Shown piece after piece: positions 1-64,000 of a stretch of 64,000 nucleotides of DNA. How positions within the stretch are numbered: the first letter of the stretch is position 1; every line of letters begins with the position of its first letter. Source of the stretch: Alloprevotella sp. (lineage in GTDB: Bacteria; Bacillota; Clostridia; Christensenellales; Aristaeellaceae); the NCBI GenBank assembly GCA_963617205.1, contig CAVEOA010000002.1, positions 22,289 through 86,288 of the forward strand, in the 5' to 3' direction. The notes under the pieces are model-generated. The model was not told where the DNA came from. It saw only the letters and a list, made by a program, of their open reading frames with translations, and made no database searches. A program made the position numbers and the translations under genes.

Positions 1-1423
1 CTACGCCGCCCTGCTTATAGGGAGCGGTCACGTAGATTTCAACGACTTCCTTGCCTGCCACATTGCCCTCGTTCTTTACGGTTACGGGGATGTAGAGCTT
101 TTCGACCTGTGCAGGGCTGTCCACGTCCGACGCGAAAATCGCGGAATCAACAGCATCCGTCAGCGCAGTCGTGCAGGCAGCATCAGTGTATACACCCTGA
201 ATGTTCAGGCTGAACTGCGTGTAGCTCAGGCCGTAGCCGAACGGATAGAGGACGTTCTCGCTCCACCACTTGTTGGCGGCAGCAATCTTTTCCTCCTCGG
301 TCGCACCTTCCGCAGCGGATGCGGCAGTGTTGCCCAGGTAGGTCTCATAGTAGTAGGTTTCGTAGTACTTGTAGCCGGAATAGATGTCCTCCTCGTAGTC
401 TACGAAATAATAGCCGGGGTCGGACGGACCGGTCTGACCGGCACCGGTCGGCTCGCCTTCTTCATTCCTGTAGATGTTGGAGCTGCCGGTCTGGCTGTTG
501 TCGCCGAAGTTATACCATGTCGGGTCAGCAGAGAAGTCAACCGTCCACTCATCGACCAGATGACCGGATGGATTGACCTTGCCGCTGAGGATTTCACCGA
601 CGGCCACATGACCGGTTTCGCCGGGACGCTCCATGAGCAGAATCGCATTGATGCGCTCGTCCTGCTCAAGGTTGTACATTTCCATGGCGTTGGCGGTGTT
701 CAGCACAACGATAACCTTGTCGAACTTGCTTTCAACGTACTCCAGCAGCGCTTCCTCGGAATCGGTCAGCTGCTGAAAATGCTTGTACTCCGTGTCGCTC
801 GAAGCATCATAGACGAACTTGCCGTCCACCCATGAGCCGGTTGCCAGCGCCTTATGGGTGAAAGCAGCCGGTTTCGTTCCGTAGAGGTTGTCTTCCACCT
901 CCTGAATGATGCGGGCATTATCCGAGCCCTCACCGCCGTCGCGGCAGAATACAACAACTGCTGCGCCATTGTACACATCCAGCGAGTTTTCGACCTCGCG
1001 GCTGAATTCCGTCGTTTCGTTGCCGATGGACGTGCCGATGGACGCGTAGTAACGCACGAGCGCAGGGTTGACATTGAATCCGGCGAGCTGCAAACTATCG
1101 GCGATCGTGCCGCTGGCGTTGCTTCTGTCCTCGCGGATGCTGGTCAGGTTGTCCGACGCGACGCCGAACACGCTGACCCATTCCTTGCCGGTCAGCGGAA
1201 GCGTGCCGTCATTCTTGAGCAGCACGTTGCCCTCGCGGGAGAGCTCTTTGTTCAGCTCATCCGCCGCAGCCTCGGCCTCTTCATACGATGCATAATCGTT
1301 GAAGTACTTGCCGTCGGTCAGCGTGCCTGCGCTGGCGGTCGTCAGCGTGCCAAAGCAAAGCGTCGCTGCCAGCGCGGTGCTGAGCAGCCCCTTCAGCATG
1401 GGACGCCATCCTGATGTTTTCAT
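1..1423 (-). CDS. Secreted glycoside hydrolase family 3 protein (5' part of gene; C-terminus lies beyond the window start)
   Basis: Absent from the ORF track because it has no stop codon in the window. My minus-strand translation from ATG 1423-1421 (SD aaggagg 7 nt upstream) gives a signal peptide, MKTSGWRPMLKGLLSTALAATLCF. GH3 C-terminal-domain motifs follow (NVLLKNDGTLPL, LYPFGYGLSYTQF), then an Fn3-like segment (LYIPVTVKNEGNVAGKEVVEIYV). Confidence 0.8.
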   Translation of the reverse strand, partial: MKTSGWRPMLKGLLSTALAATLCFGTLTTASAGTLTDGKYFNDYASYEEAEAAADELNKELSREGNVLLKNDGTLPLTGKEWVSVFGVASDNLTSIREDRSNASGTIADSLQLAGFNVNPALVRYYASIGTSIGNETTEFSREVENSLDVYNGAAVVVFCRDGGEGSDNARIIQEVEDNLYGTKPAAFTHKALATGSWVDGKFVYDASSDTEYKHFQQLTDSEEALLEYVESKFDKVIVVLNTANAMEMYNLEQDERINAILLMERPGETGHVAVGEILSGKVNPSGHLVDEWTVDFSADPTWYNFGDNSQTGSSNIYRNEEGEPTGAGQTGPSDPGYYFVDYEEDIYSGYKYYETYYYETYLGNTAASAAEGATEEEKIAAANKWWSENVLYPFGYGLSYTQFSLNIQGVYTDAACTTALTDAVDSAIFASDVDSPAQVEKLYIPVTVKNEGNVAGKEVVEIYVTAPYKQGGV

Positions 1424-1443
1424 AGACGTACCTCCTTTTTCAC

Positions 1444-1464
1444 TGTTGAATCAACGTTTCAACA
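1444..1464. promoter_or_regulatory. Inverted repeat TGTTGAA-N7-TTCAACA upstream of the GH3 gene (possible operator)
   Basis: Read directly. The 7-bp arms at 1444-1450 and 1458-1464 lie about 20-40 nt upstream of the GH3 start codon. The half-site resembles the TCAACA/TGTTGA arms of the palindrome at 33801-33814. Confidence 0.25.
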
Positions 1465-1554
1465 GCAATTCAGAGATACTATACATCAAAAATGGCCGAA
1501 TTTTATCCATCTGTGACAAACTGTACCCTTGGCGGGACAATCTGCATCGAGCTG

Positions 1555-2808
1555 TCAATCAACAGGGAACACGATGGCAAGGCGAACAATCGCATCCTCC
1601 TGCGAAAATTTCATTTTACCGTGATACTTGTCCACAACATAACGAATGCCTTTCATGCCGAAGCCATGGTTCATTTTGTCAGGCTTTGTCGTTTCCATCC
1701 TGTCGAAATCAACCGGATAATTGCAGTAATTCTCCGCATTCACCAGCACCATTTCGCCATTTTTGACGATGCGCAGGCTAATCATTCGGTTATCCTTCTC
1801 TTCTTCTTTCATTTCGCTCTCGATGGCATTGTCAAGGATGTTGTTGAGCAGCGAGAACACGTCCACCGCCTCCATGAACGCCATCTGCGCGCCATCGACA
1901 ATGTAGCTGAAGCGAATGGTATTGATCTCGCACATCAGCCCCTTTTCCATCAGAACGGCGTCAACGGTCGCGTTGCCTGTATTTGCCATGCTGGCGTATA
2001 TCTGCATCGTGCGCTTCAATCCGTCCAGCTTGTGGGATTCCTCGGCGCTCATGCTCTCCTGAACTGCGCGGATCTGGCTGCGGATGTTATGCAGCTTCAC
2101 GCCCATCATCTCCACAGCCTGCTTGGACAGCTCATGCTGCTCGTGTTGCTGGCTGATAATCAGCTCGAGCGTGCGCTTTTCCTCCTGCATCTTTTCCGCT
2201 GCGGAGATGCTGAACTGAATCATCAGGCAGCTGATGCACGCAAGCGCATCATACACGTTCATGTACAGTGCGTCCTTTCTGCACGTGTCGCGGAGGCTGC
2301 TCAGCACGATGCAGATAACAATCAGCACCGTCGAAATCAGCACCTGACGGCGGTCTGCCGTTTCATAGAATCGATCGTTCTTCCTGAGAATCAACAGGCA
2401 GATCAGGGCAGCCACAATCAGATGATAACCCACGGCAGAAAGCAGACTGTAATCCGGCGGAATGATAATAAACTGGTTTGCGATGCTGCGTACGGACGAA
2501 CCGATATGCTGGATGGCATAGCTGCCGACGGAAACGAACAGGATGCCCGACAGGCGAATTTTCCAGCAAACCGCCGCGGTGCCTGCCGCAAGCAGCCATA
2601 CAATCACCCAGTCCAGCACGCGCATAACCGGCAGAATCTGCCAAAGCTCCAGCTTCTGATAAAATATTGTCGCCGCACCGCTGATGACGATTGACGCCGC
2701 CAGCCTGCCAACAAAGCCGCGTCTGCGCGGCGCATGCTTTAAATACACAAATTCTCCGATGAGCAGCTGCACATATACGAGCAAAAACGGATGATTCATT
2801 GAAAACAT
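1555..2808 (-). CDS. Membrane sensor histidine kinase, AgrC/ComD-like GHKL type (partner of the LytTR regulator)
   Basis: The N-terminal half has about 6 hydrophobic segments. The C-terminal half has an ATPase region (NNILDNAIES, HGFGMKGIRYVVDKY). ATG at 2808 is preferred: gggggtg lies upstream and TGATG shares one nt with the regulator stop. The ORF-track GTG at 2817 is the alternative. Confidence 0.8.
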   Translation of the reverse strand: MFSMNHPFLLVYVQLLIGEFVYLKHAPRRRGFVGRLAASIVISGAATIFYQKLELWQILPVMRVLDWVIVWLLAAGTAAVCWKIRLSGILFVSVGSYAIQHIGSSVRSIANQFIIIPPDYSLLSAVGYHLIVAALICLLILRKNDRFYETADRRQVLISTVLIVICIVLSSLRDTCRKDALYMNVYDALACISCLMIQFSISAAEKMQEEKRTLELIISQQHEQHELSKQAVEMMGVKLHNIRSQIRAVQESMSAEESHKLDGLKRTMQIYASMANTGNATVDAVLMEKGLMCEINTIRFSYIVDGAQMAFMEAVDVFSLLNNILDNAIESEMKEEEKDNRMISLRIVKNGEMVLVNAENYCNYPVDFDRMETTKPDKMNHGFGMKGIRYVVDKYHGKMKFSQEDAIVRLAIVFPVD

Positions 2809-3515
2809 CAGCAGCACCCCCTGCTCAGATAATCAATATACTTGTCCATAAATTCCTTTTTTCGTCCGCGGCTGATTTGGATGATTTGGTCGCCGATGAA
2901 CAGCTCATTATCCACGACCTTGCGGACGTGCGAGAGGTTGATCAGCACGCCGGCATTGCACATGGCAAAGCACGAATGTCCGAATTTCTCCTGCGCCGAC
3001 CGCATGGTGGAGCGCTCGCGGTATGATTCCTTCTCCGTGTGGTACGCGACGTAATTCCGTTCGCTTTCCACATACAGGATTTTCTGAAACGGCAGGCGCA
3101 CGACGCTCGTTTCGTTATGCACCACAATTTCGCCCTGCTCACGCCGTGCACAGAAGGACAGCGCCTTCTTGAGCTTCTGGCAGAACACGGCATACGACAT
3201 CGGTTTAATGACATAATCAATCGCATTGACCTCATAGCCGTTGATGGCATATTGCGAATAGTTCGTCAGGAAAACAATGGATACCGTATTATCGAACTCG
3301 CGGATGCGCTTCGCCGTCGCGATGCCGTCCATCAGAGGCATTTCCACATCGAGAAACACCACATCGCCGTCACCGCCGTAGTCGCTGACAAAATGAATGC
3401 CGTCGTTCGATGCCAGCGTTTCGATATTCTCGCCGCTTTCCCGGGCATATCGGGCGATGTATCCCTGCAGCTGCTCCCTGCACTTTGCGTCATCATCGAC
3501 AATCCCGATTTTCAA
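2808..3515 (-). CDS. LytTR-family response regulator
   Basis: Receiver motifs (KIGIVDDD, VVFLDVEMPLMDG, IVFLTN) are followed by a LytTR DNA-binding domain (ILYVESERNYVAYHT). TTG at 3515 is preceded by gaggggaggg. The ORF-track ATG at 3557 is the alternative start. Confidence 0.85.
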   Translation of the reverse strand: MKIGIVDDDAKCREQLQGYIARYARESGENIETLASNDGIHFVSDYGGDGDVVFLDVEMPLMDGIATAKRIREFDNTVSIVFLTNYSQYAINGYEVNAIDYVIKPMSYAVFCQKLKKALSFCARREQGEIVVHNETSVVRLPFQKILYVESERNYVAYHTEKESYRERSTMRSAQEKFGHSCFAMCNAGVLINLSHVRKVVDNELFIGDQIIQISRGRKKEFMDKYIDYLSRGCC

Positions 3516-3756
3516 GCGTTTCCCTCCCCTCGAACCATCACATGCAAAATTCAGCAATCATTTCTATATTATTGCACATAATCTTGTAGAACTTTAGCAA
3601 TACTCTTTTCAACTATACCATGCTTTCCGGCGAAAAGCAAGCGGAATAGACACGACTGCCTCAGCGCGCCGCCGCAATCAATCAAACAGACCTGCGCTTT
3701 TGACTGCTGCATGCCTACTGATGAGGCGATGGAGCTGATGTTGTGCAGCCTGTCGG

Positions 3757-3800
3757 ACGAAAAAGCCCGATGCCTGGCGTGATGCCGGGTATCGGGCTTT
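3757..3800 (-). terminator. Rho-independent terminator closing the minus-strand T7SS-associated operon
   Basis: Minus-strand read is AAGCCCGAT-(19 nt)-ATCGGGCTT followed by TTTCGT. The 9-bp stem arms are at 3763-3771 and 3791-3799. It lies 32 nt after the stop at 3832. Confidence 0.55.
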
Positions 3801-3831
3801 CCTGATGGTGGCTGTAATGACCGTATTTTTC

Positions 3832-4269
3832 TTACTGGCAGGGATCCTCTATGCCTTCAATGCTTTCCAGCTCAAGCCGAATCAGCTGATAGCCATGATC
3901 CTCATAGATTCTCAGCACGCCGACCGCGCGCACATAGGCTTCCGCCTCCGGATAGACGGCGTCGTCTGTCAGCCAGACCACTTCCATCCCCTCGCGCATC
4001 AAGCCGTCATCGCAGCAGCTTTCATGCCAGTGGTAGACGTAATAGTAGCTGTCGCGCTCCAGCTCGGGCGCGTCGCCGACATAGAGATACCCTTCAATGA
4101 GCACCGTTTGCCCAAGAAGCGATATGTGTTTGGTGTAGAATTCCTCCAGACAGTCGTGAAAATCCTCACAGCCGGTAATGCAGAACGCGGGCTCCTCTGC
4201 CATGCAGACGCCTTCGCAGGCAAGCGCAGCCGCCAGCAGAAGAATCATCAGCCTGATGAAGCGCTTCAA
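3832..4269 (-). CDS. Small secreted Cys-rich protein, unknown family
   Basis: Signal peptide MKRFIRLMILLLAAALA. There are 8 Cys in 145 aa (CEGVC, FCITGC, HDC, HESCCDDG, DPCQ). The start overlaps the upstream stop by 4 nt. No family recognised. Confidence 0.65.
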   Translation of the reverse strand: MKRFIRLMILLLAAALACEGVCMAEEPAFCITGCEDFHDCLEEFYTKHISLLGQTVLIEGYLYVGDAPELERDSYYYVYHWHESCCDDGLMREGMEVVWLTDDAVYPEAEAYVRAVGVLRIYEDHGYQLIRLELESIEGIEDPCQ

Positions 4270-4790
4270 TTTCGATTCCTTCCTTCGTCAATGTACGGCG
4301 TCTGCCTGCCTTCTCCGGAAAGAAGAAGGGTCAGGAAGCTGTTCTTGATCTCCACTGAACCGCACAGATAGCTTTCGCCGATAATCAGCGTCGGAACAAG
4401 CTGACGTTCCTCGGGAATGCCCTTGCGTTCATAGTATGCCTGAATGATGGTGCCCTCGTCCGGATTCGATTTATTCAGCGCAACGAGCCTGATTTTGCTT
4501 TTGCTGCCATCCGCCAGCGTGATTTCCTCCGGCAGCCCGGCGATGATCATATCCGCGCGTTCCGAGCAATACCTGCAGGTCGGGCGATAGAAGTAGTAAA
4601 CCAGCGAATCGCCGGCATCGACGTCCGCATCAATGCCTGTATTGCTTTTGGGATGATAATCCTCCGTCTCCTCCTCGGCAGGGGCTGAACCCATGAAGGC
4701 ATTCAGTCCCTGCTCCGCAAATGCATTCGCCGTCAGGAGGAGCGCAAGCAGCATCACCAGCGCAATGCGCTTCCCTCGTCCCATCGTCAT
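4266..4790 (-). CDS. Secreted thioredoxin-fold protein with CxxC motif (thiol-disulfide oxidoreductase-like)
   Basis: Signal peptide RIALVMLLALLLTANAFA. CxxC sits in YYFYRPTCRYCSE and a cis-Pro-like VPTLIIG follows. ATG 4790 overlaps the upstream TGA (ATGA at 4787-4790). The ORF-track start at 4865 would overlap the upstream CDS. Confidence 0.7.
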   Translation of the reverse strand: MTMGRGKRIALVMLLALLLTANAFAEQGLNAFMGSAPAEEETEDYHPKSNTGIDADVDAGDSLVYYFYRPTCRYCSERADMIIAGLPEEITLADGSKSKIRLVALNKSNPDEGTIIQAYYERKGIPEERQLVPTLIIGESYLCGSVEIKNSFLTLLLSGEGRQTPYIDEGRNRN

Positions 4791-6406
4791 TGCACCCGAT
4801 AGCGGTACAGCACGCGTGTCTGCACCTGACTTCCTTCGAGCGGCGTGTCCTGCCAGGCAGACCAATCGCCGTTGACCGTACGCGTTTCAACCTGTCTCGT
4901 ATCGCTTTGGCCAATCCAGTTCGTCGACCAATCGCTCCAAGAACCCCAGCCCTGATAGATATACTGCGTTGTCTTCGTGCGGGAACGGTACATGGTCACC
5001 TGAGTGGTCTCCGTCTTCGTGGAGGATTTTTCATTATACCATGATGAGCCGTCCGGCGCCTTATACCAATAGCAGCCGCCTTTTGTCCCCACTCCTGTAT
5101 ATCTGGTCGTGGAGCTTCTGTATTTCCAGCCGATTACACTCGTCACCACAGAAGGTGACTGCGTCGTCACATCGATGCAGCTGTAATAGAGCATGCCGGG
5201 ATAGTCGCGATGATAGTATTCCCAGCGGGAATAGTTCCAAACCGTCACTTCCTTCTCAACGTTCTGTGTGGTCGTTTCAACCTCCAGCGTAGCAGAACCG
5301 TAAATCGGCGTTTCAGAATAACCAGACCACTCGCCGTACACTACTTGCGCGTACCAGCCGCTGCCGGTCTGGGTTTCCGCGCTCGTCTTGGTGACAAAAT
5401 CACGGTAGCGATACTCGGTGGTTGCGGTTCTGTTGCGGTACTGCGTCTTTATGTCCACAATCGTCACGCCATTCGGCACGGTTTCCACCCAGTCCGAATA
5501 TACGACAGGCTTCGGGGTCGGCGTTGCCGTAATCACAGGCTTCGGGGTCGGCGTTGCCGTAATCACAGGCTTCGGGGTCGGCGTTGCCGTAATCACAGGT
5601 GTCGGCGTTGCCGTAATCACAGGCTTCGCCGTGACCTTCGGCACGTAATAAACGGTCGGCTTCGGGGTTGCCGTCGGTTCAGGCGTTGGTGTAATCAAAC
5701 TATCGGCATATTCCTTTGTAACAATATCGTACATTACCTTTGCCGGCTCATATTCGCCCTTAATCTGTGCAAGAAGCCTAGCCGCATCCTCTAAATTACC
5801 CTCTCCATAGGCTTTCAGCGCATCGACATAAACATCTTCATTGCTCGCAGCAGGTTGCCGGCCAATCATTAAAGACGTCATTCTTTCACGCGCATCATGG
5901 AAATCGAAGCACCTGAGATACAGCTCCGTTGCCAAGTCGATGTCTTTGTTGGCCTCCGCTTTTCGTCCATTGATATAGTCTCTGATTGTCGATACGGGAA
6001 CGATGCTGATCTCTCCGTCATCGATATTGCAATTTTCTTTCATGTATGCGACAAGTCCGTCTTCCTTTGCCTCGAGGTAATTGACGAACTGCTTTTGCAG
6101 CTCCATCGCCCTTACATACATTTCAGCGGTTTCAAGATCATCCTTTTCAATAATATACTGTACGGCTGTGGAATACATGATCAGATAAGAGCTGTATCCC
6201 TTGTTTCCACACATTTTAAAATCCGCAATGATATTATTGATATCCAGCCCTGAGTTCTTGGGATTGCTCATGTAGAGATTCAGATTCTTGATGGTCGTCG
6301 CATAGTTGTTTTCCATTGTTGTCTCCGCAGAAATCGCCACCGCAGAAACGTTCAGGCAGCAAAGCAGGGTCACCGCCGCAAGCAGCACCGACAATATACG
6401 TTTCAT
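4787..6406 (-). CDS. Secreted protein: helical TPR-like N-domain, Pro/Thr-rich repeat linker, W/Y/T-rich beta C-domain
   Basis: Signal peptide MKRILSVLLAAVTLLCCLNVSAVA. The linker is PVITATPTPK repeated about 4 times. The C-terminal half has recurring YRYR and WSxW motifs (EYRYRDF, WGSWSDWSTNW, GDWSAWQDTP, LYRYRVQ). No family name recognised. Confidence 0.7.
   Translation of the reverse strand: MKRILSVLLAAVTLLCCLNVSAVAISAETTMENNYATTIKNLNLYMSNPKNSGLDINNIIADFKMCGNKGYSSYLIMYSTAVQYIIEKDDLETAEMYVRAMELQKQFVNYLEAKEDGLVAYMKENCNIDDGEISIVPVSTIRDYINGRKAEANKDIDLATELYLRCFDFHDARERMTSLMIGRQPAASNEDVYVDALKAYGEGNLEDAARLLAQIKGEYEPAKVMYDIVTKEYADSLITPTPEPTATPKPTVYYVPKVTAKPVITATPTPVITATPTPKPVITATPTPKPVITATPTPKPVVYSDWVETVPNGVTIVDIKTQYRNRTATTEYRYRDFVTKTSAETQTGSGWYAQVVYGEWSGYSETPIYGSATLEVETTTQNVEKEVTVWNYSRWEYYHRDYPGMLYYSCIDVTTQSPSVVTSVIGWKYRSSTTRYTGVGTKGGCYWYKAPDGSSWYNEKSSTKTETTQVTMYRSRTKTTQYIYQGWGSWSDWSTNWIGQSDTRQVETRTVNGDWSAWQDTPLEGSQVQTRVLYRYRVQ
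5505..5630. repeat. In-frame 30-bp tandem repeat (3 identical copies, one 24-bp variant, one partial copy)
   Basis: The unit acaggcttcggggtcggcgttgccgtaatc occurs at 5505, 5535 and 5565 with 100 percent identity. Copy 4 at 5595 lacks 6 bp. The array encodes the PKPVITATPT linker of the 4787-6406 protein. Confidence 0.95.
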
Positions 6407-6444
6407 CCTATCTTCTCCTTTTCCTGCCGGACATGACGCCGGCT

Positions 6445-8076
6445 TTATTGAATGGTTCCGTTCATGTTGAACAGCAGTCCCTTGGAAGAGTAAACCCGAA
6501 GCTCGTAGTTTTGTCCGCTCACCAGGCTTTCCTTTGCCTGATTCAGCACCTCATCCAGCCGCACGAAGAGCAGATTCTGCCCGAAAATGCCACAGCCGCC
6601 GTCTTTCGCCGTCATCGTGACGATAGCTGTCTTTGTTCCGCACAGGATTGCCACCTTGCAGCTATCGATGGGCTCCGGAAATCCGTTGGCGGCAGACAAA
6701 TGGAGATACACGCCCTGTCCGTTGCCTTGCAGCTGCGCGACCGGCAGATTGCTGCCAGAGAGCATCCGCGTCAGCAAAGATTCCTGCATCAGCTTTTCAT
6801 GCTGGTCCGCGCCGTCATAGCCGCAATCCTTTGGATACCAGAAGAGCAGCCCTGTCATCTGTCCGTAATCCGTCGGGTCCTTTTCGAGCGTCAGCATGGC
6901 GGTTGAAGCCGCCTGTACGGTTTGATGCTGGTGAATCACACCGACAGCCGCCGCTGCAACGAGGACAACGACCATGACGATGGTGAGCAGCGTCCTTCTT
7001 TTCTTCCGTTTTTCCTCTTCGTTTTGCCTTCGCACGATTTCGTCCAGGTCATCGGTGATGCTGGCGTTCCGAGCCGCTGCCTGTGCATCCTCTGTCGCAG
7101 GCGGCTCTATCCTTTGTTCCGGCTGTTCGGGAATGACGCTCTCATCCTCATCCGGCCTATTCACCTTGCCTGCAAGCGAATCCGTCTGCGTTTCCGTTAC
7201 GCTCTCCCTTTGCTGATAGCGCCATTCTGGCGACGGATTTGCCTGTATTTTCTCTAATTCCTCAATAACCTCCCTGATGTTTTCCGGCCTGTCCTCCGGA
7301 TCTTCCGCCGTCATCTGCGCAGCAAACCGCCGCAGCGAGCTGCTCGTACCGTCCTGCTGCCCTTCAAGCAGCCGCTGAATCGTGCGTCCAAGGGCGTAGA
7401 TGTCTGTTTTCGGGCTCATCGTCCCGGAACGTCTCTCCGGCGCCTCGTAATCAGGCGTACCGCCCTGCCGCTGTCCATCTGTTTCCACCAGAAACGCTGA
7501 TACGCCGAAATCGCCGAGCTTGTAGATATGATCCCGCAGCCAGAAGATATTATCCGGCTTCACATCGCCGTGGATAATGGGCTTCGGCTGATGATAATGG
7601 CAGGTCTCCAGCGCCTTCGCGACGCACAGCGCAATCTGGATAATCCTGTCCTCGTTCATCGGCGTATCGGAAAGCACATTCTTGAGCGGCGTCAGCTTTT
7701 CCTCGCGGATCATCAGCATTGCGCCGGGTCTTCCCTCTGCCTTCACCTCTTCAAAGTCAAGGCAGTTCAGGATGTACGCCTCGCCCTGCAGCTGCTGCAT
7801 GATTCTGATTTCATCGCGGCACTGGGCAACCATTCTTTTGTATTTCTGCTCGATCGCGTCCGCCGTCAGACCGATGCTCTTCAGGTACTTCACATCATCC
7901 GTCTCGGGCATGACACAGATGACCTTGAGCGCCGATACGGTTTTTCCCGTCTCCGTTTCTCTTGCAATCTGGTAGACGACGCTCTTTCTTCCGCTTCCCA
8001 GAATGCTCTCAATCTGCCACGTCCGCAGCATTTCGGATTGCATCACGCACGCTCTGATCTGTGTCTCTTCCATCAT
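6445..8076 (-). CDS. Hanks-type Ser/Thr protein kinase, single-pass membrane protein with about 160-aa extracytoplasmic domain
   Basis: All catalytic motifs are present: G-loop LGSGRKSVVY, Lys in VSALKV, catalytic loop IIHGDVKPDNIF, LGDFGVS, GTPDYEAPE and DPEDRP. A TM segment LLTIVMVVVLVAAAAVGVI follows a charged linker. ATG 8076 overlaps the upstream stop (ATGA). Confidence 0.85.
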   Translation of the reverse strand: MMEETQIRACVMQSEMLRTWQIESILGSGRKSVVYQIARETETGKTVSALKVICVMPETDDVKYLKSIGLTADAIEQKYKRMVAQCRDEIRIMQQLQGEAYILNCLDFEEVKAEGRPGAMLMIREEKLTPLKNVLSDTPMNEDRIIQIALCVAKALETCHYHQPKPIIHGDVKPDNIFWLRDHIYKLGDFGVSAFLVETDGQRQGGTPDYEAPERRSGTMSPKTDIYALGRTIQRLLEGQQDGTSSSLRRFAAQMTAEDPEDRPENIREVIEELEKIQANPSPEWRYQQRESVTETQTDSLAGKVNRPDEDESVIPEQPEQRIEPPATEDAQAAARNASITDDLDEIVRRQNEEEKRKKRRTLLTIVMVVVLVAAAAVGVIHQHQTVQAASTAMLTLEKDPTDYGQMTGLLFWYPKDCGYDGADQHEKLMQESLLTRMLSGSNLPVAQLQGNGQGVYLHLSAANGFPEPIDSCKVAILCGTKTAIVTMTAKDGGCGIFGQNLLFVRLDEVLNQAKESLVSGQNYELRVYSSKGLLFNMNGTIQ

Positions 8077-9467
8077 TTCGTCACTCCTGAAGCCGAGAAG
8101 ATGATTTCACCGTCCAGCAGCAGCTCAACGCACCAGTCAGCCCCTGCCGGAATGCCTTGCAGCTGATCGAACAGGTCGGCCAGATAAATGGTCATCATCG
8201 TATCCGCGTTCGTGCCCGGCAGGAACCTGACCTGATCCATCGGCCATTGACCGGCAATCCGCGCCGTACCGCAGCCTTCCACGTGAAGATAGATTGCAGC
8301 CTCCTTGCCGTCAAATGCCTCGCGATTGATTTTTCCAACTGCCTTGACAATTTCCAGATAGTATCCGTACTCTGCCAGATTTTCCTCGGAAATATCAACC
8401 GCAAAATCGTTGACTCTCTGCGCCGAGCCGGCGTTGAACAGCGTCACCGCGGGAGAGCTGCCCTTGCTGCTGCCGCGGTCAATTTCGCTGACTGCCCTGC
8501 TGTAGCTCGTCTTCCTGACGCGGAACATGCGCACATTGACCGCTTCCTCTGCGCCGATGTACGTTTCGTTCGTGTCTGCCCTGTCCACGGAGATGGCGTT
8601 GCACTCGCTCTGCGCCAGCTGCCTTGCATCGTACACGCGAATGTAATACGTGCTTCCCTGCCACAAGCCGCTGACGGAAAACGACACGTCCGCATCCGTT
8701 GTCTGAACGCTGTAGAGCGCGCAGCCATTTTCGTCAGGCGTCCATGCAACTGTTTCGCCCTTTGTAACTTCCACCGCATCTCCGCTTACATCCGGCGCTT
8801 CCGCGAAGGTGCTGACCGTGATGCGGTAATCATTGATGTGCTGCTGATTCTCCCACGCAATTTCGATGGATGACCCATCGCCGCTCTGTTTTTTCGCCGT
8901 AAAGCTCAGGACAACCGACTGCAGGGCAGCGGCAGCCTTGTCCAGTTCCTTCTGTTCCTTCTGAAGCTTCCACAGCACATCCAGCTGCTCCGACGCCATG
9001 CCGGACAGGATGGTGTACTCCCGTGCTTCCTTCAAGTCGTTTTCGGCGTTCGTCAGGTCGCCTGATGCAAGCGCCTCGCTGCCCTGCACGTACTTGATGT
9101 AGTAGACAATGTCGGGGAATTTGCTTGACGAGCAGCGCTGAAAATGCTCCGCCGCATCCGCGTACTCCTCATCCCAGAAGCACAGCCACCCCTGCGCATA
9201 ATGATAGTATTCCGCCGCATCCTTGTAGCTGCCGTACACATTTTCCGCGTAGTTCGCAACCACGTTTGAGAAGGATTTGCGCGCCTGCACCATGTTGCCT
9301 GCGGCTTCATAGGTCTTTCCGCGATTGTACTCGGCGTACATGGCCTCAAGCTTTGATGCCAGCGAATAATCATCGACGCCCGCTGCCGTTTCAGCCATGC
9401 CTGTCGAACATGCACACAGCACCAATACAATCAGCAAGAACCACGCAATCGCATTTTTCCGTTTCAT
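8073..9467 (-). CDS. Putative lipoprotein with TPR-like helical N-half and FN3/Ig-like beta-rich C-half
   Basis: Signal with a probable lipobox, LIVLVLCACSTG. The helical region has Y/A-rich TPR-like repeats (AAEYYHYAQGW, AAEHFQRC). An FN3-like stretch follows (SIEIAWEN...YRITVS...STYYIRVYD). Confidence 0.65.
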   Translation of the reverse strand: MKRKNAIAWFLLIVLVLCACSTGMAETAAGVDDYSLASKLEAMYAEYNRGKTYEAAGNMVQARKSFSNVVANYAENVYGSYKDAAEYYHYAQGWLCFWDEEYADAAEHFQRCSSSKFPDIVYYIKYVQGSEALASGDLTNAENDLKEAREYTILSGMASEQLDVLWKLQKEQKELDKAAAALQSVVLSFTAKKQSGDGSSIEIAWENQQHINDYRITVSTFAEAPDVSGDAVEVTKGETVAWTPDENGCALYSVQTTDADVSFSVSGLWQGSTYYIRVYDARQLAQSECNAISVDRADTNETYIGAEEAVNVRMFRVRKTSYSRAVSEIDRGSSKGSSPAVTLFNAGSAQRVNDFAVDISEENLAEYGYYLEIVKAVGKINREAFDGKEAAIYLHVEGCGTARIAGQWPMDQVRFLPGTNADTMMTIYLADLFDQLQGIPAGADWCVELLLDGEIIFSASGVTK

Positions 9468-9508
9468 TGCCCATAGCCTCCGTCATGAATTGATGGTGTG
9501 TGCCTGCC

Positions 9509-9841
9509 TTAATCCAGCTCGTTGCTCTCTTCCGGCTTGCTTTCCGTCGGCTTTTCCGTCAGCATCTTCTGCTGTGCAGCGAGCACAAACTGGCTGGTCA
9601 CCGAGAATGTCCTGCCTTCCGGTCCCGTGTAACCCTTGAATAGGACCTCGCTGATGTTCTCCGTGTCAAACGGGCGAACCGTTTCGTCATCCTTTTCGCC
9701 CAGCGGATAGAACACGCCGACGTAATCAAAGCAATGCTCCTGAATTTTCAGGCCGTAGCCAACCACAGCGAAGCAATACTTCTTGTTCTCCTCAAGGCGC
9801 ACAATGCTCCCGATGGGAAGCATGTTTTCAGCTGTCAGCAC
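9509..9841 (-). CDS. DUF4176-family protein (T7SSb-associated accessory protein), copy 2
   Basis: Family-typical N-terminus LPIGSIVRLEENKK...DYVGVFYPLGE...ISEVLFKGY. It has a long tail ending ESNELD. Confidence 0.75.
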   Translation of the reverse strand: MLTAENMLPIGSIVRLEENKKYCFAVVGYGLKIQEHCFDYVGVFYPLGEKDDETVRPFDTENISEVLFKGYTGPEGRTFSVTSQFVLAAQQKMLTEKPTESKPEESNELD

Positions 9842-9859
9842 GAATTTTGACCTCCCCTA

Positions 9860-10648
9860 TCAATAACCAAAGATGGTGGTTTTAACGCCATTTGCAACAT
9901 AGTTAAAGCCTTTTCCGACCCATCCGCCGACTGTCCCGCCAGCCTGAGTTACCCAGGTGGTTGCGCTGTCCGGGATGATGTCGATTCCAAAGCCGTTCAA
10001 AACCGCATCAACCGTACCGATTACAGATCCTGCAGCGCTTGAACCGATACCAGTGCCAAGCGTTTCTGAGAGCGTCGTCTTGCCGCTGCGGTAATCTCCG
10101 ACAGCTTCGTTACGAACGCTCGCTATCGCATCGTCGGCATGCGTGTAAGAATGCGCCATATTTCCCGCGTTGCTGAGCATTGGAATTCCTGTAACGTCAG
10201 CTGCAATCACGCCTCCGGCACCAAACGCCGCCTCAAGCACGTCATTCGTGGTACCATTTGCAATGGCGTCAATCAGTTCGGACGCATAGCCGCCTGTGAC
10301 CACATCCAGAAGCGCCGTGACCGCCCCTGCTACGCCGCCATCCTGAAACGCTTCAATCACCTTCACGGCGGAGTCGTAAATTTCCTTTACCTTCAGCAGC
10401 TTATCCAGATACTTCGACAGCTTTTCAAACTTCTCAAAAATCGCCTTGACCGTGGCGCTGATTTTGCCCAGAACGGTTCCGCTCGTACTGCTTGCAAGGT
10501 CGCCGCCTGCTTCCGGATGCAGCTTCAGATAGCTCTCCGAGTTCTGTGCGCTTGTGAGTGCGTCCTTCGTGGTGTTCTTTGCACTTGTCGTCTGGTCAAT
10601 CAACGTCTGCAATGCTTGCGCATTATAGTCGGTTGTTACCGCCGTCAT
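9860..10648 (-). CDS. Putative T7SS substrate/effector: helical N-domain plus Gly/Ala/Ser-rich glycine-zipper C-domain
   Basis: 262 aa with no signal peptide. The helical N-terminal part is about 110 aa. The C-terminal part has GTGIGSSAAGSVIG and GGTVGGWVGKG (GxxxGxxxG). It lies directly after three small helical genes, as in LXG-type effector modules. Confidence 0.55.
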   Translation of the reverse strand: MTAVTTDYNAQALQTLIDQTTSAKNTTKDALTSAQNSESYLKLHPEAGGDLASSTSGTVLGKISATVKAIFEKFEKLSKYLDKLLKVKEIYDSAVKVIEAFQDGGVAGAVTALLDVVTGGYASELIDAIANGTTNDVLEAAFGAGGVIAADVTGIPMLSNAGNMAHSYTHADDAIASVRNEAVGDYRSGKTTLSETLGTGIGSSAAGSVIGTVDAVLNGFGIDIIPDSATTWVTQAGGTVGGWVGKGFNYVANGVKTTIFGY

Positions 10649-10671
10649 GTTCCCGCTCCTCCTGTTCTCTC

Positions 10672-10941
10672 TTAATCAAGCGTGTTCAAACGCCTTTCCG
10701 AAATCTGCTTCTCATTGTCGATGTTTTTCAGCAGCGTCTGCAGCTTCTGCAATGCCTTTTCAACCGCGTCGCTCTTCTCCGTGCACGCCTTATAGAGGTT
10801 TTGCGTATTGGCGCTCGCAATGCCCTGCTTCAAAAAGGCAAGCGCCTGCGAAAGATTGCCAATCTGCGTCTGCATGCTCGTCACAATCGACTGGCTGTTG
10901 TTTACCGCCGTCTCAAAGGCCGACAAATCAACATATGCCAT
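10672..10941 (-). CDS. Small alpha-helical T7SS-associated protein (Lap/WXG100-superfamily-like), 89 aa
   Basis: Helix-turn-helix-sized, no Trp, ends RRLNTLD. An SD-bearing 23-nt gap precedes the downstream gene. Confidence 0.55.
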   Translation of the reverse strand: MAYVDLSAFETAVNNSQSIVTSMQTQIGNLSQALAFLKQGIASANTQNLYKACTEKSDAVEKALQKLQTLLKNIDNEKQISERRLNTLD

Positions 10942-10965
10942 GGTTTTTCTCCTCCTTTTTCTCTC

Positions 10966-11268
10966 TTAAGACCCTTTAAGCACCTTCATTGCGTCCGTTT
11001 CCTTTTTGCTGAGTTCTCCGGAAAGCGTTCCGACCGCCGTTGCATACGCCTTCACCGCATCCGCAAGGCTCTGAATCTGCTCGCTGAGCTGCATGTTGTT
11101 GCTGGCGATGAAGTCCGACTTGTACTTGCTGTCCCAGGTGCTCAGCATCGCGTCAAGCTCCGTCTTAAGCTTCGCGCCGTTCTTCTTCAAGGCGTCCGAA
11201 ACGTCGTTCAGCGTGGTCAGCGCCTTGCTTACCTGCTGGCTGTCATACGAGTAGTTGGTATTTGCCAT
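10966..11268 (-). CDS. WXG100-like protein (EsxA-like, W-x-S variant), 100 aa
   Basis: The central motif LSTWDSKYKSDF aligns with the W-x-G...F pattern of EsxA-type proteins, with G replaced by S. ATG 11268 with gagaggggg upstream is preferred over the ORF-track GTG at 11274. Confidence 0.6.
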   Translation of the reverse strand: MANTNYSYDSQQVSKALTTLNDVSDALKKNGAKLKTELDAMLSTWDSKYKSDFIASNNMQLSEQIQSLADAVKAYATAVGTLSGELSKKETDAMKVLKGS

Positions 11269-11288
11269 ATGCACACGCCCCCTCTCTT

Positions 11289-11531
11289 TTATCCAAGCGC
11301 CTTAATCTTCTTCGTGATGGTTCCGCTTGCCGACTTCGCGCTGTTCTCCGCCTCATTCGCGTCCTTGATGCTGTCATCCAGAATTTTCTGAAGCTCATTA
11401 ACCGCCATGACGCCAATGGTCGACGTGTTCACGCTGGACAGCGCCTTGGAAGCCTCCTGCATCTTCAGTTCCATGTCTTCCAGATAGCGCTTTGCCGATG
11501 CCATGTCCGCGCTGTTATACTTGTCGCTCAT
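11289..11531 (-). CDS. Small alpha-helical T7SS-associated protein (Lap-like), 80 aa
   Basis: All-helical composition with no Trp or Cys. An N-terminal YNSAD (YxxxD pattern) is present. It is tightly packed, 12-14 nt from its neighbours. Confidence 0.5.
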   Translation of the reverse strand: MSDKYNSADMASAKRYLEDMELKMQEASKALSSVNTSTIGVMAVNELQKILDDSIKDANEAENSAKSASGTITKKIKALG

Positions 11532-11543
11532 CCTGCTTCCTCC

Positions 11544-11861
11544 TTAGTCAAGCTCGTTCGATTCGTGCATCTTCGGGGCAAATTCGCCCGCTGCGGCTCT
11601 GCGCTCCGCATCAGCCATCGCCTTCGTCATCCCCTGCTGAAACTCGGGGTACTTCTCGTACTGGTAGCCGTTGAACACCACCTGTTCGATGGCTTCCTCG
11701 TCAAAGAGGACGATGGGCATATCACCCAATCCCAGCGGATACGGAACAGAAGCGTACTTCCGGATGTTTCCGGCTGCTCCCACACGCAGATACCCCGTAA
11801 CCATGCGCTTCTCGCGATGATCCTTGATTGTCACAACGCTCCCGATTGGCAGAAACTCCAT
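11544..11861 (-). CDS. DUF4176-family protein, copy 1
   Basis: MEFLPIGSVVTIKDHREKRMV...VPYPLGL...IEQVVFNGYQ. The tail ends HESNELD. Confidence 0.75.
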   Translation of the reverse strand: MEFLPIGSVVTIKDHREKRMVTGYLRVGAAGNIRKYASVPYPLGLGDMPIVLFDEEAIEQVVFNGYQYEKYPEFQQGMTKAMADAERRAAAGEFAPKMHESNELD

Positions 11862-11880
11862 ACAGACCTCCTTATATTTT

Positions 11881-12123
11881 TCAGCACAGCATGAGTACTG
11901 AGCCGTTTTTCACATTCAGGCTGCGCACCGACTCGTTCAGGTCGAGCACCGCATGTCTCTGATTGTCGCAAAGCACGCAGGTCACCAAATCAATGTACGG
12001 CTGCGCATTCATCTGCTTAACGATGTCGGCAAGCATATCCCGGAAGGGCACATCCGCCGGCAGCGTAAACGTTTCGCATTGACCCGTGCCCGGCACCACA
12101 ATATGGGCAAGAATATGTTCCAT
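11881..12123 (-). CDS. esaB: EsaB/YukD-like ubiquitin-fold T7SS protein
   Basis: 80 aa, immediately downstream of essC (6-nt gap). A beta-grasp-like sequence is present (ILAHIVVPGTGQCETFTLPADVPFRDMLADI...NGSVLML). Confidence 0.7.
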   Translation of the reverse strand: MEHILAHIVVPGTGQCETFTLPADVPFRDMLADIVKQMNAQPYIDLVTCVLCDNQRHAVLDLNESVRSLNVKNGSVLMLC

Positions 12124-12129
12124 TCAGCT

Positions 12130-15100
12130 TCACTCCTTCGGCAGATAAACCTTGATGGGGAAACGGTTTTCCGGAATGACGAAGCCTTCGCCGGGCTTCA
12201 TGTATTCATTCGTCCGGTCATACGTCAGCGAGCAGTTCCACGGGTCAAAGCTGGACAGCGTATTGCCCGTTGTGATGATGTGGCAGTTCTGCGCAAACGC
12301 CCTGACCGAATCCGGCAGTGAATTTGCATTGATCTGCGTGGAAATCAGAACGCGGATGCTGTACTTGCTTCCGAGGCGCACTGCGGTCAGAAGCTGCTTC
12401 GACAGCTGCTGGTCCACCTTTTCCCCGTCAAACCACCGGTCCACGTCATCCAGCACAATGCACAGCGGCTTCATGGTGCCTGCAATCGCGCGCCAGTTGT
12501 TTTCGTCCTCCCAGCCTGAAACGGCGCGCTGCGCACGCTTTTGCTCGCCGAAGCGGTCGTCCATATCGGACGTAAAGCCGCGCTGCCGGTCAACCGGCGT
12601 ATTGCTTGACAGGAAGGCTACATGACCGTTGACGCCCTTCCACCTTGCCTGGTCGGCTTCGCTGGCAATCACGAAAATATCTCCGTCATCCCCTGCGCAA
12701 AGCTTCGCCAGCGACATCAGCAGCGACGTCTTGCCGGTTTCGCGTTTGCCTGCAACAAGCACCGTCGGCTTTTCGTAGAAGTCCAGGAAAACAGGCTTCA
12801 GCGATTCATGCCGGAATGCGACCGGCACCTCTGCCTTTTTCTCCTTCACGCCATACGCGGCAAGCACCTGCGCACCAAATTCTGCCGGAACACGCGGCAT
12901 TTTGAGCACCGGCGCACTGCACGGCGGAAGGGCTTCACCGTATTCATGCAGCTTTTCCGCACGCTTCCGATCCTCTGCCAAGCCAAACGCAAGCCCCGTC
13001 TGAAATTCGAGACAGCCCTGCTTGCTGTTCATCACGCCGCGACCGGGCAGATCTGCCGGAATCGCCTGTATGCTGCTCGTGCGGACATTCAGCGCATCCG
13101 CATATTCCGACGCACTGCCCATGCCGAGCGGAATGACCTGCATCGCCTCCAGCAGCCGCCGGTTGATTTCGCCCATAGCATTCGCCGTCACGATGAAATA
13201 GATGCCGCGTCCCGAGGCCGTTTTAATCAGGTTTTCCACCTTTTCCTGCTCGTTGTCGTTCAGCAGCTCATACCATTGCGCAAAGCGATCCACCGCCACA
13301 ATCAGCGCAGGCATAACAGGCTCGCCGTCCTCCTCGCATGCGCGGTTGTAGCTTGCAAAGCTGTCCGTCTTTTTCTCCGCGAATGTCGCGTCGCGTGCGG
13401 TCATCAGCTCCTCCAGCCGATAATATGCGGCACGCTCCTCACGGCTTTCCCACTTGGTCAGCACATCGCAGACGTTGGGAATTGTCTCAATGGACTTCAG
13501 CGCCGTGCCCGAGAAGCTGAGCACCATCATTTGCACCTGCGCCGGCGAATAGCGTCGGCTGACTGCATAGGCGAGCGTCTGCAGGAACATCGTCTTGCCG
13601 CTCTGGCTGTGCCCGATAATCGCCATGTTCCGCAGCGCAGACACATTCAGCGATGCCGTCAGATACCGCTGATTCGCCACATCATCCAGCATACCGATGA
13701 CGGCGCTGATGCCGTCCTCCGTGTTTTCCTCCGCCGATGGCAGCGCAGTCAGGTCAATCACATTCGGCAACTCCGGCAGCCACAGCTTTCCAGCTCCCTG
13801 ATAGCCATACGTTTCTGCCGTCCTGTTGATTTCATCCAACACGGCGCTCATCTGGCTCTTTGCTTTTTTCGTTGGTGCATTTGCCGCAGCAACCATCTTT
13901 TTCCTGCGCCCGAGCGAATCCATCAATGCAGGCTTTGCGGCGGGATCCCCCTGCTCCGGCTCATAGGCGGCGCCGCAATACGCCGTCTGAATCTGTTCAA
14001 ACAGCTCATCATTGCCCACCTGTACGAAGCCGCGTCCGTTTCCCTTGATGAACGCCGCATCCGGTCGGTGCAGCATATCGTTCGAGTCCTCGCGTGTCCG
14101 CACCTGCAGGCAGATATGGAAGCGGCTGTTGCTCCAGATTTCAGGACCCACCTTGTTTGACGGGCGCTGCGTTGCCAGCAGAAGATGCAAGCCGACCGAG
14201 CGTCCCACGCGTGCCGTGCTGATCAGCTCGCTCATGAAATCCGGCAGCTCGTCCATCAGCTCCGAGAACTCGTCAATCACAATCAGGATATGGGACAGCT
14301 TCCTGCTGTCCGCAAGCGGATTCACATAGCGAATGTACGCATCGATATTATCGACATCGTACCTTTTGAATAATCTCTCGCGCCGTTTCACCTCGCCGCG
14401 AAGCGAATACAGCGCCCGGTTGATGCTCCGCTTTCCCTGCAGGTTGTCTACAAAGCCGATGCAGTGCGGCATGTTTCTGAAGTTGTTGAAGGTGCCGCCG
14501 CCCTTGTAGTCAATCAGAATAAACTGCATCTGCTCCGGCGAATAGTTCAGCGCGAGCGAAAGCAGCAGCGTCTGCAGCAGCACGCTCTTGCCCGAGCCGG
14601 TTGTACCCGCCATGATGCCGTGCGGTCCATGCTGCTTGTCCGACAGGTCAAGCGGGAAAATGCGCTCGCCAGCCATCTTTCCCAGATAGGCGATGATGTC
14701 CCTGCTCGTGCTGTTCTGCTCCCACCGAAGGCGGATTCCCAGCTGCTCTGTCTCGCGAACGCCATACATCTCCAGGAATGTCACGCGATCCGGAATTTTC
14801 CGATTGCCGATTAAACCCGTTTCGCGGCAGCCGTTGAGCGTATCGATGGTTTGCCAGAATTGACTCTCCTCGCAGGATTCCGGCGTCACGCTCTGCGTTG
14901 TTTTCTCTGCGTAATTGTAGAGCTTTTTCTCCCGCGCATTGTATACAACCTTGCATTCCTTGGGAAGCTCCTCTTCCTTTTCCGCGCAAACGCAAATCGA
15001 AAAGCCGGCGTTCGAGGCAATGATGTTGGAAAACAGCACATGCCGCCACAGATAGGTGCTGTCCTCGAAAATGACGATGTAGTGCGGCAGCATGGCGCTC

Positions 15101-16647
15101 TTTTCGTTGTCCTTTTCCAGCCGGAGCATCAGCACATCGTTGAGCTGCGACAGGATTTCCATCGCATCCGCGTAATTGTCCGAAATCAGCTGACCCTCGC
15201 TGCCGTCATACAGCTGCATGTGCGGCAGCGCACGCAGGAAACGCCACTTCTCGCCGTTGCCCGGCTTTGCGATGAGGGCAATCCGCACATCCTCGGGCGC
15301 ATGCATGACGGACAGCTGTAAAATCAGCGTTTCAATCAGCGAAGATGCTTCCTCTGAGACGATGCCGAACAGCTTGTCATTGAGCAAATCAACCGTAATC
15401 GGCGCATCGTGCAGCATACTGAATTTTTCCTGCAGGCGGTACGGCGCATTCTTTTCGTCCTCAGGCACCTCGCCCATCTTCAATTTCGGCACGGAAATGC
15501 TGTACGGCAGCCTGACCTGTCCTCTCCCTATGCGTATTTTGAGAAACGTCTCGCTGTTCGGCGTTCTTTCCCATACGGCGGAGCTCAACTGCGCCGCATC
15601 GCTGCAGCATTGCTGCCATGCCGGATAATATTTTTCCAGCGTGTCCAGAATCTCCTCAACGCCCTTGTTGATTTCCTTTTCTGTTCGCCCAAGGCGCTTG
15701 ATATAATCCGCCATCGCTTCCTTGAACTGCTTTTTTCTCATGTGCCTGCTGTAGCAATAGTTCATCAGCGACCAGCCGACCGCCAGCACAGAGGAGGACA
15801 CCATCATCACCGTGCCATAGCCGCGATAGCTCGACCCGCTCAGCATGCTGCCCAGCAGCATCGGCAAGCTCATCGTCAGCGCCGGACCCATGCTCAGAAG
15901 AAGTGGCTGCGTCCTGTTTTCCTCAAGCACCGGCGTCGCTTCAATCTCGTACTTTTTCTCTTCTATTTTCGGCATGAAGCGCGGCGGTCGGGCGATATCC
16001 CGATACAGGGGAGCCGCCTTCGCCCGGAACGTCACGATATGCGGTATGCTCGCTGCCTGCAACGCAACGTGTCCGCCGCCGATGCCGCTGACGCCAATCA
16101 CGTTGCCGCCAAGATACACAATCTGCAATCCGCTTGCGAAGGCAATCAAATCGCCCGTGCGGATTTCCTTTTCTTCATTGCGGATGAACCATCCATTGAT
16201 AAACGAACCGTTCTTGGATGTATCGGCATAGCTTGCATGGTCTCCTGACACCTTCAGGACGCCATGATGATTAGAGAGGCGCTTGTCCGGCGAGCAAACG
16301 CCGCAGTCCTCATGACGTCCGATTTGCAGCGTCTCTCCGGTCAGGACATACTTGCCGAACCGGACGTCCTCCTGCAAAATTTCGGAGCAGTAAATGCCGA
16401 TTATCGCGTCCTCATGCTTCAGAATCAGGCTCATCTCATGATGCAGACACCGTTCCCGTGTATCCTCGCCGTCATTCCATGTCATTTCCTCAGGCTTGAC
16501 CGCGTACCACTGATGATCCATGGCAACAAACGTCACCTGATATTTCTCATAGGACGGCGCTGCCGCAGTGATGGCGTCCTTCTCGACGTCCGGCAGACAG
16601 AATATTTTTCCTCGTCCCCTGCTGTACATAACGATTCGTAGCATCAT
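12130..16647 (-). CDS. essC: EssC/YukB-type FtsK-SpoIIIE T7SS ATPase with N-terminal FHA domains
   Basis: 1505 aa. FHA-like region LQIGRHEDCGV...NHHGVLKV...DTSKNGSFINGW. Two TM segments are present. There are three P-loops: GTTGSGKSVLLQT, GHSQSGKTMFLQT and GKRETGKTSLLMS. Confidence 0.9.
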   Translation of the reverse strand: MMLRIVMYSRGRGKIFCLPDVEKDAITAAAPSYEKYQVTFVAMDHQWYAVKPEEMTWNDGEDTRERCLHHEMSLILKHEDAIIGIYCSEILQEDVRFGKYVLTGETLQIGRHEDCGVCSPDKRLSNHHGVLKVSGDHASYADTSKNGSFINGWFIRNEEKEIRTGDLIAFASGLQIVYLGGNVIGVSGIGGGHVALQAASIPHIVTFRAKAAPLYRDIARPPRFMPKIEEKKYEIEATPVLEENRTQPLLLSMGPALTMSLPMLLGSMLSGSSYRGYGTVMMVSSSVLAVGWSLMNYCYSRHMRKKQFKEAMADYIKRLGRTEKEINKGVEEILDTLEKYYPAWQQCCSDAAQLSSAVWERTPNSETFLKIRIGRGQVRLPYSISVPKLKMGEVPEDEKNAPYRLQEKFSMLHDAPITVDLLNDKLFGIVSEEASSLIETLILQLSVMHAPEDVRIALIAKPGNGEKWRFLRALPHMQLYDGSEGQLISDNYADAMEILSQLNDVLMLRLEKDNEKSAMLPHYIVIFEDSTYLWRHVLFSNIIASNAGFSICVCAEKEEELPKECKVVYNAREKKLYNYAEKTTQSVTPESCEESQFWQTIDTLNGCRETGLIGNRKIPDRVTFLEMYGVRETEQLGIRLRWEQNSTSRDIIAYLGKMAGERIFPLDLSDKQHGPHGIMAGTTGSGKSVLLQTLLLSLALNYSPEQMQFILIDYKGGGTFNNFRNMPHCIGFVDNLQGKRSINRALYSLRGEVKRRERLFKRYDVDNIDAYIRYVNPLADSRKLSHILIVIDEFSELMDELPDFMSELISTARVGRSVGLHLLLATQRPSNKVGPEIWSNSRFHICLQVRTREDSNDMLHRPDAAFIKGNGRGFVQVGNDELFEQIQTAYCGAAYEPEQGDPAAKPALMDSLGRRKKMVAAANAPTKKAKSQMSAVLDEINRTAETYGYQGAGKLWLPELPNVIDLTALPSAEENTEDGISAVIGMLDDVANQRYLTASLNVSALRNMAIIGHSQSGKTMFLQTLAYAVSRRYSPAQVQMMVLSFSGTALKSIETIPNVCDVLTKWESREERAAYYRLEELMTARDATFAEKKTDSFASYNRACEEDGEPVMPALIVAVDRFAQWYELLNDNEQEKVENLIKTASGRGIYFIVTANAMGEINRRLLEAMQVIPLGMGSASEYADALNVRTSSIQAIPADLPGRGVMNSKQGCLEFQTGLAFGLAEDRKRAEKLHEYGEALPPCSAPVLKMPRVPAEFGAQVLAAYGVKEKKAEVPVAFRHESLKPVFLDFYEKPTVLVAGKRETGKTSLLMSLAKLCAGDDGDIFVIASEADQARWKGVNGHVAFLSSNTPVDRQRGFTSDMDDRFGEQKRAQRAVSGWEDENNWRAIAGTMKPLCIVLDDVDRWFDGEKVDQQLSKQLLTAVRLGSKYSIRVLISTQINANSLPDSVRAFAQNCHIITTGNTLSSFDPWNCSLTYDRTNEYMKPGEGFVIPENRFPIKVYLPKE

Positions 16648-16736
16648 CTTTCATTCCTCTGTCAGTATCGTTCAGGTAAATGTGCAAATTCATGGTTGCT
16701 ATAACAAATGATGGGTGTAATGAATTGTGTTTTTTA

Positions 16737-16795
16737 TGCCGGATGCGATTGCAGAAATTGAAAATTTGCCGGATGTAAGAGATTTCTGCAATCGC
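16737..16795. promoter_or_regulatory. Perfect 14-bp inverted repeat interleaved with a 9-bp direct repeat in the essC upstream region
   Basis: GCGATTGCAGAAAT (16745-16758) and ATTTCTGCAATCGC (16782-16795) are separated by 23 nt. TGCCGGATG occurs at 16737 and 16767, 30 bp apart. The element lies 98-150 nt upstream of the essC start codon. Confidence 0.5.
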
Positions 16796-16911
16796 CAGAC
16801 CGGCACAAAAAAGCTTTTTGCCGCCGCAGATGGCGCAAGAGGCACATTCAGCGGCAATGCCGAATTATACGGTGTTGCCCTGTATAGAATCCCGATGATT
16901 CTGAAATCCCA

Positions 16912-19818
16912 TCACGATTCATGAACATACGCAAGCATCGGTTCAAGCTCTTCCCAAAGGACAAAACCGCTGTCCCGCATGGCTTTATATTCCTCAAGAA
17001 CGGCATCGATGTACTCCTGTGCCTTGTCCTTCTTGTTCATGGCATCGTATGCCATCGCAATCTGGAAATGAATCGTCACGCGCCCGACCTCATCCGGCTG
17101 TTCGCACTCATTCATCCGTTTCAGGCACTCCTCAAGTATCTGCAGCGACTGCTTGTATTTTCCTGCTTCGTAATACGCATAGCCGCGTTGATCCAGTGCG
17201 TGAAGCGTCAGCCAGGACGTACGGTCGAGGTTCCTTATTTTGCACAGCAGCTGGTAATTGACCTGCAGCGCCTTCTGCGGCTGTTTTGCGCGCCGGTAGG
17301 CCTGTGCCAGATGAAGCAGCTCGTCCTTGTCGTTTTTCAATCTGTCATCCGTATTCTTCTCGTATCCTTCGATATAACGCTGCGCATACTTTTCTACCCT
17401 TTGCCACTGTCTGCCGACCGCGCACGCTTCCATCAGGTAAGCGCAGGAAATCCAGCTGTCATTTAGTTCCGAATCGTCTCCCATTTCTTTTATTATTTTT
17501 TCGATAAGCCGTTCAAATTTGTCAAGTTGCTCCTCCTGCGGAATGGCCGTGCCGAACATAACGCTGTAAAAAGCCTGTAGTTGAAGCTGGAAACAAAACG
17601 ACTTTTGCTCAGGGTCCATCTTCTCCGCCTGTGCCAGAAGCTCGCTGCACTTCACTACATCGCCGCTGTTCATGAGCACATTCCGCGCTTCTTCGATCAG
17701 CATAAACCCGCGTGGAATCGAGTTCGGGCATTCTTCCAGAATACGGCTGATCAGCGCATTTGTTTTTTTATTCCCAATGCTGTTGCCCATCTGAATGAAC
17801 ACAAACACACCCATTGCGGCAAGCGGATTTGCAAAGTCAATTTTCTCTGCTTCCTTCAGCAGCGCATCCGCATCGTTTTCTTCTCCGGAACTTTCATATT
17901 TTGCCATTCTGATCGCAATTTCAAAGCAATGCGCAATAAAACGTGTTTCCTTATTTGAACTTTTCCCGCAAAACTGCACCATTCTTTTCTGAATCTGGCG
18001 ATAGCTGTGCATCACAGCATACACCATCGCGCCAAGCGCAATTTCCTCCGGCACTTCCATCCCGTTCGCCACCAGAAAGGAAACAATGCTTGCACCGGCG
18101 TACGCCTCCTGCTTATAGCAGAACAGCTCGTCCCCATGCTGTGCGAACAGCTCCCGAATGCGTTTTTCCAGCTTCGGATAATCCTGAAGCCTGCCGAATT
18201 CCGTGCGCATCGCCTCGGCGATAACCGGCTGCATCGAATAGCCATGCCGATTCAGCTCCAGCCAGCCATTCAGATAGCCGCTGTAGAGCATCGATGGCAC
18301 CTTTTGGGCATCGGGCTCCGCGTCCAGCAGGAGATTTTCGATGCTTCTTGGCGGCCAGCTCACAGCATCCAGCGCTGAAAACAGCACCAGCAGCCTGCGC
18401 ATCTGGGGCGTCACGACGGTCGTCGCAAAGACCCTCCTGAGCTTCTCGATAAAGCTCTCGCTTTCGCCGCGATGAATCAGTTGCAGATTCTGATAGCCGT
18501 TCGCGTCAATTTCTTCGTTCAGCGCAGCGACTGTCAGCGAACGCATTTTCAATGCCTTGCCCAGCAGAATCACTGCCAGCGGATGCCCCTGCATGCGGTG
18601 GTGCAGCCGCTCAAATTCCTCTCTGCTGTCCGACAACGGGAAGCCGCTGCTGACCTCCAGCAGCTTTCTCGTTTCATCCACGCCCAAAGACGCCATAGGA
18701 AATTCTGAAAAGCCCTCCAGCTCTCGCTGACGGGACGTCACCAGCACATCGCAGCCGAAGCACGCCACCTTTTCCCATTGCTCCGGATTTCGGTCAATCC
18801 TTGCATTGTCAATCACCAGCAGCGTCCTGCCGCTGTACGGCTTGTCCAGTAGCTCTCCGACGCTGCGAAGGATCTTCTCCGGCTCCTCCTCTCGAAGCTC
18901 CGAAAACGCCTTTTGAAATGCCGCAGCCAAATCTCCCTGATCCTGCGCAAACGCCAGTCGGCTGTATCGACCCAGCTCTCCGCAGCGCACCAGCACCTGC
19001 CGGACAAGCTCCGTTTTTCCCATGCCGCCGGCGCCCGAAACGAGCACCTTTCCTCTTTTTTCCAGACGCGCATACAGCAAATCGACCACGTTTTCCGGAC
19101 AGGGCACGTAAGCCTCCTTCGCAAGCGCCTGCTTACAAGCCTCGCACTCATGCGACGTCAGCACCACCGGCACAAAGCGTCCGAACGTGACATGGCGGTA
19201 TTTCATGTACAGCTGGCTGGCTGAGAACTCATCGCGTTTCCGCAAAAGCGCAATCCGCTTGCTGTCCATATGGCTGCCAAGGAAAGCATAAACCGTCAGC
19301 CATGCCATCTGCACGCTGCAGAAAAAGCCCTGACTGGGGTAGTCCATCTCAAACGCTTCATTCGCCTCATCGCGCAGGGTTACCAGATGCGCCTGAATTT
19401 CGGACGTCATCGCGCTGTCGCCTGCTATGCACTGATCTTCAAACGCGCACAGCGACTGCATAAACAGGAACCAGTCCGGCTCCTGCCGATTCAGCAGCTC
19501 CAGCCATGCGACCGTCAGATGCATAAACTTCGTGCTGTCAAGCTCCTTGGAGAAGGTCTCGTAAAGCGGCGACATCACGCCTGCGGTGCCGCTGCGGTTC
19601 ATGATATTGCTCAGGCTTCGCGAGCGCTTCTCCTTCGTGCTCTCCAGCATGGCCAGCGCGTCATCATCCAGAATCGTCATCAGCAGCTCACGCCAGAAGT
19701 GAATCAGCGTCGTCTTCGCAAGCCGGATTGCGGCGGTTGATTTGTCCCCGTCTATGCCGTTGCTAAGCCAACGATAAATCTCACGCGGTGTCAGCAGTCG
19801 ATTGCCTTCTGTTTTCAT
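16912..19818 (-). CDS. STAND NTPase: unassigned about 250-aa N-domain, NB-ARC (AP-ATPase) module, C-terminal TPR array
   Basis: Walker A VSGAGGMGKTEL, Walker B LLVIDNA, RNBS-B-like DVLVTSR and GLPL-like QGHPLAVILLG. The C-terminus has multiple TPR-like repeats (YYEAGKYKQSLQILEECL, IAMAYDAMNKKDKAQEYID). Confidence 0.8.
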   Translation of the reverse strand: MKTEGNRLLTPREIYRWLSNGIDGDKSTAAIRLAKTTLIHFWRELLMTILDDDALAMLESTKEKRSRSLSNIMNRSGTAGVMSPLYETFSKELDSTKFMHLTVAWLELLNRQEPDWFLFMQSLCAFEDQCIAGDSAMTSEIQAHLVTLRDEANEAFEMDYPSQGFFCSVQMAWLTVYAFLGSHMDSKRIALLRKRDEFSASQLYMKYRHVTFGRFVPVVLTSHECEACKQALAKEAYVPCPENVVDLLYARLEKRGKVLVSGAGGMGKTELVRQVLVRCGELGRYSRLAFAQDQGDLAAAFQKAFSELREEEPEKILRSVGELLDKPYSGRTLLVIDNARIDRNPEQWEKVACFGCDVLVTSRQRELEGFSEFPMASLGVDETRKLLEVSSGFPLSDSREEFERLHHRMQGHPLAVILLGKALKMRSLTVAALNEEIDANGYQNLQLIHRGESESFIEKLRRVFATTVVTPQMRRLLVLFSALDAVSWPPRSIENLLLDAEPDAQKVPSMLYSGYLNGWLELNRHGYSMQPVIAEAMRTEFGRLQDYPKLEKRIRELFAQHGDELFCYKQEAYAGASIVSFLVANGMEVPEEIALGAMVYAVMHSYRQIQKRMVQFCGKSSNKETRFIAHCFEIAIRMAKYESSGEENDADALLKEAEKIDFANPLAAMGVFVFIQMGNSIGNKKTNALISRILEECPNSIPRGFMLIEEARNVLMNSGDVVKCSELLAQAEKMDPEQKSFCFQLQLQAFYSVMFGTAIPQEEQLDKFERLIEKIIKEMGDDSELNDSWISCAYLMEACAVGRQWQRVEKYAQRYIEGYEKNTDDRLKNDKDELLHLAQAYRRAKQPQKALQVNYQLLCKIRNLDRTSWLTLHALDQRGYAYYEAGKYKQSLQILEECLKRMNECEQPDEVGRVTIHFQIAMAYDAMNKKDKAQEYIDAVLEEYKAMRDSGFVLWEELEPMLAYVHES

Positions 19819-19840
19819 TTCTCCTTCAACTCCCTTTTTT

Positions 19841-19870
19841 ATTGTAAAAAAACATGCCCTTGTTTGTCAA
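19841..19870 (-). promoter_or_regulatory. Candidate sigma-A promoter of the STAND gene
   Basis: Minus-strand TTGACA (19870-19865), an 18-nt spacer, then TACAAT (19846-19841). It lies about 22 nt upstream of the ATG at 19818. Confidence 0.4.
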
Positions 19871-20074
19871 ACGTGAATCAACATACGTTTGCCACAATTT
19901 TCGCCGTGCTTGCGCATTTTTCCTTTTTTGCGCCATTTATTTCGCCAACCCGCCTTTGGGCACATAATTCCCGATTCATCGCGCCCCCTCATTGGTGCGT
20001 TGTTGTCCTTATTTTCTTTTCGCCCGTGACAATCCGCCAACGCAGAGAATTGCGCAGCGTTGTTTTTCGCGCTA

Positions 20075-20103
20075 TTTACATCGTCCGCTGTCCATGGTAT
20101 ACT
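20075..20103 (+). promoter_or_regulatory. Candidate sigma-A promoter of the MBOAT operon
   Basis: TTTACA (20075-20080), a 17-nt spacer, then TGgTATACT with an extended -10 (hexamer 20098-20103). Confidence 0.5.
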
Positions 20104-20157
20104 ATATTTGTTTGGCTATGCCTTCTGCTGAATCAAAAGATAGAAAGTGGTGGCGAT

Positions 20158-21549
20158 ATGGTTTTCAGCTCAACGATTTTTTTGCAGTTCTTTTTGCCGA
20201 TTGTCTTCATCCTGAACTATTTCGTTCAGAAGAAGTACTCCAACATCCTGCTTCTCATGGCAAGCCTTGTGTTCTACGCGTGGGGCGAGCCGGTGTTGGT
20301 GCTGCTGATGGTCGCGTCGGTGGTGCTGAACTGGTTCGTTGGCGGGGTCATTGCCAAAACCTCCGGCGGTGCAAGGAAAGCCGCATTAGCCATTGGCGTT
20401 GTGTGTGATCTGGCAATCCTCGGCTATTACAAGTATGCCGGATTCCTCGTCTCGATTCTCAACGGCCTTGTCGGCAAAACGCTCATGGCCATACCGGAAA
20501 TCTCGCTTCCCATCGGCATTTCCTTTTTCACCTTTCAGGCCATTTCCTACATTGTGGATGTGTATCGCGGCGACACGGATGCTTCGCCGAAGCTCGTGAA
20601 CGTGGCGCTGTACATTGCCTTCTTCCCGCAGCTGATTGCAGGACCCATTGTCAAGTATAAGGACATCAACAGGCAGATTGAAGATCGCAGCATCACATGG
20701 GATGGCGTAACGAAGGGATTCCGCCGGTTCATCATCGGCTTGGCGAAGAAGGTTCTCATCTCCAATGTCATGGGCGCATGCGTCGATGCAATCTTCAGCA
20801 GCGACCTTGCCAACGTCGGCGGTGCAGAAGCATGGGTGGCGGCGCTCGCCTACACGTTCCAGATCTACTATGACTTTTCGGGCTATTCTGACATGGCCAT
20901 CGGTCTGGGCAAAATGTTCGGTTTCGATATTCTGGAGAACTTTCAGTACCCCTATATCTCCTCTTCAATTACGGAATTCTGGCGCAGATGGCATATTTCT
21001 CTGGGCTCCTGGTTCAGGGAATATGTGTATATCCCGCTTGGCGGCAACCGAAAGGGCGTCGCCCGCACCTACGTCAACCTGTTCATCGTCTTTTTCCTGA
21101 CGGGTTTGTGGCATGGCGCGGATCTGGCCTTTGTGCTGTGGGGGCTCTACCACGGTTTCTTCTCCATCATTGAGCGTGTGGGGCTGAAGAAGTGGCTGGA
21201 CAAGCATCACTGGATTGGCATGCTGTATTGCTTCCTTGTAGTGCTCTTTGGCTGGGTTTTGTTCAGGGCCGCAAACACGGAATTGGCAATGCGCTATCTT
21301 ACACGGATGCTCATGCCGTGGCGCTATCAGAGCACAGGGCTTCTCCTGCGGTGCGTTGACCTGAAGACCATCACTGTTTTCTGCTGCGCAGTGCTTGGCA
21401 TGGGTTTTGCAAATTTCATCCCCGAAAAGATGATGAAAAAGTGGCGATACTCCGTGCCCGAGGCGATTCTGTGCGTCCTTCTGCTCGTGCTCTGCCTTGC
21501 CTCCGTTGCGGGCAACAGCTATAACCCGTTTATCTATTTCCAGTTTTAA
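20158..21549 (+). CDS. MBOAT-family membrane O-acyltransferase (AlgI/DltB-like)
   Basis: Polytopic protein: MVFSSTIFLQFFLPIVF..., FYAWGEP, YSDMAIGLGKMFGF, EFWRRWHISL and the conserved His region LWHGA. The ORF-track start at 19864 adds an implausible N-extension across the promoter. Confidence 0.85.
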   Translation: MVFSSTIFLQFFLPIVFILNYFVQKKYSNILLLMASLVFYAWGEPVLVLLMVASVVLNWFVGGVIAKTSGGARKAALAIGVVCDLAILGYYKYAGFLVSILNGLVGKTLMAIPEISLPIGISFFTFQAISYIVDVYRGDTDASPKLVNVALYIAFFPQLIAGPIVKYKDINRQIEDRSITWDGVTKGFRRFIIGLAKKVLISNVMGACVDAIFSSDLANVGGAEAWVAALAYTFQIYYDFSGYSDMAIGLGKMFGFDILENFQYPYISSSITEFWRRWHISLGSWFREYVYIPLGGNRKGVARTYVNLFIVFFLTGLWHGADLAFVLWGLYHGFFSIIERVGLKKWLDKHHWIGMLYCFLVVLFGWVLFRAANTELAMRYLTRMLMPWRYQSTGLLLRCVDLKTITVFCCAVLGMGFANFIPEKMMKKWRYSVPEAILCVLLLVLCLASVAGNSYNPFIYFQF

Positions 21550-21561
21550 GAGGTGGAAAGG

Positions 21562-22677
21562 ATGAAAAAGAGTTTCGGTTCATGGATTCTCATGATCGTG
21601 TTTGTCGTGAACATCTGCCTTTCGTGGGGAATCTGGTTTTTCGTGCAGCCTTTATCTGACAACACCAACTATGAGAATCGTCAAAAGGCAGAGGTGCCGG
21701 AATTGACGCTGTCCACCTACAGCAGCTTTCCAACACGGTTCACAAGCTTCTTGGACGATAGGATTCCCTTCCGCAATGAGCTGATCAGCCTCAATTCCTC
21801 CATTGACTACTACGTTTTCCACAAATCCACCAGCGATTACGTATTGCCGGGCAAGAACGGCTGGCTCTTCTATGTCCGCAAGGATGACGGCGACCCGCTC
21901 GCCTGCTATCAGGGCACCAACCTTTACACAGACGCGGAATTGCAGCTGATTGCAGAAAACTGCCTTCATTTCCGCGATGTGCTGGAAGAACGCGGCATCG
22001 AGTTCGTGCTGTACTTCGCGCCCAATAAGGAACGAATCTACTGCGAAAACATGCCTAACGAATACGGTCTTCCTGCCGACGAATACGGTGTATTGCAGAT
22101 TGTCAACTATCTCCGGAAAAATACCGATCTGCGCGTTGTGTACCCCTATGAAGCGCTGATGGAAGCCAAGGCGCATACCGGGTATACTATCTACTACAAG
22201 ACAGATTCCCACTGGAATCAGATCGGCGGCTATGTAGGCAGCGCCGCACTGCTTCAGGAGCTGGGAATCGAGATGCCTTCCCTTGCTTCCGATGCGCTGG
22301 CAATCACCGAAGGCGAAGCCACCTCCGGCGACCTTGCTCAAATGCTGTATCTGTCCAAGCAGATGAATGGCGTTGATCATCATTATGTCCTGAGCGGCTA
22401 TCATGACCATGGCATCATGGATGTCAGCGCAAGCTTCAGCAATCTCATTGCCTACAATGCGCCTGATGGGGCAGATCCCCGCACGCTCTATGTCATTCGG
22501 GATTCCTTCGCGACCGCCATGGCGCCTTATTTGGGCTCGCAGTTTGAGCAGACCTATCTCAGGCACTTTAACGCTTACTCCTTCGATGATATCCTAACCT
22601 ATGAGCCAGATATTGTTGTGCTTGAATTGGTTGAACGAAGCTCCATTCTTCTGGAATACTTCTCCGCAGGCGAATAA
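21562..22677 (+). CDS. AlgX/AlgJ-like (DHHW-type) SGNH-fold acyltransferase partner
   Basis: N-terminal TM anchor, YKTDSHWNQIGGY motif and a late IRDSF motif. It is adjacent to the MBOAT gene. ATG 21562 follows gaggtggaaagg. Confidence 0.7.
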   Translation: MKKSFGSWILMIVFVVNICLSWGIWFFVQPLSDNTNYENRQKAEVPELTLSTYSSFPTRFTSFLDDRIPFRNELISLNSSIDYYVFHKSTSDYVLPGKNGWLFYVRKDDGDPLACYQGTNLYTDAELQLIAENCLHFRDVLEERGIEFVLYFAPNKERIYCENMPNEYGLPADEYGVLQIVNYLRKNTDLRVVYPYEALMEAKAHTGYTIYYKTDSHWNQIGGYVGSAALLQELGIEMPSLASDALAITEGEATSGDLAQMLYLSKQMNGVDHHYVLSGYHDHGIMDVSASFSNLIAYNAPDGADPRTLYVIRDSFATAMAPYLGSQFEQTYLRHFNAYSFDDILTYEPDIVVLELVERSSILLEYFSAGE

Positions 22678-22713
22678 CGTATTGCGGATTGCCTGTAACA
22701 GCTTTATTGCCTC

Positions 22714-22782
22714 AATAAAAAATGCTCCCTCCAGCGCAGCCTCGAAACGTTTGTTTTCGAGCTTCTGCCCCGGAGGGAGCAT
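22714..22782 (-). terminator. Terminator hairpin between convergent genes (best fit to the minus-strand TSUP gene)
   Basis: The 11-bp stem is ATGCTCCCTCC (22722-22732) with GGAGGGAGCAT (22772-22782). A nested hairpin CTCGAAA/TTTCGAG sits inside. On the minus strand the stem is followed by TTTTTTATTG. Confidence 0.55.
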
Positions 22783-22795
22783 ATCATATCACCGA

Positions 22796-23587
22796 TCAGA
22801 CTGTCGTGATAATATTCATTGCGCACAGCAGCAGGATAAATACGACAGCTATGTTGTACAAGGTCCTTACGAAATCATTCTTTGTCAATCCTGCGATTTT
22901 CCGTCCAATGATGCCGCCCGAAATACCGGCGGCACAGGCAATGAAAATCATCAGCAGGGCCGGCAGGGTGCTGCCCGAAATCAGCGCTGTCAAAATACCT
23001 GCCGTTTGGCTGAACACGATGATAAACAGGGAATACAGCGCGCCTTCCTTGTGCGTCATGCCGTAGAAGCCTGTCAGAATCATCATGTTCAACGGACCGC
23101 CGCCGATGCCCAGAAAAGCAGCAAAGAGCCCGAGCAATAAACCTGCAAGCAATCCTTCAGGCACAGAGCGTTCCTTCATTTCCGAGCTCTTGTGCCGAAG
23201 CGTGAAAATCAGGACGCATACCATGACCACAAACAGCACCGCGTTCTGGACGCATTTGACCGTTGCATCTGCCTGAACGAGGTGGCTGAGCGCATTGAAC
23301 AGCAATTTGCCGACCACGCCGCCCACCGTACTGCTTACTGCCAGCGGCACGGCGATTTTCATGGACAGCGCCTGCTGGCTCGTTTTCTGCACGTAATTTT
23401 TCCCGATGCTGAACAGGGACATGGACAGCACTGCAAATGCAGACAGCAGGCTGATCGTTTGAGTCCCGAAGCCTGTAAGCGTCATGTCCAGCAGCGGTTT
23501 AATGATTACGCCGCCGCCGATGCCGCTGATGGCGCCGATTATCGTGCTGAAAATGCACACCGCAAAGCAGATAAGGCAGTCAAGCAT
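22796..23587 (-). CDS. TSUP (TauE/SafE, DUF81) family membrane transporter
   Basis: 263 aa with about 8 TM segments. Typical motifs GAISGIGGGVIIKPLL and GIGGGPLNM. Confidence 0.8.
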   Translation of the reverse strand: MLDCLICFAVCIFSTIIGAISGIGGGVIIKPLLDMTLTGFGTQTISLLSAFAVLSMSLFSIGKNYVQKTSQQALSMKIAVPLAVSSTVGGVVGKLLFNALSHLVQADATVKCVQNAVLFVVMVCVLIFTLRHKSSEMKERSVPEGLLAGLLLGLFAAFLGIGGGPLNMMILTGFYGMTHKEGALYSLFIIVFSQTAGILTALISGSTLPALLMIFIACAAGISGGIIGRKIAGLTKNDFVRTLYNIAVVFILLLCAMNIITTV

Positions 23588-23697
23588 ACGTTTCTCTCCT
23601 CAATGACCTAAAAAGCAGCAGGCAGACAGGCAGGTGCATCCATCACCCCTGCCTGTGCGCACTGCAAAATGAATCCTGTCCGTTGATTGCCCTGCGT

Positions 23698-25194
23698 TCA
23701 GCATCCGCACGGATGAGCAGGCGTGTTGTCCCGATAATGGCTGTTTTCCTGCGGATTCTTCATGCACAGATGGACCGCCGCCGTCGTAAACGTCTTAGGC
23801 AGCGCGAGGATATTCGGCTGCTCCCCGACATACTTCCGCTTTGCGTCCGCCAGCGCTTCCTCGACGGTTGCGCGGGTTTTCAGACCCATGCTTCTTGCAA
23901 TTCCCGGCTCACGCGCCCCGACGATGTAGATGGCGCTGGTGTGCTGCTCCGCCAGATGGCCACAGCTCATCATGCTGAAGCCGTGGAAGGGATGGAATGC
24001 ATTCGCAAAGCGGTATTTCCGGATGTACTCCTCGTTGGTCGCAAAGTACTCCCCGTAGCGGTTCATGTCCGGCAGCGTCTGCATGTAATCATGCTGGAAC
24101 ATTTCATACAGCTCGCGCAGGTACGGCCATCTTTCCTCATGGAACCAACCGTCGCAAATGGACGGCACGATAAACACGCAGTGGTCGCTCAGCACGCGCT
24201 TATGCCGGATGACCTGCGCGGACAGCGCCTGCATCATCTGAATCGGGTTTGTGCCCATGCCGTTGCCGTAGTGGAAGTTGGTCGGCATGCCAAATACAAC
24301 CACGTCATACTTCTTTTCCGCCCAATGCACATAGGTGCGCTTGTCGGCGGTTTTCCAGCTGATTGGCTGCATTTCATTCGCATACCCGGAATTGATTTCA
24401 ATCTGACGCGAACGGGTATCCAGCACCGCGTCGCAGCAGAAGAACTTCTTGCCCATTTTCTCTTCCATGAACATGCCCTGCTGATCGAACTTGTCGCGCA
24501 TCAGGCTGTTCGTGGAAACCGGCACAAAGTCGTCTCGATGCATGACCTGCGGCACATGGTGCGCCGCAATGCTCCGCCAGTGGCTGATGCCGGTGGCGCA
24601 ATGCTTGTAGCCGCCGGAATAGCCGCCGTAGGGATTGCCCTGCGTATGGCCGATCAGGACAGCGACGTCCGCGTCATACACATATTTGTTCATGATGACG
24701 TGGTCGCCCTGCGCCGTGAAGCCAAGATCCACAAGGTGGTCATAATCCTCGCTGTCATGGCTCGTAATCTGCCCCGAATACCAGAATTCGTTGAACAGCT
24801 CGTCGCCCAGAATCTGCCTTGCCTCATTCATCGGCGTGCGCGGATGCAAGCCGTTCGAGAAAAGCAGCAAGATATTTTCCTTCCTGATTCCGGCGCTGTA
24901 CAGCTCATCCAGACAAGCCCTGATCGCCACCTTGCGATGGCTCGTTGACTGACAGCCGCCCTTGACGATATCCGGAATGACGATGACCACCGTCTTTTTG
25001 CCCTTCGCCAGCTCCGCCAGCGGCTCCATGCCAATCGGGTGACGGATGCTGTCCAGCGTGGCGGCGTAGAGGCTGTCCCAGTCCTGCGGCAGGCAGGCAG
25101 GGTCCGGCACGGTTTCGCCCGGGATGAACACATCCGTGTTATCAGGCAGCTCCGCGCTCATAAAGCCATTCCCGTATTCAAACTGAAGCTTCAC
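23698..25194 (-). CDS. LarA-family (nickel-pincer cofactor dependent racemase/epimerase-like, DUF2088) protein
   Basis: N-terminus KLQFEYGNGFMSAELPDN, VVIVIPDI, and a GHTQGNPYGGYSGGYKHCATG block. That block matches the LarA H...G-x-SGG-x-K cofactor-tether region. Confidence 0.65.
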   Translation of the reverse strand: MKLQFEYGNGFMSAELPDNTDVFIPGETVPDPACLPQDWDSLYAATLDSIRHPIGMEPLAELAKGKKTVVIVIPDIVKGGCQSTSHRKVAIRACLDELYSAGIRKENILLLFSNGLHPRTPMNEARQILGDELFNEFWYSGQITSHDSEDYDHLVDLGFTAQGDHVIMNKYVYDADVAVLIGHTQGNPYGGYSGGYKHCATGISHWRSIAAHHVPQVMHRDDFVPVSTNSLMRDKFDQQGMFMEEKMGKKFFCCDAVLDTRSRQIEINSGYANEMQPISWKTADKRTYVHWAEKKYDVVVFGMPTNFHYGNGMGTNPIQMMQALSAQVIRHKRVLSDHCVFIVPSICDGWFHEERWPYLRELYEMFQHDYMQTLPDMNRYGEYFATNEEYIRKYRFANAFHPFHGFSMMSCGHLAEQHTSAIYIVGAREPGIARSMGLKTRATVEEALADAKRKYVGEQPNILALPKTFTTAAVHLCMKNPQENSHYRDNTPAHPCGC

Positions 25195-25206
25195 TTTCTC
25201 TCCTCC

Positions 25207-26049
25207 TTACCTCGCGCTGCTCGTCATGTAGATGCGAACAATTTCCAGATATTCCTCCGGATAAAAGCCGAAGTCCCCCTGAAAACGGGTCAGCGCAATC
25301 AGACCGCCATCAATCTCCGGAATGGATGCGAGCATCTCGGCGTTGTCCTTCTTGAGACCGCCACCGTAAATGACAGGCATGCCGCCGGTGATTTTTTTAA
25401 TCAGACGTGCAATCGGCGCAATCACATCGGCATCCGGCGGCGTCTTTCCCGGACCGATTGCCCAAATCGGCTCGTACGCGATGACAATGTTGCTCGTGTC
25501 AAGCCCTTCCAGACCGACCGTCAGCTGCTCGGTCAAAACCTGCTCCCAATGCTCGCGTTCCTCCGCCTTTTCGCCGATGCAGTAGGTCACGCTCATCCCC
25601 TGCTCAAGGGCGCACTTCATTTCCTGATTCAGCAGCCGATTGACAGCCGCCGTATCGCTGATGCCGGCTTCGCTCAGAATCCCCGCCTTGTCCGCCCTTT
25701 CCTCGCAGTGACCGATAATCGTGCTACTCACGCCCAACGCCTTCATCGCGGCAGCGGGACGGTTCGTCGTGAACGCGCCAAAGTTGCCGCCGACCTGCAC
25801 ATCCTGACGGTAAACGCTCTGGCAGCCCACCTCAATCACGCTGTCGTGCGCCAACGCCTTCACCGCCGGAATCAGATGCGCCTCCGGAAAATACATCGGA
25901 AAACGGGCCGCGCCGCGATACGTTTCCAGCTCCTTCTGCGTGGCGGAAACAATCGTCTCCGCCCAATCCGACGCCGCCGACAGCCGATTCACGCCGCCCA
26001 GACCAACAGGCACGTCAAAGCGCTTCAAATTCAAGCACAGATGCTTCAT
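25207..26049 (-). CDS. Triosephosphate isomerase-family protein (operon-specific paralogue)
   Basis: TIM catalytic pattern: LNLKRF (N/K), GHCEER (His, Glu), IAYEPIWAIGPG (catalytic Glu) and IYGGGLK. Confidence 0.75.
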   Translation of the reverse strand: MKHLCLNLKRFDVPVGLGGVNRLSAASDWAETIVSATQKELETYRGAARFPMYFPEAHLIPAVKALAHDSVIEVGCQSVYRQDVQVGGNFGAFTTNRPAAAMKALGVSSTIIGHCEERADKAGILSEAGISDTAAVNRLLNQEMKCALEQGMSVTYCIGEKAEEREHWEQVLTEQLTVGLEGLDTSNIVIAYEPIWAIGPGKTPPDADVIAPIARLIKKITGGMPVIYGGGLKKDNAEMLASIPEIDGGLIALTRFQGDFGFYPEEYLEIVRIYMTSSAR

Positions 26050-26064
26050 CAGATGCCCTCCTTC

Positions 26065-27231
26065 TTATTGTATATCAGGCTGCCGAAGATCAACATAGCG
26101 CGTAAGCGTGCCAACCAATGGCTTTGCCCAGTCAACAAAGGCAGGTGTAACATCCATCCCGCTTTCTGCAATAAATTCCTTCGGGAACAGGCGCTCATGC
26201 AGCATGACCTTTTCAACCGGAATCAGTATTTTTTCGCACACATACGGTTCATTGCTTACCCGGCGAAGCCCCGGCATAAAGCCGCCCCTGCCGTCCAGCA
26301 CCGTTGCTGCGGCAAGCCTGCCAAGCTCAATCGCCTCATTCCGGTCCACCTCGGAGACCATTTCGGGGCAGCTTCGCCCCAGAATGCCCGGCTTTTCGCA
26401 TCGGGCCTTGACGCCCAGCTCCTCGATGACCATATGAACAAGTTCGCTGGAAACATCGCCGAAATACGTTGCCCTGTCCGTTTTATACACAGGCGGTGCA
26501 ACAGGGGTTCCGTCCTCTTTGCAGATTCCCTCGCTGACCGCGACAACAACGCCCTTCCCCTTTTTCCACAGGCGGCTCACTTCCTTCAGGAAAGCCTCCT
26601 TGTGAAAAGGCACCTCCGGCAGCAGAATCAGATGCGGCGCATCGTCCGCCTTTGCGCGCGCCAGCGCCGATGCCGCAGTAATCCACCCGCTGTTGCGCCC
26701 CATATACTCGACGATGCACACATGAATGGGCATTGCTGCCACATCCTCCGCGATTTCCAGCATCGACTGCGCGGCAAAGCGTGCGGCGCTTGCATAGCCC
26801 GGCGCATGGTCGGTGACGCCGATGTCATTATCAACGGTTTTCGGAATGCCGCCAACGACAATTCCAAACTCCCTGCACGCCTGCGCCAAATGTCCGCATG
26901 TGTCCATGCTGCCATTGCCGCCGGTAAAAAGCACATATCCAATATCATGGCGATGCAGGATTTCCGCCATTTGTCTGTATTCCTTTTCATAGAGCGGCGT
27001 GCGCGATGTGCCAATCGCAGATGCGGGAGACGTGCAGATGCGCTGCAGCATTTCCTCCGGCAAAGCGCCCAGATTGACAAATTCTTCCTTCAGGATTCCT
27101 GCCGATCCGTGCACAGCGCCCCAGATGGCATCCACCTTTTTGCTGCTGAGCGCTTCTTCCACCGCTCCGTAAAGAGATGCATTAATCACGGCCGTCGGAC
27201 CGCCGCCGTGGGCAATTAAAAGCTTGGCCAT
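26065..27231 (-). CDS. PfkA-family sugar-phosphate 1-kinase (6-phosphofructokinase-like)
   Basis: MAKLLIAHGGGPTAVINAS, FTGGNGSMDT, GIPKTVDNDI and VEYMGRNSGW. ATG 27231 is preferred to the ORF-track start at 27258. Confidence 0.8.
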   Translation of the reverse strand: MAKLLIAHGGGPTAVINASLYGAVEEALSSKKVDAIWGAVHGSAGILKEEFVNLGALPEEMLQRICTSPASAIGTSRTPLYEKEYRQMAEILHRHDIGYVLFTGGNGSMDTCGHLAQACREFGIVVGGIPKTVDNDIGVTDHAPGYASAARFAAQSMLEIAEDVAAMPIHVCIVEYMGRNSGWITAASALARAKADDAPHLILLPEVPFHKEAFLKEVSRLWKKGKGVVVAVSEGICKEDGTPVAPPVYKTDRATYFGDVSSELVHMVIEELGVKARCEKPGILGRSCPEMVSEVDRNEAIELGRLAAATVLDGRGGFMPGLRRVSNEPYVCEKILIPVEKVMLHERLFPKEFIAESGMDVTPAFVDWAKPLVGTLTRYVDLRQPDIQ

Positions 27232-27247
27232 ACGTTTCCTCCGCCCT

Positions 27248-28594
27248 TTACAGCTCAATTACCGGAATCCCCATGACTGCCGCCGTCTGCTTCATGGCTT
27301 CATAGCATTCATCCCACACCAGAACATAATGATGCGGAATCCCCTTCGCAAGCAAAGCATCAACCGTTGCACGAACCGGCTGTTCCATCTTTACAAAGCA
27401 CATACAGCCGCGCGATGTACGATCACGATCCAATGCTTCGCCGCGCATCAGAACCAGCTTATACGTGCCATGGTCATTATGCAGGCGTGCGATTGTTACG
27501 TGCCCGGGCTTCAATGCCGTCCAGAAGGCGCTGCCCTGACCGATCAGCGGATGATTGCACAACGCGCAGGCGTATTTTGTTGAATGCAGCTCAGGTGCCG
27601 CATTGCCGCAATGCCAGAATGTCAGCGTATTCTCCTTCTCATCCATGTCAATCATATCGGCAATAAAAGGCGTTTTGCCCGTGAGCTTCTGCTCCATCAC
27701 CTGCGTGATGCCTGCATCCACATCGCCCTCGCAGGCAACGGTCAGTCCATCGCTCAGCAGGCGGCCAAGAACCGCACACGGCTGAATGTGCATCGTCGTC
27801 ATCTCAGGCCAGCATTTGATGGATGCAAAATCATAGCCCTGCTCAGCCATGACCTTCTTAATGGCAAGATAGGAACGGGAATGCAGCTCCAGATGACCTT
27901 CCGGCAGGCGGCTGACATCCCACGTGTTCTGCACGTAGTCCATATCCGCCTTGACTTCGCTTTCCGGCAGCGCATCCATCTCGCTCTTAACAACCTGCAG
28001 GTCGGTGGAATTCATCGTCATGCCGAAGGTGTGCCGAATCGAAGCCTCATCAAAGGTACTCACATAATAATTGGTCGGTCGATAGCCAAACAAGCCGATG
28101 TTCATGCCGCTTAAAGCCTTTCGGGTCGCATAGGCCTTCAGCAGACGGATGATCTGCCCGCCGGCAGCATCCTCCTCCGGATCACCGTAAACCGTATGAT
28201 ACGCATATCCCAGGCGATTAAGCGCGGATGCATTCATGGTCATGGCGCACAGCGCATTTGCCCAGAGGCGTTCATCGGGATGGAAGGGAGGCTCATGAGG
28301 CGCCCAGAGAATCAGAGGAACGTTCATCTGCTGCTTGATCGCCGCCGCGATATCGTCTGCGGTAAAGGCACCATAGACCATCACCACAACGTCCACAAGG
28401 GCAGAACGGAACTGTTCAATTGCTTCCTGTACTTCCGCAGGTGTTGTGAGCACGTGATCCGGAATCAGAAGCTCCATATCAGGCAGATTCTTCCGCATCC
28501 ATTCCGAGTACTCCGCCAAACGTTTATCAGGCAGCTCCTGCGGCCAGCGCCCGGATTTCGTGACCATCAAGCCGACAATTAAACTTTTCCCCAT
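27248..28594 (-). CDS. L-fucose/L-arabinose isomerase-family protein
   Basis: 448 aa. The Rossmann-like N-part (VVVMVYGAFT, PLILWAP) and C-part (FASIKCWPEM, TFWHCGNA) resemble the FucI/AraA superfamily. Substrate unknown. Confidence 0.55.
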   Translation of the reverse strand: MGKSLIVGLMVTKSGRWPQELPDKRLAEYSEWMRKNLPDMELLIPDHVLTTPAEVQEAIEQFRSALVDVVVMVYGAFTADDIAAAIKQQMNVPLILWAPHEPPFHPDERLWANALCAMTMNASALNRLGYAYHTVYGDPEEDAAGGQIIRLLKAYATRKALSGMNIGLFGYRPTNYYVSTFDEASIRHTFGMTMNSTDLQVVKSEMDALPESEVKADMDYVQNTWDVSRLPEGHLELHSRSYLAIKKVMAEQGYDFASIKCWPEMTTMHIQPCAVLGRLLSDGLTVACEGDVDAGITQVMEQKLTGKTPFIADMIDMDEKENTLTFWHCGNAAPELHSTKYACALCNHPLIGQGSAFWTALKPGHVTIARLHNDHGTYKLVLMRGEALDRDRTSRGCMCFVKMEQPVRATVDALLAKGIPHHYVLVWDECYEAMKQTAAVMGIPVIEL

Positions 28595-28609
28595 TGCTAA
28601 TTGCCTCCC

Positions 28610-29458
28610 TTAAGCCTTTCCTTCCGAGCCGGACAGCCGGATGATATGCTTGACATCCTCCACCAGAGCGTCGCTGGCATACTGGCTCACCTTCCAGCTG
28701 TGTCCCTGATGATCGGTCTGCAGGCCTTCCTCCAGATGCTGAATATACTTATACCGAATCTCCGTGCCGAAGTTGATTTTCGCAACGCCCAGCTTGATTG
28801 CATCGCGAACCACGCTTTCCTTCATGCCCGTGCAGCCGTGCAGCACGAAGGGCATATCGGTAAACGTGCGAACCTTCTCAAGGATATCCAGATGAATATC
28901 GGGTTCACCCTTATAATACCCGTGTGCGTTGCCAATGCCAATAGCCAGCGTGTCAGGATGACAGAGATTCAAGAATTCACGCACCTCATCCGGATTGGCA
29001 AGATTTTTATTTTCCATTACGACGCCATTGTCGAGCCGCTGCAATTCACCGATTTCGGCCTCCACCGGGACATGAAAATACTTTGCTACCTTGACAACTT
29101 CCTCTGTCAATGATGCATTTTCATGAACCGGCTGCTTTGATCCGTCAATCATCAGCGATGTAAAACCGAGGCGCAGCGCCTCCATGCAAATCGGGAAACC
29201 GTCCCCGTGATCCAGATGAATGGAAACCGGCACAGAAACACGCTCCGCGCACCACTTGGCGACCTGCACAAACCAGTCGTGACCACTGTAAGCGCCAGTG
29301 GATACATAATGCGCCAGAATAATGGGGGATTTCATTTCATCCGCCGCCTTGCAAATGGCGCGAATGATATCATAATTGCCGCCCTGTGTATTGATTGCAG
29401 GAATCGCATAGCCGTCTTTGGCTGCCTTCTGCATCTGTTCAAGATTTGTGCAAAGCAT
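28610..29458 (-). CDS. Class II ketose-bisphosphate aldolase (tagatose/fructose-1,6-bisphosphate aldolase, KbaY/GatY-like)
   Basis: GYAIPAINT, PVSIHLDHGD, SLMIDGS and VLHGCTG motifs. Confidence 0.8.
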   Translation of the reverse strand: MLCTNLEQMQKAAKDGYAIPAINTQGGNYDIIRAICKAADEMKSPIILAHYVSTGAYSGHDWFVQVAKWCAERVSVPVSIHLDHGDGFPICMEALRLGFTSLMIDGSKQPVHENASLTEEVVKVAKYFHVPVEAEIGELQRLDNGVVMENKNLANPDEVREFLNLCHPDTLAIGIGNAHGYYKGEPDIHLDILEKVRTFTDMPFVLHGCTGMKESVVRDAIKLGVAKINFGTEIRYKYIQHLEEGLQTDHQGHSWKVSQYASDALVEDVKHIIRLSGSEGKA

Positions 29459-29477
29459 TTTATTCTCTCCTCCGCAA

Positions 29478-30515
29478 TTACTTCAGAACAATAGCCTGCG
29501 AAAGATGACGGGGCGTGTCAGGCTCAAGACCTTTCTTCATGGCGACATGGTAGCCGATCATCTGTCCGAAAATGGAGCCAAGCACAGCGCAGGTCAGTTC
29601 ATCATTGCCGACCTTCAGCTGATACCGGCTGCCCGCCGCTTCAGGCGCAGGTCCCATGGCGACCGACACGCCGCCGTAGCCTTCAAGCTCGCGCAGGAGC
29701 TTTACATCCTCTTCCTGCGTTTCCGGCAGGGTGAAGATCATAATCAGCGTATTCCTGTCCACCAGGCTCATCGGACCGTGCCTGTATTCCAGAGAATAAT
29801 ATGCCTCGGAATTGGAAAGGCTCATTTCCTTCATCTTGTTCATGCATTCGTTGGCAATGCCGTACATCATGCCCTGTCCCAAGGTGATGAACAGATTCAG
29901 CTCCGGATTTTCCGCGACAATCTTCTCCGCCAGCGCATCCATGGCAGGGATGGTCGTTTTTGCAATCGCCGGCAGTTCCTTCAGCTTTTCAATTTCGGCA
30001 ATCCGACCTGCCGCAAACAGGCTGACGATTTCCGCCATCATCACCATGGCCGTAAACGACCGCGTCATGATGACGCTGTCCTCCGCCGTATCGGGGCAAA
30101 GCACATAATGATCGTTGTAAAGCTTGCTGTCCGCATCGCAGGTGATGGCCAACGAGGTGACGCCTTCGATTTTCCGGACGTGGTCAATCGCACGGCGAAC
30201 CTCCGTGGTATAGCTCTTGCGCGTGATTGGCAGAACAAGCGTCTTTGCGCCCTTAATATACGCGTGCGGCATATCGTAGAGCTCCGAGCAGCAAACCGCC
30301 CATGCAGGCGTCGCGTTATACTTGTTGAAAACATACGCAGCCGATTGCGCAAGATAGAAGGACGTGCCGCAGCCGGTAAAAATCAGCTGATCATATTTCT
30401 GCGCAAATACGTTTTTGAGCGTATCCAGCGTTTCAGGAAGCGTGTTGACCAGCGCTTCAAAGGAATCTGCCTGACCGTAAATTTCGCGATACGTTTTATT
30501 ACCCAACTGATTCAT
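29478..30515 (-). CDS. Double-SIS-domain sugar-phosphate isomerase/deaminase (AgaS/NagB-II/FrlB-like)
   Basis: REIYGQADSF and FTGCGTSFYLAQSAAY are typical of the GlmS-C/AgaS family. 345 aa. Confidence 0.75.
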   Translation of the reverse strand: MNQLGNKTYREIYGQADSFEALVNTLPETLDTLKNVFAQKYDQLIFTGCGTSFYLAQSAAYVFNKYNATPAWAVCCSELYDMPHAYIKGAKTLVLPITRKSYTTEVRRAIDHVRKIEGVTSLAITCDADSKLYNDHYVLCPDTAEDSVIMTRSFTAMVMMAEIVSLFAAGRIAEIEKLKELPAIAKTTIPAMDALAEKIVAENPELNLFITLGQGMMYGIANECMNKMKEMSLSNSEAYYSLEYRHGPMSLVDRNTLIMIFTLPETQEEDVKLLRELEGYGGVSVAMGPAPEAAGSRYQLKVGNDELTCAVLGSIFGQMIGYHVAMKKGLEPDTPRHLSQAIVLK

Positions 30516-30545
30516 GATTGTGCCTTCCTTTCTGTATTCAGCGTA

Positions 30546-31421
30546 TTAGCCTTTTACCGCGCCTGCCACAAGTCCCTTGACCATATACTTCTGGAAGAAG
30601 AAGAACAGCAGGAGCATCGGGAGGATGCCTACGATGGAAATCGTGTTGACCAGGGACCAGTCATACGACAGCTCGCCGAGATAGCGTGCCGAAATGCCGA
30701 CGGACAGCGTCCGCAATGCGTCATTTTGAATCAGGATTGCCGCATGCAGGAAATCGTCCCACGCCATCAGGAATGCATAGATGCCCACAGCGAGCAAGCC
30801 GCCGGACACCAGAGGCAGAGAAATGGAGAACATAATGCGCCAGCGTCCGGCGCCGTCCACCGTTGCCGCCTCCTCGATGCTGTTCGGCACGCCATCGAAG
30901 AAGGAGATCATCAGCATCGTGCAGAACGGAATCTGCGACGCCGTGATGGCGAGAACAAGTCCCGGCAGCGTGTTGATCAGCCCCACCGAGCGCAGAATCC
31001 CGTACAGAGAGATCAATCTGCTGACAACCGGGAACATCTGCGATGCCGTCAGAAGGGCAATCACGGCGGCGTTTAATTTCACATGCAGCCGCGACAGCGC
31101 ATAGCCGGCGAGGAACGATGCAAACAGCGTAATCAGCGCAACCGCACCGGACACAATGAAGTTGTTGCGGTAGTAAACAAAGAACTGATTGTTTTCCGTT
31201 ACCAGACGAACATAGCTGTCAGCCGTAAAATTCTTCGGCCAGAAGGTCGGCGGATACAGGTATGCTTCCAGATTCGTTTTGAACGAGGTGATCAGCACCC
31301 AATACAGCGGGAACAGCAGGAACAGCAGAATCACAAGCAGCAAAAGATATCGAAAAACATTCAGCACTACTGCTTTGGGGCGAATAGACCTGCGAACAGA
31401 CGTATGAGCCGCTTCCATCAT
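30546..31421 (-). CDS. CUT1 carbohydrate ABC transporter permease (MalG-like)
   Basis: 6 TM segments and the EAA-loop region IEEAATVDGAGRWRIMFSISLP. ATG 31421 follows aaaggagg. The ORF-track GTG at 31436 is less likely. Confidence 0.85.
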   Translation of the reverse strand: MMEAAHTSVRRSIRPKAVVLNVFRYLLLLVILLFLLFPLYWVLITSFKTNLEAYLYPPTFWPKNFTADSYVRLVTENNQFFVYYRNNFIVSGAVALITLFASFLAGYALSRLHVKLNAAVIALLTASQMFPVVSRLISLYGILRSVGLINTLPGLVLAITASQIPFCTMLMISFFDGVPNSIEEAATVDGAGRWRIMFSISLPLVSGGLLAVGIYAFLMAWDDFLHAAILIQNDALRTLSVGISARYLGELSYDWSLVNTISIVGILPMLLLFFFFQKYMVKGLVAGAVKG

Positions 31422-31432
31422 ATTTCCTCCTT

Positions 31433-32338
31433 TCACTCGGCTTGCTGACGACCAAGCACCTTTTTGAACAATGCCACCACCACAATCATCAGAAGCATCC
31501 AGATTGTTGTAACGGCAGCACCGGATCCAAGGTTCTGGCTCACAAAGGCTTCGCGGTAAGAGAGGATTGCCAGCGTTGTCGTGGAATTAGACGGACCGCC
31601 GCCGGTCATCGTCCAAATCAGCGGGAACTGCTTGAAGTTCTCGATAATTGCCATCGTAATGACAACCGAAATGACGCTGCGCATATAGGGCATCACAATG
31701 TGAACAATGCGGGTAAAATACCCTGCGCCGTCGATTGTCGCCGCCTCGATGATATCGTCCGGAACATTCTGCAGACCTGCCAGCAGGAGCAGCGTCGTCA
31801 GCGGAATCTGCTTCCACAGAGCGGCAATGCCGATGCCAACCATCGCATACTGCGTGCTGTTCAGGATTGCAAAATCATTGACCTTCCCGAACGTAACGAC
31901 GCTGACCAGATATTTCAGCAGACCATACTGGCTCTGATAAATCCACATCCAGACCAATGCGGAAATAACCGTAGGAACCACCCAGGGCATCATCATCACG
32001 CTGCGGATGAATCTCGCACCCTTCACGTTTGAATTAAGAAGGAGCGCAAAAATCATTCCAATCACGAATTGAGCCAGAACCACCCATAGAACAAATCCAA
32101 AGGTGCGCGTAATCGTCGGCAGAAACCGACTGTTGGAAAAGAGTTTTATATAATTCTCAAAGTCGTTCCACACGGCGGGCGTTCCTTTGAGAATGTTCTT
32201 CATTTTATACTCCGTAAAGCTCATGCGCACGGAGTCGGCAATCGGAACCAGAATGAAAGCCGCAACAATCAGCATCGCCGGGATGACCAATATCATCCAA
32301 AACAGCTTGTCGGCTGTTGATTTGCGCATTTTCCCCAT
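31433..32338 (-). CDS. CUT1 carbohydrate ABC transporter permease (MalF-like)
   Basis: EAA loop IIEAATIDGAGYFTRIVHIVMP. ATG 32338 follows agaggtg. Confidence 0.85.
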   Translation of the reverse strand: MGKMRKSTADKLFWMILVIPAMLIVAAFILVPIADSVRMSFTEYKMKNILKGTPAVWNDFENYIKLFSNSRFLPTITRTFGFVLWVVLAQFVIGMIFALLLNSNVKGARFIRSVMMMPWVVPTVISALVWMWIYQSQYGLLKYLVSVVTFGKVNDFAILNSTQYAMVGIGIAALWKQIPLTTLLLLAGLQNVPDDIIEAATIDGAGYFTRIVHIVMPYMRSVISVVITMAIIENFKQFPLIWTMTGGGPSNSTTTLAILSYREAFVSQNLGSGAAVTTIWMLLMIVVVALFKKVLGRQQAE

Positions 32339-32460
32339 ACACACACCTCTTTCTCCTGCTCCTGTGATAGGCAGCAATCCGGTTCAATGTTCAAAAAAAA
32401 GACAGGGAAGGAAGGAGCTTGCCATTCCCTCCCTGTCCTTCTTTGGACAGCCGGCGATTT

Positions 32461-33702
32461 TTACTCGCCAATCGTCTGATACGCGCTGGAATTTTTGAAT
32501 TCTTCAATCGCCTCATCAACAGTCATGCCATTCAGGGTCACGTTCTGCGCGAGGGTGTCCAGCTCCAGATTCAGGTCATTCAGGGTTTCGATCATCGGGA
32601 CAGCCTTCAGATTGCCCTGAGAGCCAGTCGCGCCCTGAAGCACAGGAGCGACCTCAAGCTCTGCCGTCTTGGCGGACCAGCCGGCGGCAATGTCACGGAT
32701 ATAGTGACCGACGACCTCGTCAGAAGTCACATATTCAATAAACTTGTTGACGCCTTCCGCATGACCATTCTTGTTGGACACCATGAACACGCCCGCATTC
32801 AGCACGGACTGACCGGAGCCCTCGCCGCCCTTCATCGCAGGCGCGGAGGCCGTGAAGCTCGCCGCATCGGGGTTGATGCCGGATACGCCGCTGAAGCCCC
32901 AGGACTGATCGTAGTACATCGCCAGTTCACCGTTGGCAAAGGATTGACGCAGCTCCTTCAGCTTCTGGTTCGGCGTCATATAGCCAGCCTGATACAGCGC
33001 CTGCAGCGTTTCAAGCGCCTGACGGAAGCCATCGTTATCAATGCTCATCAGACCGGTATCCAGATCGAGCACCGTGCCGCCGAAGTTGTAGATGAAGGCG
33101 GTCAGCGAGGTGCCGGAAATCGCGACAGACGCAGTGGTCTGACCGAAGGGAACAACCGGGTTGCCCGTGATGGGGCTGGTCAATTTGCTGAGCTTTTCGC
33201 AGGCAACCATCAGATCATCATAGGTGGTCGGCACCTCGATGCCCGCCTGCGCAAACAGCTCGGTATTGTAGTACAGAATAAACGGCGACACATAGTAGGG
33301 GATTGCATAGCATTCGCCGTCAAACTTGCACGAATCGAGGATGTTGGCGTCGAAGGTGTTGAGCAGATCCTCGCTCAGCACGTCCGTCACCGGATCGAAA
33401 GCATAGGCAAGGACAGAGACCCAGGACAGCTCGCCGAAAAGCGCATCGCAGTAGTCGCCGCCGCCGGCCGCTGTGATCACCGTATTGGTGGTCTGGCCGT
33501 ATTCGCTGGTGACCCATTCGATGTCGTATTCGGGATAAGCAGCTTCAAAGCCTGCCTCAACACTGTTCCAGAACTCAGTGTAGTTGGATTCCAAAACCGC
33601 ATAGTTGGAAATCTTCAATACGGTCTTTTCCTCCGCCTGCGCACTCACCGCGAATGCCAGCAGCATGCACAACACCAGGAACACGGACATTGTCTTCTTC
33701 AT
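32461..33702 (-). CDS. Extracellular sugar-binding protein of the CUT1 ABC system
   Basis: Signal peptide MKKTMSVFLVLCMLLAFAVSAQA, 413 aa, family-1 SBP-like composition. It is the first gene of the operon. Confidence 0.8.
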   Translation of the reverse strand: MKKTMSVFLVLCMLLAFAVSAQAEEKTVLKISNYAVLESNYTEFWNSVEAGFEAAYPEYDIEWVTSEYGQTTNTVITAAGGGDYCDALFGELSWVSVLAYAFDPVTDVLSEDLLNTFDANILDSCKFDGECYAIPYYVSPFILYYNTELFAQAGIEVPTTYDDLMVACEKLSKLTSPITGNPVVPFGQTTASVAISGTSLTAFIYNFGGTVLDLDTGLMSIDNDGFRQALETLQALYQAGYMTPNQKLKELRQSFANGELAMYYDQSWGFSGVSGINPDAASFTASAPAMKGGEGSGQSVLNAGVFMVSNKNGHAEGVNKFIEYVTSDEVVGHYIRDIAAGWSAKTAELEVAPVLQGATGSQGNLKAVPMIETLNDLNLELDTLAQNVTLNGMTVDEAIEEFKNSSAYQTIGE

Positions 33703-33794
33703 GACGCTACCTCCATTTTCAGTTAGAACGGCCCAGAATGTGACTCCAAGAGCTCTTGGGATTAAGCGTTCAAATACTGACCGCTTTCACCATC

Positions 33795-33823
33795 ATTATA
33801 TCAACACGTGTTGACAATGTCAA
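33795..33823 (-). promoter_or_regulatory. Consensus sigma-A promoter with a perfect 14-bp palindromic operator in its spacer
   Basis: Minus strand reads TTGACA-ttgtcaacacgtgttga-TATAAT with a 17-nt spacer. The palindrome TCAACACGTGTTGA is at 33801-33814. It drives the SBP-permease-catabolic operon. Confidence 0.7.
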
Positions 33824-33902
33824 GGGGTTTTTCAACTTTTTTCTTCAAAACAACATCATACAACGTGGCAGCATGATGGCTCATGAATTTTACAGCATCT
33901 GT

Positions 33903-33950
33903 AATTGCAGAAATCGGAAGTTTGCTGAACAGAAATCAAGATTTCTGCAA
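33903..33950. repeat. Second copy of the TTGCAGAAAT / ATTTCTGCAA hairpin element
   Basis: The 10-bp arms at 33905-33914 and 33941-33950 have a 26-nt spacer. The arms and part of the loop (gaa.tttgc.g.a) match the element at 16745-16795. Confidence 0.5.
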
Positions 33951-34006
33951 GAGATGGATAATGTAGATTCACATTCCATTGTGCCGCCGAATTATTCGGT
34001 GTCACC

Positions 34007-35167
34007 TTAAGCGTCTAAACTCGAATATACTATTTCACCGCCGACAATGGTTGTACAAACATCCAATTCATCGTTCAACAGCACCAAATCCGCATCAAAG
34101 CCGACCGCGATGCGCCCCTTTCTGTCGTCAAGACGCAATGCCGCCGCCACATTTTCCGTGAATAGCGGGATAATTTCCTCTAATGACTTTCCCGTAAAGC
34201 GAATCAGATTGCGCAGCGCCTGAATCATCGTCAGCGTGCTGCCTGCACGCGAGTTGCCATGCGCCAGCCGTGCATCGCCATTTTCAACGATTATATCATT
34301 CACGCCCAGCTTGTAGTTGCCGTCAGGAAGTCCGGCAGCCATGATGCTGTCCGTAATGGCAATCACCTTCTTCATCCCCTTGCACTTCAGGAGCATCCGA
34401 ACCGTGCCGGGATGCAGATGGCGACCATCGCAAATTGCCTCGCACCATGCATCGCTTTCCAAGGCAGCGCCCATAATCGCCGGCTCATGCTGATGGAAAA
34501 GCCTCATGCCGTTGAATGTGTGCGTTACGCAGCGTGCGCCCTTGCGGAATGCTTCCATGGCGACATCATACGTTGCCGCGCTATGCCCGATTGCAAACAC
34601 AATCCGGTCGGAATATTCCTCGATCACCTGCATGACGTCTTCTATTTCCGGCGCAACAGTCATATAGCGCAGATGATCTTTTGCCGCGCAGAGATACCGC
34701 TGCACCAGCGCAGCATCCCCTTTGCGCAGCAGATGCTCCGGCATCGCGCCCTTATATTCCGGATTCAGAAACGGCCCTTCCAAATGCACCCCCAACAGCT
34801 GTGCACCATAGCCATGCTCCTCGCACACCTGATTGATCGTGTCAATGCAGCGCATGGTTGTCTCTTCCGTATCCGTCAAAACCGACGCATTCCATGCCGT
34901 TACGCCCTGACTGGCAAAAAAGGCTGCAATCCGCTTCAAGCCATCGGCATCAGCCGCATTCACGTCCACGCCGGCACCGCCATGGGTATGCGCATCAATC
35001 AACCCCGGAATCAGCTTATATCCGCGCCAATCAACTCGTGTTGCTGACGCACAAAAAGAAACATCATCGCCTAAAGCTGTGATTTTTCCGTTGCTCATCA
35101 GCACGTTCATCCGCTCAAAATGTCCGTTCGCGTAAACCTGCGCATTTTCAATCATGAGTTCTGCCAT
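34007..35167 (-). CDS. nagA: N-acetylglucosamine/galactosamine-6-phosphate deacetylase
   Basis: MAELMIENAQVY...GLIDAHTHGGAGVD...HLEGPF..., an amidohydrolase pattern. ATG 35167 follows gaaggaagg. The ORF-track start at 35374 would run through the promoter region. Confidence 0.85.
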   Translation of the reverse strand: MAELMIENAQVYANGHFERMNVLMSNGKITALGDDVSFCASATRVDWRGYKLIPGLIDAHTHGGAGVDVNAADADGLKRIAAFFASQGVTAWNASVLTDTEETTMRCIDTINQVCEEHGYGAQLLGVHLEGPFLNPEYKGAMPEHLLRKGDAALVQRYLCAAKDHLRYMTVAPEIEDVMQVIEEYSDRIVFAIGHSAATYDVAMEAFRKGARCVTHTFNGMRLFHQHEPAIMGAALESDAWCEAICDGRHLHPGTVRMLLKCKGMKKVIAITDSIMAAGLPDGNYKLGVNDIIVENGDARLAHGNSRAGSTLTMIQALRNLIRFTGKSLEEIIPLFTENVAAALRLDDRKGRIAVGFDADLVLLNDELDVCTTIVGGEIVYSSLDA

Positions 35168-35212
35168 TTTCAACGACCTTCCTTCTGCCTTTTTTGAGCT
35201 TTGACCTCTGCT

Positions 35213-35241
35213 ATCATACCACAAGCGGACGATCTTTGCAA
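35213..35241 (-). promoter_or_regulatory. Candidate sigma-A promoter of nagA
   Basis: Minus strand TTGCAA (35241-35236), a 17-nt spacer, then TGgTATGAT (hexamer 35218-35213). Confidence 0.55.
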
Positions 35242-35293
35242 ATGCGTAATCCCGTAAATGCTGTTTGAATGGAACAAACTTGAAATCATCACC

Positions 35294-35337
35294 TTGATAT
35301 TTTGCAAAACTCATGCTATAATAGACATACGTGTTGA
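35294..35337 (+). promoter_or_regulatory. Sigma-A promoter of the second TSUP gene followed by an operator-like half-palindrome
   Basis: TTGATA (35294-35299), a 17-nt spacer, then TATAAT (35317-35322). GACATACGTGTTGA at 35324-35337 matches the 33801 palindrome at 10 of 14 positions, with a perfect right half. Confidence 0.6.
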
Positions 35338-35366
35338 ACGTCACCAAAGACTTGAAGGAGCGGCGT

Positions 35367-36092
35367 ATGTTCATTTGGATGTTTGCAACTCTCGTAGCCT
35401 ATTTTGTAAAAGGAATATGTGGTTTTGCAAGCACGATGGTTTTTACCTCCATTGCCTCCCTTGGCAACGCGGCAAACGTCCTGATTACGCCCACCGATCT
35501 TTTGCTGGGCGCCCCTACCAATCTCATCATGATCGTCAAGCATCGTCAGTATCTCCGCGTCAAGCTGATTCTCCCCCTGTTCCTGACGGTCATGCTCGGT
35601 TCAATTCCCGGCGTTTTCTTCCTGCGGAACATCGATGCACAGCTGACAAAAGCGTTTTTCGGCGTGCTCATCATCTGCTTGAGCGGCTATTCCCTTCTAA
35701 GCGATCGACTTGTTCCTGCGCATCCCCTGAAAACCAGCAAGCCAGTGCTCTATCTCATCGGCATTCTCTCCGGCGTTGTGACAGGGCTTTACGGAGTAGG
35801 CGCTTTGCTCGCCGCCTATTTCAGCCACATCGAAAAGGATCCGCACGTTTTCAAGGGCAATATTTGCGCCGTCTTTTTAGCCGAGGATGTTTTCCGCCTC
35901 ATTCTGTATATCGCGACAGGCATCATTACCGCTGACATCCTGAAAAGTGCCTTGCTGCTCACGCCCTTTATGATCATCGGCATGGTTGCAGGGCTCAAAT
36001 GCTCTTCCAGGATGAATGACCATCGCTTAAATCTGGTCATCAACCTCTTTCTGATTTTATCCGGCATCATTCTGATTTTTTCCGTTTTATAA
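35367..36092 (+). CDS. TSUP (TauE/SafE, DUF81) family membrane transporter, second copy
   Basis: MFIWMFATLVAYFVKGICGFAST... with about 8 TM segments. ATG 35367 follows gaaggag. Confidence 0.75.
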   Translation: MFIWMFATLVAYFVKGICGFASTMVFTSIASLGNAANVLITPTDLLLGAPTNLIMIVKHRQYLRVKLILPLFLTVMLGSIPGVFFLRNIDAQLTKAFFGVLIICLSGYSLLSDRLVPAHPLKTSKPVLYLIGILSGVVTGLYGVGALLAAYFSHIEKDPHVFKGNICAVFLAEDVFRLILYIATGIITADILKSALLLTPFMIIGMVAGLKCSSRMNDHRLNLVINLFLILSGIILIFSVL

Positions 36093-36097
36093 CCCCC

Positions 36098-36114
36098 TTC
36101 AAAAGCGCTTTGAA
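36098..36114. promoter_or_regulatory. Near-palindrome TTCAAAAGCGCTTTGAA (LacI/cre-like operator candidate) just upstream of the LacI gene
   Basis: Read directly. The GCGC-centred palindrome lies between the TSUP stop (36092) and the LacI start (36129). Confidence 0.3.
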
Positions 36115-36128
36115 AGAAGGCAGATACC

Positions 36129-37142
36129 GTGGAAATCAAGAAATCCGTTGTAACCCGCAAAGACGTTGCCTTAGCCGCCGGCGTATCTGAAACCATTGTG
36201 TCCTACGTCATCAACAACACCCGTCATGTGGCGCCTGAAAAAAGGAAGCGCGTGCTGGAGGCCATCGAGCAGTTGCATTATAAGCCGAATACCATTGCCC
36301 GTACCCTGCGCGGCAAAGGAAGCAGCCACATTTTGTTCGTTGCCGGCAATCTGAGCAACGAGTATTACGGCAGCCTTGTGGAGGCCATCGACGCCGTTGC
36401 CTGCGATGCAGGTTTTCTGATTTCTCTGATGAGCTATCAAAACTCGCCCGACTTTGTAAGCCGGATTCTGACGCGGCAGGTCGATGCCGTCATCATTTCC
36501 TCGATTGCGATGAGCGTGGACAGCATCCGAAAATTAGCGGACGCCGGTCTTGCCGTTGTGCTGCTCATGTCCCGTGATTATCCCGACCTGCATTGCGATA
36601 ACATATCCCACATCTATACCGGCATCGAAAGCGGCATCATGCGCGCTGTCCGATTGATGTATGACAAAGGGCGGCGCAACCTCGTGCATGTCGATCGCAT
36701 CAGCCGAAACGGTCATTTTTCCAATCGGCAGGATCTTCGTTATCGCGGGTTCTGCAATCAGATGGAGGCATACGGGCTTCCCTTGCATAAGTCGTCCTTT
36801 ATCACCGGATGCACCAATTATGAGGAGCTGTTCGACGCGGTCAAGGCACGCATACGCAGCGGCATTCCCGTGGATGGCTTTGTCTGCCGCAACGACCTCC
36901 TTGCGTGCACGGTCGTGAATGCGGTGCAGAGCTGCGGGCTCAACGTGCCGAATGACATTTCCGTAACAGGCTTTGATGACTCTCGCATGAGCCGCGTTAT
37001 TCAGCCGCAGTTAACCACTCTGGCGCATGATCAGGCCGGGATCGCCGCTGCCATTCTGGAAACCATCAAGCACATGCTCAGCGGCGGCAAGGCGGAGGAT
37101 CACTATTTCCAAACAACGTTGATTGAGCGGAGCACCACCTGA
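36129..37142 (+). CDS. LacI-family transcriptional regulator
   Basis: N-terminal HTH VTRKDVALAAGVSETIVSYVINN plus a periplasmic-binding-protein-like effector domain. GTG start after aagaagg. Confidence 0.85.
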   Translation: MEIKKSVVTRKDVALAAGVSETIVSYVINNTRHVAPEKRKRVLEAIEQLHYKPNTIARTLRGKGSSHILFVAGNLSNEYYGSLVEAIDAVACDAGFLISLMSYQNSPDFVSRILTRQVDAVIISSIAMSVDSIRKLADAGLAVVLLMSRDYPDLHCDNISHIYTGIESGIMRAVRLMYDKGRRNLVHVDRISRNGHFSNRQDLRYRGFCNQMEAYGLPLHKSSFITGCTNYEELFDAVKARIRSGIPVDGFVCRNDLLACTVVNAVQSCGLNVPNDISVTGFDDSRMSRVIQPQLTTLAHDQAGIAAAILETIKHMLSGGKAEDHYFQTTLIERSTT

Positions 37143-37393
37143 CTAAAGCGTTTTTTCCATGCGTCCCTCTGAAAAAGTTGCAATTCGTCCGTTGATTTCA
37201 CCGCCGCTTTGAGATATAATAAAGGTGGATTTGTGCGTATGCCCGTAATTTCATAAGAAAGGCGCTTATTGGCTATATCTTCCTCATAGCCTTCAAACAC
37301 GTCAAACCGCGTTATATCGTACGATTTTCCGTTGCACAGCGGGCAGGGCGCTTCCTTCCAGACGACGATTTCACCGAAACGGAGCGTGATGCG

Positions 37394-38563
37394 ATGCGGG
37401 AACAGGAGCAGCTGCTGATTCAGTGGCTCAGCGGTTTCTATGACAAAAATCCGGCCATGCTTCGGAAAATGCTGCTGTCGATCGGCGTTCCGGCTTCGGG
37501 AACGCAACGCTATGCAGCGGTGAGCATTGTCGGCGACCACCTGTGGGAGGCAAGAAAATGGCGGCAGCAGCTGCAAACAATCTGCGAGGAGGAAGGCGGC
37601 GGCAAGCGAAATATTGTCTGGTGCTGCATGCCGCAGAACGCGAATGAGCTGTGCGCCGTCTATACGGAGGAGGATCGTTGGCAGTTCGATCAGCTGGAGG
37701 AGGAGCTGTTCCGCGTTTCCGAAATTCTGAAGCAGATGTTTCAGCTCAGCCTGACGTTTGGCATCGGAACGCCCGCGACAACCCCATCCGGCGTATCAAA
37801 CAGCATGCGCGAGGCCCGCATTGCGGCAGACTATCGAATGCTCTACGGTGCGGGACAGGTGATCACATACCGAAGCGTGGCGGCGCGCACATGCGTCATT
37901 CCACAGTTTCCGGAAAACCTGTTCAAGGCGGTGCTCAGCGCGTTCGAGCGGCGTGCGATTGTCGAATTTGAGCAGCAGCTGAATTTGCTGTTTCTTGATT
38001 TCGGTGCGCAATCCGTGGAATATGCACGCGTGCTGATTCATCATCTGCTGATTGAGCTTTACAGGCGGATGTCGAATGAGGTGCGCATGGACTGCGGGCT
38101 TATCGAGGTCCTGAATGCCGTTGCAGCATGCTCCTATCTGGAGGAAATCAACTGCGTCGTCCGGCAGTTCGGCATCCGAACCATTGAATACAGCGCGGAC
38201 ACGCAGAATCAGGAGCGCAGGCGGGAGCAAATGAATGCCGTGCTCCGGCTGATTGAGGAAGGGCTGTCGGACGCGGATCTCAACATCAATGCGATTGCCG
38301 ACAGGATGAGCCTTTCGACCAATTCCGTTCGTGCGCTGTTCAAGGACTTCGGTTATCCGTCCCCGAAGGATTATATTCAGCAGCTGCGGATGGACAAGGC
38401 ATGCCGCCTGCTGGAGGAAACATCCCTGACGGCAAAGGAAATCGGACAACAGATCGGCTTTCCGGACAGCCGTTATTTCTACGTCGTGTTTAAGAAATGC
38501 ACCGGCAAAACAGCATACGCATACCGCGCCGAAAAGCAGCGAAATTCCTCGGACACCCTGTGA
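37394..38563 (+). CDS. AraC-family transcriptional regulator with a non-receiver N-terminal domain
   Basis: C-terminal double HTH (INAIADRMSLSTNSVRALFK, LTAKEIGQQIGFPDSRYFYVVFKK). The frame is closed by TAA at 37220 and has no alternative start before 37394. Confidence 0.8.
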   Translation: MREQEQLLIQWLSGFYDKNPAMLRKMLLSIGVPASGTQRYAAVSIVGDHLWEARKWRQQLQTICEEEGGGKRNIVWCCMPQNANELCAVYTEEDRWQFDQLEEELFRVSEILKQMFQLSLTFGIGTPATTPSGVSNSMREARIAADYRMLYGAGQVITYRSVAARTCVIPQFPENLFKAVLSAFERRAIVEFEQQLNLLFLDFGAQSVEYARVLIHHLLIELYRRMSNEVRMDCGLIEVLNAVAACSYLEEINCVVRQFGIRTIEYSADTQNQERRREQMNAVLRLIEEGLSDADLNINAIADRMSLSTNSVRALFKDFGYPSPKDYIQQLRMDKACRLLEETSLTAKEIGQQIGFPDSRYFYVVFKKCTGKTAYAYRAEKQRNSSDTL

Positions 38564-38587
38564 AAAAACGCAGGGTGTTTGTTTTTG
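38553..38587 (+). terminator. Rho-independent terminator after the AraC gene
   Basis: ACACCCTG (38553-38560), a 10-nt loop, CAGGGTGT (38571-38578), then TTGTTTTTG. Confidence 0.6.
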
Positions 38588-38685
38588 CGAAAATTCAAAA
38601 AGTGCGCTTTTTCCGTACTTGTCAAAACAGGCAAATTATTAGACAATTAAGCCATCAAAGAGAGCAAGGAAAGGAAGCGAGCGGG

Positions 38686-39630
38686 ATGAAGGCAATCGTT
38701 GCGGGAAAGAAGAAACATCGTGACGGATTTTTCCATGAGATGCACCAGAACTTTTTCCTCTATCTGCTGACAGTGCCCGGTATCATCTTTTTTCTGATTT
38801 TCAGCTATTTGCCGATGGGCGGTCTGGTGATTGCCTTCCAGGATTATTCCATGAGGAAGGGCATTTTCGGCTCCTCCTTCAACGGCATCAACAATTTCAA
38901 GTTCCTTTTTGCGACGGGCGATATCTGGCGGATTACCGGCAATACGCTTTTCCTCAACCTCCTGTTTATCATCTTCACGACAGCCATGAGCGTGTTTCTG
39001 GCGATTCTGTTCAGCGAGGTGAAGAACAGGAAGTTCAAGCGGATTACGCAGACAATCTCCATTCTGCCGAATTTCGTTTCCTGGACGGTGATTGCGCTGT
39101 TCCTGGACGCCTTTATCGACACCAACACGGGCATGATTTCCAGAGCGCTGCAGCAGACGGGCGTGACGGTTGACATCTACAGCACCGCGTCCTACTGGCC
39201 GAGCATCCTCGTGTTCCTCAAAATTTGGCAGGGAGCAGGCTACGGTGCCATCGTGTACATCGCGACAATCGTCGGCATTGACCCGCAAATTTATGAGGCT
39301 GCCGATATTGACGGTGCAACGCGAATGCAGAAGATTACGCGGATTACATTGCCGATGCTCAAGCCCACCATCATCCTGATGAGCCTGTTCAGTGTCGGAC
39401 GCATCTTCTACGGCGACTTCGGCATGATTTATGCGCTGGTTGGCGACAACAGCCTGATTTTCTCGACGACGGACGTCATCGATACGTATGTGTACCGCAT
39501 GATGCGCACGCTTCGGAATTACGGCATGAGCTCTGCGACGGGATTGTTCCAGTCTGTTCTCGGCTTTGTGTTCATCCTCTGTGTGAACGGCATTGCCCGG
39601 AGGATAGAACCGGACAGCGCACTGTTCTGA
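38686..39630 (+). CDS. ABC transporter permease, LplB/polysaccharide-type
   Basis: FFLYLLTVPGIIFFLIFSYLPMGGLVIAFQDY and EAA loop YEAADIDGATRMQKITRITLP. ATG 38686 follows aaggaaaggaag. Confidence 0.85.
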   Translation: MKAIVAGKKKHRDGFFHEMHQNFFLYLLTVPGIIFFLIFSYLPMGGLVIAFQDYSMRKGIFGSSFNGINNFKFLFATGDIWRITGNTLFLNLLFIIFTTAMSVFLAILFSEVKNRKFKRITQTISILPNFVSWTVIALFLDAFIDTNTGMISRALQQTGVTVDIYSTASYWPSILVFLKIWQGAGYGAIVYIATIVGIDPQIYEAADIDGATRMQKITRITLPMLKPTIILMSLFSVGRIFYGDFGMIYALVGDNSLIFSTTDVIDTYVYRMMRTLRNYGMSSATGLFQSVLGFVFILCVNGIARRIEPDSALF

Positions 39631-39645
39631 GAAAGGAGAAGCAAA

Positions 39646-40563
39646 ATGGAACATTCTCTTCGTCAGAAAAAACAGCCTCTTTCGTCCCGCAAACGGTTCA
39701 CGGCGATGGATGTGGTGATCTACGCGCTGATTCTCATTTTCTGCGCGCTGTGCGTGATTCCGTTCCTGGTCGCCATCAGCGCCTCCTTCAGCGATGAAAG
39801 GACGCTGCTGCGCGAGGGTTACAGCCTGCTGCCGAAGGCGTTCACGCTGCAGGCATACAACATGCTGTTCCAGACGGATCAGATTTATGACAGCTACAAG
39901 GTGTCCATCTTTGTTGCCGTCGTCGGAACGCTGCTGTCCATGATTGTCACCGCCATGATGGCGTATCCGCTTTCGGTGCAGAAGGTGCGCTACCGCGGAA
40001 AAATCTCCTTCTTCGTCTACTTCACCATGCTTTTCAGCGGCGGTCTTGTGCCGACGTACATGCTCATCGCCAAATACCTGAACATGCGCGATACCATCTG
40101 GGTGCTGATTCTGCCCGTGCTGGTGAACCCGTGGAACCTGTTCCTGCTGCGCAACTTCTTCGCTGCGATTCCTGCTGAATTGCACGAAAGCGCGAGAATC
40201 GACGGCGCGAATGACGTCCGCATTCTCTGGCAGATTATTCTGCCGGTATCGCTGCCGGCGCTGGCAACCGTTTCGCTGTTCTATCTGGTTGCCTACTGGA
40301 ATCAGTGGTTCAACGCGATGCTGTATATCGAGGACACGTCGCTGTATCCGCTGCAATACCTGATCATGAGGATGCTGCGGAACATCGAGCTGCTCAAGCA
40401 GATGTCCTCCCAGGCAGGCTTTGCGGTTGACATGAGCAGCCTGCCGTCAACGACCACAAAGATGGCGACCGCAATCGTCACCATAGGTCCGATTATCCTG
40501 GCGTATCCGTTTGCGCAGAAGTATTTCACATCCGGTCTGATTGTCGGCTCGGTAAAGGGCTGA
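39646..40563 (+). CDS. ABC transporter permease, LplC-type
   Basis: EAA loop LHESARIDGANDVRILWQIILP and 6 TM segments. Confidence 0.85.
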   Translation: MEHSLRQKKQPLSSRKRFTAMDVVIYALILIFCALCVIPFLVAISASFSDERTLLREGYSLLPKAFTLQAYNMLFQTDQIYDSYKVSIFVAVVGTLLSMIVTAMMAYPLSVQKVRYRGKISFFVYFTMLFSGGLVPTYMLIAKYLNMRDTIWVLILPVLVNPWNLFLLRNFFAAIPAELHESARIDGANDVRILWQIILPVSLPALATVSLFYLVAYWNQWFNAMLYIEDTSLYPLQYLIMRMLRNIELLKQMSSQAGFAVDMSSLPSTTTKMATAIVTIGPIILAYPFAQKYFTSGLIVGSVKG

Positions 40564-40618
40564 TCCCCATCGAATCTACCGCGCATAGACGCGGAGAAAA
40601 ATAGAGGAGGTTTCTGGT

Positions 40619-42178
40619 ATGAAAAAGTTTGTCTCTCTGCTGCTCGCAGTGGCTGTGATGCTGCTGCTCGTTGTTCCGGCGTGCGCAGAAACGGAGATCA
40701 AGATCTATCTCTTCGGGCAGGCACAGAACATGGACAAGGTGCTGGCGAAGTTCTACGAGGATTCCGGGCTTGACATCCGCCTGAACATCGTTTGGAACAC
40801 CGGCGCGGATCACCGTGAAAAGCTCCCGCTGCTCATGGGCAACGAGGAAACGGCAGATCTTGTCTTTGATGCGTACTGGATGAACCTGTCGACCATGATC
40901 AATCAGGAAATGTACGCTGATCTGTCGAGCTATTTCAATAACGATGATTATCCGGGTCTGAAGGCGGCCTTCTCCGAGAGCTATCTGGCTCAGGTAACGG
41001 AGGAAGACGGCGCCATCTACGCCATTCCGTTCACGCAGGCTGCCAACGACATCCAGTGCATTTACTACCGCGCTGATCTGGCGGAAAAGTACGGCATCAC
41101 GATTGACAGCAACGAAGCGCTGGAGGAATACTTCAAGGCGGTTCAGGCCAATGAAAAGGACATGGTCGCACCGTTCGGTATCGGCGGCAGCCGCGCCATG
41201 TACTATCTTGACCTGGACATCATGGAAAAGAAGCAGGCAAACATCTTTGAAATCACCGGCAGCGGCACGGCCGTCGGCATGGAATTCGAGGTTGCCATCA
41301 GCGAAGACGGCAAGACGGTGCTTGGCGCAACGGCGCTCGGTGCACCTGATTCCTACAGCGAAGCCTTCCCCGAGCCCTACACGACCAACACCCGCAATAC
41401 CCGCGCCATTGAAAAGCTGACGAAGTGGGCGCAGTACACCCAGCCGAACTCCATCACTGAGGACGACGCGGCGAACAATTTGTTCTTCACCGGTCTTGTC
41501 GCAGCCATCGAGGGCAACGTCAGCAACTACGAGACCTATGCGCGTGAAATCGGGAAAATCGAAGGCGCATCGATCGGCATGTACGTGTACAATGAAGGCC
41601 TGCGCAACATGGAAGAAGGCTACTACGTCACGACCGGTCAGACCGCGTGGAACTTCCTCTGCGTGCCGTACTACAGCAAGAACATCGACGCCGCGATGAA
41701 ATTCATTGACTGGATCTTCCAGAGCAAAGAAAATCATGACCTGTTCGAGCTTGGCATTGCAGGCGAGGATTTCGAGCTGAACGAGGCAGGCGAGTACACG
41801 AAGCTGGAAAACAGCGCGCAGTACAGCTTCCCCGGCTATGAAATGACCTGGAACCCGAACTTCGTGCGCACAAACGCAGCGCTGCCGGATGACGTCAAGG
41901 CCATGGTGAACTACCAGAACAATCCCAGCAGCTACACCTCGTCCGTACTGGACGGCTTCACGTTTGACAACCAGGCCACGTCCGAGCTGACGACGGCTTA
42001 TGCAGCGGTCTCGGCGGTGCAGAGCGAGTATGTCCGTCCGCTGATGCACGGCACCTACGGCGCTGATACTGCCGCAAAGCTGGATGAATACTGGCAGCGT
42101 GCGCAGGCGGCTGGCATCGAGGTCATCCGTCAGGCGGTGATCGACCAGGTGCAGGCGTATCTGGACGCGCAGAACTGA
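40619..42178 (+). CDS. Large extracellular solute-binding lipoprotein (LplA-type)
   Basis: Signal with lipobox-like LLLVVPACAE. 519 aa, the typical size for LplA-type oligosaccharide binders. Confidence 0.8.
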   Translation: MKKFVSLLLAVAVMLLLVVPACAETEIKIYLFGQAQNMDKVLAKFYEDSGLDIRLNIVWNTGADHREKLPLLMGNEETADLVFDAYWMNLSTMINQEMYADLSSYFNNDDYPGLKAAFSESYLAQVTEEDGAIYAIPFTQAANDIQCIYYRADLAEKYGITIDSNEALEEYFKAVQANEKDMVAPFGIGGSRAMYYLDLDIMEKKQANIFEITGSGTAVGMEFEVAISEDGKTVLGATALGAPDSYSEAFPEPYTTNTRNTRAIEKLTKWAQYTQPNSITEDDAANNLFFTGLVAAIEGNVSNYETYAREIGKIEGASIGMYVYNEGLRNMEEGYYVTTGQTAWNFLCVPYYSKNIDAAMKFIDWIFQSKENHDLFELGIAGEDFELNEAGEYTKLENSAQYSFPGYEMTWNPNFVRTNAALPDDVKAMVNYQNNPSSYTSSVLDGFTFDNQATSELTTAYAAVSAVQSEYVRPLMHGTYGADTAAKLDEYWQRAQAAGIEVIRQAVIDQVQAYLDAQN

Positions 42179-42252
42179 TGTAATTTGAGGAATGCTCGGG
42201 GGCAGGGGAAAACCACTCTCCTGCCCTCGACAATGAAAGTGAGGGATTTGCC

Positions 42253-43302
42253 GTGCGCGCAATCCTGCTGGCTGACCTGCATCATCGGAATTTTATCCAC
42301 GAGGATTTCTTCGGCGTCTATTCCGATTATGTGCTTGAACAGCTTGGTGAAATGGTAGATCTTGAGCCGCAGCCTGTTTTTCTGCATGAATTTGATGAGA
42401 AAAAAGAAATCCTTGAAAAGACAGAAATTATCTTCAGCAACTGGGGCATGCCCGAGCTGCCGCTTTCTGTTATTCAGGAGAAGCTGCCAAACATCAAGGC
42501 CGTTTTTTATGCCGGCGGCGTGATTCATGACTTTGCAACGCCGTATTTCCAACTGGGTGCACGCGTGTTTTCAACCGGGCTGACGAATGCCGTTCCCGCG
42601 AGCGAATATACGCTGGCGAATATTCTGCTGGCGGCAAAGGGCGTCCATCATGCCATCAGAAACTACAACGGTCCGGACATGTATCACCGCGAACGGCACG
42701 AAATCCGCTGCCACCGCGGCGGATTCCAGACACGCGTGGGCATCCTGGGCGTTGGGCGTGTCGGCAGCCGTGTGGCAAAGCTCCTTCAGCAGCATGATTT
42801 GCAGGTGTATGGCTGCGACCCGTTCCTGCCGCCGAGCAAGGCAAGGATGCTTGGCATTACCATGGTTGAACAGGAGGATCTGTTCCAGTCCTGCGACATC
42901 GTCTCCTGTCATTTGCCAACCAAGGCGAATCTCCGCGGGGTTGTCGGCTACAATGAGTTAAGCAGCATGCATGAGTATGCTACGTTCATCAACGCCGCGC
43001 AATGCGATGTTGTTGATCAGGAAGGGCTGATCCGCGCCCTTCAGGAATGCCCGACAAAGACGGCTATCCTGGATTCCACTGACCCGATGCCGTTGCCCGA
43101 AAATCATCCGCTGCTAACGATGCGCAACGTATTCGTGACGCCGCACATTGCCGGCAGCATGGGCAATGAGATGGAGCGCATGGGGCTTGCCGTGGTCGAT
43201 GCATGCAGCGACTATCTTTCAAGTCGTTTCTCGCAGTTCGAGTTCAGCAGAGAAAAGTATTTTAGCCATGAGCTGGATGACAGAGGAGGATTCCCGACAT
43301 GA
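42253..43302 (+). CDS. D-isomer-specific 2-hydroxyacid dehydrogenase-family protein (atypical active-site motif)
   Basis: NAD-binding loop GILGVGRVGSRVA and TPHIAGS are present. The expected N-x-[AS]-R-G-x-x-V-D block reads INAAQCDVVD. Confidence 0.65.
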   Translation: MRAILLADLHHRNFIHEDFFGVYSDYVLEQLGEMVDLEPQPVFLHEFDEKKEILEKTEIIFSNWGMPELPLSVIQEKLPNIKAVFYAGGVIHDFATPYFQLGARVFSTGLTNAVPASEYTLANILLAAKGVHHAIRNYNGPDMYHRERHEIRCHRGGFQTRVGILGVGRVGSRVAKLLQQHDLQVYGCDPFLPPSKARMLGITMVEQEDLFQSCDIVSCHLPTKANLRGVVGYNELSSMHEYATFINAAQCDVVDQEGLIRALQECPTKTAILDSTDPMPLPENHPLLTMRNVFVTPHIAGSMGNEMERMGLAVVDACSDYLSSRFSQFEFSREKYFSHELDDRGGFPT

Positions 43303-44417
43303 GCACCTATCAGCAGTGGGCGCAGAGCATGATGGAACGCCTGCAGGTAAAGCTGCCTTATGCCATTGAAAAGGCGCAGGGGCTTGATTTCATCCCCTAC
43401 ACCACGGAAAGCAACGAATGGAAGCCCGCTCCGATGGACGGCATCTGCTGGTGGACGAACGGCTTCTGGCCGGCAATCATGTGGCAGATGTACGCGCAGA
43501 CGCAGGATGAGCAATACATGGCGGAAGCACGGCGCACTCAGCAGATGCTGAATAAGGCGTTTCAGGACTTTCCGCATCTGCATCACGATGTCGGCTTCAT
43601 GTGGCGGATTTCAACAGGCTTTGATTACGAGCTGACATTTGACACGGCGAGCCGGGAAACGACGCTGTTCGCTGCAACCCTGCTGGCAGGACGCTATAAT
43701 CCGAACGGCTTCATCCGCGCATGGAATGATGACAAGGCAGGCTGGGCGATCATCGACTGCATGATGAACCTGTCCCTGCTGTATTGGGCAAGCGAGCAGA
43801 CAGGCGATCCGCGCTTTCAGCTGATAGCGCGCAGGCATGCGGATACGGTGCTCAAGCACTTCATCCGCGAAGACGGAACGAGCGAGCATATTGTCGTGTT
43901 CGATCCTGAAACGGGTGACGTGCTTCGCAAGCCGCGCGGTCAGGGGTATGGTCAGGGAACCGTGTGGAGCAGAGGTCAGGCGTGGGCACTCTACGGCTTT
44001 GCCATCAGCTATGCGCACACGGGTGATAAGCGCTATCTCGATACGGCAATCCGCGTCGCGAAGAGCTTCATTGACCATGTATCCTCCGACTGGTTGCCGG
44101 ACTGCGATTTCCGCGCACCGAAGGAGCCGGTTGTCAAGGATGACTGCGCAGGAGCGATTGCGGCATGCGGACTGCTGGAAATCAGCGAGCAGCTGGGCGA
44201 TACGCCGACCTCGTCGGAATTTCAGCAGGCAGCGTATCATCTGCTGAAGGCGCTCTGTGAGCAGCATGCGGACTGGTCGCTTCAGACGCCGTCCATCCTT
44301 CAGCGGTGCACCGGCGCATACCATGACAAGAGCCATCATATTGCCATGGTGTACGGCGATTATTACCTGATTGAAGGCATCATCCGTCTGCTGGGCAACA
44401 AGATGCTCAGGTGGTGA
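43299..44417 (+). CDS. GH88 unsaturated glucuronyl hydrolase-like protein
   Basis: WWTNGFWPAIMWQMY, HDVGFMW and WSRGQAWALYGF are (alpha/alpha)6 GH88/GH105-type motifs. The start overlaps the upstream stop (ATGA). Confidence 0.75.
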   Translation: MSTYQQWAQSMMERLQVKLPYAIEKAQGLDFIPYTTESNEWKPAPMDGICWWTNGFWPAIMWQMYAQTQDEQYMAEARRTQQMLNKAFQDFPHLHHDVGFMWRISTGFDYELTFDTASRETTLFAATLLAGRYNPNGFIRAWNDDKAGWAIIDCMMNLSLLYWASEQTGDPRFQLIARRHADTVLKHFIREDGTSEHIVVFDPETGDVLRKPRGQGYGQGTVWSRGQAWALYGFAISYAHTGDKRYLDTAIRVAKSFIDHVSSDWLPDCDFRAPKEPVVKDDCAGAIAACGLLEISEQLGDTPTSSEFQQAAYHLLKALCEQHADWSLQTPSILQRCTGAYHDKSHHIAMVYGDYYLIEGIIRLLGNKMLRW

Positions 44418-44422
44418 CGAAA

Positions 44423-45298
44423 ATGCAGTTGTCGCTGGTACAGGTGAAGCAGAACAGGCTCTACGATTTTCTGCATACTCCGGAGCTGCTCTCGAAAAGC
44501 GAGGCGCAGCGGCTTGCTGACGACATGGCGGAGCAGACGCTGTCGCTGATGGAGCAGGCGAACCCGTGCGATTTGATTGTCACAACCGAGGCCGTCAATT
44601 ATCCGGGCAGGTTGGCGTGCCTGTCGGGAAATTATGCGGATTACGTGGATGCGGCGCATCTGGAGGAACGCTTTGCTGCCTATGCGCGGAAACGCGGCTG
44701 CTACGTTCTGTCCGACCTGTACGTCAAGCGTGCAGGAAGATTGTATAATGAAGCAATCGTGTTCGACCGCAGTGGACAGGTTGCTGCGCGGTACGACAAG
44801 GTCCATCTGGCGGGCGAAGAACAGCAGACCCTTCAGGCAGGCAGCGAATATTGCGTGGTCGATGCGGACTTTGGGCGCTTCGGCATCGCAATTTGCTGGG
44901 ATATGCAGTTTCCGGAGGTGTGCAGACACTACGCGCTTGCGAATGTGCATCTGGTTGTTTGCCCGACATGGGGCTGGGAAAGCATCTACAGCCATGCCCG
45001 TGCATATGAAAACGGGATTTATGTTGCAGGCGCCATGTCTGTCCCGTATGAAGGAAGCATCCGCGGCATTCGCACGCCCAGCGAAATCATCGCGCCGGAT
45101 GGCAGCGTGCTGGCAGTCGGTTCGCCGGACAGCGCCGGCATTGTATCCGCATCGTTCGATTTACGCAGCGATGATGCCCTCTATCAGGTTCGGATGCACG
45201 ACAGGAGACCGGACACATATGGCACATTGATCTGCGCCGATCACCGCACCATCATGGAGGACAACATGGCGCAGCAGGTCATCGGCGGTAATGCGTAA
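44423..45298 (+). CDS. Carbon-nitrogen hydrolase (nitrilase superfamily) protein
   Basis: E-K-C triad context: VTTEAVNYPG, YDKVHL and IAICWDMQFPE. Confidence 0.75.
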   Translation: MQLSLVQVKQNRLYDFLHTPELLSKSEAQRLADDMAEQTLSLMEQANPCDLIVTTEAVNYPGRLACLSGNYADYVDAAHLEERFAAYARKRGCYVLSDLYVKRAGRLYNEAIVFDRSGQVAARYDKVHLAGEEQQTLQAGSEYCVVDADFGRFGIAICWDMQFPEVCRHYALANVHLVVCPTWGWESIYSHARAYENGIYVAGAMSVPYEGSIRGIRTPSEIIAPDGSVLAVGSPDSAGIVSASFDLRSDDALYQVRMHDRRPDTYGTLICADHRTIMEDNMAQQVIGGNA

Positions 45299-45413
45299 CC
45301 ACAGGCTTTCCATGCGGCGGAGAAAAGTGCAGCGCTAATATCGTCTGTGCGCAGGCATGATGCCGCCGGCAGGCTTGTCCGCTTAGACCGGCTGCCTTGA
45401 AACAGGATGCCGG

Positions 45414-45442
45414 TTGACTTTGCACGATGCCAAGCGTATAAT
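45414..45442 (+). promoter_or_regulatory. Sigma-A promoter of the alpha-galactosidase gene
   Basis: TTGACT (45414-45419), a 17-nt spacer, then TATAAT (45437-45442). Confidence 0.65.
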
Positions 45443-45474
45443 AACCGCAAAGAAATTCGAGAAAGGATTCAGCC

Positions 45475-47634
45475 ATGATCGAGTATTTGCCAGAAAAAAA
45501 GCTGTTTCATCTGCACAACGCATATCTCTCCTGCATCATGAATCTTCTGGAGGATGACCTCGGCAAGCAGGAAGTCATCATGTCCTATTTTGGCGCACCG
45601 ATAATCGACCCGACCGTCAGCTTCAAGCTGCTGCACACCAATAACGGCGTCAGTTTTGATTCCAAGCGCCAGTTTCTCACCTATGTTTGTCCTACCAGCG
45701 GCCGTGGCGATTACCGCACGGTGATGGCAACCGTAAGGGAAAAATCAGGTCAATGCTGCACGGAGCTGTTTTATTGCAGGCATACCATCACCTCGGGGAA
45801 GCCCGTGCTGCCCGGTCTTCCGGCAACCTATACGGAATCTGACGACGAAGCGGAAACCCTGCGTTTGTTGCTTCACGATGACAAGACCGGCTTTGAAGCG
45901 GAGCTTTGCTATACGCTCTATGCCGATCGCCCCATTCTGACCTCCAGCGTGTGTTATCGCAACACGGGTGCTGAGGAGCTGACGCTGCTCTCCGCCGACA
46001 GCTTCTGCCTTTCCCTGCACGGCGAGTGGAATATGCTGCATCTGCCCGGCGCATGGGCGCGTGAGCGCACCATCGAATGCATGCCGGCAGGTCATATGAC
46101 GCGCACAATTTCCTCCACGCGAGGTGCATCAGGGGCGGAGCACAATCCCTTTGTCGCATTGATTGCAGAGGACACCACGGAATTTCACGGCGAATGCATC
46201 GGCGTCAATCTGGTATACAGCGGCAACTTTGAAATGCTTGTCTCTGAAAACGCCTATAACACGACGCGGCTGCTGGCAGGGCTGAACCGTGATACGCTTG
46301 AATGGCACCTGAAGCCCAATGATACCCTGCAAACGCCGGAAGCCGTATGTTGCTATTCGGGCAGCGGTCTTAACGCCATGAGTCAGGCGTTGCATGACCT
46401 GTATCGCACTCGGCTGTGCCGCGGTTACTGGCGCGATCGTGAACGCCCTGTTTTAATCAACAACTGGGAAGCCACTTATTTCGATTTTGACCATGATAGA
46501 ATCATGCAAATCGCGAAGACGGCTGCCGATGTCGGCGTGGAGCTGTTTGTGCTGGATGACGGCTGGTTTGGGCGCCGGGATACCGACAACTGCTCACTGG
46601 GCGACTGGGTGCCCGATTTGCGCAAATTCCCGAACGGTCTGAAGGGGCTGGTTGAAGACATCAATCGGCTTGGTCTGCAATTCGGATTATGGTTTGAGCC
46701 GGAGATGGTTTCGCCCGACAGCGACCTGTATCGTGCGCATCCTGACTGGTGCCTGCACGCCGAGGGTCGCCGCCGTACCGAAGCGCGAAATCAGTTGATA
46801 CTCGATATGAGCCGTCCTGAAGTGCAGGAATATCTCATCAAATCTGTGACCGACGTGCTGTCCTCTGCGCCCATCAGCTATCTCAAATGGGACATGAACC
46901 GCAACTTCCTGGAAGCAGGCTCTGCCCTGCTGAATGATGGTCGGCAAGGCGAATTGGCGCATCGCTATATGCTTGGCCTGTATCATGTGCTTGATGTGAT
47001 TACAAAATCATTTCCGCACGTGCTGTTTGAAAGCTGCTCCGGCGGCGGCGGACGCTTTGATGCAGGCATGCTGTTTTATATGCCGCAAACATGGACGAGC
47101 GACGACACCGATGCGATGGAGCGCCTGTATATCCAGTACGGAACGAGCATGTGCTATCCCTGCTCTGCAATGGGCGCGCACGTTTCTGCCGTGCCGAATC
47201 ATCAGGTCGGACGAATCACACCGATGCGTACCCGCGGCGATGTGGCGCTGTCCGGCAATTTCGGCTATGAGCTTGACCTGAGCGCGCAGACCCCCGAAGA
47301 CCTGAATGAAATCCGCCGGCAGATTCAGCAGGTGAAAGCCCTTCGTTCCACCACGGAAAAGGGAACGTTTACGCGGCTTCTGTCCCCATGGAAGGGCAAT
47401 ATCACTGCATGGCAGTTCGTGGATGAAAAGCGGATCATTGTCTGCGCCTATCGGATGCTGGCAAAGGCGAATCCGGATAAGCCCATCCTCAAGCTCCGCA
47501 ACCTGCCGGAAGGCAAGTTCCGCAGCGAGAACGGAGATATCTACGACGCGACGGACCTGATGCATGCCGGCCTTGCGCCGAGCTTCCCGAACGGCGATTT
47601 TGCTTCCTACGTGGTGGTGCTGGAGAGGCTGTAA
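45475..47634 (+). CDS. GH36 alpha-galactosidase
   Basis: NNWEATYFDFD, FVLDDGWFG, YLKWDMNR and ESCSGGGGRFD motifs. 719 aa. Confidence 0.9.
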   Translation: MIEYLPEKKLFHLHNAYLSCIMNLLEDDLGKQEVIMSYFGAPIIDPTVSFKLLHTNNGVSFDSKRQFLTYVCPTSGRGDYRTVMATVREKSGQCCTELFYCRHTITSGKPVLPGLPATYTESDDEAETLRLLLHDDKTGFEAELCYTLYADRPILTSSVCYRNTGAEELTLLSADSFCLSLHGEWNMLHLPGAWARERTIECMPAGHMTRTISSTRGASGAEHNPFVALIAEDTTEFHGECIGVNLVYSGNFEMLVSENAYNTTRLLAGLNRDTLEWHLKPNDTLQTPEAVCCYSGSGLNAMSQALHDLYRTRLCRGYWRDRERPVLINNWEATYFDFDHDRIMQIAKTAADVGVELFVLDDGWFGRRDTDNCSLGDWVPDLRKFPNGLKGLVEDINRLGLQFGLWFEPEMVSPDSDLYRAHPDWCLHAEGRRRTEARNQLILDMSRPEVQEYLIKSVTDVLSSAPISYLKWDMNRNFLEAGSALLNDGRQGELAHRYMLGLYHVLDVITKSFPHVLFESCSGGGGRFDAGMLFYMPQTWTSDDTDAMERLYIQYGTSMCYPCSAMGAHVSAVPNHQVGRITPMRTRGDVALSGNFGYELDLSAQTPEDLNEIRRQIQQVKALRSTTEKGTFTRLLSPWKGNITAWQFVDEKRIIVCAYRMLAKANPDKPILKLRNLPEGKFRSENGDIYDATDLMHAGLAPSFPNGDFASYVVVLERL

Positions 47635-47860
47635 GGCAGCGCCGCACAATTCGGCAACGCTGAATGTGCCTTTATCCCCATCTGCGAGAGTCGTCTCAAA
47701 TCAGCAAGGATTTCCTGATTGAATAATGTACCCCCATCAAAAAACGGCGCGGATGTTCAACCAGCTTGGTCGATATCCGTGCCGTATTTGATTTGAAAAA
47801 ATGTTTTGAGACAGCCGCTTTTCCTTTTATCGCGCCGCCGGATTGTGCGGCGTTGCCTTA
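47632..47860. mobile_element. MITE-like 229-bp element with 24-bp terminal inverted repeats
   Basis: TAAGGCAGCGCCGCACAATTCGGC (47632-47655) matches the reverse complement of 47837-47860, TAAGGCAACGCCGCACAATCCGGC, at 22 of 24 positions. An internal inverted repeat pair GTCTCAAA/TTTGAGAC is present. TA lies at both outer ends. No ORF. Confidence 0.4.
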
Positions 47861-47880
47861 TGGGGGACAGCGCTTAGGCA

Positions 47881-48624
47881 TCAGTCCTTGCCGCTTTTCT
47901 TGCAGCGAACGTATTCCGCAAAATCCATCATGTGCAGGCGGTCGATGTACCCTGCATCCGCAAGCATCGTCCGCCCGATGTAGTTCGCAGGGCGCTTTTC
48001 CGAGCGCGTGCCGGTCACGATGCGGTAGAGCATGTGCTCCATCGTGGCATAGAACGGCTCCACAAGCTCCTCATCCCTGCTGCAGCACCAGTACAGCACC
48101 GTGCCGCGCGTCACGATGAGAATATCCTTCTTGAGGTTTTTCAGCACCTTCTCATCATCCATGGGCGTCTTGAAGTGCGTCTGAATGTACCCGTTCGCCA
48201 TGGCGTAATCCAGCACAGGAAACAGGTAGCTGTCATACAGCTCGGCAAAGAGATCCGCAGCGTTTTCGCCGCTGAGATAGATGGTGCGGACGTACTCCTT
48301 GCCCAGCGTTTCGCAAAAGCAGGCAAGCACAATGCCATACCACATCGCCTGATGCAGATAGTCGCCCTGATCGATTTCCGGTGGACAGGGATTGTCGCGC
48401 AGATTGCGATGAAACAGGCGCTTGCCGCAGTGAATCAGCACGTTTTCCTTCGTGCCGAAATGATGGTAAAAGGAACCCGATGCCGCGCCCGCAGTTTGGC
48501 AGATATTCCTGACGGTCAGGTATTTGAAATCATACTGGGCGAGCATCTCTTCGGACGCGTCCAGTATTTTCCGCTGCGTTTCCAGGGACTTCAGCTCTCT
48601 TGGAAGAAATTGATCAACAGCCAT
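47881..48624 (-). CDS. TetR-family transcriptional regulator
   Basis: HTH region RKILDASEEMLAQYDFKYLTVRNICQTAGAASGSFYHHFGTKE. ATG 48624 follows aggagaagg. Confidence 0.85.
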   Translation of the reverse strand: MAVDQFLPRELKSLETQRKILDASEEMLAQYDFKYLTVRNICQTAGAASGSFYHHFGTKENVLIHCGKRLFHRNLRDNPCPPEIDQGDYLHQAMWYGIVLACFCETLGKEYVRTIYLSGENAADLFAELYDSYLFPVLDYAMANGYIQTHFKTPMDDEKVLKNLKKDILIVTRGTVLYWCCSRDEELVEPFYATMEHMLYRIVTGTRSEKRPANYIGRTMLADAGYIDRLHMMDFAEYVRCKKSGKD

Positions 48625-48657
48625 TGTCCTTCTCCTGTTCATGATTCTAACACATGA

Positions 48658-48686
48658 ATTAAAACACAAAATACACTTTCTGTCAA
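48658..48686 (-). promoter_or_regulatory. Candidate sigma-A promoter of the TetR gene
   Basis: Minus strand TTGACA (48686-48681), a 17-nt spacer, then TTTAAT (48663-48658). It is followed by the short inverted repeat TTCATG-N9-CATGAA. Confidence 0.4.
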
Positions 48687-48751
48687 CCTGCAAACGCAAA
48701 CTTTTTGAAATCGCCGTGCAATTCAGCCGTCAATCCGAATGGCACGGTTGA

Positions 48752-50470
48752 TTAATAGCGCACGATGCTTTCTCCCGTTTCTCGGTTTCTGGCGAATCGG
48801 CGGCAAAATTCCCATGAAAGCTCCGCCATCTGCGGCATAATCATGTGCGGCGTGTTCTCGATGGCGGCGTAGCGGAACGTGTTCGTGCCGTCCTGATTGA
48901 AATAGTCGGAGATATACACCTCGTCGCCCATGAGGAACCGCACCTCCGTCCGGTCGGCTGGCACGCCGTTCATGCGCGTGGCATAATCCGGCGACTGCTG
49001 CGCATCGAGGATTTCCTTCTCCGTATACGGATGCAGCCGCCACGCGGACATGCGATTCTGAAAATACTGCACATCCTCCGCCGTTTTTTCCGCGCTCCGA
49101 TCCGCCTTTCGGTATGAATTTTCCAGACTGCCGTTCACAACAATGTCCGGATAGGTATATTGACGGAACGATTCAATCAGCTCATCCGCACGCGACAGGT
49201 AGTAATCAATCACCGCGCCCGACTGTAACCCGACCTGGTCGCACAGCTGCGCACAGGCGGCAATCAGCTTCGGATGGCGGCGGTAGAACTCCAGCGCGTA
49301 ATGTCCGTTGTGGCTCTGTCCGGTCAGGTAGATTCTGGTCGGGTCAACAGGATACTGCTCGCATACCCGTTCGATGATGCCGGGGAGCACCTCGTCGTTA
49401 TCCTCCGGTGTTTCCAGCGCAAAGAACAGCATCATGAACTGCCCCTGCGCGCACAGCTCAATGAAGTCATAGTAAAACTGAAAGGCTGTCTGCGTAGACG
49501 CCTTGCACGCCGTACGCGCCTCCTTCATGACGACAAACAGCGGAAGCTTTTCCTCCGGCGTATCCGCCTTTCCGGTCGGCGTCAGCGTAATATACCAATC
49601 GCCGTCACGGTCATGATCCTCATAGCGAATGCCCCGCTCCCGCCAGAATGCCTGCATCTCCGGCGTATAGGCATCCTGCGAATCCACCTCAAGGCGCATC
49701 CCTTCCGCCTGCCGCTTTGCCGCCATGGTGCGGATATGCCGGTCAAAATCCCAGTGCCAGCGCTGCTCATCATGGCGGTAAATCTCGCTGATGTTGTGCT
49801 GATGCGCCTGCTTCATATCCAGCTTGTCCGTAATATCGACAACCATCCGACCGGCGAACAGGAACGGTTCTCGCCATTGCACCGGATTCAGACCCGGCAC
49901 ATCCGCCAGCGTCAGACCATGGCGAATCAGTGCGCTGATATCCAGCAGAATCGGCTTGTAAGGAATGCGGAAGGTGCCCTGCGATTCAATCACCTTCTCA
50001 ATCATCGCGCCGTGAAAGCTTGCCCGGCAATCAGCAAACTGCACGAGAATGTTGTCCCTTGCAGCCTGCTCCAGCAATTCGGCATTATCCGCGATGAGGT
50101 TCATGCCCTCCTTCGCGTCGTTCGATGCGGCATAGGGGATGTACAGCACCGGTGCATCCTTCACCCGATGCTCCCTGAGCGCACGCGGCGCCATCACCTC
50201 CCCCATCATGCCGGCGCAGGAAAAGCACATGCCTTTTTCTTCCCACTCCTTCACGTAATCCGGGAAATACGGCATACGGTTGACCGCATCCGTCACGAGA
50301 TCCGTCCGGTCAGGGAAATGATCCGGATGCTTCTCCTGTTCCAACAGCTCCTGCAGCTTCAGGAACAACGGTCCGGCAGCGTTCATGCACCCGCGGTACG
50401 TTTCATCCTGCCAGAGGAACATATCCGGATACGTGTAGTCCTTGTTGTAATACGGCATCCTCTGCTTCAC
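48752..50470 (-). CDS. Two-part protein: unassigned about 330-aa N-region plus alpha/beta-hydrolase esterase-like C-region
   Basis: The C-part has the nucleophile elbow IYLTGQSHNGHYALE (GxSxG). I could not assign the N-part. Confidence 0.5.
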   Translation of the reverse strand: MKQRMPYYNKDYTYPDMFLWQDETYRGCMNAAGPLFLKLQELLEQEKHPDHFPDRTDLVTDAVNRMPYFPDYVKEWEEKGMCFSCAGMMGEVMAPRALREHRVKDAPVLYIPYAASNDAKEGMNLIADNAELLEQAARDNILVQFADCRASFHGAMIEKVIESQGTFRIPYKPILLDISALIRHGLTLADVPGLNPVQWREPFLFAGRMVVDITDKLDMKQAHQHNISEIYRHDEQRWHWDFDRHIRTMAAKRQAEGMRLEVDSQDAYTPEMQAFWRERGIRYEDHDRDGDWYITLTPTGKADTPEEKLPLFVVMKEARTACKASTQTAFQFYYDFIELCAQGQFMMLFFALETPEDNDEVLPGIIERVCEQYPVDPTRIYLTGQSHNGHYALEFYRRHPKLIAACAQLCDQVGLQSGAVIDYYLSRADELIESFRQYTYPDIVVNGSLENSYRKADRSAEKTAEDVQYFQNRMSAWRLHPYTEKEILDAQQSPDYATRMNGVPADRTEVRFLMGDEVYISDYFNQDGTNTFRYAAIENTPHMIMPQMAELSWEFCRRFARNRETGESIVRY

Positions 50471-51369
50471 CTGCCTTCAATCGTTCCGATATACAGCTCG
50501 CTGTCGGTGCACCGCAAATGATTCTGATATTCACGCGTGCCGTACAATGCATCGCGAAAGTTCACAAGCTCAATCCTGTGCGCCTTCACCCAATCGCGCA
50601 GCACAGGCGACGTCAGCGCGGCGACATCCTGCGTGCGGATGGCTGTAAACAGCTTGGCTCGAGGGGATTGTTCGCCCTCCTTGTATACAAAGAAATCCAC
50701 ATAGCCGGGATGCCAGCTCTGCTCGACAATGCAGTCATCCGGCAAATCGAGCAGATGATCCGGATCCTCCGTGTAATATTTCACGGGGTCATAGTTTTCA
50801 AACTGCGCCGAGATGGAATCCGTTTCCAGCGCGCCATAGGCATTCACGGGAGAAGGAACAAAAATATTCAAGTGCGCCCACTTGTCCAGCGGCTTGTCGA
50901 CGGCGCCGCGCCCTTCCTTCCGTGCGAATTGATACGCGATGCCGTATTCGTCGCAAACCCGCTTCTGCACCCGATTAAACACGGTTTCCTTTTGCCCGAT
51001 ATTCGTCGTATCAGGCGCACGGCCGGCAATCAGGACGCAGCGGCGAATCTGCGATTGCATTTCCGCGTACAGCTCATCCTCATCAATGTCGTCGGCGTTC
51101 TGAATATCATGCCGAAAGCGGTTTGTGCCGGGAATAACCAGCGATTTCACCTCTACGGCCGGCAGGACAGGGCTGCACCAGAAATGCGTGTGCCACCCCA
51201 GCGAAATCCACGGCCGCTGCTTCAAATATTCCAGCGCATCCTCCGTGCCGGGCGATTCCAGCATCACGTCCGCGGCAGTCACCATGCCGTGGTCAATCGC
51301 TTCCCATGTGCCAAGATTGTGGATTTTTGTGTAGCCGACATCGTCCGCGCGGATAATCATCTTCTTCAT
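50467..51369 (-). CDS. ChbG/YdjC-family carbohydrate deacetylase
   Basis: MKKMIIRADDVGYT...LGWHTHF, the YdjC pattern. Its stop overlaps the next gene's start by 4 nt. Confidence 0.7.
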   Translation of the reverse strand: MKKMIIRADDVGYTKIHNLGTWEAIDHGMVTAADVMLESPGTEDALEYLKQRPWISLGWHTHFWCSPVLPAVEVKSLVIPGTNRFRHDIQNADDIDEDELYAEMQSQIRRCVLIAGRAPDTTNIGQKETVFNRVQKRVCDEYGIAYQFARKEGRGAVDKPLDKWAHLNIFVPSPVNAYGALETDSISAQFENYDPVKYYTEDPDHLLDLPDDCIVEQSWHPGYVDFFVYKEGEQSPRAKLFTAIRTQDVAALTSPVLRDWVKAHRIELVNFRDALYGTREYQNHLRCTDSELYIGTIEGR

Positions 51370-51381
51370 GGCAGTTTCTCC

Positions 51382-52341
51382 TTACAGGTTATTGAGTTCC
51401 TTGCAGCGATGGCAGGCGACAAAGTGTCCGGGCAGCACCTCTTCCAGCTGCTGCGGCTCGCTGCAGGCAGGCGTCGCATACGGGCAGCGCGCAGCAAAGC
51501 GACAGCCGGGCTTCGGGTTGACGGGTGAAGTAATTTCGCCCTTCAGGATGATGCGCTGACGCGGATGATGAATGTCCGTCGATGGAATGGCGGACAGCAG
51601 CGCCTTCGTGTACGGATGCAGCGGCTTCACAAACAGTTCCTTGCTCTCGCTCGTTTCCACCATCTGTCCCAGATACATCACGCCAATGCTGGAGGAAATG
51701 TGCCGCACAACGCTCAGGTCATGCGTCACGAACATGTACGTCAGCCCGCGCTTCTGCTGTAATTCCTTGAGCAGGTTGAGCACCTGCGCCTGAATCGACA
51801 CGTCCAGCGCCGAAACCGGCTCATCGCAGACGATAAAATCCGGATTAAGCGAAAGCGCGCGCGCAATGCCGACGCGCTGACGGCGTCCGCCGTCCATCTC
51901 ATGCGGATAGGCAAGCCGGAGACGCTCCTCAATGCCGCAGAGCGCCATCAGCTTTGTGACCTCCTCATCGATTTGCGATTTGGTGTACTTCCTCGTCAGC
52001 AGCAGCGGCTCACGAATCGTCTGTTCAACCGTCTGGCGCGGATTCAACGACGAGTACGGGTCCTGAAACACAATCTGCATATGCGTGCGCAGCTCCTTCA
52101 GCTCGCGCCTGCCGATGTGCGTCACATCCTTGCCGTTGTAGAAAATCTGGCCGTCAGTCGGCTCATGCATGTGGATGATGGTGCGCCCCAATGTCGACTT
52201 GCCGCAGCCGGATTCGCCCACGATGCCCATCGTCTTGCCCTTTTCGATTTTGAAGGAGACATCGTCCGTCGCATGAAGAAAGCCATTGCGAACCTTGAAG
52301 TACTTTTTGAGATGCTTGACCTCAATGCAGGGATTTTCCAT
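51382..52341 (-). CDS. Opp/Dpp-type ABC transporter ATP-binding protein (OppF-like)
   Basis: Walker A GESGCGKST, signature SGGQ-like region, Walker B FIVCDEP, and a C-terminal Cys-rich oligopeptide-type extension. Confidence 0.85.
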   Translation of the reverse strand: MENPCIEVKHLKKYFKVRNGFLHATDDVSFKIEKGKTMGIVGESGCGKSTLGRTIIHMHEPTDGQIFYNGKDVTHIGRRELKELRTHMQIVFQDPYSSLNPRQTVEQTIREPLLLTRKYTKSQIDEEVTKLMALCGIEERLRLAYPHEMDGGRRQRVGIARALSLNPDFIVCDEPVSALDVSIQAQVLNLLKELQQKRGLTYMFVTHDLSVVRHISSSIGVMYLGQMVETSESKELFVKPLHPYTKALLSAIPSTDIHHPRQRIILKGEITSPVNPKPGCRFAARCPYATPACSEPQQLEEVLPGHFVACHRCKELNNL

Positions 52342-52342
52342 C

Positions 52343-53329
52343 TCAGGACTCCTTCCCTGCTCTCAGGCACCGGCAGAAGTGACCGGGAGCAATTTCATTA
52401 TTCGGCATTTGACCATGCCTGCATGCATCGCAGACATGCGGGCATCTCGGCGAAAAGGCACACCCTTCCGGCAGCTTTGTCGGATCCGGCGGCAGTCCTT
52501 CAATCGGATGCAGCCATTCATCCTCGCCGTCCAGCGCCGGAATTGCGCCGAAAAGCCCGATGGTATACGGATGCGTCGGATGATCGAAAATATCTGTCAG
52601 AGACCCGCTTTCAATGATTTCACCGGCATACACCACCGCCACCTTGTCGCACGTCTGCGCCACAACGCCCAAATCATGGGTGATGAGAATCATTGCGGTA
52701 TTGTTCTTGTTCTTCAGCGCCGTAATCATGTCCAGCACCTGCGCCTGAATGGTCACGTCAAGCGCCGTCGTCGGCTCATCCGCCAGGAGCAGATCCGGAC
52801 TGCATGCCAGCGCCATCGCGATCACAACGCGCTGCTTCATGCCGCCGGAAAACTGGTGCGGATATTCGTCGTACCGCGCCGCAGGGATGCCGACCATTTC
52901 CAGCATATTCTCCGCTTTTTTCCGTGCCTCCGCCTTCGAGCAGCTTTCATGCAGGCTGATTACCTCGCTGATCTGATCGCCGATGCGGATGACGGGATTC
53001 AGTGCCGTCATCGGGTCCTGAAAGATCATGGCAATCTTGTCACCGCGAACCTTCAGCATCTCGCTCTCCGGCAGCTCCGTCAGCTTCTGTCCCTCAAAGC
53101 AGATGCTGCCGCCGATTACCCTCGCAGGCGGTTTGGGCAGAATGCCCAGAATCGCCTTGGCAATGGTTGTCTTGCCGGCTCCTGTTTCGCCGACCAAGCC
53201 CAGCGTTTCACCCTTCTCCAGCGTGAAAGAAACATGATTGACCGCCTTCGTGTCAACCTTGCTGACCGTATAATACACGGTCAAATCCTTGACTTCAAGG
53301 AAATGCGCCTGATTGTCCATCTCTTTCAC
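52343..53329 (-). CDS. Opp/Dpp-type ABC transporter ATP-binding protein (OppD-like)
   Basis: GETGAGKTT, FSGGMKQRV and LLLADEPTTALD. Confidence 0.85.
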   Translation of the reverse strand: MKEMDNQAHFLEVKDLTVYYTVSKVDTKAVNHVSFTLEKGETLGLVGETGAGKTTIAKAILGILPKPPARVIGGSICFEGQKLTELPESEMLKVRGDKIAMIFQDPMTALNPVIRIGDQISEVISLHESCSKAEARKKAENMLEMVGIPAARYDEYPHQFSGGMKQRVVIAMALACSPDLLLADEPTTALDVTIQAQVLDMITALKNKNNTAMILITHDLGVVAQTCDKVAVVYAGEIIESGSLTDIFDHPTHPYTIGLFGAIPALDGEDEWLHPIEGLPPDPTKLPEGCAFSPRCPHVCDACRHGQMPNNEIAPGHFCRCLRAGKES

Positions 53330-53335
53330 ACCTTC

Positions 53336-54196
53336 TTACTTCTTCAGCCTCGGATCCATCGCGTCGCGCAGCCCATCGCCCATGGTGCAGGTGGCAAAGC
53401 TGAGGATGCCGATGGCAAGGCCAGGATAAATCAGCAAATAGGGATACAGCGTAAAGTAATTCTTGCCCTCATTCAGCAGCGCCCCCCACTCTGGAATCGG
53501 CGCCTGAATGCCCAGTCCAAGGAAGGACAGCGATGCCGCCTGCATGATGGTGCCGCCGATGCCCATCGTGCAGCCGACCAGAATCGGTCCGAACGTGTTG
53601 GGCAGAATGTGCTTGAAGATGATGCGGACGTTGGAGCAGTTGATGGAGCCTGCCGCCTCGATATAATCGCAGTTGCGAATCTGTAAAATCAGGCTTCGCA
53701 GCATGCGCGCCGTGCCCGGAATACCCGCAATGGACAGGGCGATGACGGTGTTCACCACGCCTGGACCGAGCGCGGTCGAAATGACCATCGCCAGCAGGAT
53801 GCCGGGAATTGCCTGAATGACGTCCAGTATGCGCATGACAATATTGTCCGCCGTCTGCCCGAAGAATCCGGCAATCGCGCCCAGCACAAGCCCGATGGCT
53901 GTACCGATGATGGTCGCGGCAATGCCCATGAAGATGGAATATCGTCCGCCGTAGAGGATTCGGCTGAACAGGTCGCGCCCGAACTTGTCCGTGCCGAAGA
54001 GATGCTCTGCGGAGGGCGCCTGAAAGGTCTCGGTGGACATGGTGGCATAGTCATATTTGCAGATATAGGGAGCCAGCAGCGCCAGCACCACGAAAATCAC
54101 AAAGATGGTCATGCCAATGACGGAAAGCGGATTTTTGATGAACCGCTTGAAAACTTCCAATCCCTGACTGGTTTTTCTTGCCTTCGTCTGATTCAT
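53336..54196 (-). CDS. Opp/Dpp-type ABC permease (OppC-like)
   Basis: 6 TM segments and the DppC-like N-terminus. ATG 54196 follows aggaggcggag. Confidence 0.8.
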   Translation of the reverse strand: MNQTKARKTSQGLEVFKRFIKNPLSVIGMTIFVIFVVLALLAPYICKYDYATMSTETFQAPSAEHLFGTDKFGRDLFSRILYGGRYSIFMGIAATIIGTAIGLVLGAIAGFFGQTADNIVMRILDVIQAIPGILLAMVISTALGPGVVNTVIALSIAGIPGTARMLRSLILQIRNCDYIEAAGSINCSNVRIIFKHILPNTFGPILVGCTMGIGGTIMQAASLSFLGLGIQAPIPEWGALLNEGKNYFTLYPYLLIYPGLAIGILSFATCTMGDGLRDAMDPRLKK

Positions 54197-54209
54197 TTTC
54201 TCCGCCTCC

Positions 54210-55145
54210 TTACTTGCCTGTATACTGCGCCTTGATACGCGGGTCAACAAAGGCATAAATCAGGTCCACCAGCAGCATGACAAAGCTGAATGCAATCGCA
54301 ATCACGACCACGCCGCCGCGAACCGCCGGATAATCAAGGCTTCCGATGGCGTTCGTCATATACAGTCCGATGCCGGGAATCATGAAAATCGTTTCGGTAA
54401 CGACCGTGCCGCCAAGCGAATTGGCAAACGTCGCGCCGAGCGATGTAATCAGCGGAATCAACGCGTTCGGCATCACATGCTTGAAGATGGTGCTGCGGTT
54501 GCTGACGCCCTTTGCGCGCGCGGTCGTCACATAGTCAGAGCGGATGACCTCCAGCACGTCCACGCGGCACTGCCTCGCAATCATCGAAATGCCGACGACC
54601 GAGTTGGATACAATCGGAATCACGTAATTCTTCCATGAGGCGACGCCGAAGGCAGGAAGAATGCGCAGCTGCACGCAAAGCCAGTTAATCAGGATATACG
54701 CCAGCCAGAAGCCGGGCAGCGAAATGCCCACCATGGAGATGACAATCGCCGTGTAATCCTGCCATTTTCCCTGATGCGTTGCGGCAACGATGCCCAGCGG
54801 AATGCCGATCAGCGCCGTCAGCAGAATAGAGCATGCCGCGATAATCAGCGTGCGCGGGAAGCGCTCCAGCAGCTCTGCACCTACGGCAAGCTTCGATTGG
54901 TAGGACGTGCCGAAGTCCAGATGCAGGAACGTATCGGACAGATATTTTCCCAGCTGAACGAGATACGGCTGGTCAAGCCCCATCTCATGGGACAGCGCCG
55001 CCACCTGTTCCTTTGTCGCAGTGGAGCCGAGGATAATCTGCGCCGGGTCGCCGGGAATGAAATACATAATCGAGAAAATCACGATTGCCACGCCCAGCAC
55101 CACAAATGCCATCATTGCCAGGCGCTTCAGGATATATCTCCACAT
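54210..55145 (-). CDS. Opp/Dpp-type ABC permease (OppB-like)
   Basis: MWRYILKRLAMMAFVVLGV and YVTTARAKGV motifs. Confidence 0.85.
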   Translation of the reverse strand: MWRYILKRLAMMAFVVLGVAIVIFSIMYFIPGDPAQIILGSTATKEQVAALSHEMGLDQPYLVQLGKYLSDTFLHLDFGTSYQSKLAVGAELLERFPRTLIIAACSILLTALIGIPLGIVAATHQGKWQDYTAIVISMVGISLPGFWLAYILINWLCVQLRILPAFGVASWKNYVIPIVSNSVVGISMIARQCRVDVLEVIRSDYVTTARAKGVSNRSTIFKHVMPNALIPLITSLGATFANSLGGTVVTETIFMIPGIGLYMTNAIGSLDYPAVRGGVVVIAIAFSFVMLLVDLIYAFVDPRIKAQYTGK

Positions 55146-55232
55146 AGGCTCGCCTTTCGTTACCGTGTCATAAAAGGAAGACGGGGCTGTTGCACAACCT
55201 GCAGCAGCCCCTTTGGGAGGCTCAAAAACCGA

Positions 55233-56783
55233 TTACTTGAAGGTGAAGCCCTGCACGCAAACGGCGCCCTCGCCGGAATAGCAGATGCTGTCAATCAGGG
55301 AGGAATTGTACACGTTGTACTTCTTCTCCACCAGCAGCGGCACGCAGTACACGTTTTCGGTCAGGTACTTCTGTGCCGCATTCACGGTTTCCTGAGAATT
55401 TGTTGCGACGCTCAGGGCGCTGCTGATGACGCTGCGCAGCTCTGCCAGCTCATCATCGGGCGCGAAGACCTCGTTCTGCTTCACGAAGGCGGATTCCCAC
55501 AGGTCGGTCACATAGAAGCCGCTCAGTTCGGAAAGGTTCAGCTCCCACGCGGAATCATCCTTCTTGGCAGCCAGCCAGTTGGGGAAAATGTTGCCGGAAA
55601 CATTCACGGTAATGCCGATTTGCGCCAGCTGGCTCTGCACGACGACGGCGATATCGTTGGCAATCGTGCCGTCGATGAACAGCAGGGTGATTTCGCAGCC
55701 ATTCGGATACTGCGACTGCGCCAGATACTCCTTCGCCTTCTCCACGTCGTGCGCAGGGATGTAGGAGGCAAAGGTTTCCGCATCATAGTCGGGATTCATG
55801 GGCGAACCGAGACCGTAGGTGGCAATGTTCGCGCCGCCGTTGACCATCGCGGCGACCAGCTCCTGGTCAATCGCGGTCAGAATCGCCATGCGGAGATACG
55901 GGTCGGACGTTTTGCTGTTGGGTGAATGGTTGACGAGCAGGGACTTCGGCGCGGTCGCCGTGGTCTCTTTCACCGTGTACATCGAAGAGAACGGACCGCC
56001 TTCCGCAAAGAACGCCGCATCCTGACTGGCAATGTCCGCCGTCATGTCGATGGTGCCCATCTGCAGGGCGACAGAAAGCTGCGAGGTTTCGGAAATCGTC
56101 TGGATTTCGATCACATCGGCAGGCTGCTGCTGGCGCGGGAACTTCACCTGATCGCCGCTCGCCCAGTAATTTTCGTTCACAGCCAGCGTAATGGACACGC
56201 CGGACACCCAGCCGGTTACCTTGTAGGGACCCGTGCCGACCGGCTTCGAGGCCATGCCGTCACCCGACGCCACATACGCCGCTTCGCTGACGATGTTGAC
56301 GTAGCTTGCCACATGCTCGAAGGCGCCCTTGACAGGGGTTGTCTTCCAGACGAACTGCACGGTGTACTCATCAATCGCCGTCACGGATTCGATTGCGTTA
56401 ACAACCGTTGACATTTCCGAAGAACCGACCTGCTCGGTCGCATAGCAGAACGCCACGTCCGACGCCTTAATCGGATTGCCCTCGGAGTCATGGATGTTCT
56501 CGTAGAGCTTCACGGTGTACGTGCGGTCCCCGTCGTACTCCCATGACTCCATCAGCAGCCCCTGGAAGTCATCGCCGTAGGTCATAAAGGAGCCGAGCGG
56601 CTCAAATACGGCTGTCGTATACGTCTTGGGATTCAGGAACGGCACAAGGCTGATGTAGGACTGCGTGCCGGCATAGACGACCTTGTCCACACGGCCGTTG
56701 TTGTCTGCATCCGCCGCAAATGCGAACGAGCAGGCAGAAAGTGCGAGGCAGAGTGCCAGCGCGAGCGCCAGGATTTTCTTCAT
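55233..56783 (-). CDS. Family-5 extracellular solute-binding lipoprotein (peptide/oligosaccharide)
   Basis: Lipobox LALSACS. 516 aa. PVGTGPYK motif. Confidence 0.8.
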   Translation of the reverse strand: MKKILALALALCLALSACSFAFAADADNNGRVDKVVYAGTQSYISLVPFLNPKTYTTAVFEPLGSFMTYGDDFQGLLMESWEYDGDRTYTVKLYENIHDSEGNPIKASDVAFCYATEQVGSSEMSTVVNAIESVTAIDEYTVQFVWKTTPVKGAFEHVASYVNIVSEAAYVASGDGMASKPVGTGPYKVTGWVSGVSITLAVNENYWASGDQVKFPRQQQPADVIEIQTISETSQLSVALQMGTIDMTADIASQDAAFFAEGGPFSSMYTVKETTATAPKSLLVNHSPNSKTSDPYLRMAILTAIDQELVAAMVNGGANIATYGLGSPMNPDYDAETFASYIPAHDVEKAKEYLAQSQYPNGCEITLLFIDGTIANDIAVVVQSQLAQIGITVNVSGNIFPNWLAAKKDDSAWELNLSELSGFYVTDLWESAFVKQNEVFAPDDELAELRSVISSALSVATNSQETVNAAQKYLTENVYCVPLLVEKKYNVYNSSLIDSICYSGEGAVCVQGFTFK

Positions 56784-56839
56784 GATGTCATCCTCCTTGA
56801 TGATTTATCGAATATCCGTTAAGGTGATTTGGTTTCTGT

Positions 56840-58138
56840 TTACTGCGCCGTGCCTGCCGCCATCGTGCCGACAACGCCCAGCGGATTCATCTTCATGGGG
56901 CTCGTGCTGTTCAAATCCTCCGTGCCGCCCAGCACGTTGCCCAGCTCGAAGAGCATGTTGTCGCAGGCAATCTGATCGGTGCTGCCGGATTCCACCATCG
57001 CCTTTGCTTCTGCCAGCTTTTCGGCGAAGGGCGTCCAGATTTCCTCGGTCACCCAGTACTTGTCAGCCGGCACGTCCGTGCCGTCGGCGCTGACCACGAC
57101 ATCAGCCGTCACCTGCTCGGCGTAGGCAACCGCATGGGCAAGCGCAGCCGGTGCGCCGCTGCCGCGCGTGAAGCCAATCACGTGATCCACGCCGTCGTCG
57201 GACGACCACATGATGATGACCTCGTCGGGATTGTTGTACTGATCGGTACGGCGCTCGCCGCGGATGAACTGCGTATGGCGGAATGCCTCGCCGAAGTTCT
57301 TGCCGATGTAGGAGTCGCCGGTCGTCACCGTTTCCGTCGCCCCATCGGGCAGGAACAGCGGATGCTTGACGGCGTTCGCATCGGTCGGATCGGTGTTCTC
57401 AATCAGCTTGCCGGTCACGGAATGGGCGCGCTTTGCCGTCCAGCCCTTCACGCCGTCCTGCCAGTAAATCATCATGTCCAGCGGCTGAATCGCGCTGTCG
57501 AAATTTTCCTCCGCGAATGTCACGCCGATGTCCTCGCCGCCGTCATCCTTGACGGACACAACGCCGTCATTTTTGCTGATTTCGCTGACAAACGTCGACG
57601 TGTAGTAGGTCGTCGAGATGACGGATGCCTTGTCGCTGCCAGCCTCCGCATACAGCTGAATCGTCTGACCGATCATATACGCGATGTGCTTCGTGTACAG
57701 GAACGCAGCCTCTTCGAGCGTTACAGGCTGACCCTGCACGTAGTTTTCTTCGACCTTCGGCATGAAGAAGCCGTCATCCCACTGCCGCTGCAGATGTGCC
57801 TTCCATGCCCAGCCGCCATCGACCTGCCAGATGGCGTTTTCGCCGTTCACGACAAGCGATTCCGTGCTCAGCGTGCCGTCCGCAAGCGTGTACGGAATCC
57901 GCTGACCGTTGACGTAGACGTTGCCGGCATTCACGATGGCCCGAACGCCGGTCTCGGCGCCGCCCTCGAAATACGGGGCGAACTGCTCGTCAATGAGCGT
58001 CAGGCTGGAATCGCAGACGACGGTGTACAGCAGCGTGTACTCCTTGCCGTCGAACAATGCCGTTTCCTCTGCGCCTGCGCAGGTGATTCCGCACAGCAGC
58101 AGGCAGAGGGTCACGATGAGTGTCAGGGTTCTTTTCAT
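56840..58138 (-). CDS. Secreted protein of unknown function, first gene of the ChbG/ABC operon
   Basis: Signal peptide MKRTLTLIVTLCLLLCGITCAGA. 432 aa. No motif recognised. Confidence 0.6.
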   Translation of the reverse strand: MKRTLTLIVTLCLLLCGITCAGAEETALFDGKEYTLLYTVVCDSSLTLIDEQFAPYFEGGAETGVRAIVNAGNVYVNGQRIPYTLADGTLSTESLVVNGENAIWQVDGGWAWKAHLQRQWDDGFFMPKVEENYVQGQPVTLEEAAFLYTKHIAYMIGQTIQLYAEAGSDKASVISTTYYTSTFVSEISKNDGVVSVKDDGGEDIGVTFAEENFDSAIQPLDMMIYWQDGVKGWTAKRAHSVTGKLIENTDPTDANAVKHPLFLPDGATETVTTGDSYIGKNFGEAFRHTQFIRGERRTDQYNNPDEVIIMWSSDDGVDHVIGFTRGSGAPAALAHAVAYAEQVTADVVVSADGTDVPADKYWVTEEIWTPFAEKLAEAKAMVESGSTDQIACDNMLFELGNVLGGTEDLNSTSPMKMNPLGVVGTMAAGTAQ

Positions 58139-58178
58139 GGTTCTCCTCCTTTTTTATGATATCCATTTTAATTCGTGT

Positions 58179-58228
58179 ATTAGAACACGTTCTAATCGGA
58201 TTATAAATCATATCCGTCCGTTTGTCAA
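58179..58228 (-). promoter_or_regulatory. Consensus sigma-A promoter plus 18-bp palindromic operator (module 1)
   Basis: Minus strand TTGACA (58228-58223), a 17-nt spacer, then TATAAT (58205-58200). ATTAGAAC-GT-GTTCTAAT follows at 58196-58179, with perfect 8-bp arms. Confidence 0.65.
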
Positions 58229-58245
58229 CAGCTTTTTTTACTTTT

Positions 58246-58836
58246 TTACGGCACCGGCTGACCATTCGCGTTTTTGTGCATGGTCATGAGCAAATTGCTG
58301 AAGCTCTGGCGAATTGCAAGGGAGCATCCGGCGCTGAGCAGCAATGCAAGGATAACCATCGCGTCCACATACGTGCCGTTTCCGCCGGACAGCAGCGCCG
58401 CACCGCCGGAAACAGCAGAGAGGAGCAGCAGCACCGCATGGGCAACCCAGCCAATCCGGATGCACTGGTCCACCTCGTCCGCTGTCATACGCTTCATGTA
58501 CGCGCCGCTCAGCGCAAAACGAAGAACGCCATACGCACCAATCAGCCATGCGACGACAGACAGCACGCCGAAACCATTCGCCAGGCGACAATGGTTGAAG
58601 GGCACGTCCGCAAGCCCTGCCGCCATCGCCGCGGCCATGCCGAGAAGCATCGTAAGCAGCATCCGCAGCTTGACCGACCGCATCGTCCTCCCCTGCTTTG
58701 GGGGCGTATAGCGGCAGAACATGCCGATATAGCGGTACACCATGCGATAGCCCTTTCGATTCCGTGCAGGCTCCTTCACGGCCTCCCAGTTTTCAAAATA
58801 ACGATCCCTGTAGGACTTGCGCTTCTCTCTCCGCAT
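58246..58836 (-). CDS. Membrane protein of unknown function (about 4 TM)
   Basis: Basic N-terminus followed by hydrophobic segments. It lies immediately downstream of the MATE gene (1-nt gap). Confidence 0.55.
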   Translation of the reverse strand: MRREKRKSYRDRYFENWEAVKEPARNRKGYRMVYRYIGMFCRYTPPKQGRTMRSVKLRMLLTMLLGMAAAMAAGLADVPFNHCRLANGFGVLSVVAWLIGAYGVLRFALSGAYMKRMTADEVDQCIRIGWVAHAVLLLLSAVSGGAALLSGGNGTYVDAMVILALLLSAGCSLAIRQSFSNLLMTMHKNANGQPVP

Positions 58837-58837
58837 G

Positions 58838-60295
58838 TTACTTTGCGTCCTTCAGCAGATTTTTCTTTTTCCACGCGCCCGTATAGTAGTAAATCATGCA
58901 CACGACGGCAGGCAGGACGCGACTGAGTCCCGTTCCCCAGAAATATGCCTGCGTCCGCAGGAATTCCTCCAGCGTCAGACCCGCCTCCGCATAGGCAGCC
59001 ATGCTTGTCCAGAACGAAAACGCCTCCGGCGCCGCATTCAGGAACAGCTGAATGAACAGCAGGCTCAAGCCGATTTTGCATACAACGCCGTCCAGCACGC
59101 CGATGATGAAATTCAGCATCGCGCTGCCTGCACCAAGCACCATGGCCTGATACGAGCTGGTGACGGCGGACACGAGAATATGCACCGCCAGCATCTGGAC
59201 GTAGAAGACGCCGAGCGCCTCCACCTGCTGGTCAATCGTAAAGATGCCGAAGGTCTGCTTCGGGAAGAGCAGGATAATCAGCGAAATCAGCAAACCGAAG
59301 GCAAAGCTTGTCAGCAGCGTATAGCGAACCGCCTTTTTCGCGCGGTCCTGCTTCTGCGCGCCGAGATTCTGCCCGACCATGGCGGCACATGCCTGCGACA
59401 TGGAGGAAGAGAACATTTCGAGGAACTTCTGCAGCTTGTTGCCGATGCCGTTTGTGCCGGAAGCAATCGCGCCGCACGCGTTGATGCTCGCATTGATCCA
59501 CAGCATGGACACGCGCACAAGGATGGAGCGAATCGCCTGCGGCAGACCCAGCTGCAGCAGCATCTTCATATGCGTCGCATCCAGATTGAAATAGCTCAGC
59601 TTCAGTTCAAAATCAAACGTTTCGCGGCGCTTGTACATATAGATGAAGCACGCTGCAAAGCTGGCCAGCTGGGAAATAACCGTCGCGATGGCGGTTCCTG
59701 CCGCGCTCAGCGGAATCACCGCGACCAGCAGGATGTCCAGCACGATGTTCACCACCGCCGCAATGATAATAAACAGCAGCGGGCGCTTGCTTTCGCCCAT
59801 GCCGCGCAGGACACCGCTGACGGCGTTATAGCCGAAGATAAACGGCAGTCCAATGGCGGTGATGACCATGTAAGACGTTGCCTCTCCCATTGCCTCCTCC
59901 GGGCAGTTCAGCATCCGCAGAATCGGCTTCGTCAGCACGATGGTAAGGACCATCAGGACGAGCGAGGCAATCATCATCAGGGTGATGAAGGTGCCGGTCG
60001 CCTTTTTCTGGTCGCCGAATCGCTTTGCGCCTGCCAGCTGGGCAATATAAATCTGTCCGGCAGATGCAAAGGCGGTTGCAACCGGCGTCAGGAAATCGGC
60101 AATTTCGCCGCCCGTGTTGACGCCTACCGTGCCCACATTGCCCACAAACTGCCCGATGACCATCAAATCCACCATGGAATACAGCTGCTGGATCAAATTT
60201 GCCAGCACAATGGGCATCGCGAAGAGCATCAGGGACTTCCAGATAGGTCCGCTCGTCAAATCGCGACCGACCCTTTTTTTCATCACTGCCGTCAT
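58838..60295 (-). CDS. MATE-family efflux transporter
   Basis: 485 aa with 12 TM segments. N-terminus GPIWKSLMLFAMPIVLANLIQQLYSMVD is typical of MATE. Confidence 0.85.
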   Translation of the reverse strand: MTAVMKKRVGRDLTSGPIWKSLMLFAMPIVLANLIQQLYSMVDLMVIGQFVGNVGTVGVNTGGEIADFLTPVATAFASAGQIYIAQLAGAKRFGDQKKATGTFITLMMIASLVLMVLTIVLTKPILRMLNCPEEAMGEATSYMVITAIGLPFIFGYNAVSGVLRGMGESKRPLLFIIIAAVVNIVLDILLVAVIPLSAAGTAIATVISQLASFAACFIYMYKRRETFDFELKLSYFNLDATHMKMLLQLGLPQAIRSILVRVSMLWINASINACGAIASGTNGIGNKLQKFLEMFSSSMSQACAAMVGQNLGAQKQDRAKKAVRYTLLTSFAFGLLISLIILLFPKQTFGIFTIDQQVEALGVFYVQMLAVHILVSAVTSSYQAMVLGAGSAMLNFIIGVLDGVVCKIGLSLLFIQLFLNAAPEAFSFWTSMAAYAEAGLTLEEFLRTQAYFWGTGLSRVLPAVVCMIYYYTGAWKKKNLLKDAK

Positions 60296-60329
60296 TTCAA
60301 ATCCTCCTCAAAAAAGTTTCAGAACACAC

Positions 60330-60388
60330 TTTAAAACGCGTTCTAATTGTGCTATACTTATCATAAATCGCCTGAGGAGGTTTGTCAA
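60330..60388 (-). promoter_or_regulatory. Sigma-A promoter plus related operator (module 2)
   Basis: Minus strand TTGACA (60388-60383), a 17-nt spacer, then TATGAT (60365-60360). ATTAGAACGCGTTTTAAA at 60347-60330 matches the module 1 operator at 15 of 18 positions. Confidence 0.55.
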
Positions 60389-60439
60389 GTCCCTTCATCG
60401 GGAAATTTGCATTTCTCTTCGCGAAGGAAGGAGGAACCC

Positions 60440-61708
60440 ATGACGGACACGCAATACCGCGCATCGTACGTGCGCATCGGCGCCTTCATGCAGGGCATCA
60501 ACGCCGTTTTCTACGTCCCTGCCAACCAAAAAAGCAGCACAGGCATCGTCGTGCTGCATTCCGATTCTGATTACCTCTCTTTTCCCGGCGGCGCGGGCAT
60601 GGCCTCTCGCGGCTTCCTGACCCTGTGCGCAAATGTCGAAAATCCATCTGACCCGCTGGAGAAGAAGCTTCTTTCCGTCAAGCTGGCAGTGGAGGAAATG
60701 CGCCGTCAGCCGGGAATCGACCGGATTGTCCTGCTCGGGCACAGCGGCGGTGCAACGCTGATGAGCCTGTATCAGGCAGTTGCCGAAAACGGCACCGATA
60801 TTTTTCGGGATGAGCACCGCATCGTCAAGCTTGGTGATGTGCCGTCCCTGCCGGCTGCGGATGGTGTCATGCTCATTGATTCCAATTTCGGCAACGGCGT
60901 GATGACGCTTGTCAGCATTGACCCTGCCGTTCAGGATGAAGCAAGCGGATGCAGCAACAACCCTGCTTTTTACCCCTTTTCCGCAGAAAACGGCTATCGG
61001 GCAAACGGCGTCACCCATTACAGCGACGCATTTCTCTCTTCCTATTATAAAGCACAGGCAGAACGCGCTGACCGAATCCGTGAAAGGGCGCTTGAGCGCC
61101 TGTCCATGCTGGAAAAGCATCAGGGGCGCTTTGCGGATGACGAACCGTTCCTGATTCCCGGCGGCAGTCAGGTTGCGCCGAACAACCGGCTGTTTCCGCA
61201 GGATTTGCACCTGCTGTCGCACACGAAGGAGCAATATGACCTGATTCACGGCAGAGACGGCAGCGTCACGCACGAAATCATCCGCTCCCTGCGCACACCC
61301 CGCGGCGCGCTGTACGGCACAGAGCTCTATGGATTAGGCTGCTGGAACACCACTGTCCGCACGTACCTTTCTTCAAACTGCGTGCGCACAACGCCCGACT
61401 ATCGGGTGTCAGAAACCGGCGTTGAGGGCATTGATTACGATTCCTGTTTCTGCTGCACGCCCGGCAATGTGAAGCACATTCATGCCCCGATGCTGATCAT
61501 GGGGATGACCGGTGGCTACGAGTGCATCGCCAGCGAGGTCATCTACGAAAACGCCGCCTCCGCCGACAAATCCATCGCCTTTGTCGAGGGCGGCACGCAC
61601 ATGCTGGGCACGGCACACGACGCGGAGCAATATCCCGGACAATTCGGTGATGCGCCGTCTGCGCTGTTTGACGCCATAGCGCAATGGCTGACAAGGAGGA
61701 TGAAATGA
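60440..61708 (+). CDS. Alpha/beta hydrolase-fold protein
   Basis: Nucleophile elbow VLLGHSGGATL. ATG 60440 follows aaggaaggagg. Confidence 0.7.
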   Translation: MTDTQYRASYVRIGAFMQGINAVFYVPANQKSSTGIVVLHSDSDYLSFPGGAGMASRGFLTLCANVENPSDPLEKKLLSVKLAVEEMRRQPGIDRIVLLGHSGGATLMSLYQAVAENGTDIFRDEHRIVKLGDVPSLPAADGVMLIDSNFGNGVMTLVSIDPAVQDEASGCSNNPAFYPFSAENGYRANGVTHYSDAFLSSYYKAQAERADRIRERALERLSMLEKHQGRFADDEPFLIPGGSQVAPNNRLFPQDLHLLSHTKEQYDLIHGRDGSVTHEIIRSLRTPRGALYGTELYGLGCWNTTVRTYLSSNCVRTTPDYRVSETGVEGIDYDSCFCCTPGNVKHIHAPMLIMGMTGGYECIASEVIYENAASADKSIAFVEGGTHMLGTAHDAEQYPGQFGDAPSALFDAIAQWLTRRMK

Positions 61709-62583
61709 TGAACGGCAATTCTGACGAACTGAACCGCCCCTACCTGAACCGGCTGACCATCAACTACCGCTACATCGGCACGGAGGAGGCATCGACCGAA
61801 TGCACGCTTTTCGGTCGGAAATTAGCCACGCCGATTCTGCTCGGCGGTCTCGCGCATTACGAGCGGCTCAATGAAAGCGGTATGGCAGGCTATGCCGCCG
61901 CTGCCGCATCAGCCGGGACAGCCATGTGGACCGGCTTCTCCACCGATGCGGAAATCGAATCGGTCGTTGCTGCCGGCATTCCCGCCGCGCGCATCATCAA
62001 GCCGTTCGCCGACACCGATGACGTGCTTTCGATGATTGCGCATGACGAAAAGGCAGGCTGCTGCGCCATCGCCATGGATATCGACCATGCCTACAACAAG
62101 CGTGGTTTTCACGATTCCTTCGGCGGAAGACCCCTTGCATCGCCCAGCGTATCCGTCCTGCGAACGTATGCGAAAAGCACCTCGCTTCCCTTCTTCTGCA
62201 AGGGCGTGTTGAGCGTTTCGGACGCCGTTTCCTGCGCCGAAGCAGGGATTGCCGGCATTGTCGTCAGCCAGCATCAGAACATGTTCCCATGGAATCCGCC
62301 TGTGCTGTCCGTCCTGCCGGAAATTCGCAGGGCAGTCGGCAGCAGCCTGACCATCCTGTGCGACAGCGGTCTTGACACCGGCTATGAATGCTTCAAGGCG
62401 CTCGCACTCGGCGCGGACGGCGTATTCACGGTACGCCCCATGATGCCGATTTTCCGCGAAAAGGGCGCGTCGGGCATCGCGGAACGCCTGACGCAGATGA
62501 CGGATGAGCTGCGCTGCGCCATGTCGCGCACCGGCTCAAAGGATGTCCGCCATATTGATTCCTCTGCCATTCGCTTCATTTGA
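61705..62583 (+). CDS. FMN-dependent alpha-hydroxy-acid dehydrogenase/oxidase-family protein (short form)
   Basis: TIM-barrel motifs GIAGIVVSQHQ and CDSGLDTGYECFKALALGADGV. The start overlaps the upstream stop. Confidence 0.6.
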   Translation: MMNGNSDELNRPYLNRLTINYRYIGTEEASTECTLFGRKLATPILLGGLAHYERLNESGMAGYAAAAASAGTAMWTGFSTDAEIESVVAAGIPAARIIKPFADTDDVLSMIAHDEKAGCCAIAMDIDHAYNKRGFHDSFGGRPLASPSVSVLRTYAKSTSLPFFCKGVLSVSDAVSCAEAGIAGIVVSQHQNMFPWNPPVLSVLPEIRRAVGSSLTILCDSGLDTGYECFKALALGADGVFTVRPMMPIFREKGASGIAERLTQMTDELRCAMSRTGSKDVRHIDSSAIRFI

Positions 62584-62597
62584 AAGGAGATTGTTTG

Positions 62598-64000
62598 ATG
62601 ATTGACTTAAAGGCGAACCCGTTTTTCCTGTCGGACGAACAGGTTAATTGGGTGCATGTGACGCTCGCTTCCATGACGGATGAAGAAAAGCTCGGGCAGC
62701 TCTTCTGCCTGATGGGTCAGGATTATCCCATGGCGCAGATGGCACAGATGGTCAGTTGCGGCAGGGTCGGCGGCATTCTGTATCGTCCGGAGGCAGCACA
62801 GTCCATTCGTGACCGCTGGGCAACGCTTGATCCGCTGGCACGGATTCCCCTGCTCAAGGCAGCCAATCTGGAGGAAGGCGGCGCCGGCGCCATCACAGAC
62901 GGCACGCTTTTCGGCTGGCCGATGCTGACCGCCGCGACGGATGACGAGTCGGTCGCCGCAAAATTCGGCACGGTCTGCGGCGCTGAAGGGCGGAGCACAG
63001 GCATCAACTGGACGTTCTCACCCGTCAGCGACATCGACATGAATCCCCTGAACCCCATCACGAATGTCCGCACCTTCGGCAGCGACCCCGAACGCATCAG
63101 GCGCATGACCGGCGCATATGTGGATGCGGTGCAGTCCTGCGGCGTTGCGGCGTGCGCCAAGCATTTTCCCGGCGACGGCGTAGACTACCGCGATCAGCAT
63201 CTGCATCCCACCTATAACAGCCTGAGTGCGCGGGAATGGTACGATACCTACGGCGCCATCTACCGGAACCTGATTGACCGTCATCACCTGCTCAGCGTCA
63301 TGGTCGGGCATATTGTGCAGCCGAATGTGGAAATGGACATCAATCCGTCCCTTCAGTTTGCGGACTGCCTGCCGGGCTCGCTGTCGCATGAGCTGCTGAC
63401 CGGCGTGCTGCGCGGCAAATTCGGCTTCAACGGCGTTATCACGACGGATGCAACCATCATGGGCGGATTCTGTCAGGCGATGGCGCGGCGCGATGCCATT
63501 CCTGCCGCCATCATGGCAGGCAACGATATGCTTGTTTTCTCAACGGACAGCGACGAGGACTTCGGCTATCTTCAGGCAGCGCTGTCAGACGGTCGGCTGA
63601 CGCATGAGCGCCTGAACGAAGCGGTGACACGCATTCTGGCGCTCAAGGCAAAGGTCTGCTTTCAACCAGAGTGCAAGATAGCATCAAGCGGCGCTGAATG
63701 GCATCGCGAGGCAGCGGAAAAGGCAATCACGCTTGTCAAGAATACAAGCGCAGTCCTCCTGCCCGTCACGCCGGAAAAGTACCCCGTCATCCGCCTGATT
63801 TGCCTTGGCAGGGACGACATTGCAGACGGCAGCGTCCGGGCGATTGTCACCGAATGGCTGCAAAACGCCGGCTTCTCCGTGGAATGCTACAATCCCCTTG
63901 CGGATGAGCTGCACGGCACCTCCACCCTGTCCGACCGCCGCCTGACGCTGTACATCATGAATCACGAGCACGCTTCCAATCAGACCACCGTGCGCATCGA
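62598..64000 (+). CDS. GH3 glycosidase (NagZ/beta-glucosidase-like), partial, continues past the window end
   Basis: Absent from the ORF track because it has no stop codon in the window. My translation from ATG 62598 (SD aaggag) gives MIDLKANPFFLSDEQVNWV...EEKLGQLF...GINWTFSPVSDI...AKHFPGDG, which are GH3 N-domain motifs. Confidence 0.75.
   Translation, partial: MIDLKANPFFLSDEQVNWVHVTLASMTDEEKLGQLFCLMGQDYPMAQMAQMVSCGRVGGILYRPEAAQSIRDRWATLDPLARIPLLKAANLEEGGAGAITDGTLFGWPMLTAATDDESVAAKFGTVCGAEGRSTGINWTFSPVSDIDMNPLNPITNVRTFGSDPERIRRMTGAYVDAVQSCGVAACAKHFPGDGVDYRDQHLHPTYNSLSAREWYDTYGAIYRNLIDRHHLLSVMVGHIVQPNVEMDINPSLQFADCLPGSLSHELLTGVLRGKFGFNGVITTDATIMGGFCQAMARRDAIPAAIMAGNDMLVFSTDSDEDFGYLQAALSDGRLTHERLNEAVTRILALKAKVCFQPECKIASSGAEWHREAAEKAITLVKNTSAVLLPVTPEKYPVIRLICLGRDDIADGSVRAIVTEWLQNAGFSVECYNPLADELHGTSTLSDRRLTLYIMNHEHASNQTTVRI

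Follow-up and report, generated by a model that had tools for sequence, protein, structure and literature searches.

The 262-amino-acid (aa) open reading frame (ORF) at positions 9860 to 10648 (minus strand) of the window (i.e., the whole 64,000-nucleotide stretch of DNA analyzed) is a real gene in a tight operon. It encodes a member of an unannotated family, referred to here as FAM262, and is characteristic of a distinct T7SS variant, of which it is a constant part, a point missed by the original prediction. Overall, FAM262 is probably a T7SS effector that has a DUF4176 protein as its chaperone, and its toxicity is plausible. The best explanation, which we hold with about even confidence, is that a rare EssB-less, kinase-bearing T7SS of an uncultured bacterium exports the protein as its signature substrate (effector) and that the C-terminal domain (C-domain) of the protein is most likely an antagonistic toxin. 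Considered separately, export by means of a modular targeting hairpin is likely, antibacterial toxicity is somewhat less likely than not, and a glycine-zipper pore-former or depolarizer in particular is doubtful. A T7SS cargo is the best reading because the gene has a fixed place in an EssC/YukD/DUF4176 cassette in all relatives examined with enough flanking DNA, because the N-terminal hairpin is modular and recurs on other C-termini, and because it adjoins the gene of a small DUF4176 protein, a family that stabilizes T7SS toxins (PMC12478183). A signature cargo is further suggested because the middle partner is a WXG100 protein and the 80-aa partner has a motif resembling the FxxxD of Lap1, and because no gene of the cassette evolves faster. 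The earlier proposal of a new pore-forming T7SS cargo is thus upheld for the cargo (synteny, modularity, and DUF4176), with pore formation an analogy only.

We infer export, partner binding, chaperoning, and toxicity along the following lines. The N-terminal ~100 to 120 residues would adopt a helical hairpin fold of the WXG/LXG kind, turning at the invariant A-G-G-x-L, and this hairpin and the adjacent small helical proteins would form a rod recognized by the FHA-bearing EssC ATPase. The rod partners would be the 80-aa protein ([YF]xxx[DE] motif) and, as a second partner, the 89-aa protein, with the 102-aa protein as the WXG100/EsxA equivalent. The small downstream DUF4176 protein would keep the Gly/Ala-rich amphipathic middle and the C-terminal helices soluble in the producer and would be stripped from FAM262 at export. 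The exported acidic C-domain (GEIGxGE-like and GIDIPDS motifs) may then act on the envelope of a neighboring cell, most likely as an antagonistic membrane- or envelope-directed toxin.

Gene, cassette, and family

The ORF has a strong ribosome-binding site (AGGAGG, 8 nt before the ATG). The gene that follows after a gap of 18 nt (9509 to 9841; minus strand, as are all of the genes given here with positions) encodes a 110-aa DUF4176 protein (Pfam PF13780, E = 7.5e-17), the likely cognate chaperone, and always lies directly 3' of the FAM262 gene in relatives. Directly after it, in a conserved position, is the gene of a probable TPR lipoprotein of 464 aa (8073 to 9467; signal/lipobox-like N terminus and TPR matches); the original prediction had named both of these neighbors. 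A single-pass membrane Ser/Thr kinase of 543 aa, conserved in relatives, is encoded at 6445 to 8076 (Pfam Pkinase, E = 3e-25; transmembrane [TM] segment at residues 363 to 381).

The three small helical genes that were said to precede the 262-aa gene are also present, encoding proteins of 89 aa (10672 to 10941), 102 aa (10966 to 11274), and 80 aa (11289 to 11531). The 102-aa protein is WXG100-like (an EsxA/TsxA equivalent) with an invariant W47; the window copy matches Pfam WXG100 weakly (E = 0.0058), its ortholog at locus L013 scores above the Pfam cutoff (30.7 bits), and the alignment has a W-x-G column. The other two are candidate Lap-like partners that matched no Lap family HMM in Pfam or NCBIfam. 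The 89-aa protein, with no family HMM above the cutoff, has an invariant N-terminal V-D-L..F and a C-terminal tail of L-x-x-L-D/E. Near its N terminus, the 80-aa protein conserves the motif [YF]-x-x-x-[DE]-M, similar to the FxxxD motif that Lap1 bears, and aligns with the FAM262 N-terminal domain (N-domain) in hhalign (59% probability, E = 9e-5). Farther upstream are genes for a second DUF4176 protein (105 aa; 11544 to 11861; Pfam E = 3.6e-17), a YukD/EsaB-like ubiquitin-fold protein (11881 to 12123; Pfam PF08817, E = 4e-7), and an EssC-type FtsK/SpoIIIE ATPase with FHA (12130 to 16647; ORF, with Pfam matches on orthologs).

Every relative examined with enough flanking DNA, at ~20% to 80% identity, has the order EssC(FHA)-YukD-DUF4176-80-~98-~89-FAM262-DUF4176-TPR lipoprotein-TM kinase. 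All such loci have the three small helical genes upstream of the FAM262 gene, and downstream of it every locus has the DUF4176, TPR lipoprotein, and kinase genes, with no variable small gene. The cassette is a rare, self-contained, stripped-down T7SS without EssB and with a kinase. Both of the DUF4176 genes of the genome are in the cassette, and no other LXG or DUF4176 module was found in the genome, so FAM262 is its sole evident cargo. The cassette also has a large conserved extracytoplasmic module consisting of the TPR lipoprotein, a 539-aa secreted protein, and a CxxC protein. Exported proteins of 174 and 145 aa are also encoded among the neighbors.

FAM262 itself comprises 14 cluster representatives among 1.84 billion proteins. 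Searches with the window protein and all 15 members against Pfam, NCBIfam, and PDB sequences returned only noise, and a PDB-chain profile search found nothing relevant (best hit, RadA; E = 0.005) and no similarity to solved chains. LXG (PF04740) gave no match at E <= 1 for the window protein or at E <= 5 for the 15 members, and WXG100 (PF06013) gave none in the 15 members even at E <= 5. No LXG domains were found across 200 genomes of the class. The broad family alignment has no conserved 7-mer, and a word search restricted to the N-domain retrieved four close relatives only. The class-level genome search gave four marginal matches, two of which were inspected: L009 and L010, which are ~1000-aa GLUG-repeat/coiled-coil surface proteins, were discarded as spurious, and L011 and L012 were also at E >= 5e-4.

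The N-terminal hairpin as a putative export module

Residues 1 to 104 (10337 to 10648) are predicted by AF2 to form a two-helix hairpin (helices at 10 to 43 and 59 to 104; pLDDT ~70), in good agreement with the helical N-domain of about 110 aa originally described. The family alignment and the AF2 model place an invariant A47-G48-G49-x-L51 at the turn, in a position analogous to that of WxG/LxG but with Ala in place of Leu/Trp. No WXG100 HMM matches, and hhalign of the N-domain against the WXG100 family of the cassette gave a probability of only 7.5%; the predicted fold is a hairpin, however, and a distant structural relationship to the WXG100 helix-turn-helix may exist. An LXG-type N-domain was not confirmed by sequence: neither LXG nor WXG100 HMMs match, and an LXG domain (~200 aa) is twice as long as the N-domain.

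The N-domain is modular. Two proteins, P0018 (207 aa) and P0019 (300 aa), resemble FAM262 over residues ~1 to 96/120 only (hhalign, 99% and 98%), and their C-termini are related neither to FAM262 nor to each other. A third, P0014, is a fusion of the FAM262 N-domain with the C-terminal domain of the TPR lipoprotein. A conserved N-domain on variable C-termini is one of the features of LXG toxins; yet the Gly-rich C-domain is constant in the primary slot of all cassettes. Because the same hairpin recurs on unrelated C-termini, the N-terminal ~100 to 120 residues look like an LXG-like export module that is invisible to LXG HMMs.

PE/PPE-type T7SSa substrates (e.g., PE_PGRS) have an N-terminal helical-hairpin export domain of ~100 residues followed by a Gly/Ala-rich C-terminal region, and small helical partners are co-secreted with them. 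FAM262 likewise combines a hairpin with a Gly/Ala-rich C-terminal region and has small helical partner genes. It differs from PE_PGRS in that no sequence relationship was detected, PGRS-type repeats are absent (the internal repeat search was negative), and the system differs at the phylum level.

Composition and evolution of the Gly/Ala-rich half

The middle region (residues 105 to 155; 10184 to 10336) is Gly/Ala-rich and amphipathic, and the AF2 model has a pLDDT of <50 over residues 105 to 158. No other part of FAM262 is under such strong constraint (dN/dS, 0.08 to 0.21 for residues 61 to 150). Disordered amphipathic helices are what Ltc chaperones bind (PMC12478183), and by analogy we regard this region as a candidate DUF4176 binding site; the adjacency of a DUF4176 gene in all loci is also a feature expected of a DUF4176 client.

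The C-domain (residues 156 to 262; 9860 to 10183), the proposed fast-evolving cargo end, is acidic, Gly/Ala-rich, and predicted by AF2 to be helical (156 to 187, 193 to 219, and 227 to 260). Its conserved columns include Y/W-x-x-G189-E/K...E195, D214, N218, and G-I-D-I-P-D-S (221 to 228). The AF2 model had low confidence (pLDDT, 35 with 5 sequences and 58 with 15 diverse sequences), and a Foldseek search with it against the PDB found nothing at E <= 0.001. When compared with each other, the Gly-rich helices of the middle region and of the C terminus gave no sign of an internal duplication (hhalign probability, <=2%).

Residues 104 to 262 contain 17.6% G, 14.5% A, 10.7% V, 10.7% T, and 6.3% S, which bears out the Gly/Ala/Ser/Thr/Val-rich C-half first noted. 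The GxxxG/glycine-zipper feature drawn from Gly-rich strings (residues 198 to 211 and 237 to 247) fared otherwise. The window protein has 3 zipper triplets and 6 GxxxG motifs, against 2.4 (p = 0.42) and 4.5 (p = 0.29) expected from a shuffled C-half. P0011 and P0012 have 0 triplets, and p < 0.01 was reached in only 1 of the 15 members. Because the counts match composition and the motif is missing from some members, the zipper is not confirmed; the real feature of the C-half is its Gly/Ala-rich composition, not a conserved zipper.

These observations bear directly on the reading of FAM262 as a classical glycine-zipper depolarizing toxin of the TelE/EsxX/TspA kind, in line with the original proposal. 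In this reading, helices 193 to 219 and 227 to 260 would enter the membrane and form a channel of oligomerized hairpins, and immunity would be unconventional (e.g., conferred by an exported protein of the cassette such as the TPR lipoprotein). Three (G/A/S)xxxGxxxG triplets in the window protein, two long predicted helices joined by the conserved short GIDIPDS loop, and the company that small DUF4176 genes keep with membrane-depolarizing toxins are consistent with it. So, in part, is hydropathy: the best windows of FAM262 score 1.0 to 1.47 (maximum 19-residue Kyte-Doolittle score, 1.47), compared with 1.32 to 1.42 for the TM helices of EssC itself on the same scale. No FAM262 member reaches the classical cutoff (1.6); this was dropped as an argument against membrane insertion, as the real TM helices of EssC also score <1.6. 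We nevertheless consider the proposal unlikely, since the zipper counts equal the expectation from composition and the zipper is missing from two members, since E195, D214, and N218, which are conserved and acidic or polar, would lie within the putative membrane helix, and since the C-half has a net charge of −10 to −31 across all members (−10 in the window protein), with acidic residues inside every one of the best hydrophobic windows. The lack of similarity to any solved chain and of a DUF443, DUF5085, or membrane immunity protein also argues against it.

The FAM262 gene has the top evolutionary rate within the T7SS variant, which the original prediction had also missed. Its identity was 75.6% in one comparison (87 to 95% for its neighbors) and 42.8% in a second (53 to 79%), with a dN of 0.154 compared with 0.02 to 0.07 for most neighbors. 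The rate is concentrated in residues 151 to 240, where dN/dS was 0.62, 0.90, and 1.64 in three lineage pairs and Nd/Sd was 5.7 to 8.9 times that of residues 61 to 150 (Fisher p = 1e-5 to 1e-3). Such a pattern would suit a surface that is exposed and evolves antagonistically; a dN/dS near 1 is also compatible with partly relaxed constraint.

The same rates weigh on the reading of FAM262 as a never-exported intracellular machinery or regulatory part, such as a scaffold joining EssC, the kinase, and the DUF4176 proteins. Its fixed position in the core operon and the lack of a signal peptide or TM segment in the window protein would suit such a role. We consider it very improbable, given that true core parts (EssC, YukD, and DUF4176) have a dN/dS of ~0.1 against the fastest-evolving gene of the cassette, that the N-domain is reused on unrelated C-termini, and that the gene layout mirrors Lap-Lap-effector-chaperone operons.

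A stronger competitor, still on the unlikely side, is that FAM262 serves without toxicity as a conserved substrate or an accessory factor, exported or at the tip of the machine, with a structural or adaptor role (e.g., a surface-exposed cap, filament, adhesin, or co-secreted carrier for optional second cargoes that share the N-domain). Fast evolution would then reflect exposure to phage or host immunity instead of an arms race with immunity proteins. An identical C-domain family in an identical slot in every cassette points this way, as do the retention of FAM262 in loci with extra N-domain proteins, the lack of an immunity gene of known kind, an acidic, weakly hydrophobic C-half without a conserved zipper, and a conserved extracytoplasmic module (the TPR lipoprotein, 539-aa protein, and CxxC protein) with which FAM262 could assemble. 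On the other side, Lap- or DUF4176-dependent T7SSb substrates studied by experiment are all toxins, a dN/dS of 0.6 to 1.6 limited to one ~90-residue stretch resembles effector-type diversification, and no repeat or anchoring motif for surface retention was found in FAM262. The favored effector reading, for its part, has to accommodate a C-domain that stays within one family in all cassettes, whereas polymorphic toxin domains are typically swapped, an N-domain and 80- and 89-aa partners without a family HMM, the missing known immunity gene, and a chance-level zipper, acidic C-half, and low-confidence AF2 model without a fold match.

Immunity and comparison with known systems

The DNA from 3832 to 19818 encodes no polytopic membrane protein, and neither DUF443 nor DUF5085 was found in the genome (94% complete), in line with the earlier statement that a small polytopic immunity protein is lacking. 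No downstream cognate immunity gene of the kind that accompanies LXG toxins was recognized. A sliding dN/dS search for a co-evolving partner that might confer immunity found no window in any neighbor that combined a high dN with a dN/dS near 1. The 539-aa secreted protein as a whole is divergent, with a dN of 0.14, but its dN/dS is 0.2 to 0.6. Nearby, only the 464-aa TPR lipoprotein is a candidate for immunity or for a partner role outside the cytoplasm. In a bolder reading, to which we give little weight, the A-G-G hairpin would be an unrecognized T7SS export-domain family, functionally equivalent to LXG but invisible to its HMM, and would define a self-contained, kinase-gated variant with one universal cargo, acidic, rapidly diversifying, and without need of a classical immunity gene; the cargo would be either a non-toxic surface/tip factor or a toxin neutralized by the conserved TPR lipoprotein.

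The TelE operon of Streptococcus gallolyticus UCN34 encodes LapE1, LapE2, the DUF4176 protein LcpE, TelE, a 6-TM protein, and two DUF5085 proteins (including TipE); TelE (514 aa) has a Pfam-detectable LXG domain of 195 aa, a zipper (458 to 480) needed for toxicity, and middle and C-terminal regions that depend on its DUF4176 protein (PMC10434224; bioRxiv 10.64898/2026.03.12.711312). The FAM262 locus shares upstream small helical partner genes, an adjacent DUF4176 gene, a link to T7SS, and a putative effector in which a helical rod domain at the N terminus precedes a C-terminal region rich in Gly. In contrast to TelE, FAM262 has 262 aa, a ~100- to 120-aa hairpin without an LXG HMM match, and a chance-level zipper count. 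Its DUF4176 gene is downstream of the effector gene, not upstream, no DUF5085 or 6-TM partner is present, and its gene lies inside the core secretion operon, whereas TelE is in a satellite operon.

Small DUF4176 proteins have been shown by experiment to stabilize T7SS toxins, including membrane-depolarizing TelD; in Streptococcus intermedius GC1825, the chaperone is required for TelD stability and export (PDB 9DCS; PMC12478183). FAM262 resembles TelD and TspA/EsxX in that a small (70 to 130 aa) DUF4176 protein is encoded beside a T7SS substrate with hydrophobic/amphipathic helices. TelD (PMC12478183) and TspA (PMC12744356) are LXG proteins whose immunity proteins are DUF443 integral-membrane proteins, and immunity to Staphylococcus aureus EsxX is provided by DUF5085 (ExiAB) and the membrane proteins ExiCD (PMC12744356); these are the families that this genome was found to lack.

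Effectors of Bacillota T7SS are recognized almost entirely via the LXG domain, and every HMM-based survey would miss FAM262, even though its operon is laid out like that of an effector, with genes for small helical partners and for a DUF4176 chaperone, and its N-domain is modular. On current evidence, the locus is one more uncharacterized "Gly-rich effector plus DUF4176" cassette. If FAM262 is exported, it would add a new targeting-domain family, offer a compact cassette, with one evident cargo in this genome, for studying substrate recognition by a kinase/FHA-gated, EssB-less T7SS, and provide a test case for tolerance of a putative membrane-active effector without a known immunity family. 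If the universal-cargo reading is true, the T7SS would stand outside the usual toxin/immunity logic.

In gene content, the cassette resembles the kinase-bearing variants T7SSc/d/e/j described by Garrett, Higginson and Palmer 2024 (PMC11217815), the text of which contains no description of the FAM262 family. Shared features are an FHA-bearing TsxC ATPase, TsxB (YukD-like), TsxA (WXG100), a single-pass membrane Ser/Thr kinase (TsxD) that replaces EssB, and candidate substrates flanked by small WXG100-related Lap-like genes. The cassette differs in lacking a PPM phosphatase (TsxF), a DUF6382-FHA protein (TsxJ), and a large Ig-like TsxI and in having two DUF4176 genes, the TPR lipoprotein, and FAM262. 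A characteristic substrate encoded in the core locus has a parallel in S. aureus, in which the essC variants have one such substrate each, as outlined in PMC12699871.

The 262-aa gene in its operon

The 262-aa ORF (9860-10648, minus strand) is preceded by AGGAGG 8 nt 5' of its ATG and lies in a densely packed minus-strand T7SS operon (the cassette) with intergenic gaps of -4 to 41 nt. In gene order, FHA-EssC (12130-16647), YukD (11881-12123; Pfam E=4e-7), and a first DUF4176 gene (11544-11861) are followed by three small helical genes (80 aa [11289-11531], 102 aa, and 89 aa [10672-10941]), the 262-aa gene, a second DUF4176 gene directly after it (9509-9841; E=7.5e-17), a 464-aa probable TPR lipoprotein gene, a single-pass membrane Ser/Thr kinase gene, and three further genes for exported proteins, all on the minus strand. 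This layout agrees with the original prediction, including the absence of a small polytopic membrane protein: apart from EssC, the cassette shows signal or anchor segments only.

Every family member whose contig had enough flank occupied the same slot, EssC(FHA)-YukD-DUF4176-~80-~98-~89-family-DUF4176-(optional extra gene)-TPR lipoprotein-transmembrane kinase, at identities of 80, 76, 43, 31, 29, 24, and 20%. The 262-aa gene is single copy in its own genome (2.59 Mb; 94% complete), where the only DUF4176 genes are the two in the cassette and where neither YukC/EssB, an LXG domain, nor a strong WXG100 protein outside the cassette was found. Thus, the cassette is self-contained, and the 262-aa gene is its sole evident cargo. 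Spo0A was not found in this genome, nor were LXG domains in 200 genomes of the host class. The best-supported reading is that the 262-aa protein is the putative signature exported substrate of the cassette, and its export is probable.

Kinase-bearing T7SS variants are known (TsxD in T7SSc/d/e/j; Garrett et al. 2024, PMC11217815), with candidate substrates flanked by small WXG100-like "Lap" genes (PMC11217815), but the text of that study has nothing like the 262-aa family or the exact component set described here. The operon grammar (i.e., small helical partners, effector, and DUF4176) is already known. What is new is an unannotated candidate effector family that has a short, non-LXG putative targeting hairpin, occupies a constant position within the core operon of a kinase-type T7SS that lacks EssB, and shows the fastest evolution within the cassette.

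A GHKL (HATPase_c_5) histidine kinase and a response regulator of the LytTR type are encoded as a pair (1555-3557, minus strand) adjoining the cassette; judged from ORF sequence, this pair is orthologous to those at two loci of relatives (L003:16840-18800 and L024:261-3627), the latter distant (38% identity in EssC). The pair may be a linked regulator, besides the STAND/TPR protein at 16912-19818. At one other locus, the kinase gene was called as two pieces (433 and 114 aa; L001:6744-8389), and at another, EssC was represented by two proteins, an FHA protein of 233 aa and an ATPase of 1243 aa (L015:574-5087). Either frameshifts or errors in the sequence, or naturally split forms, account for these calls. 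A record labelled "Bacteroidaceae bacterium" (CAVIHU010000014.1) holds a 76%-identical cassette copy. Because an EssC/YukD/DUF4176 cassette is unexpected in Bacteroidaceae, the label probably reflects a mistake in binning or taxonomy.

Family and N-terminal hairpin

Searches of Pfam and NCBIfam, and a profile search against every PDB chain, returned only noise for the 262-aa protein. Four relatives were found by a word-indexed search of 5.8 billion proteins, and 14 (244 to 331 aa) by exhaustively searching 1.84 billion cluster representatives with a profile. The gene was present in 2 of the 37 genus genomes searched, while a class-wide search of 400 genomes yielded no true relative and only marginal matches (E of at least 8e-5); the two matches inspected (L009 and L010) were spurious. 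In the 15-sequence alignment, A47-G48-G49-x-L51 and G189 are invariant; T58, G146, E195, D214, and N218 are nearly so; and a G-I-D-I-P-D-S block occupies residues 221-228.

Both AF2 models were weak (mean pLDDT of 58 with the diverse alignment), and Foldseek with the AF2 model found no fold match. The model comprises an N-terminal hairpin (10-43 and 59-104; pLDDT of about 70) with the invariant AGG at its turn, a low-confidence middle region (105-158), and three long predicted helices (156-187, 193-219, and 227-260).

The hairpin is modular. Genes after the downstream DUF4176 at other loci encode a 207-aa protein (P0018; L013:2312-2935) and a 300-aa protein (P0019; L020:9848-10750, also in L021 and L022) whose similarity to the family is limited to the first ~96 to 120 residues (hhalign, 99% and 98%, respectively). 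Their N-domains are 40% identical, and their C-termini, unrelated to each other, are acidic and Pro-rich, lack any family match, and differ from the 262-aa family. These proteins, which have no equivalent in the window, are likely extra cargoes using the same helical partners. In a further protein (P0014; L027:1024-1902), residues 1-145 of a family N-domain are joined in frame to the C-terminal ~150 residues of the TPR-lipoprotein family (E=3e-28); that locus lacks the effector C-half, the DUF4176 gene, and the bulk of the lipoprotein. As it is known from a single 2.5-kb contig, the fusion reflects either a deletion that occurred in nature or a chimera created during assembly.

Candidate helical partners and DUF4176 proteins

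The ~100-aa upstream protein is the WXG100 equivalent: it has an invariant W47, and its ortholog in L013 is above the Pfam cut-off. The 80-aa protein carries an N-terminal [YF]-x-x-x-[DE]-M motif in 5/5 aligned orthologs (YNSAD-M in the window) and weakly matches the family N-domain by profile (59%; E=9e-5). Similar export motifs, YxxxD/E and FxxxD, occur in T7SS substrates and Lap1 factors; Lap1 targeting factors bear FxxxD. All orthologs of the 89-aa protein have L-x-x-L-D/E at the C-terminus (window sequence, LNTLD), and both window DUF4176 proteins end in ESNELD; these acidic Leu-Asp/Glu tails may be a shared docking signal. Small DUF4176 proteins are proposed to bind membrane-inserting helices, and large ones (Ltc) bind disordered amphipathic helices (PMC12478183); the middle and C-terminal regions of TelE are stabilized by its DUF4176. 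In the best-supported reading, the AGG hairpin would serve as an LXG-like targeting module bundling with the 80-aa and 89-aa proteins, the small downstream DUF4176 would chaperone the Gly/Ala-rich, amphipathic helices of the middle and C-terminal regions, and the fast-evolving C-domain would work outside the cell.

Properties of the C-half and the question of toxicity

The original prediction of a glycine-zipper effector held for composition: Gly makes up 17.6% and Ala 14.5% of residues 104-262, and the Gly-rich strings lie at residues 198-211 and 237-247. The zipper itself did not stand out from shuffles of the same C-half (3 canonical triplets versus 2.4 expected, p=0.42; 6 GxxxG versus 4.5, p=0.29) and was not conserved across the family, two members having none. 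No internal repeat was found in the 262-aa protein. Kyte-Doolittle maxima were 1.08 to 1.58 across the family, with no member at the classical 1.6 threshold; the best windows of the 262-aa protein each contain one to three charged residues, and the C-half net charge is -10 to -31 in all members. EssC's own transmembrane helices score 1.32 to 1.42 on the same scale, so hydropathy alone cannot exclude insertion. A true glycine-zipper depolarizer is improbable, and antibacterial toxicity in general is a tentative proposal.

Known glycine-zipper toxins are countered by DUF5085 and/or integral-membrane proteins; neither DUF443 nor DUF5085 was found in the genome. If the protein is a toxin and acts on the outer face of the membrane, the conserved TPR lipoprotein encoded immediately downstream of the putative chaperone gene is the most accessible candidate for immunity. 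Its slow evolution (dN, 0.044) gives no signal of coevolution with the 262-aa protein. The main rival, in which the protein is a conserved, non-toxic substrate or tip/adaptor factor, accounts best for the constancy of the C-domain, the lack of an immunity gene, and the acidic charge, and is rather unlikely overall.

The putative exported substrate is encoded by the fastest-evolving gene of the cassette. Its identity to the nearest independent relative (L003) is 75.6%, versus 87 to 95% for other cassette genes (74% for the 539-aa secreted protein), and to L014 it is 42.8%, versus 53 to 79%. Whole-gene dN/dS (Nei-Gojobori) was 0.40, versus 0.10 for EssC, 0.08 for YukD, and 0.09 to 0.16 for DUF4176; dN between L001 and L003 was 0.102, versus 0.008 to 0.037 for neighbors. 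The dN/dS estimates draw on three lineages, and the elevation is regional: dN/dS was 0.08 to 0.21 for residues 61-150, whereas for residues 151-240 the three pairs of lineages gave 0.62, 0.90, and 1.64, with Nd/Sd 5.7 to 8.9 times higher (Fisher p=1e-5, 5e-4, and 1e-3). A dN/dS near 1 is by itself no proof of positive selection. Since residues 151-240 keep the deep-family motifs (G189, E195, D214, N218, and GIDIPDS), they are not simply unconstrained, and a mix of fixed and diversifying positions is likeliest.

Comparable divergence within the cassette is seen only in the gene for the 539-aa exported protein (4787-6406, minus strand), with 74% and 53% identity, a dN of 0.14, and a dN/dS of 0.2 to 0.6 throughout; its dS is very high, reaching 1.5, around residues 126-216.

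Follow-up and report, generated by a model that had tools for sequence, protein, structure and literature searches.

GutR, the glucitol regulator of Bacillus subtilis, is a Firmicute regulator of adjacent genes, in which a short recognizable HTH at the N-terminus is followed by an NB-ARC-type NTPase and C-terminal TPRs. A similar order of N-terminal output, NB-ARC NOD and TPRs is found in AfsR and the large SARPs of Streptomyces, where the output of AfsR is DNA-binding and SARP repeats have an 11-bp periodicity. As cited in PMC13581612, GutR binds ATP on sensing its inducer, and AfsR and the large SARPs bind phased direct repeats next to the -35 element (PMC10936776, PMC11301090). Furthermore, the STAND transcription factor MalT from E. 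coli oligomerizes on direct-repeat boxes once inducer and ATP are bound (PMC4381067).

For T7SSb, the inducing signals and the regulators are poorly defined beyond a few model species (PMC13492133). None of the known T7SSb regulators (SigB/ArlRS/SpoVG/SarA; DegU/Spo0A; IreK and the GntR regulator OG1RF_11099) is a STAND NTPase, and in our literature search no paper was found that ties a STAND or NB-ARC protein to T7SS. Here, a gene at the head of a T7SSb locus is described, which was identified in a 64-kb stretch of DNA (the window) and whose product shares with GutR and AfsR the order of a putative N-terminal output, an NB-ARC NOD and C-terminal TPRs.

The STAND protein and its N-terminal domain

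The STAND gene is located at 16912..19818 on the minus strand, and the ORF was recovered with exactly these bounds, an ATG start and a length of 968 aa, as the earlier note had stated. According to the translation, Pfam, AlphaFold (AF2) and Foldseek, the protein is composed of an N-domain, an NB-ARC NOD and a TPR solenoid. All four motifs quoted in the note are present in the translation, i.e., GAGGMGKT (262-269), LLVIDNA (333-339), VLVTSR (358-363) and GHPLAV (411-416). Pfam places NB-ARC (PF00931) on residues 253-431 with E = 3.2e-7 and 30.3 bits, compared to a curated cut-off of 23.5 bits. The full-length AF2 model has a pLDDT of 88.9, and its best Foldseek matches are CED-4, Apaf-1 and the plant NLR NRC2 with E about 1e-8 and a target-normalized TM of at most 0.65 for this group.

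The NOD (residues 244-545; 18184..19089, minus strand), as delimited by Pfam, alignments, AF2, Foldseek and HHalign, contains the NBD, the ARC1 helical domain and the winged helix in a fold like that of Apaf-1 and CED-4, including GxP and MHD-like motifs. The key positions are Walker A (G262-T269), Walker B (D337), the sensor R363 and the GxP motif GHPLA (411-415), and the MHD-like motif is MQP at 529-531 and MHP in the family consensus. Within the alignment, G265, G267, K268 and D337 are invariant in 53/53 family members. The STAND protein is read as an ATPase of the AP-ATPase/NB-ARC class that acts in signal transduction in the cytoplasm. Its C-terminal part (residues 546-968; 16915..18183, minus strand), assigned by Pfam, alignment, AF2 and Foldseek, is a TPR-like alpha-solenoid, the presumed sensor, and represents the most divergent region of the family. 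The long TPR array that had been proposed is borne out structurally, since the solenoid is unbroken over residues 548-964 of the AlphaFold model; Pfam detects the final repeats only, with TPR_12 above its cut-off on residues 872-941. An AP-ATPase/TPR STAND with an unassigned N-terminal domain heading a T7SSb locus is genuine.

Within the N-domain, sub-domain A (residues 1-92; 19543..19818, minus strand), defined by alignments A1-A3, pI and the models, consists of five short helices, is basic and represents a candidate DNA-reading module. It is basic in 50 of the 53 members with a median pI of 9.4, and the remainder of the protein is acidic. Conserved throughout the family are Y15, R16, F41, W42, R65, R67, S70, N74 and R75, and the last five of these all lie along one short helix. 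Sub-domain B (residues 93-210; 19189..19542, minus strand), seen in the alignment, the models and the charge distribution, is an acidic long-helix bundle with the conserved hydrophobic helix AWLTVYAFLG (W173, L174, A178, G181). It is connected to the NOD by a linker (residues 211-243; 19090..19188, minus strand; alignments and AF2) containing a CxxC motif (C225, C228), which is kept in the close and the Hpt clades and lost in distant members. By indirect evidence, the N-domain may bind DNA.

The N-terminus was called unassigned in the earlier note, and searches with residues 1-250 against Pfam, NCBIfam, PADLOC and the sequences of PDB indeed gave no match. Remote-homology searches and structure prediction on this region yielded no homologue, no known fold and no known effector. 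With ten diverse N-domains, no Pfam family recurs at E <= 10, and Foldseek against PDB and BFVD returned no structural analogue (best E 0.64-1.3). The weak resemblance of residues 8-45 to a LuxR/sigma-r4-type HTH did not hold up, because in both models this stretch forms a helix (11-20), a 17-residue low-confidence loop and a second helix (38-46). A LuxR/sigma-r4 or XRE HTH in the N-domain was rejected by Pfam, a PDB sequence profile, HHalign, Foldseek and the model topology. Here, HHalign gave a probability of 0.1% for the N-domain against XRE-HTH N-termini, in comparison to 99.4% for the positive control, the NOD against the NOD of the HTH-bearing XRE-NB-ARC-TPR proteins. An HTH was found nowhere in the protein by Pfam, profile-profile comparison or fold search, and none of the methods used found a recognizable DNA-binding domain (HTH, winged helix, LuxR) in the N-domain. 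Of the AfsR/GutR-like layout that had been suggested, the NB-ARC and TPR part thus stands, whereas Pfam, HHalign and Foldseek gave no support for the N-terminal HTH/DNA-binding part.

An exhaustive profile search with the N-domain resulted in 198 matches, almost all of them at the N-terminus of proteins of about 950-1000 aa, which points to a fixed output module that is not shuffled. Among these matches the domain is never alone, never fused to another protein and never replaced by other effectors. The STAND family is so far unnamed and comprises about 200 representative clusters, almost all of this same length. For its distant members, the precomputed domain matches are mostly weak AAA_16 or nSTAND3. 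Outside the family, the named proteins that a profile search placed closest are SARP/NB-ARC/TPR proteins. A TPR peptide receptor of the RRNPP type (AimR/PlcR/Rap) was rejected, since a NOD is present and the AimR-like match is weak (19 compared to a cut-off of 26.7 bits); furthermore, no small ORF that could encode an RRNPP-like propeptide is conserved in the gaps downstream.

The locus, the phased boxes and the gene contexts

The first T7SSb gene downstream is essC (12130..16647, minus strand; Pfam, NCBIfam), which encodes an N-terminal FHA domain and three FtsK-type ATPase domains and reaches 791.9 bits with NCBIfam TIGR03928 (cut-off 778.4 bits). The rest of the T7SSb block (6445..12123, minus strand), with all gaps <= 41 bp, contains yukD/esaB, DUF4176 (twice), an 80-aa gene, two weak WXG-like genes, a 262-aa gene, a TPR lipoprotein-like gene (464 aa) and a membrane Ser/Thr kinase (543 aa). 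This is followed by a trio of exported proteins (539, 199/171 and 145 aa; 3832..6406, minus strand), which all carry signal peptides. A LytTR response regulator gene is present at 2808-3557 at the end of the locus, and ten flanking genes in the window belong to sugar metabolism or transport.

The STAND gene lies 264 bp upstream of essC on the same strand, exactly as read before, and the coding strand (minus) of the resulting gap (16648-16911) is free of sites that resemble a promoter, a terminator or the operator. The earlier note was also right that this gap has no good sigma-A promoter: a sigma-70-like site was not found on its coding strand, whereas the STAND promoter (P_STAND) scores 11/12. 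Between P_STAND and position 3832, promoter-like sites on the coding strand score 9/12 at most, and terminator-like sites are absent. In relatives, the gap between the STAND gene and essC has a size of 74 bp (L001, 87% identity) and 43 bp (L003, 39% identity). These short gaps make it probable that essC and the STAND gene share one transcript, which starts at the near-consensus promoter of the latter. This is a simpler account of the absent promoter than the activator dependence that the earlier note had considered.

The gap itself had been named as the target of the regulator. This idea was dropped: the gap contains no phased operator pair, has no motif in common with the element upstream of the STAND gene, is merely 43-74 bp long in relatives and consists mostly of a strain-specific insertion. 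The insertion of ~190 bp (about 16687-16881) is absent from L001 and contains a long composite hairpin, and its RNA is strongly structured (z = -3.95). A repeat element or a known RNA was rejected, as it occurs once in the window and matches no Rfam family. Such a structured RNA in the 264-bp gap might block or modulate read-through.

P_STAND (19841..19870, minus strand) is a near-consensus sigma-70-type promoter (TTGACA-18-TACAAT, 11/12), which is conserved in relatives. Further upstream, an operator-like element of two 21-bp units is present (19885..19926, minus strand), as supported by conservation and a leave-one-lineage-out test. The units consist of an A-tract with GCGCAA, then an A-tract with TGGCAA, and their centres lie near -79 and -58 as estimated from the -10 position; a third, weaker unit is found in phase at 19927-19947. 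The box pair is unique within the 64-kb window, and ATGCGCAA-N15-TGGCA stands unchanged in six loci of the close clade, whose protein identity goes down to 39%. The motif was defined on this close clade and then sought in the STAND-flanking DNA of independent clades, where it recurs beside STAND genes in four of the seven. The five pairs found there all have a spacing of exactly 21 bp, with none at other spacings of 6-45 (P about 2e-8, for lineages outside the motif definition). Paired boxes of A-tract and TGGCA with this spacing are present just upstream of the STAND promoter in five lineages. In 8/8 loci of the leave-one-lineage-out test, the pair upstream of the STAND gene outscored every other phased pair of the locus.

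The distance from the first box to the start codon is 95 nt in the window, L001, L014 and L036, and in L036 an additional box pair precedes the next gene. In L032, the conserved helix of sub-domain A reads RNRYIS instead of RSRSLS and a different 11-nt repeat is present, also at a spacing of 21 bp. The sequences of boxes and helix appear to covary. The STAND gene is the sole gene common to the loci with boxes. The L011 and L014 gaps downstream of the STAND gene and the gaps of L007 and the Hpt clade yielded no operator pair, and the upstream region of the Hpt clade contains only a degenerate box variant. Reading TGGCA as part of a sigma-54 promoter was rejected by eye, since there is no GC at -12 and the sequence after TGGCA is not conserved.

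The STAND gene is always upstream of, and co-directional with, variable genes of secretion, cell-envelope or signalling function. A T7SS context is found in the window, L001 (87% identity) and L003 (39% identity). In L011-13, homologues of the signal-peptide trio are located directly 3' of the STAND gene and the T7SS block is absent. Other relatives carry a dockerin giant protein and a cohesin protein after the STAND gene, the Hpt clade has an Hpt, a solute-binding protein and a hybrid kinase (phosphorelay), and a PG_binding/SH3_3 operon overlaps the STAND gene by 4 bp. More generally, relatives at 62-65% identity are found directly before genes for exported or surface proteins, and relatives at a greater distance before genes for a phosphorelay or for cell-wall proteins. 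In non-T7SS relatives, the neighbours have Sec signal peptides and do not resemble T7SS substrates. A WXG/LXG identity of the gene after STAND in L036 was not supported.

Co-occurrence with essC breaks down in L002, L011-L014 (62-65%) and all more distant clades. Since it is unlinked from essC in several related genomes, the STAND gene is not dedicated to T7SS, and its T7SS linkage is lineage-specific. A word-indexed profile search for more contexts returned the same 22 members together with generic NB-ARC/TPR proteins, and a metagenome scan yielded mostly one gut species (Hpt clade); these contexts represent few independent lineages and come mostly from short metagenomic contigs. Within one species, the synteny of the locus is stable across many metagenomes. 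The MAG of L001 is labelled as a Bacteroidaceae bacterium, to which a T7SSb locus and the dockerin and cohesin neighbours of relatives would fit poorly; a Clostridia-like bacterium seems more plausible.

A proposed autoregulated regulator and the rival readings

We give roughly an even chance to the reading that the protein is a STAND which senses a ligand, regulates its own gene and has a novel output domain. The conserved box pair beside the STAND gene in distant relatives suggests a signal-sensing regulator and not an antiviral sensor. The regulator proposed earlier thereby gains an operator-like element, which follows the gene across lineages, and loses the HTH, the essC gap as target and the dedication to T7SS. 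Mechanistically, an unknown cytoplasmic ligand would be sensed by the divergent C-terminal TPR solenoid, and its binding would free the NOD from an ADP-locked state and allow ATP-dependent head-to-tail oligomerization. The oligomer would array the N-domains on two, sometimes three, direct-repeat boxes (A-tract and TGGCA, 21 bp) just upstream of the -35 element of the gene's own promoter. P_STAND would most likely drive one long operon of the STAND gene, essC, the other T7SSb genes and the exported-protein trio, so that the STAND protein would autoregulate and gate T7SS expression. The STAND protein itself may bind the boxes. As P_STAND is already near consensus, repression or fine-tuning would be as possible as activation. 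A counterpoint is that such a promoter should need no activator, and another one that the boxes could be bound by a different factor, e.g., of the LytTR type encoded at 2808-3557.

An improbable variant is an NLR-like receptor for patterns or damage whose output is transcription and not cell death. Here, the TPR solenoid would recognize a phage-, competitor- or envelope-stress-derived molecule, and the oligomerized STAND would read the 21-bp-phased boxes by a new class of DNA-binding domain and switch on the T7SSb antagonism operon. If true, it would be a bacterial counterpart of the transcriptional NLRs of the CIITA/NLRC5 type and would explain the induction of T7SSb by attack. For the autoregulated STAND regulator in general, a ligand-sensing ATP switch heading an operon together with a short and precise candidate operator represents a direct experimental route toward the signal that induces T7SSb in Clostridia-like gut bacteria not yet in culture. 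If the N-domain reads the 21-bp-phased boxes, it would be a new DNA-binding module, and the family would form a new, non-immune branch of the NLR-like regulators of bacteria, acting on cell-surface and secretion genes.

A periodicity of about 21 bp is also known from the repeats used by LytTR regulators, and the gene of one such regulator is present at the end of the locus. This would fit to a signalling STAND whose N-domain acts by protein-protein contacts, for example by recruiting or sequestering a transcription factor, a kinase/phosphorelay component or a part of the secretion machinery, with the phased boxes bound by a different protein. We consider this possible but doubtful. It is in line with the lack of a detectable DNA-binding fold in the N-domain, with the acidic helical bundle of sub-domain B, which is typical of interaction modules, with the one clade fixed beside an Hpt and hybrid kinase phosphorelay, and with the Ser/Thr kinase and the FHA domain of EssC encoded in the window locus. 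However, the boxes accompany the STAND gene into loci that otherwise have no gene in common, no LytTR gene is consistently near them, and their sequence appears to covary with the helix of sub-domain A. The N-domain also never occurs alone or fused, unlike the usual adaptor domains. A dedicated T7SS accessory ATPase or chaperone, functionally analogous to EccA and binding substrates or machinery via its TPR solenoid, seems quite unlikely for a gene whose relatives at 62-65% identity are found in loci without T7SS genes and whose family is mostly not located beside T7SS. The Sec signal peptides of the relatives' neighbours, which do not resemble T7SS substrates, argue in the same direction, as does a STAND switch with winged helix and MHD-like motif, which is not a classical AAA+ unfoldase and has its TPRs at the C-terminus. 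Nevertheless, such a role would account for an ATPase and a TPR domain in one protein and for the STAND gene being the first of the T7SS cluster, probably co-transcribed with essC, in an arrangement kept to 39% identity.

The Avs-like alternative of the earlier note, an antiviral or conflict sensor in which the TPRs recognize a phage or competitor protein and the N-domain is a toxic, e.g., membrane-disrupting, effector, fared worst and is highly unlikely. PADLOC gave no Avs model, its best match being mad8 (E = 1.4e-5) on the P-loop region only, and no match on the ten flanking genes of the window. Among about eight independent contexts there is no defence island, in contrast to an R. albus plasmid NB-ARC protein, which lies among BrxL, ThiF/MPN and PIN genes and does not have this N-domain. 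Furthermore, searches of 50,697 phage records and 2.9 million viral contigs returned no relative, the locus keeps its synteny within one species across many metagenomes, and other effectors never take the place of the N-domain. What favors such a sensor is the tripartite layout of N-terminal effector, NOD and repeat sensor common to Avs and NLR proteins, a novel N-domain with a conserved hydrophobic helix, and the induction of T7SSb by phage in E. faecalis, as reported in PMC7790226 and PMC13492133.

Comparison with known systems

With Avs1-4 and other antiviral STANDs, the protein shares the tripartite layout and the repeat sensor; it differs from Avs1-4 in that defence genes are absent from its surroundings, PADLOC gives no Avs match, and neither an association with mobile elements nor a recognized effector domain is seen. 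EccA, the cytosolic ATPase of the ESX T7SSa, is likewise an ATPase with TPRs in a T7SS locus. It is, however, a CbbX-like protein of the AAA+ type and has its TPR domain at the N-terminus, whereas the STAND protein has an AP-ATPase core and a C-terminal solenoid and its gene is not confined to T7SS loci. MalT and the LAL regulators differ by their C-terminal LuxR-type HTH, their SUPR sensor and a NOD of a different STAND clade. From GutR as it is described, the protein is set apart by an N-domain of ~245 residues without a detectable HTH. In AfsR, the output consists of an OmpR-type winged helix and a BTAD; the Pfam models of both give no match here, and the N-domain has no Foldseek match in PDB. 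In contrast to the 11-bp repeats of the SARP type, the boxes upstream of the STAND gene are 21 bp apart.

STAND protein architecture and its N-terminal domain

The STAND gene encodes a protein of 968 aa, and its ORF starts with ATG and occupies 16912-19818 on the minus strand. The coordinates in the earlier note are exact, and the four motifs reported there are found at residues 262-269 (GAGGMGKT), 333-339 (LLVIDNA), 358-363 (VLVTSR) and 411-416 (GHPLAV). Pfam matches NB-ARC at residues 253-431, above the curated cut-off, and TPR_12 at residues 872-941. A full-length AlphaFold model, for which a 53-sequence family alignment was used as input, is confident (pLDDT 88.9, pTM 0.77). It displays an all-helical N-domain (residues 11-208), a short beta linker with C225-x-x-C228, an alpha/beta NBD (244-375), the helical ARC1 domain (380-440), a winged helix (446-540) and an uninterrupted alpha-solenoid (548-964), which bears out the long TPR array proposed earlier. 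The best Foldseek matches of this model in the PDB are CED-4, Apaf-1 and a plant NLR (E ~1e-8), followed by TPR proteins, so that the core is a genuine AP-ATPase.

The MHD-like motif of the winged helix at residues 529-531 (18229-18237, minus strand) reads MQP in the close clade (the window protein and its nearest relatives P0002-P0011) and MHP in most other family members. In NLRs, substitutions at the MHD histidine affect ADP locking and can give auto-activity.

Residues 1-250, so far unassigned, indeed have no match in Pfam, NCBIfam, PADLOC or PDB sequences. The N-domain consists of two parts: sub-domain A (~5-92) with five short helices, and sub-domain B (93-210), an acidic bundle of long helices. 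Sub-domain A is basic in 50 of the 53 family members (median pI 9.4) and harbors the residues conserved family-wide, with R65, R67, S70, N74 and R75 located on one short helix. A helix-turn-helix at residues 8-45, as suspected previously, was not recovered; both models place a helix at 11-20 and another at 38-46, and since a 17-residue low-confidence loop separates them, this region is not a helix-turn-helix. No structural match was obtained for the N-domain model (pLDDT 76) in the PDB (best E 1.3) or BFVD (best E 0.64), its profile retrieved nothing meaningful from PDB sequences, and no family recurred in a Pfam scan of ten diverse N-domains at E <= 10. When sub-domain A was compared by HHalign with the XRE-HTH N-termini found in other NB-ARC/TPR proteins, the probability was 0.1%; for the NOD regions of these two protein sets it was 99.4% (E = 2.6e-21). 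The N-domain is new.

A word-indexed search revealed 23 relatives, and an exhaustive profile search of 1.84 billion representative proteins gave 198 matches for the N-domain, nearly all complete ones being 950-1000 aa long with the N-domain at the extreme N-terminus. Thus, the N-domain is a fixed partner of the STAND body; it does not move between architectures, and it does not occur on its own. No name for these proteins was present in any source.

A candidate operator at the STAND promoter

The STAND gene is preceded by P_STAND, a near-consensus sigma-70-type promoter (TTGACA-18-TACAAT; 19870-19841, minus strand). Six close-clade loci, one of them encoding a STAND protein with no more than 39% identity, share an invariant ATGCGCAA-N15-TGGCA located ~20 bp upstream of the -35 element. 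The 64-kb window contains it a single time, compared to 0.09 expected occurrences, and each close-clade locus has one copy; in every case it precedes the STAND gene. An alignment of the boxes gives a 21-bp unit in which TGGCA follows an A-tract, and the distance from start codon to first box is 95 nt in the window and in the loci L001, L014 and L036.

The close clade served to define a test motif (TGGCA or GCGCAA at a distance of 20-22 bp), which was scored in the intergenic DNA flanking the STAND gene of seven other clades. The pair is present in four of them (L025, L033, L034 and L036, the latter twice), a recurrence with a Poisson-binomial P of ~2e-8 based on dinucleotide shuffles. All five pairs are spaced by exactly 21 bp, and among the spacings from 6 to 45 no other yields a pair in these clades. 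Throughout 222 kb of non-redundant sequence 18 pairs were counted, 11 of them beside a STAND gene. In a leave-one-lineage-out approach, with the weight matrix built from every lineage except the tested one and both strands of loci of 3.5-64 kb scanned, the STAND-upstream pair was the top-scoring phased pair of the whole locus in 8/8 loci (z = 4.6-6.4). In L036, a second box pair lies ahead of the next gene, and the pair of L033 and L025 is inverted, yet abuts the -35 element.

The Hpt clade, a distant gut species with phosphorelay neighbors, contains a degenerate box variant; canonical boxes were found neither there nor in L007. In L032, an 11-nt exact direct repeat, TTTGAACAAAA, is present at 21-bp spacing upstream of the relative P0097 (1783-1814), ahead of a -35/-10 pair, while repeats at control spacings reach at most 8 nt. 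This repeat has the architecture of the TGGCA boxes with a different sequence, and the conserved helix of the L032 protein reads RNRYIS where others have RSRSLS. Across a handful of cases, helix and box sequence would appear to covary.

The T7SSb block and the changing gene neighborhood

As described previously, the STAND gene lies 264 bp upstream of essC in the same direction. The essC gene (12130-16647, minus strand) exceeds the equivalog cut-off of NCBIfam TIGR03928 and encodes an N-terminal FHA domain. It is followed, with all gaps <= 41 bp, by yukD/esaB, two DUF4176 genes, two weak WXG-like genes, a 262-aa gene, a TPR lipoprotein-like gene and finally a membrane Ser/Thr kinase gene. No Pfam or NCBIfam match for EssA, EsaA or EssB/YukC was obtained within this block (6445-12123, minus strand). 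The T7SSb block is atypical, and the Ser/Thr kinase might stand in for the EssB pseudokinase. The kinase (543 aa) is true-kinase-like and has one TM helix (residues 359-377), and the TPR protein (464 aa) carries a lipoprotein-like signal.

The absence of a good essC promoter was confirmed: the coding strand of the gap contains neither promoter-like nor terminator-like sites. The gap itself (16648-16911), which the earlier note considered as the target of the regulator, harbors no operator pair (score 2.6 vs. 33.6 at P_STAND) and is a poor candidate for a binding target. From P_STAND to the last gene of the trio, three exported-protein genes at 3832-6406 (minus strand), promoter-like sites on the coding strand do not exceed 9/12 and terminator-like sites are absent. 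This makes transcription of essC together with the STAND gene the economical explanation for the missing essC promoter. Both ends of the gap are common to L001, and the window carries an extra ~190 bp (16687-16881, minus strand) that occurs once in the window. This insertion folds unusually well (z = -3.95; equaled by 0/200 shuffles) and holds a long composite hairpin, UUUUUUGUGCCGG..CGAUUGCAGAAAU, a 23-nt loop and AUUUCUGCAAUCG..CCGGCAUAAAAAA. It matches no Rfam family, no U-tract follows the stem, and it could modulate read-through into essC.

From lineage to lineage, the STAND gene lies upstream of, and in the same direction as, different genes. Most neighborhoods come from short metagenomic contigs, and the independent lineages are few. 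The whole T7SSb block follows in the window, L001 (87% identity) and L003 (39%), with gaps to essC of 264, 74 and 43 bp, respectively. In L011-13 (62%), the entire essC-to-kinase block is absent and homologs of the trio (539, 199 and 145 aa in the window) follow, all three with a signal peptide and one with a thioredoxin-like CxxC. In L002 and L014 (64-65%), a Big_2/dockerin protein of 1686 aa is encoded next, along with a cohesin protein. In L034/35 (28%), the STAND stop overlaps a PG_binding_1 gene by 4 bp, and genes for small secreted proteins and an SH3_3 protein come after it. The gut species of the Hpt clade, which was sampled many times (26-30%), carries genes for Hpt, a solute-binding protein and a hybrid histidine kinase at a fixed chromosomal position. 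In L033 (~20%), a divergent 1573-aa LRR_5 surface-protein gene, which the boxes face, lies on the other side of the STAND gene. A consistent linkage to essC, as looked for by the earlier note, breaks down, as T7SS genes are absent beside the 62-65% relatives. Since the T7SS is linked in the window, L001 and the distant L003, we infer a loss of the block from these lineages rather than an insertion into that of the window.

Several further features were observed. The entire intergenic stretch behind the STAND gene, as far as the RBS and the initial codons GTG AAG AAG, is conserved between L011 (12899-13169), L014 (3997-4216) and L002 (8114-8333), and the ORFs behind it are unrelated (a 538-aa PT-linker protein in L011 vs. 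the 1686-aa protein in L014/L002), which looks like a cargo swap behind a kept 5' region. In L033 (12724-15604), ~4 kb downstream of the distant family member, a 393-aa LHH-domain toxin and a SUKH_5 immunity gene are encoded; such polymorphic-toxin pairs are often T7SSb-exported. L001 (CAVIHU010000014.1) is labeled 'Bacteroidaceae bacterium' MAG and has the same T7SSb locus with 95% identical EssC; we doubt this label, which probably arose as an artefact of binning or naming. On the opposite strand, the MBOAT ORF as called (19864-21549, plus strand) begins at TTG 19864 and overlaps P_STAND; a promoter-like site within it (20075-20103, plus strand) suggests that the true start is further downstream. 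Together with an AlgX/DHHW-like gene (21553-22677) it forms a divergent O-acyltransferase pair conserved in L001.

Proposed mechanism and relation to known systems

The STAND gene is the sole gene common to the box-bearing loci, and the simplest reading is therefore that the candidate boxes are read by the STAND protein itself, i.e., autoregulation. An autoregulated, ligand-sensing STAND is the interpretation we adopt, with middling confidence. Here, the divergent TPR solenoid would sense a cytoplasmic signal, the NOD would swap ADP for ATP and a head-to-tail oligomer would form. This oligomer would array the N-domains on direct repeats separated by two helical turns and alter transcription from P_STAND, which the T7SSb operon and the exported trio would follow in the window genome. 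Either direction of control is conceivable, since the promoter is already near-consensus.

It is also possible, if rather unlikely, that the protein is a signaling STAND with a protein-protein output and that another factor binds the boxes. LytTR regulators bind direct repeats of ~21-bp periodicity, and the LytTR response regulator (2808-3557) and AgrC-like GHKL histidine kinase (1555-2817; both minus strand), encoded after a 274-bp gap behind the operon, are for this reason an alternative candidate for binding the boxes at P_STAND. A role as EccA-like accessory ATPase of the T7SS, which the gene precedes in the window, is improbable and weakened by the relatives without T7SS. An Avs-like sensor, the alternative raised in the earlier note, is very improbable, as all testable features failed. 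PADLOC matched none of the ten flanking genes in the window, which encode TIM, PFK, aldolase, SIS and ABC permeases, the neighborhoods described here contain no defense genes, and no relatives were found among 50,697 phage records or 2.9 million viral contigs. The plasmid search gave a single match, restricted to the NOD (23% identity), in a Ruminococcus albus protein lacking the N-domain (plasmid pRUMAL01 of strain 7, 181489-184203). Its neighbors are BrxL, ThiF/MPN and PIN/antitoxin genes, and it is plausibly an uncharacterized defense STAND. This illustrates how the surroundings of an NB-ARC protein in a defense island can look, in contrast to the STAND loci here.

For T7SSb, known regulators are SigB/ArlRS/SpoVG/SarA, DegU/Spo0A, and IreK together with a GntR regulator whose gene lies upstream of the locus (PMC13492133); unlike the candidate described here, none is a STAND protein, and no link between a STAND protein and a T7SS was found in the literature. 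GutR, AfsR and MalT are non-immune STAND regulators cited in PMC13581612. The AfsR/GutR-like arrangement suggested earlier stands for the layout and the inferred logic, which the STAND protein shares with all three; it fails for the N-terminus, and because no recognized DNA-binding domain is present there, the protein cannot be assigned to GutR, AfsR or MalT. It would represent a STAND regulator-like family that combines a novel output domain at the N-terminus with a defined candidate operator.
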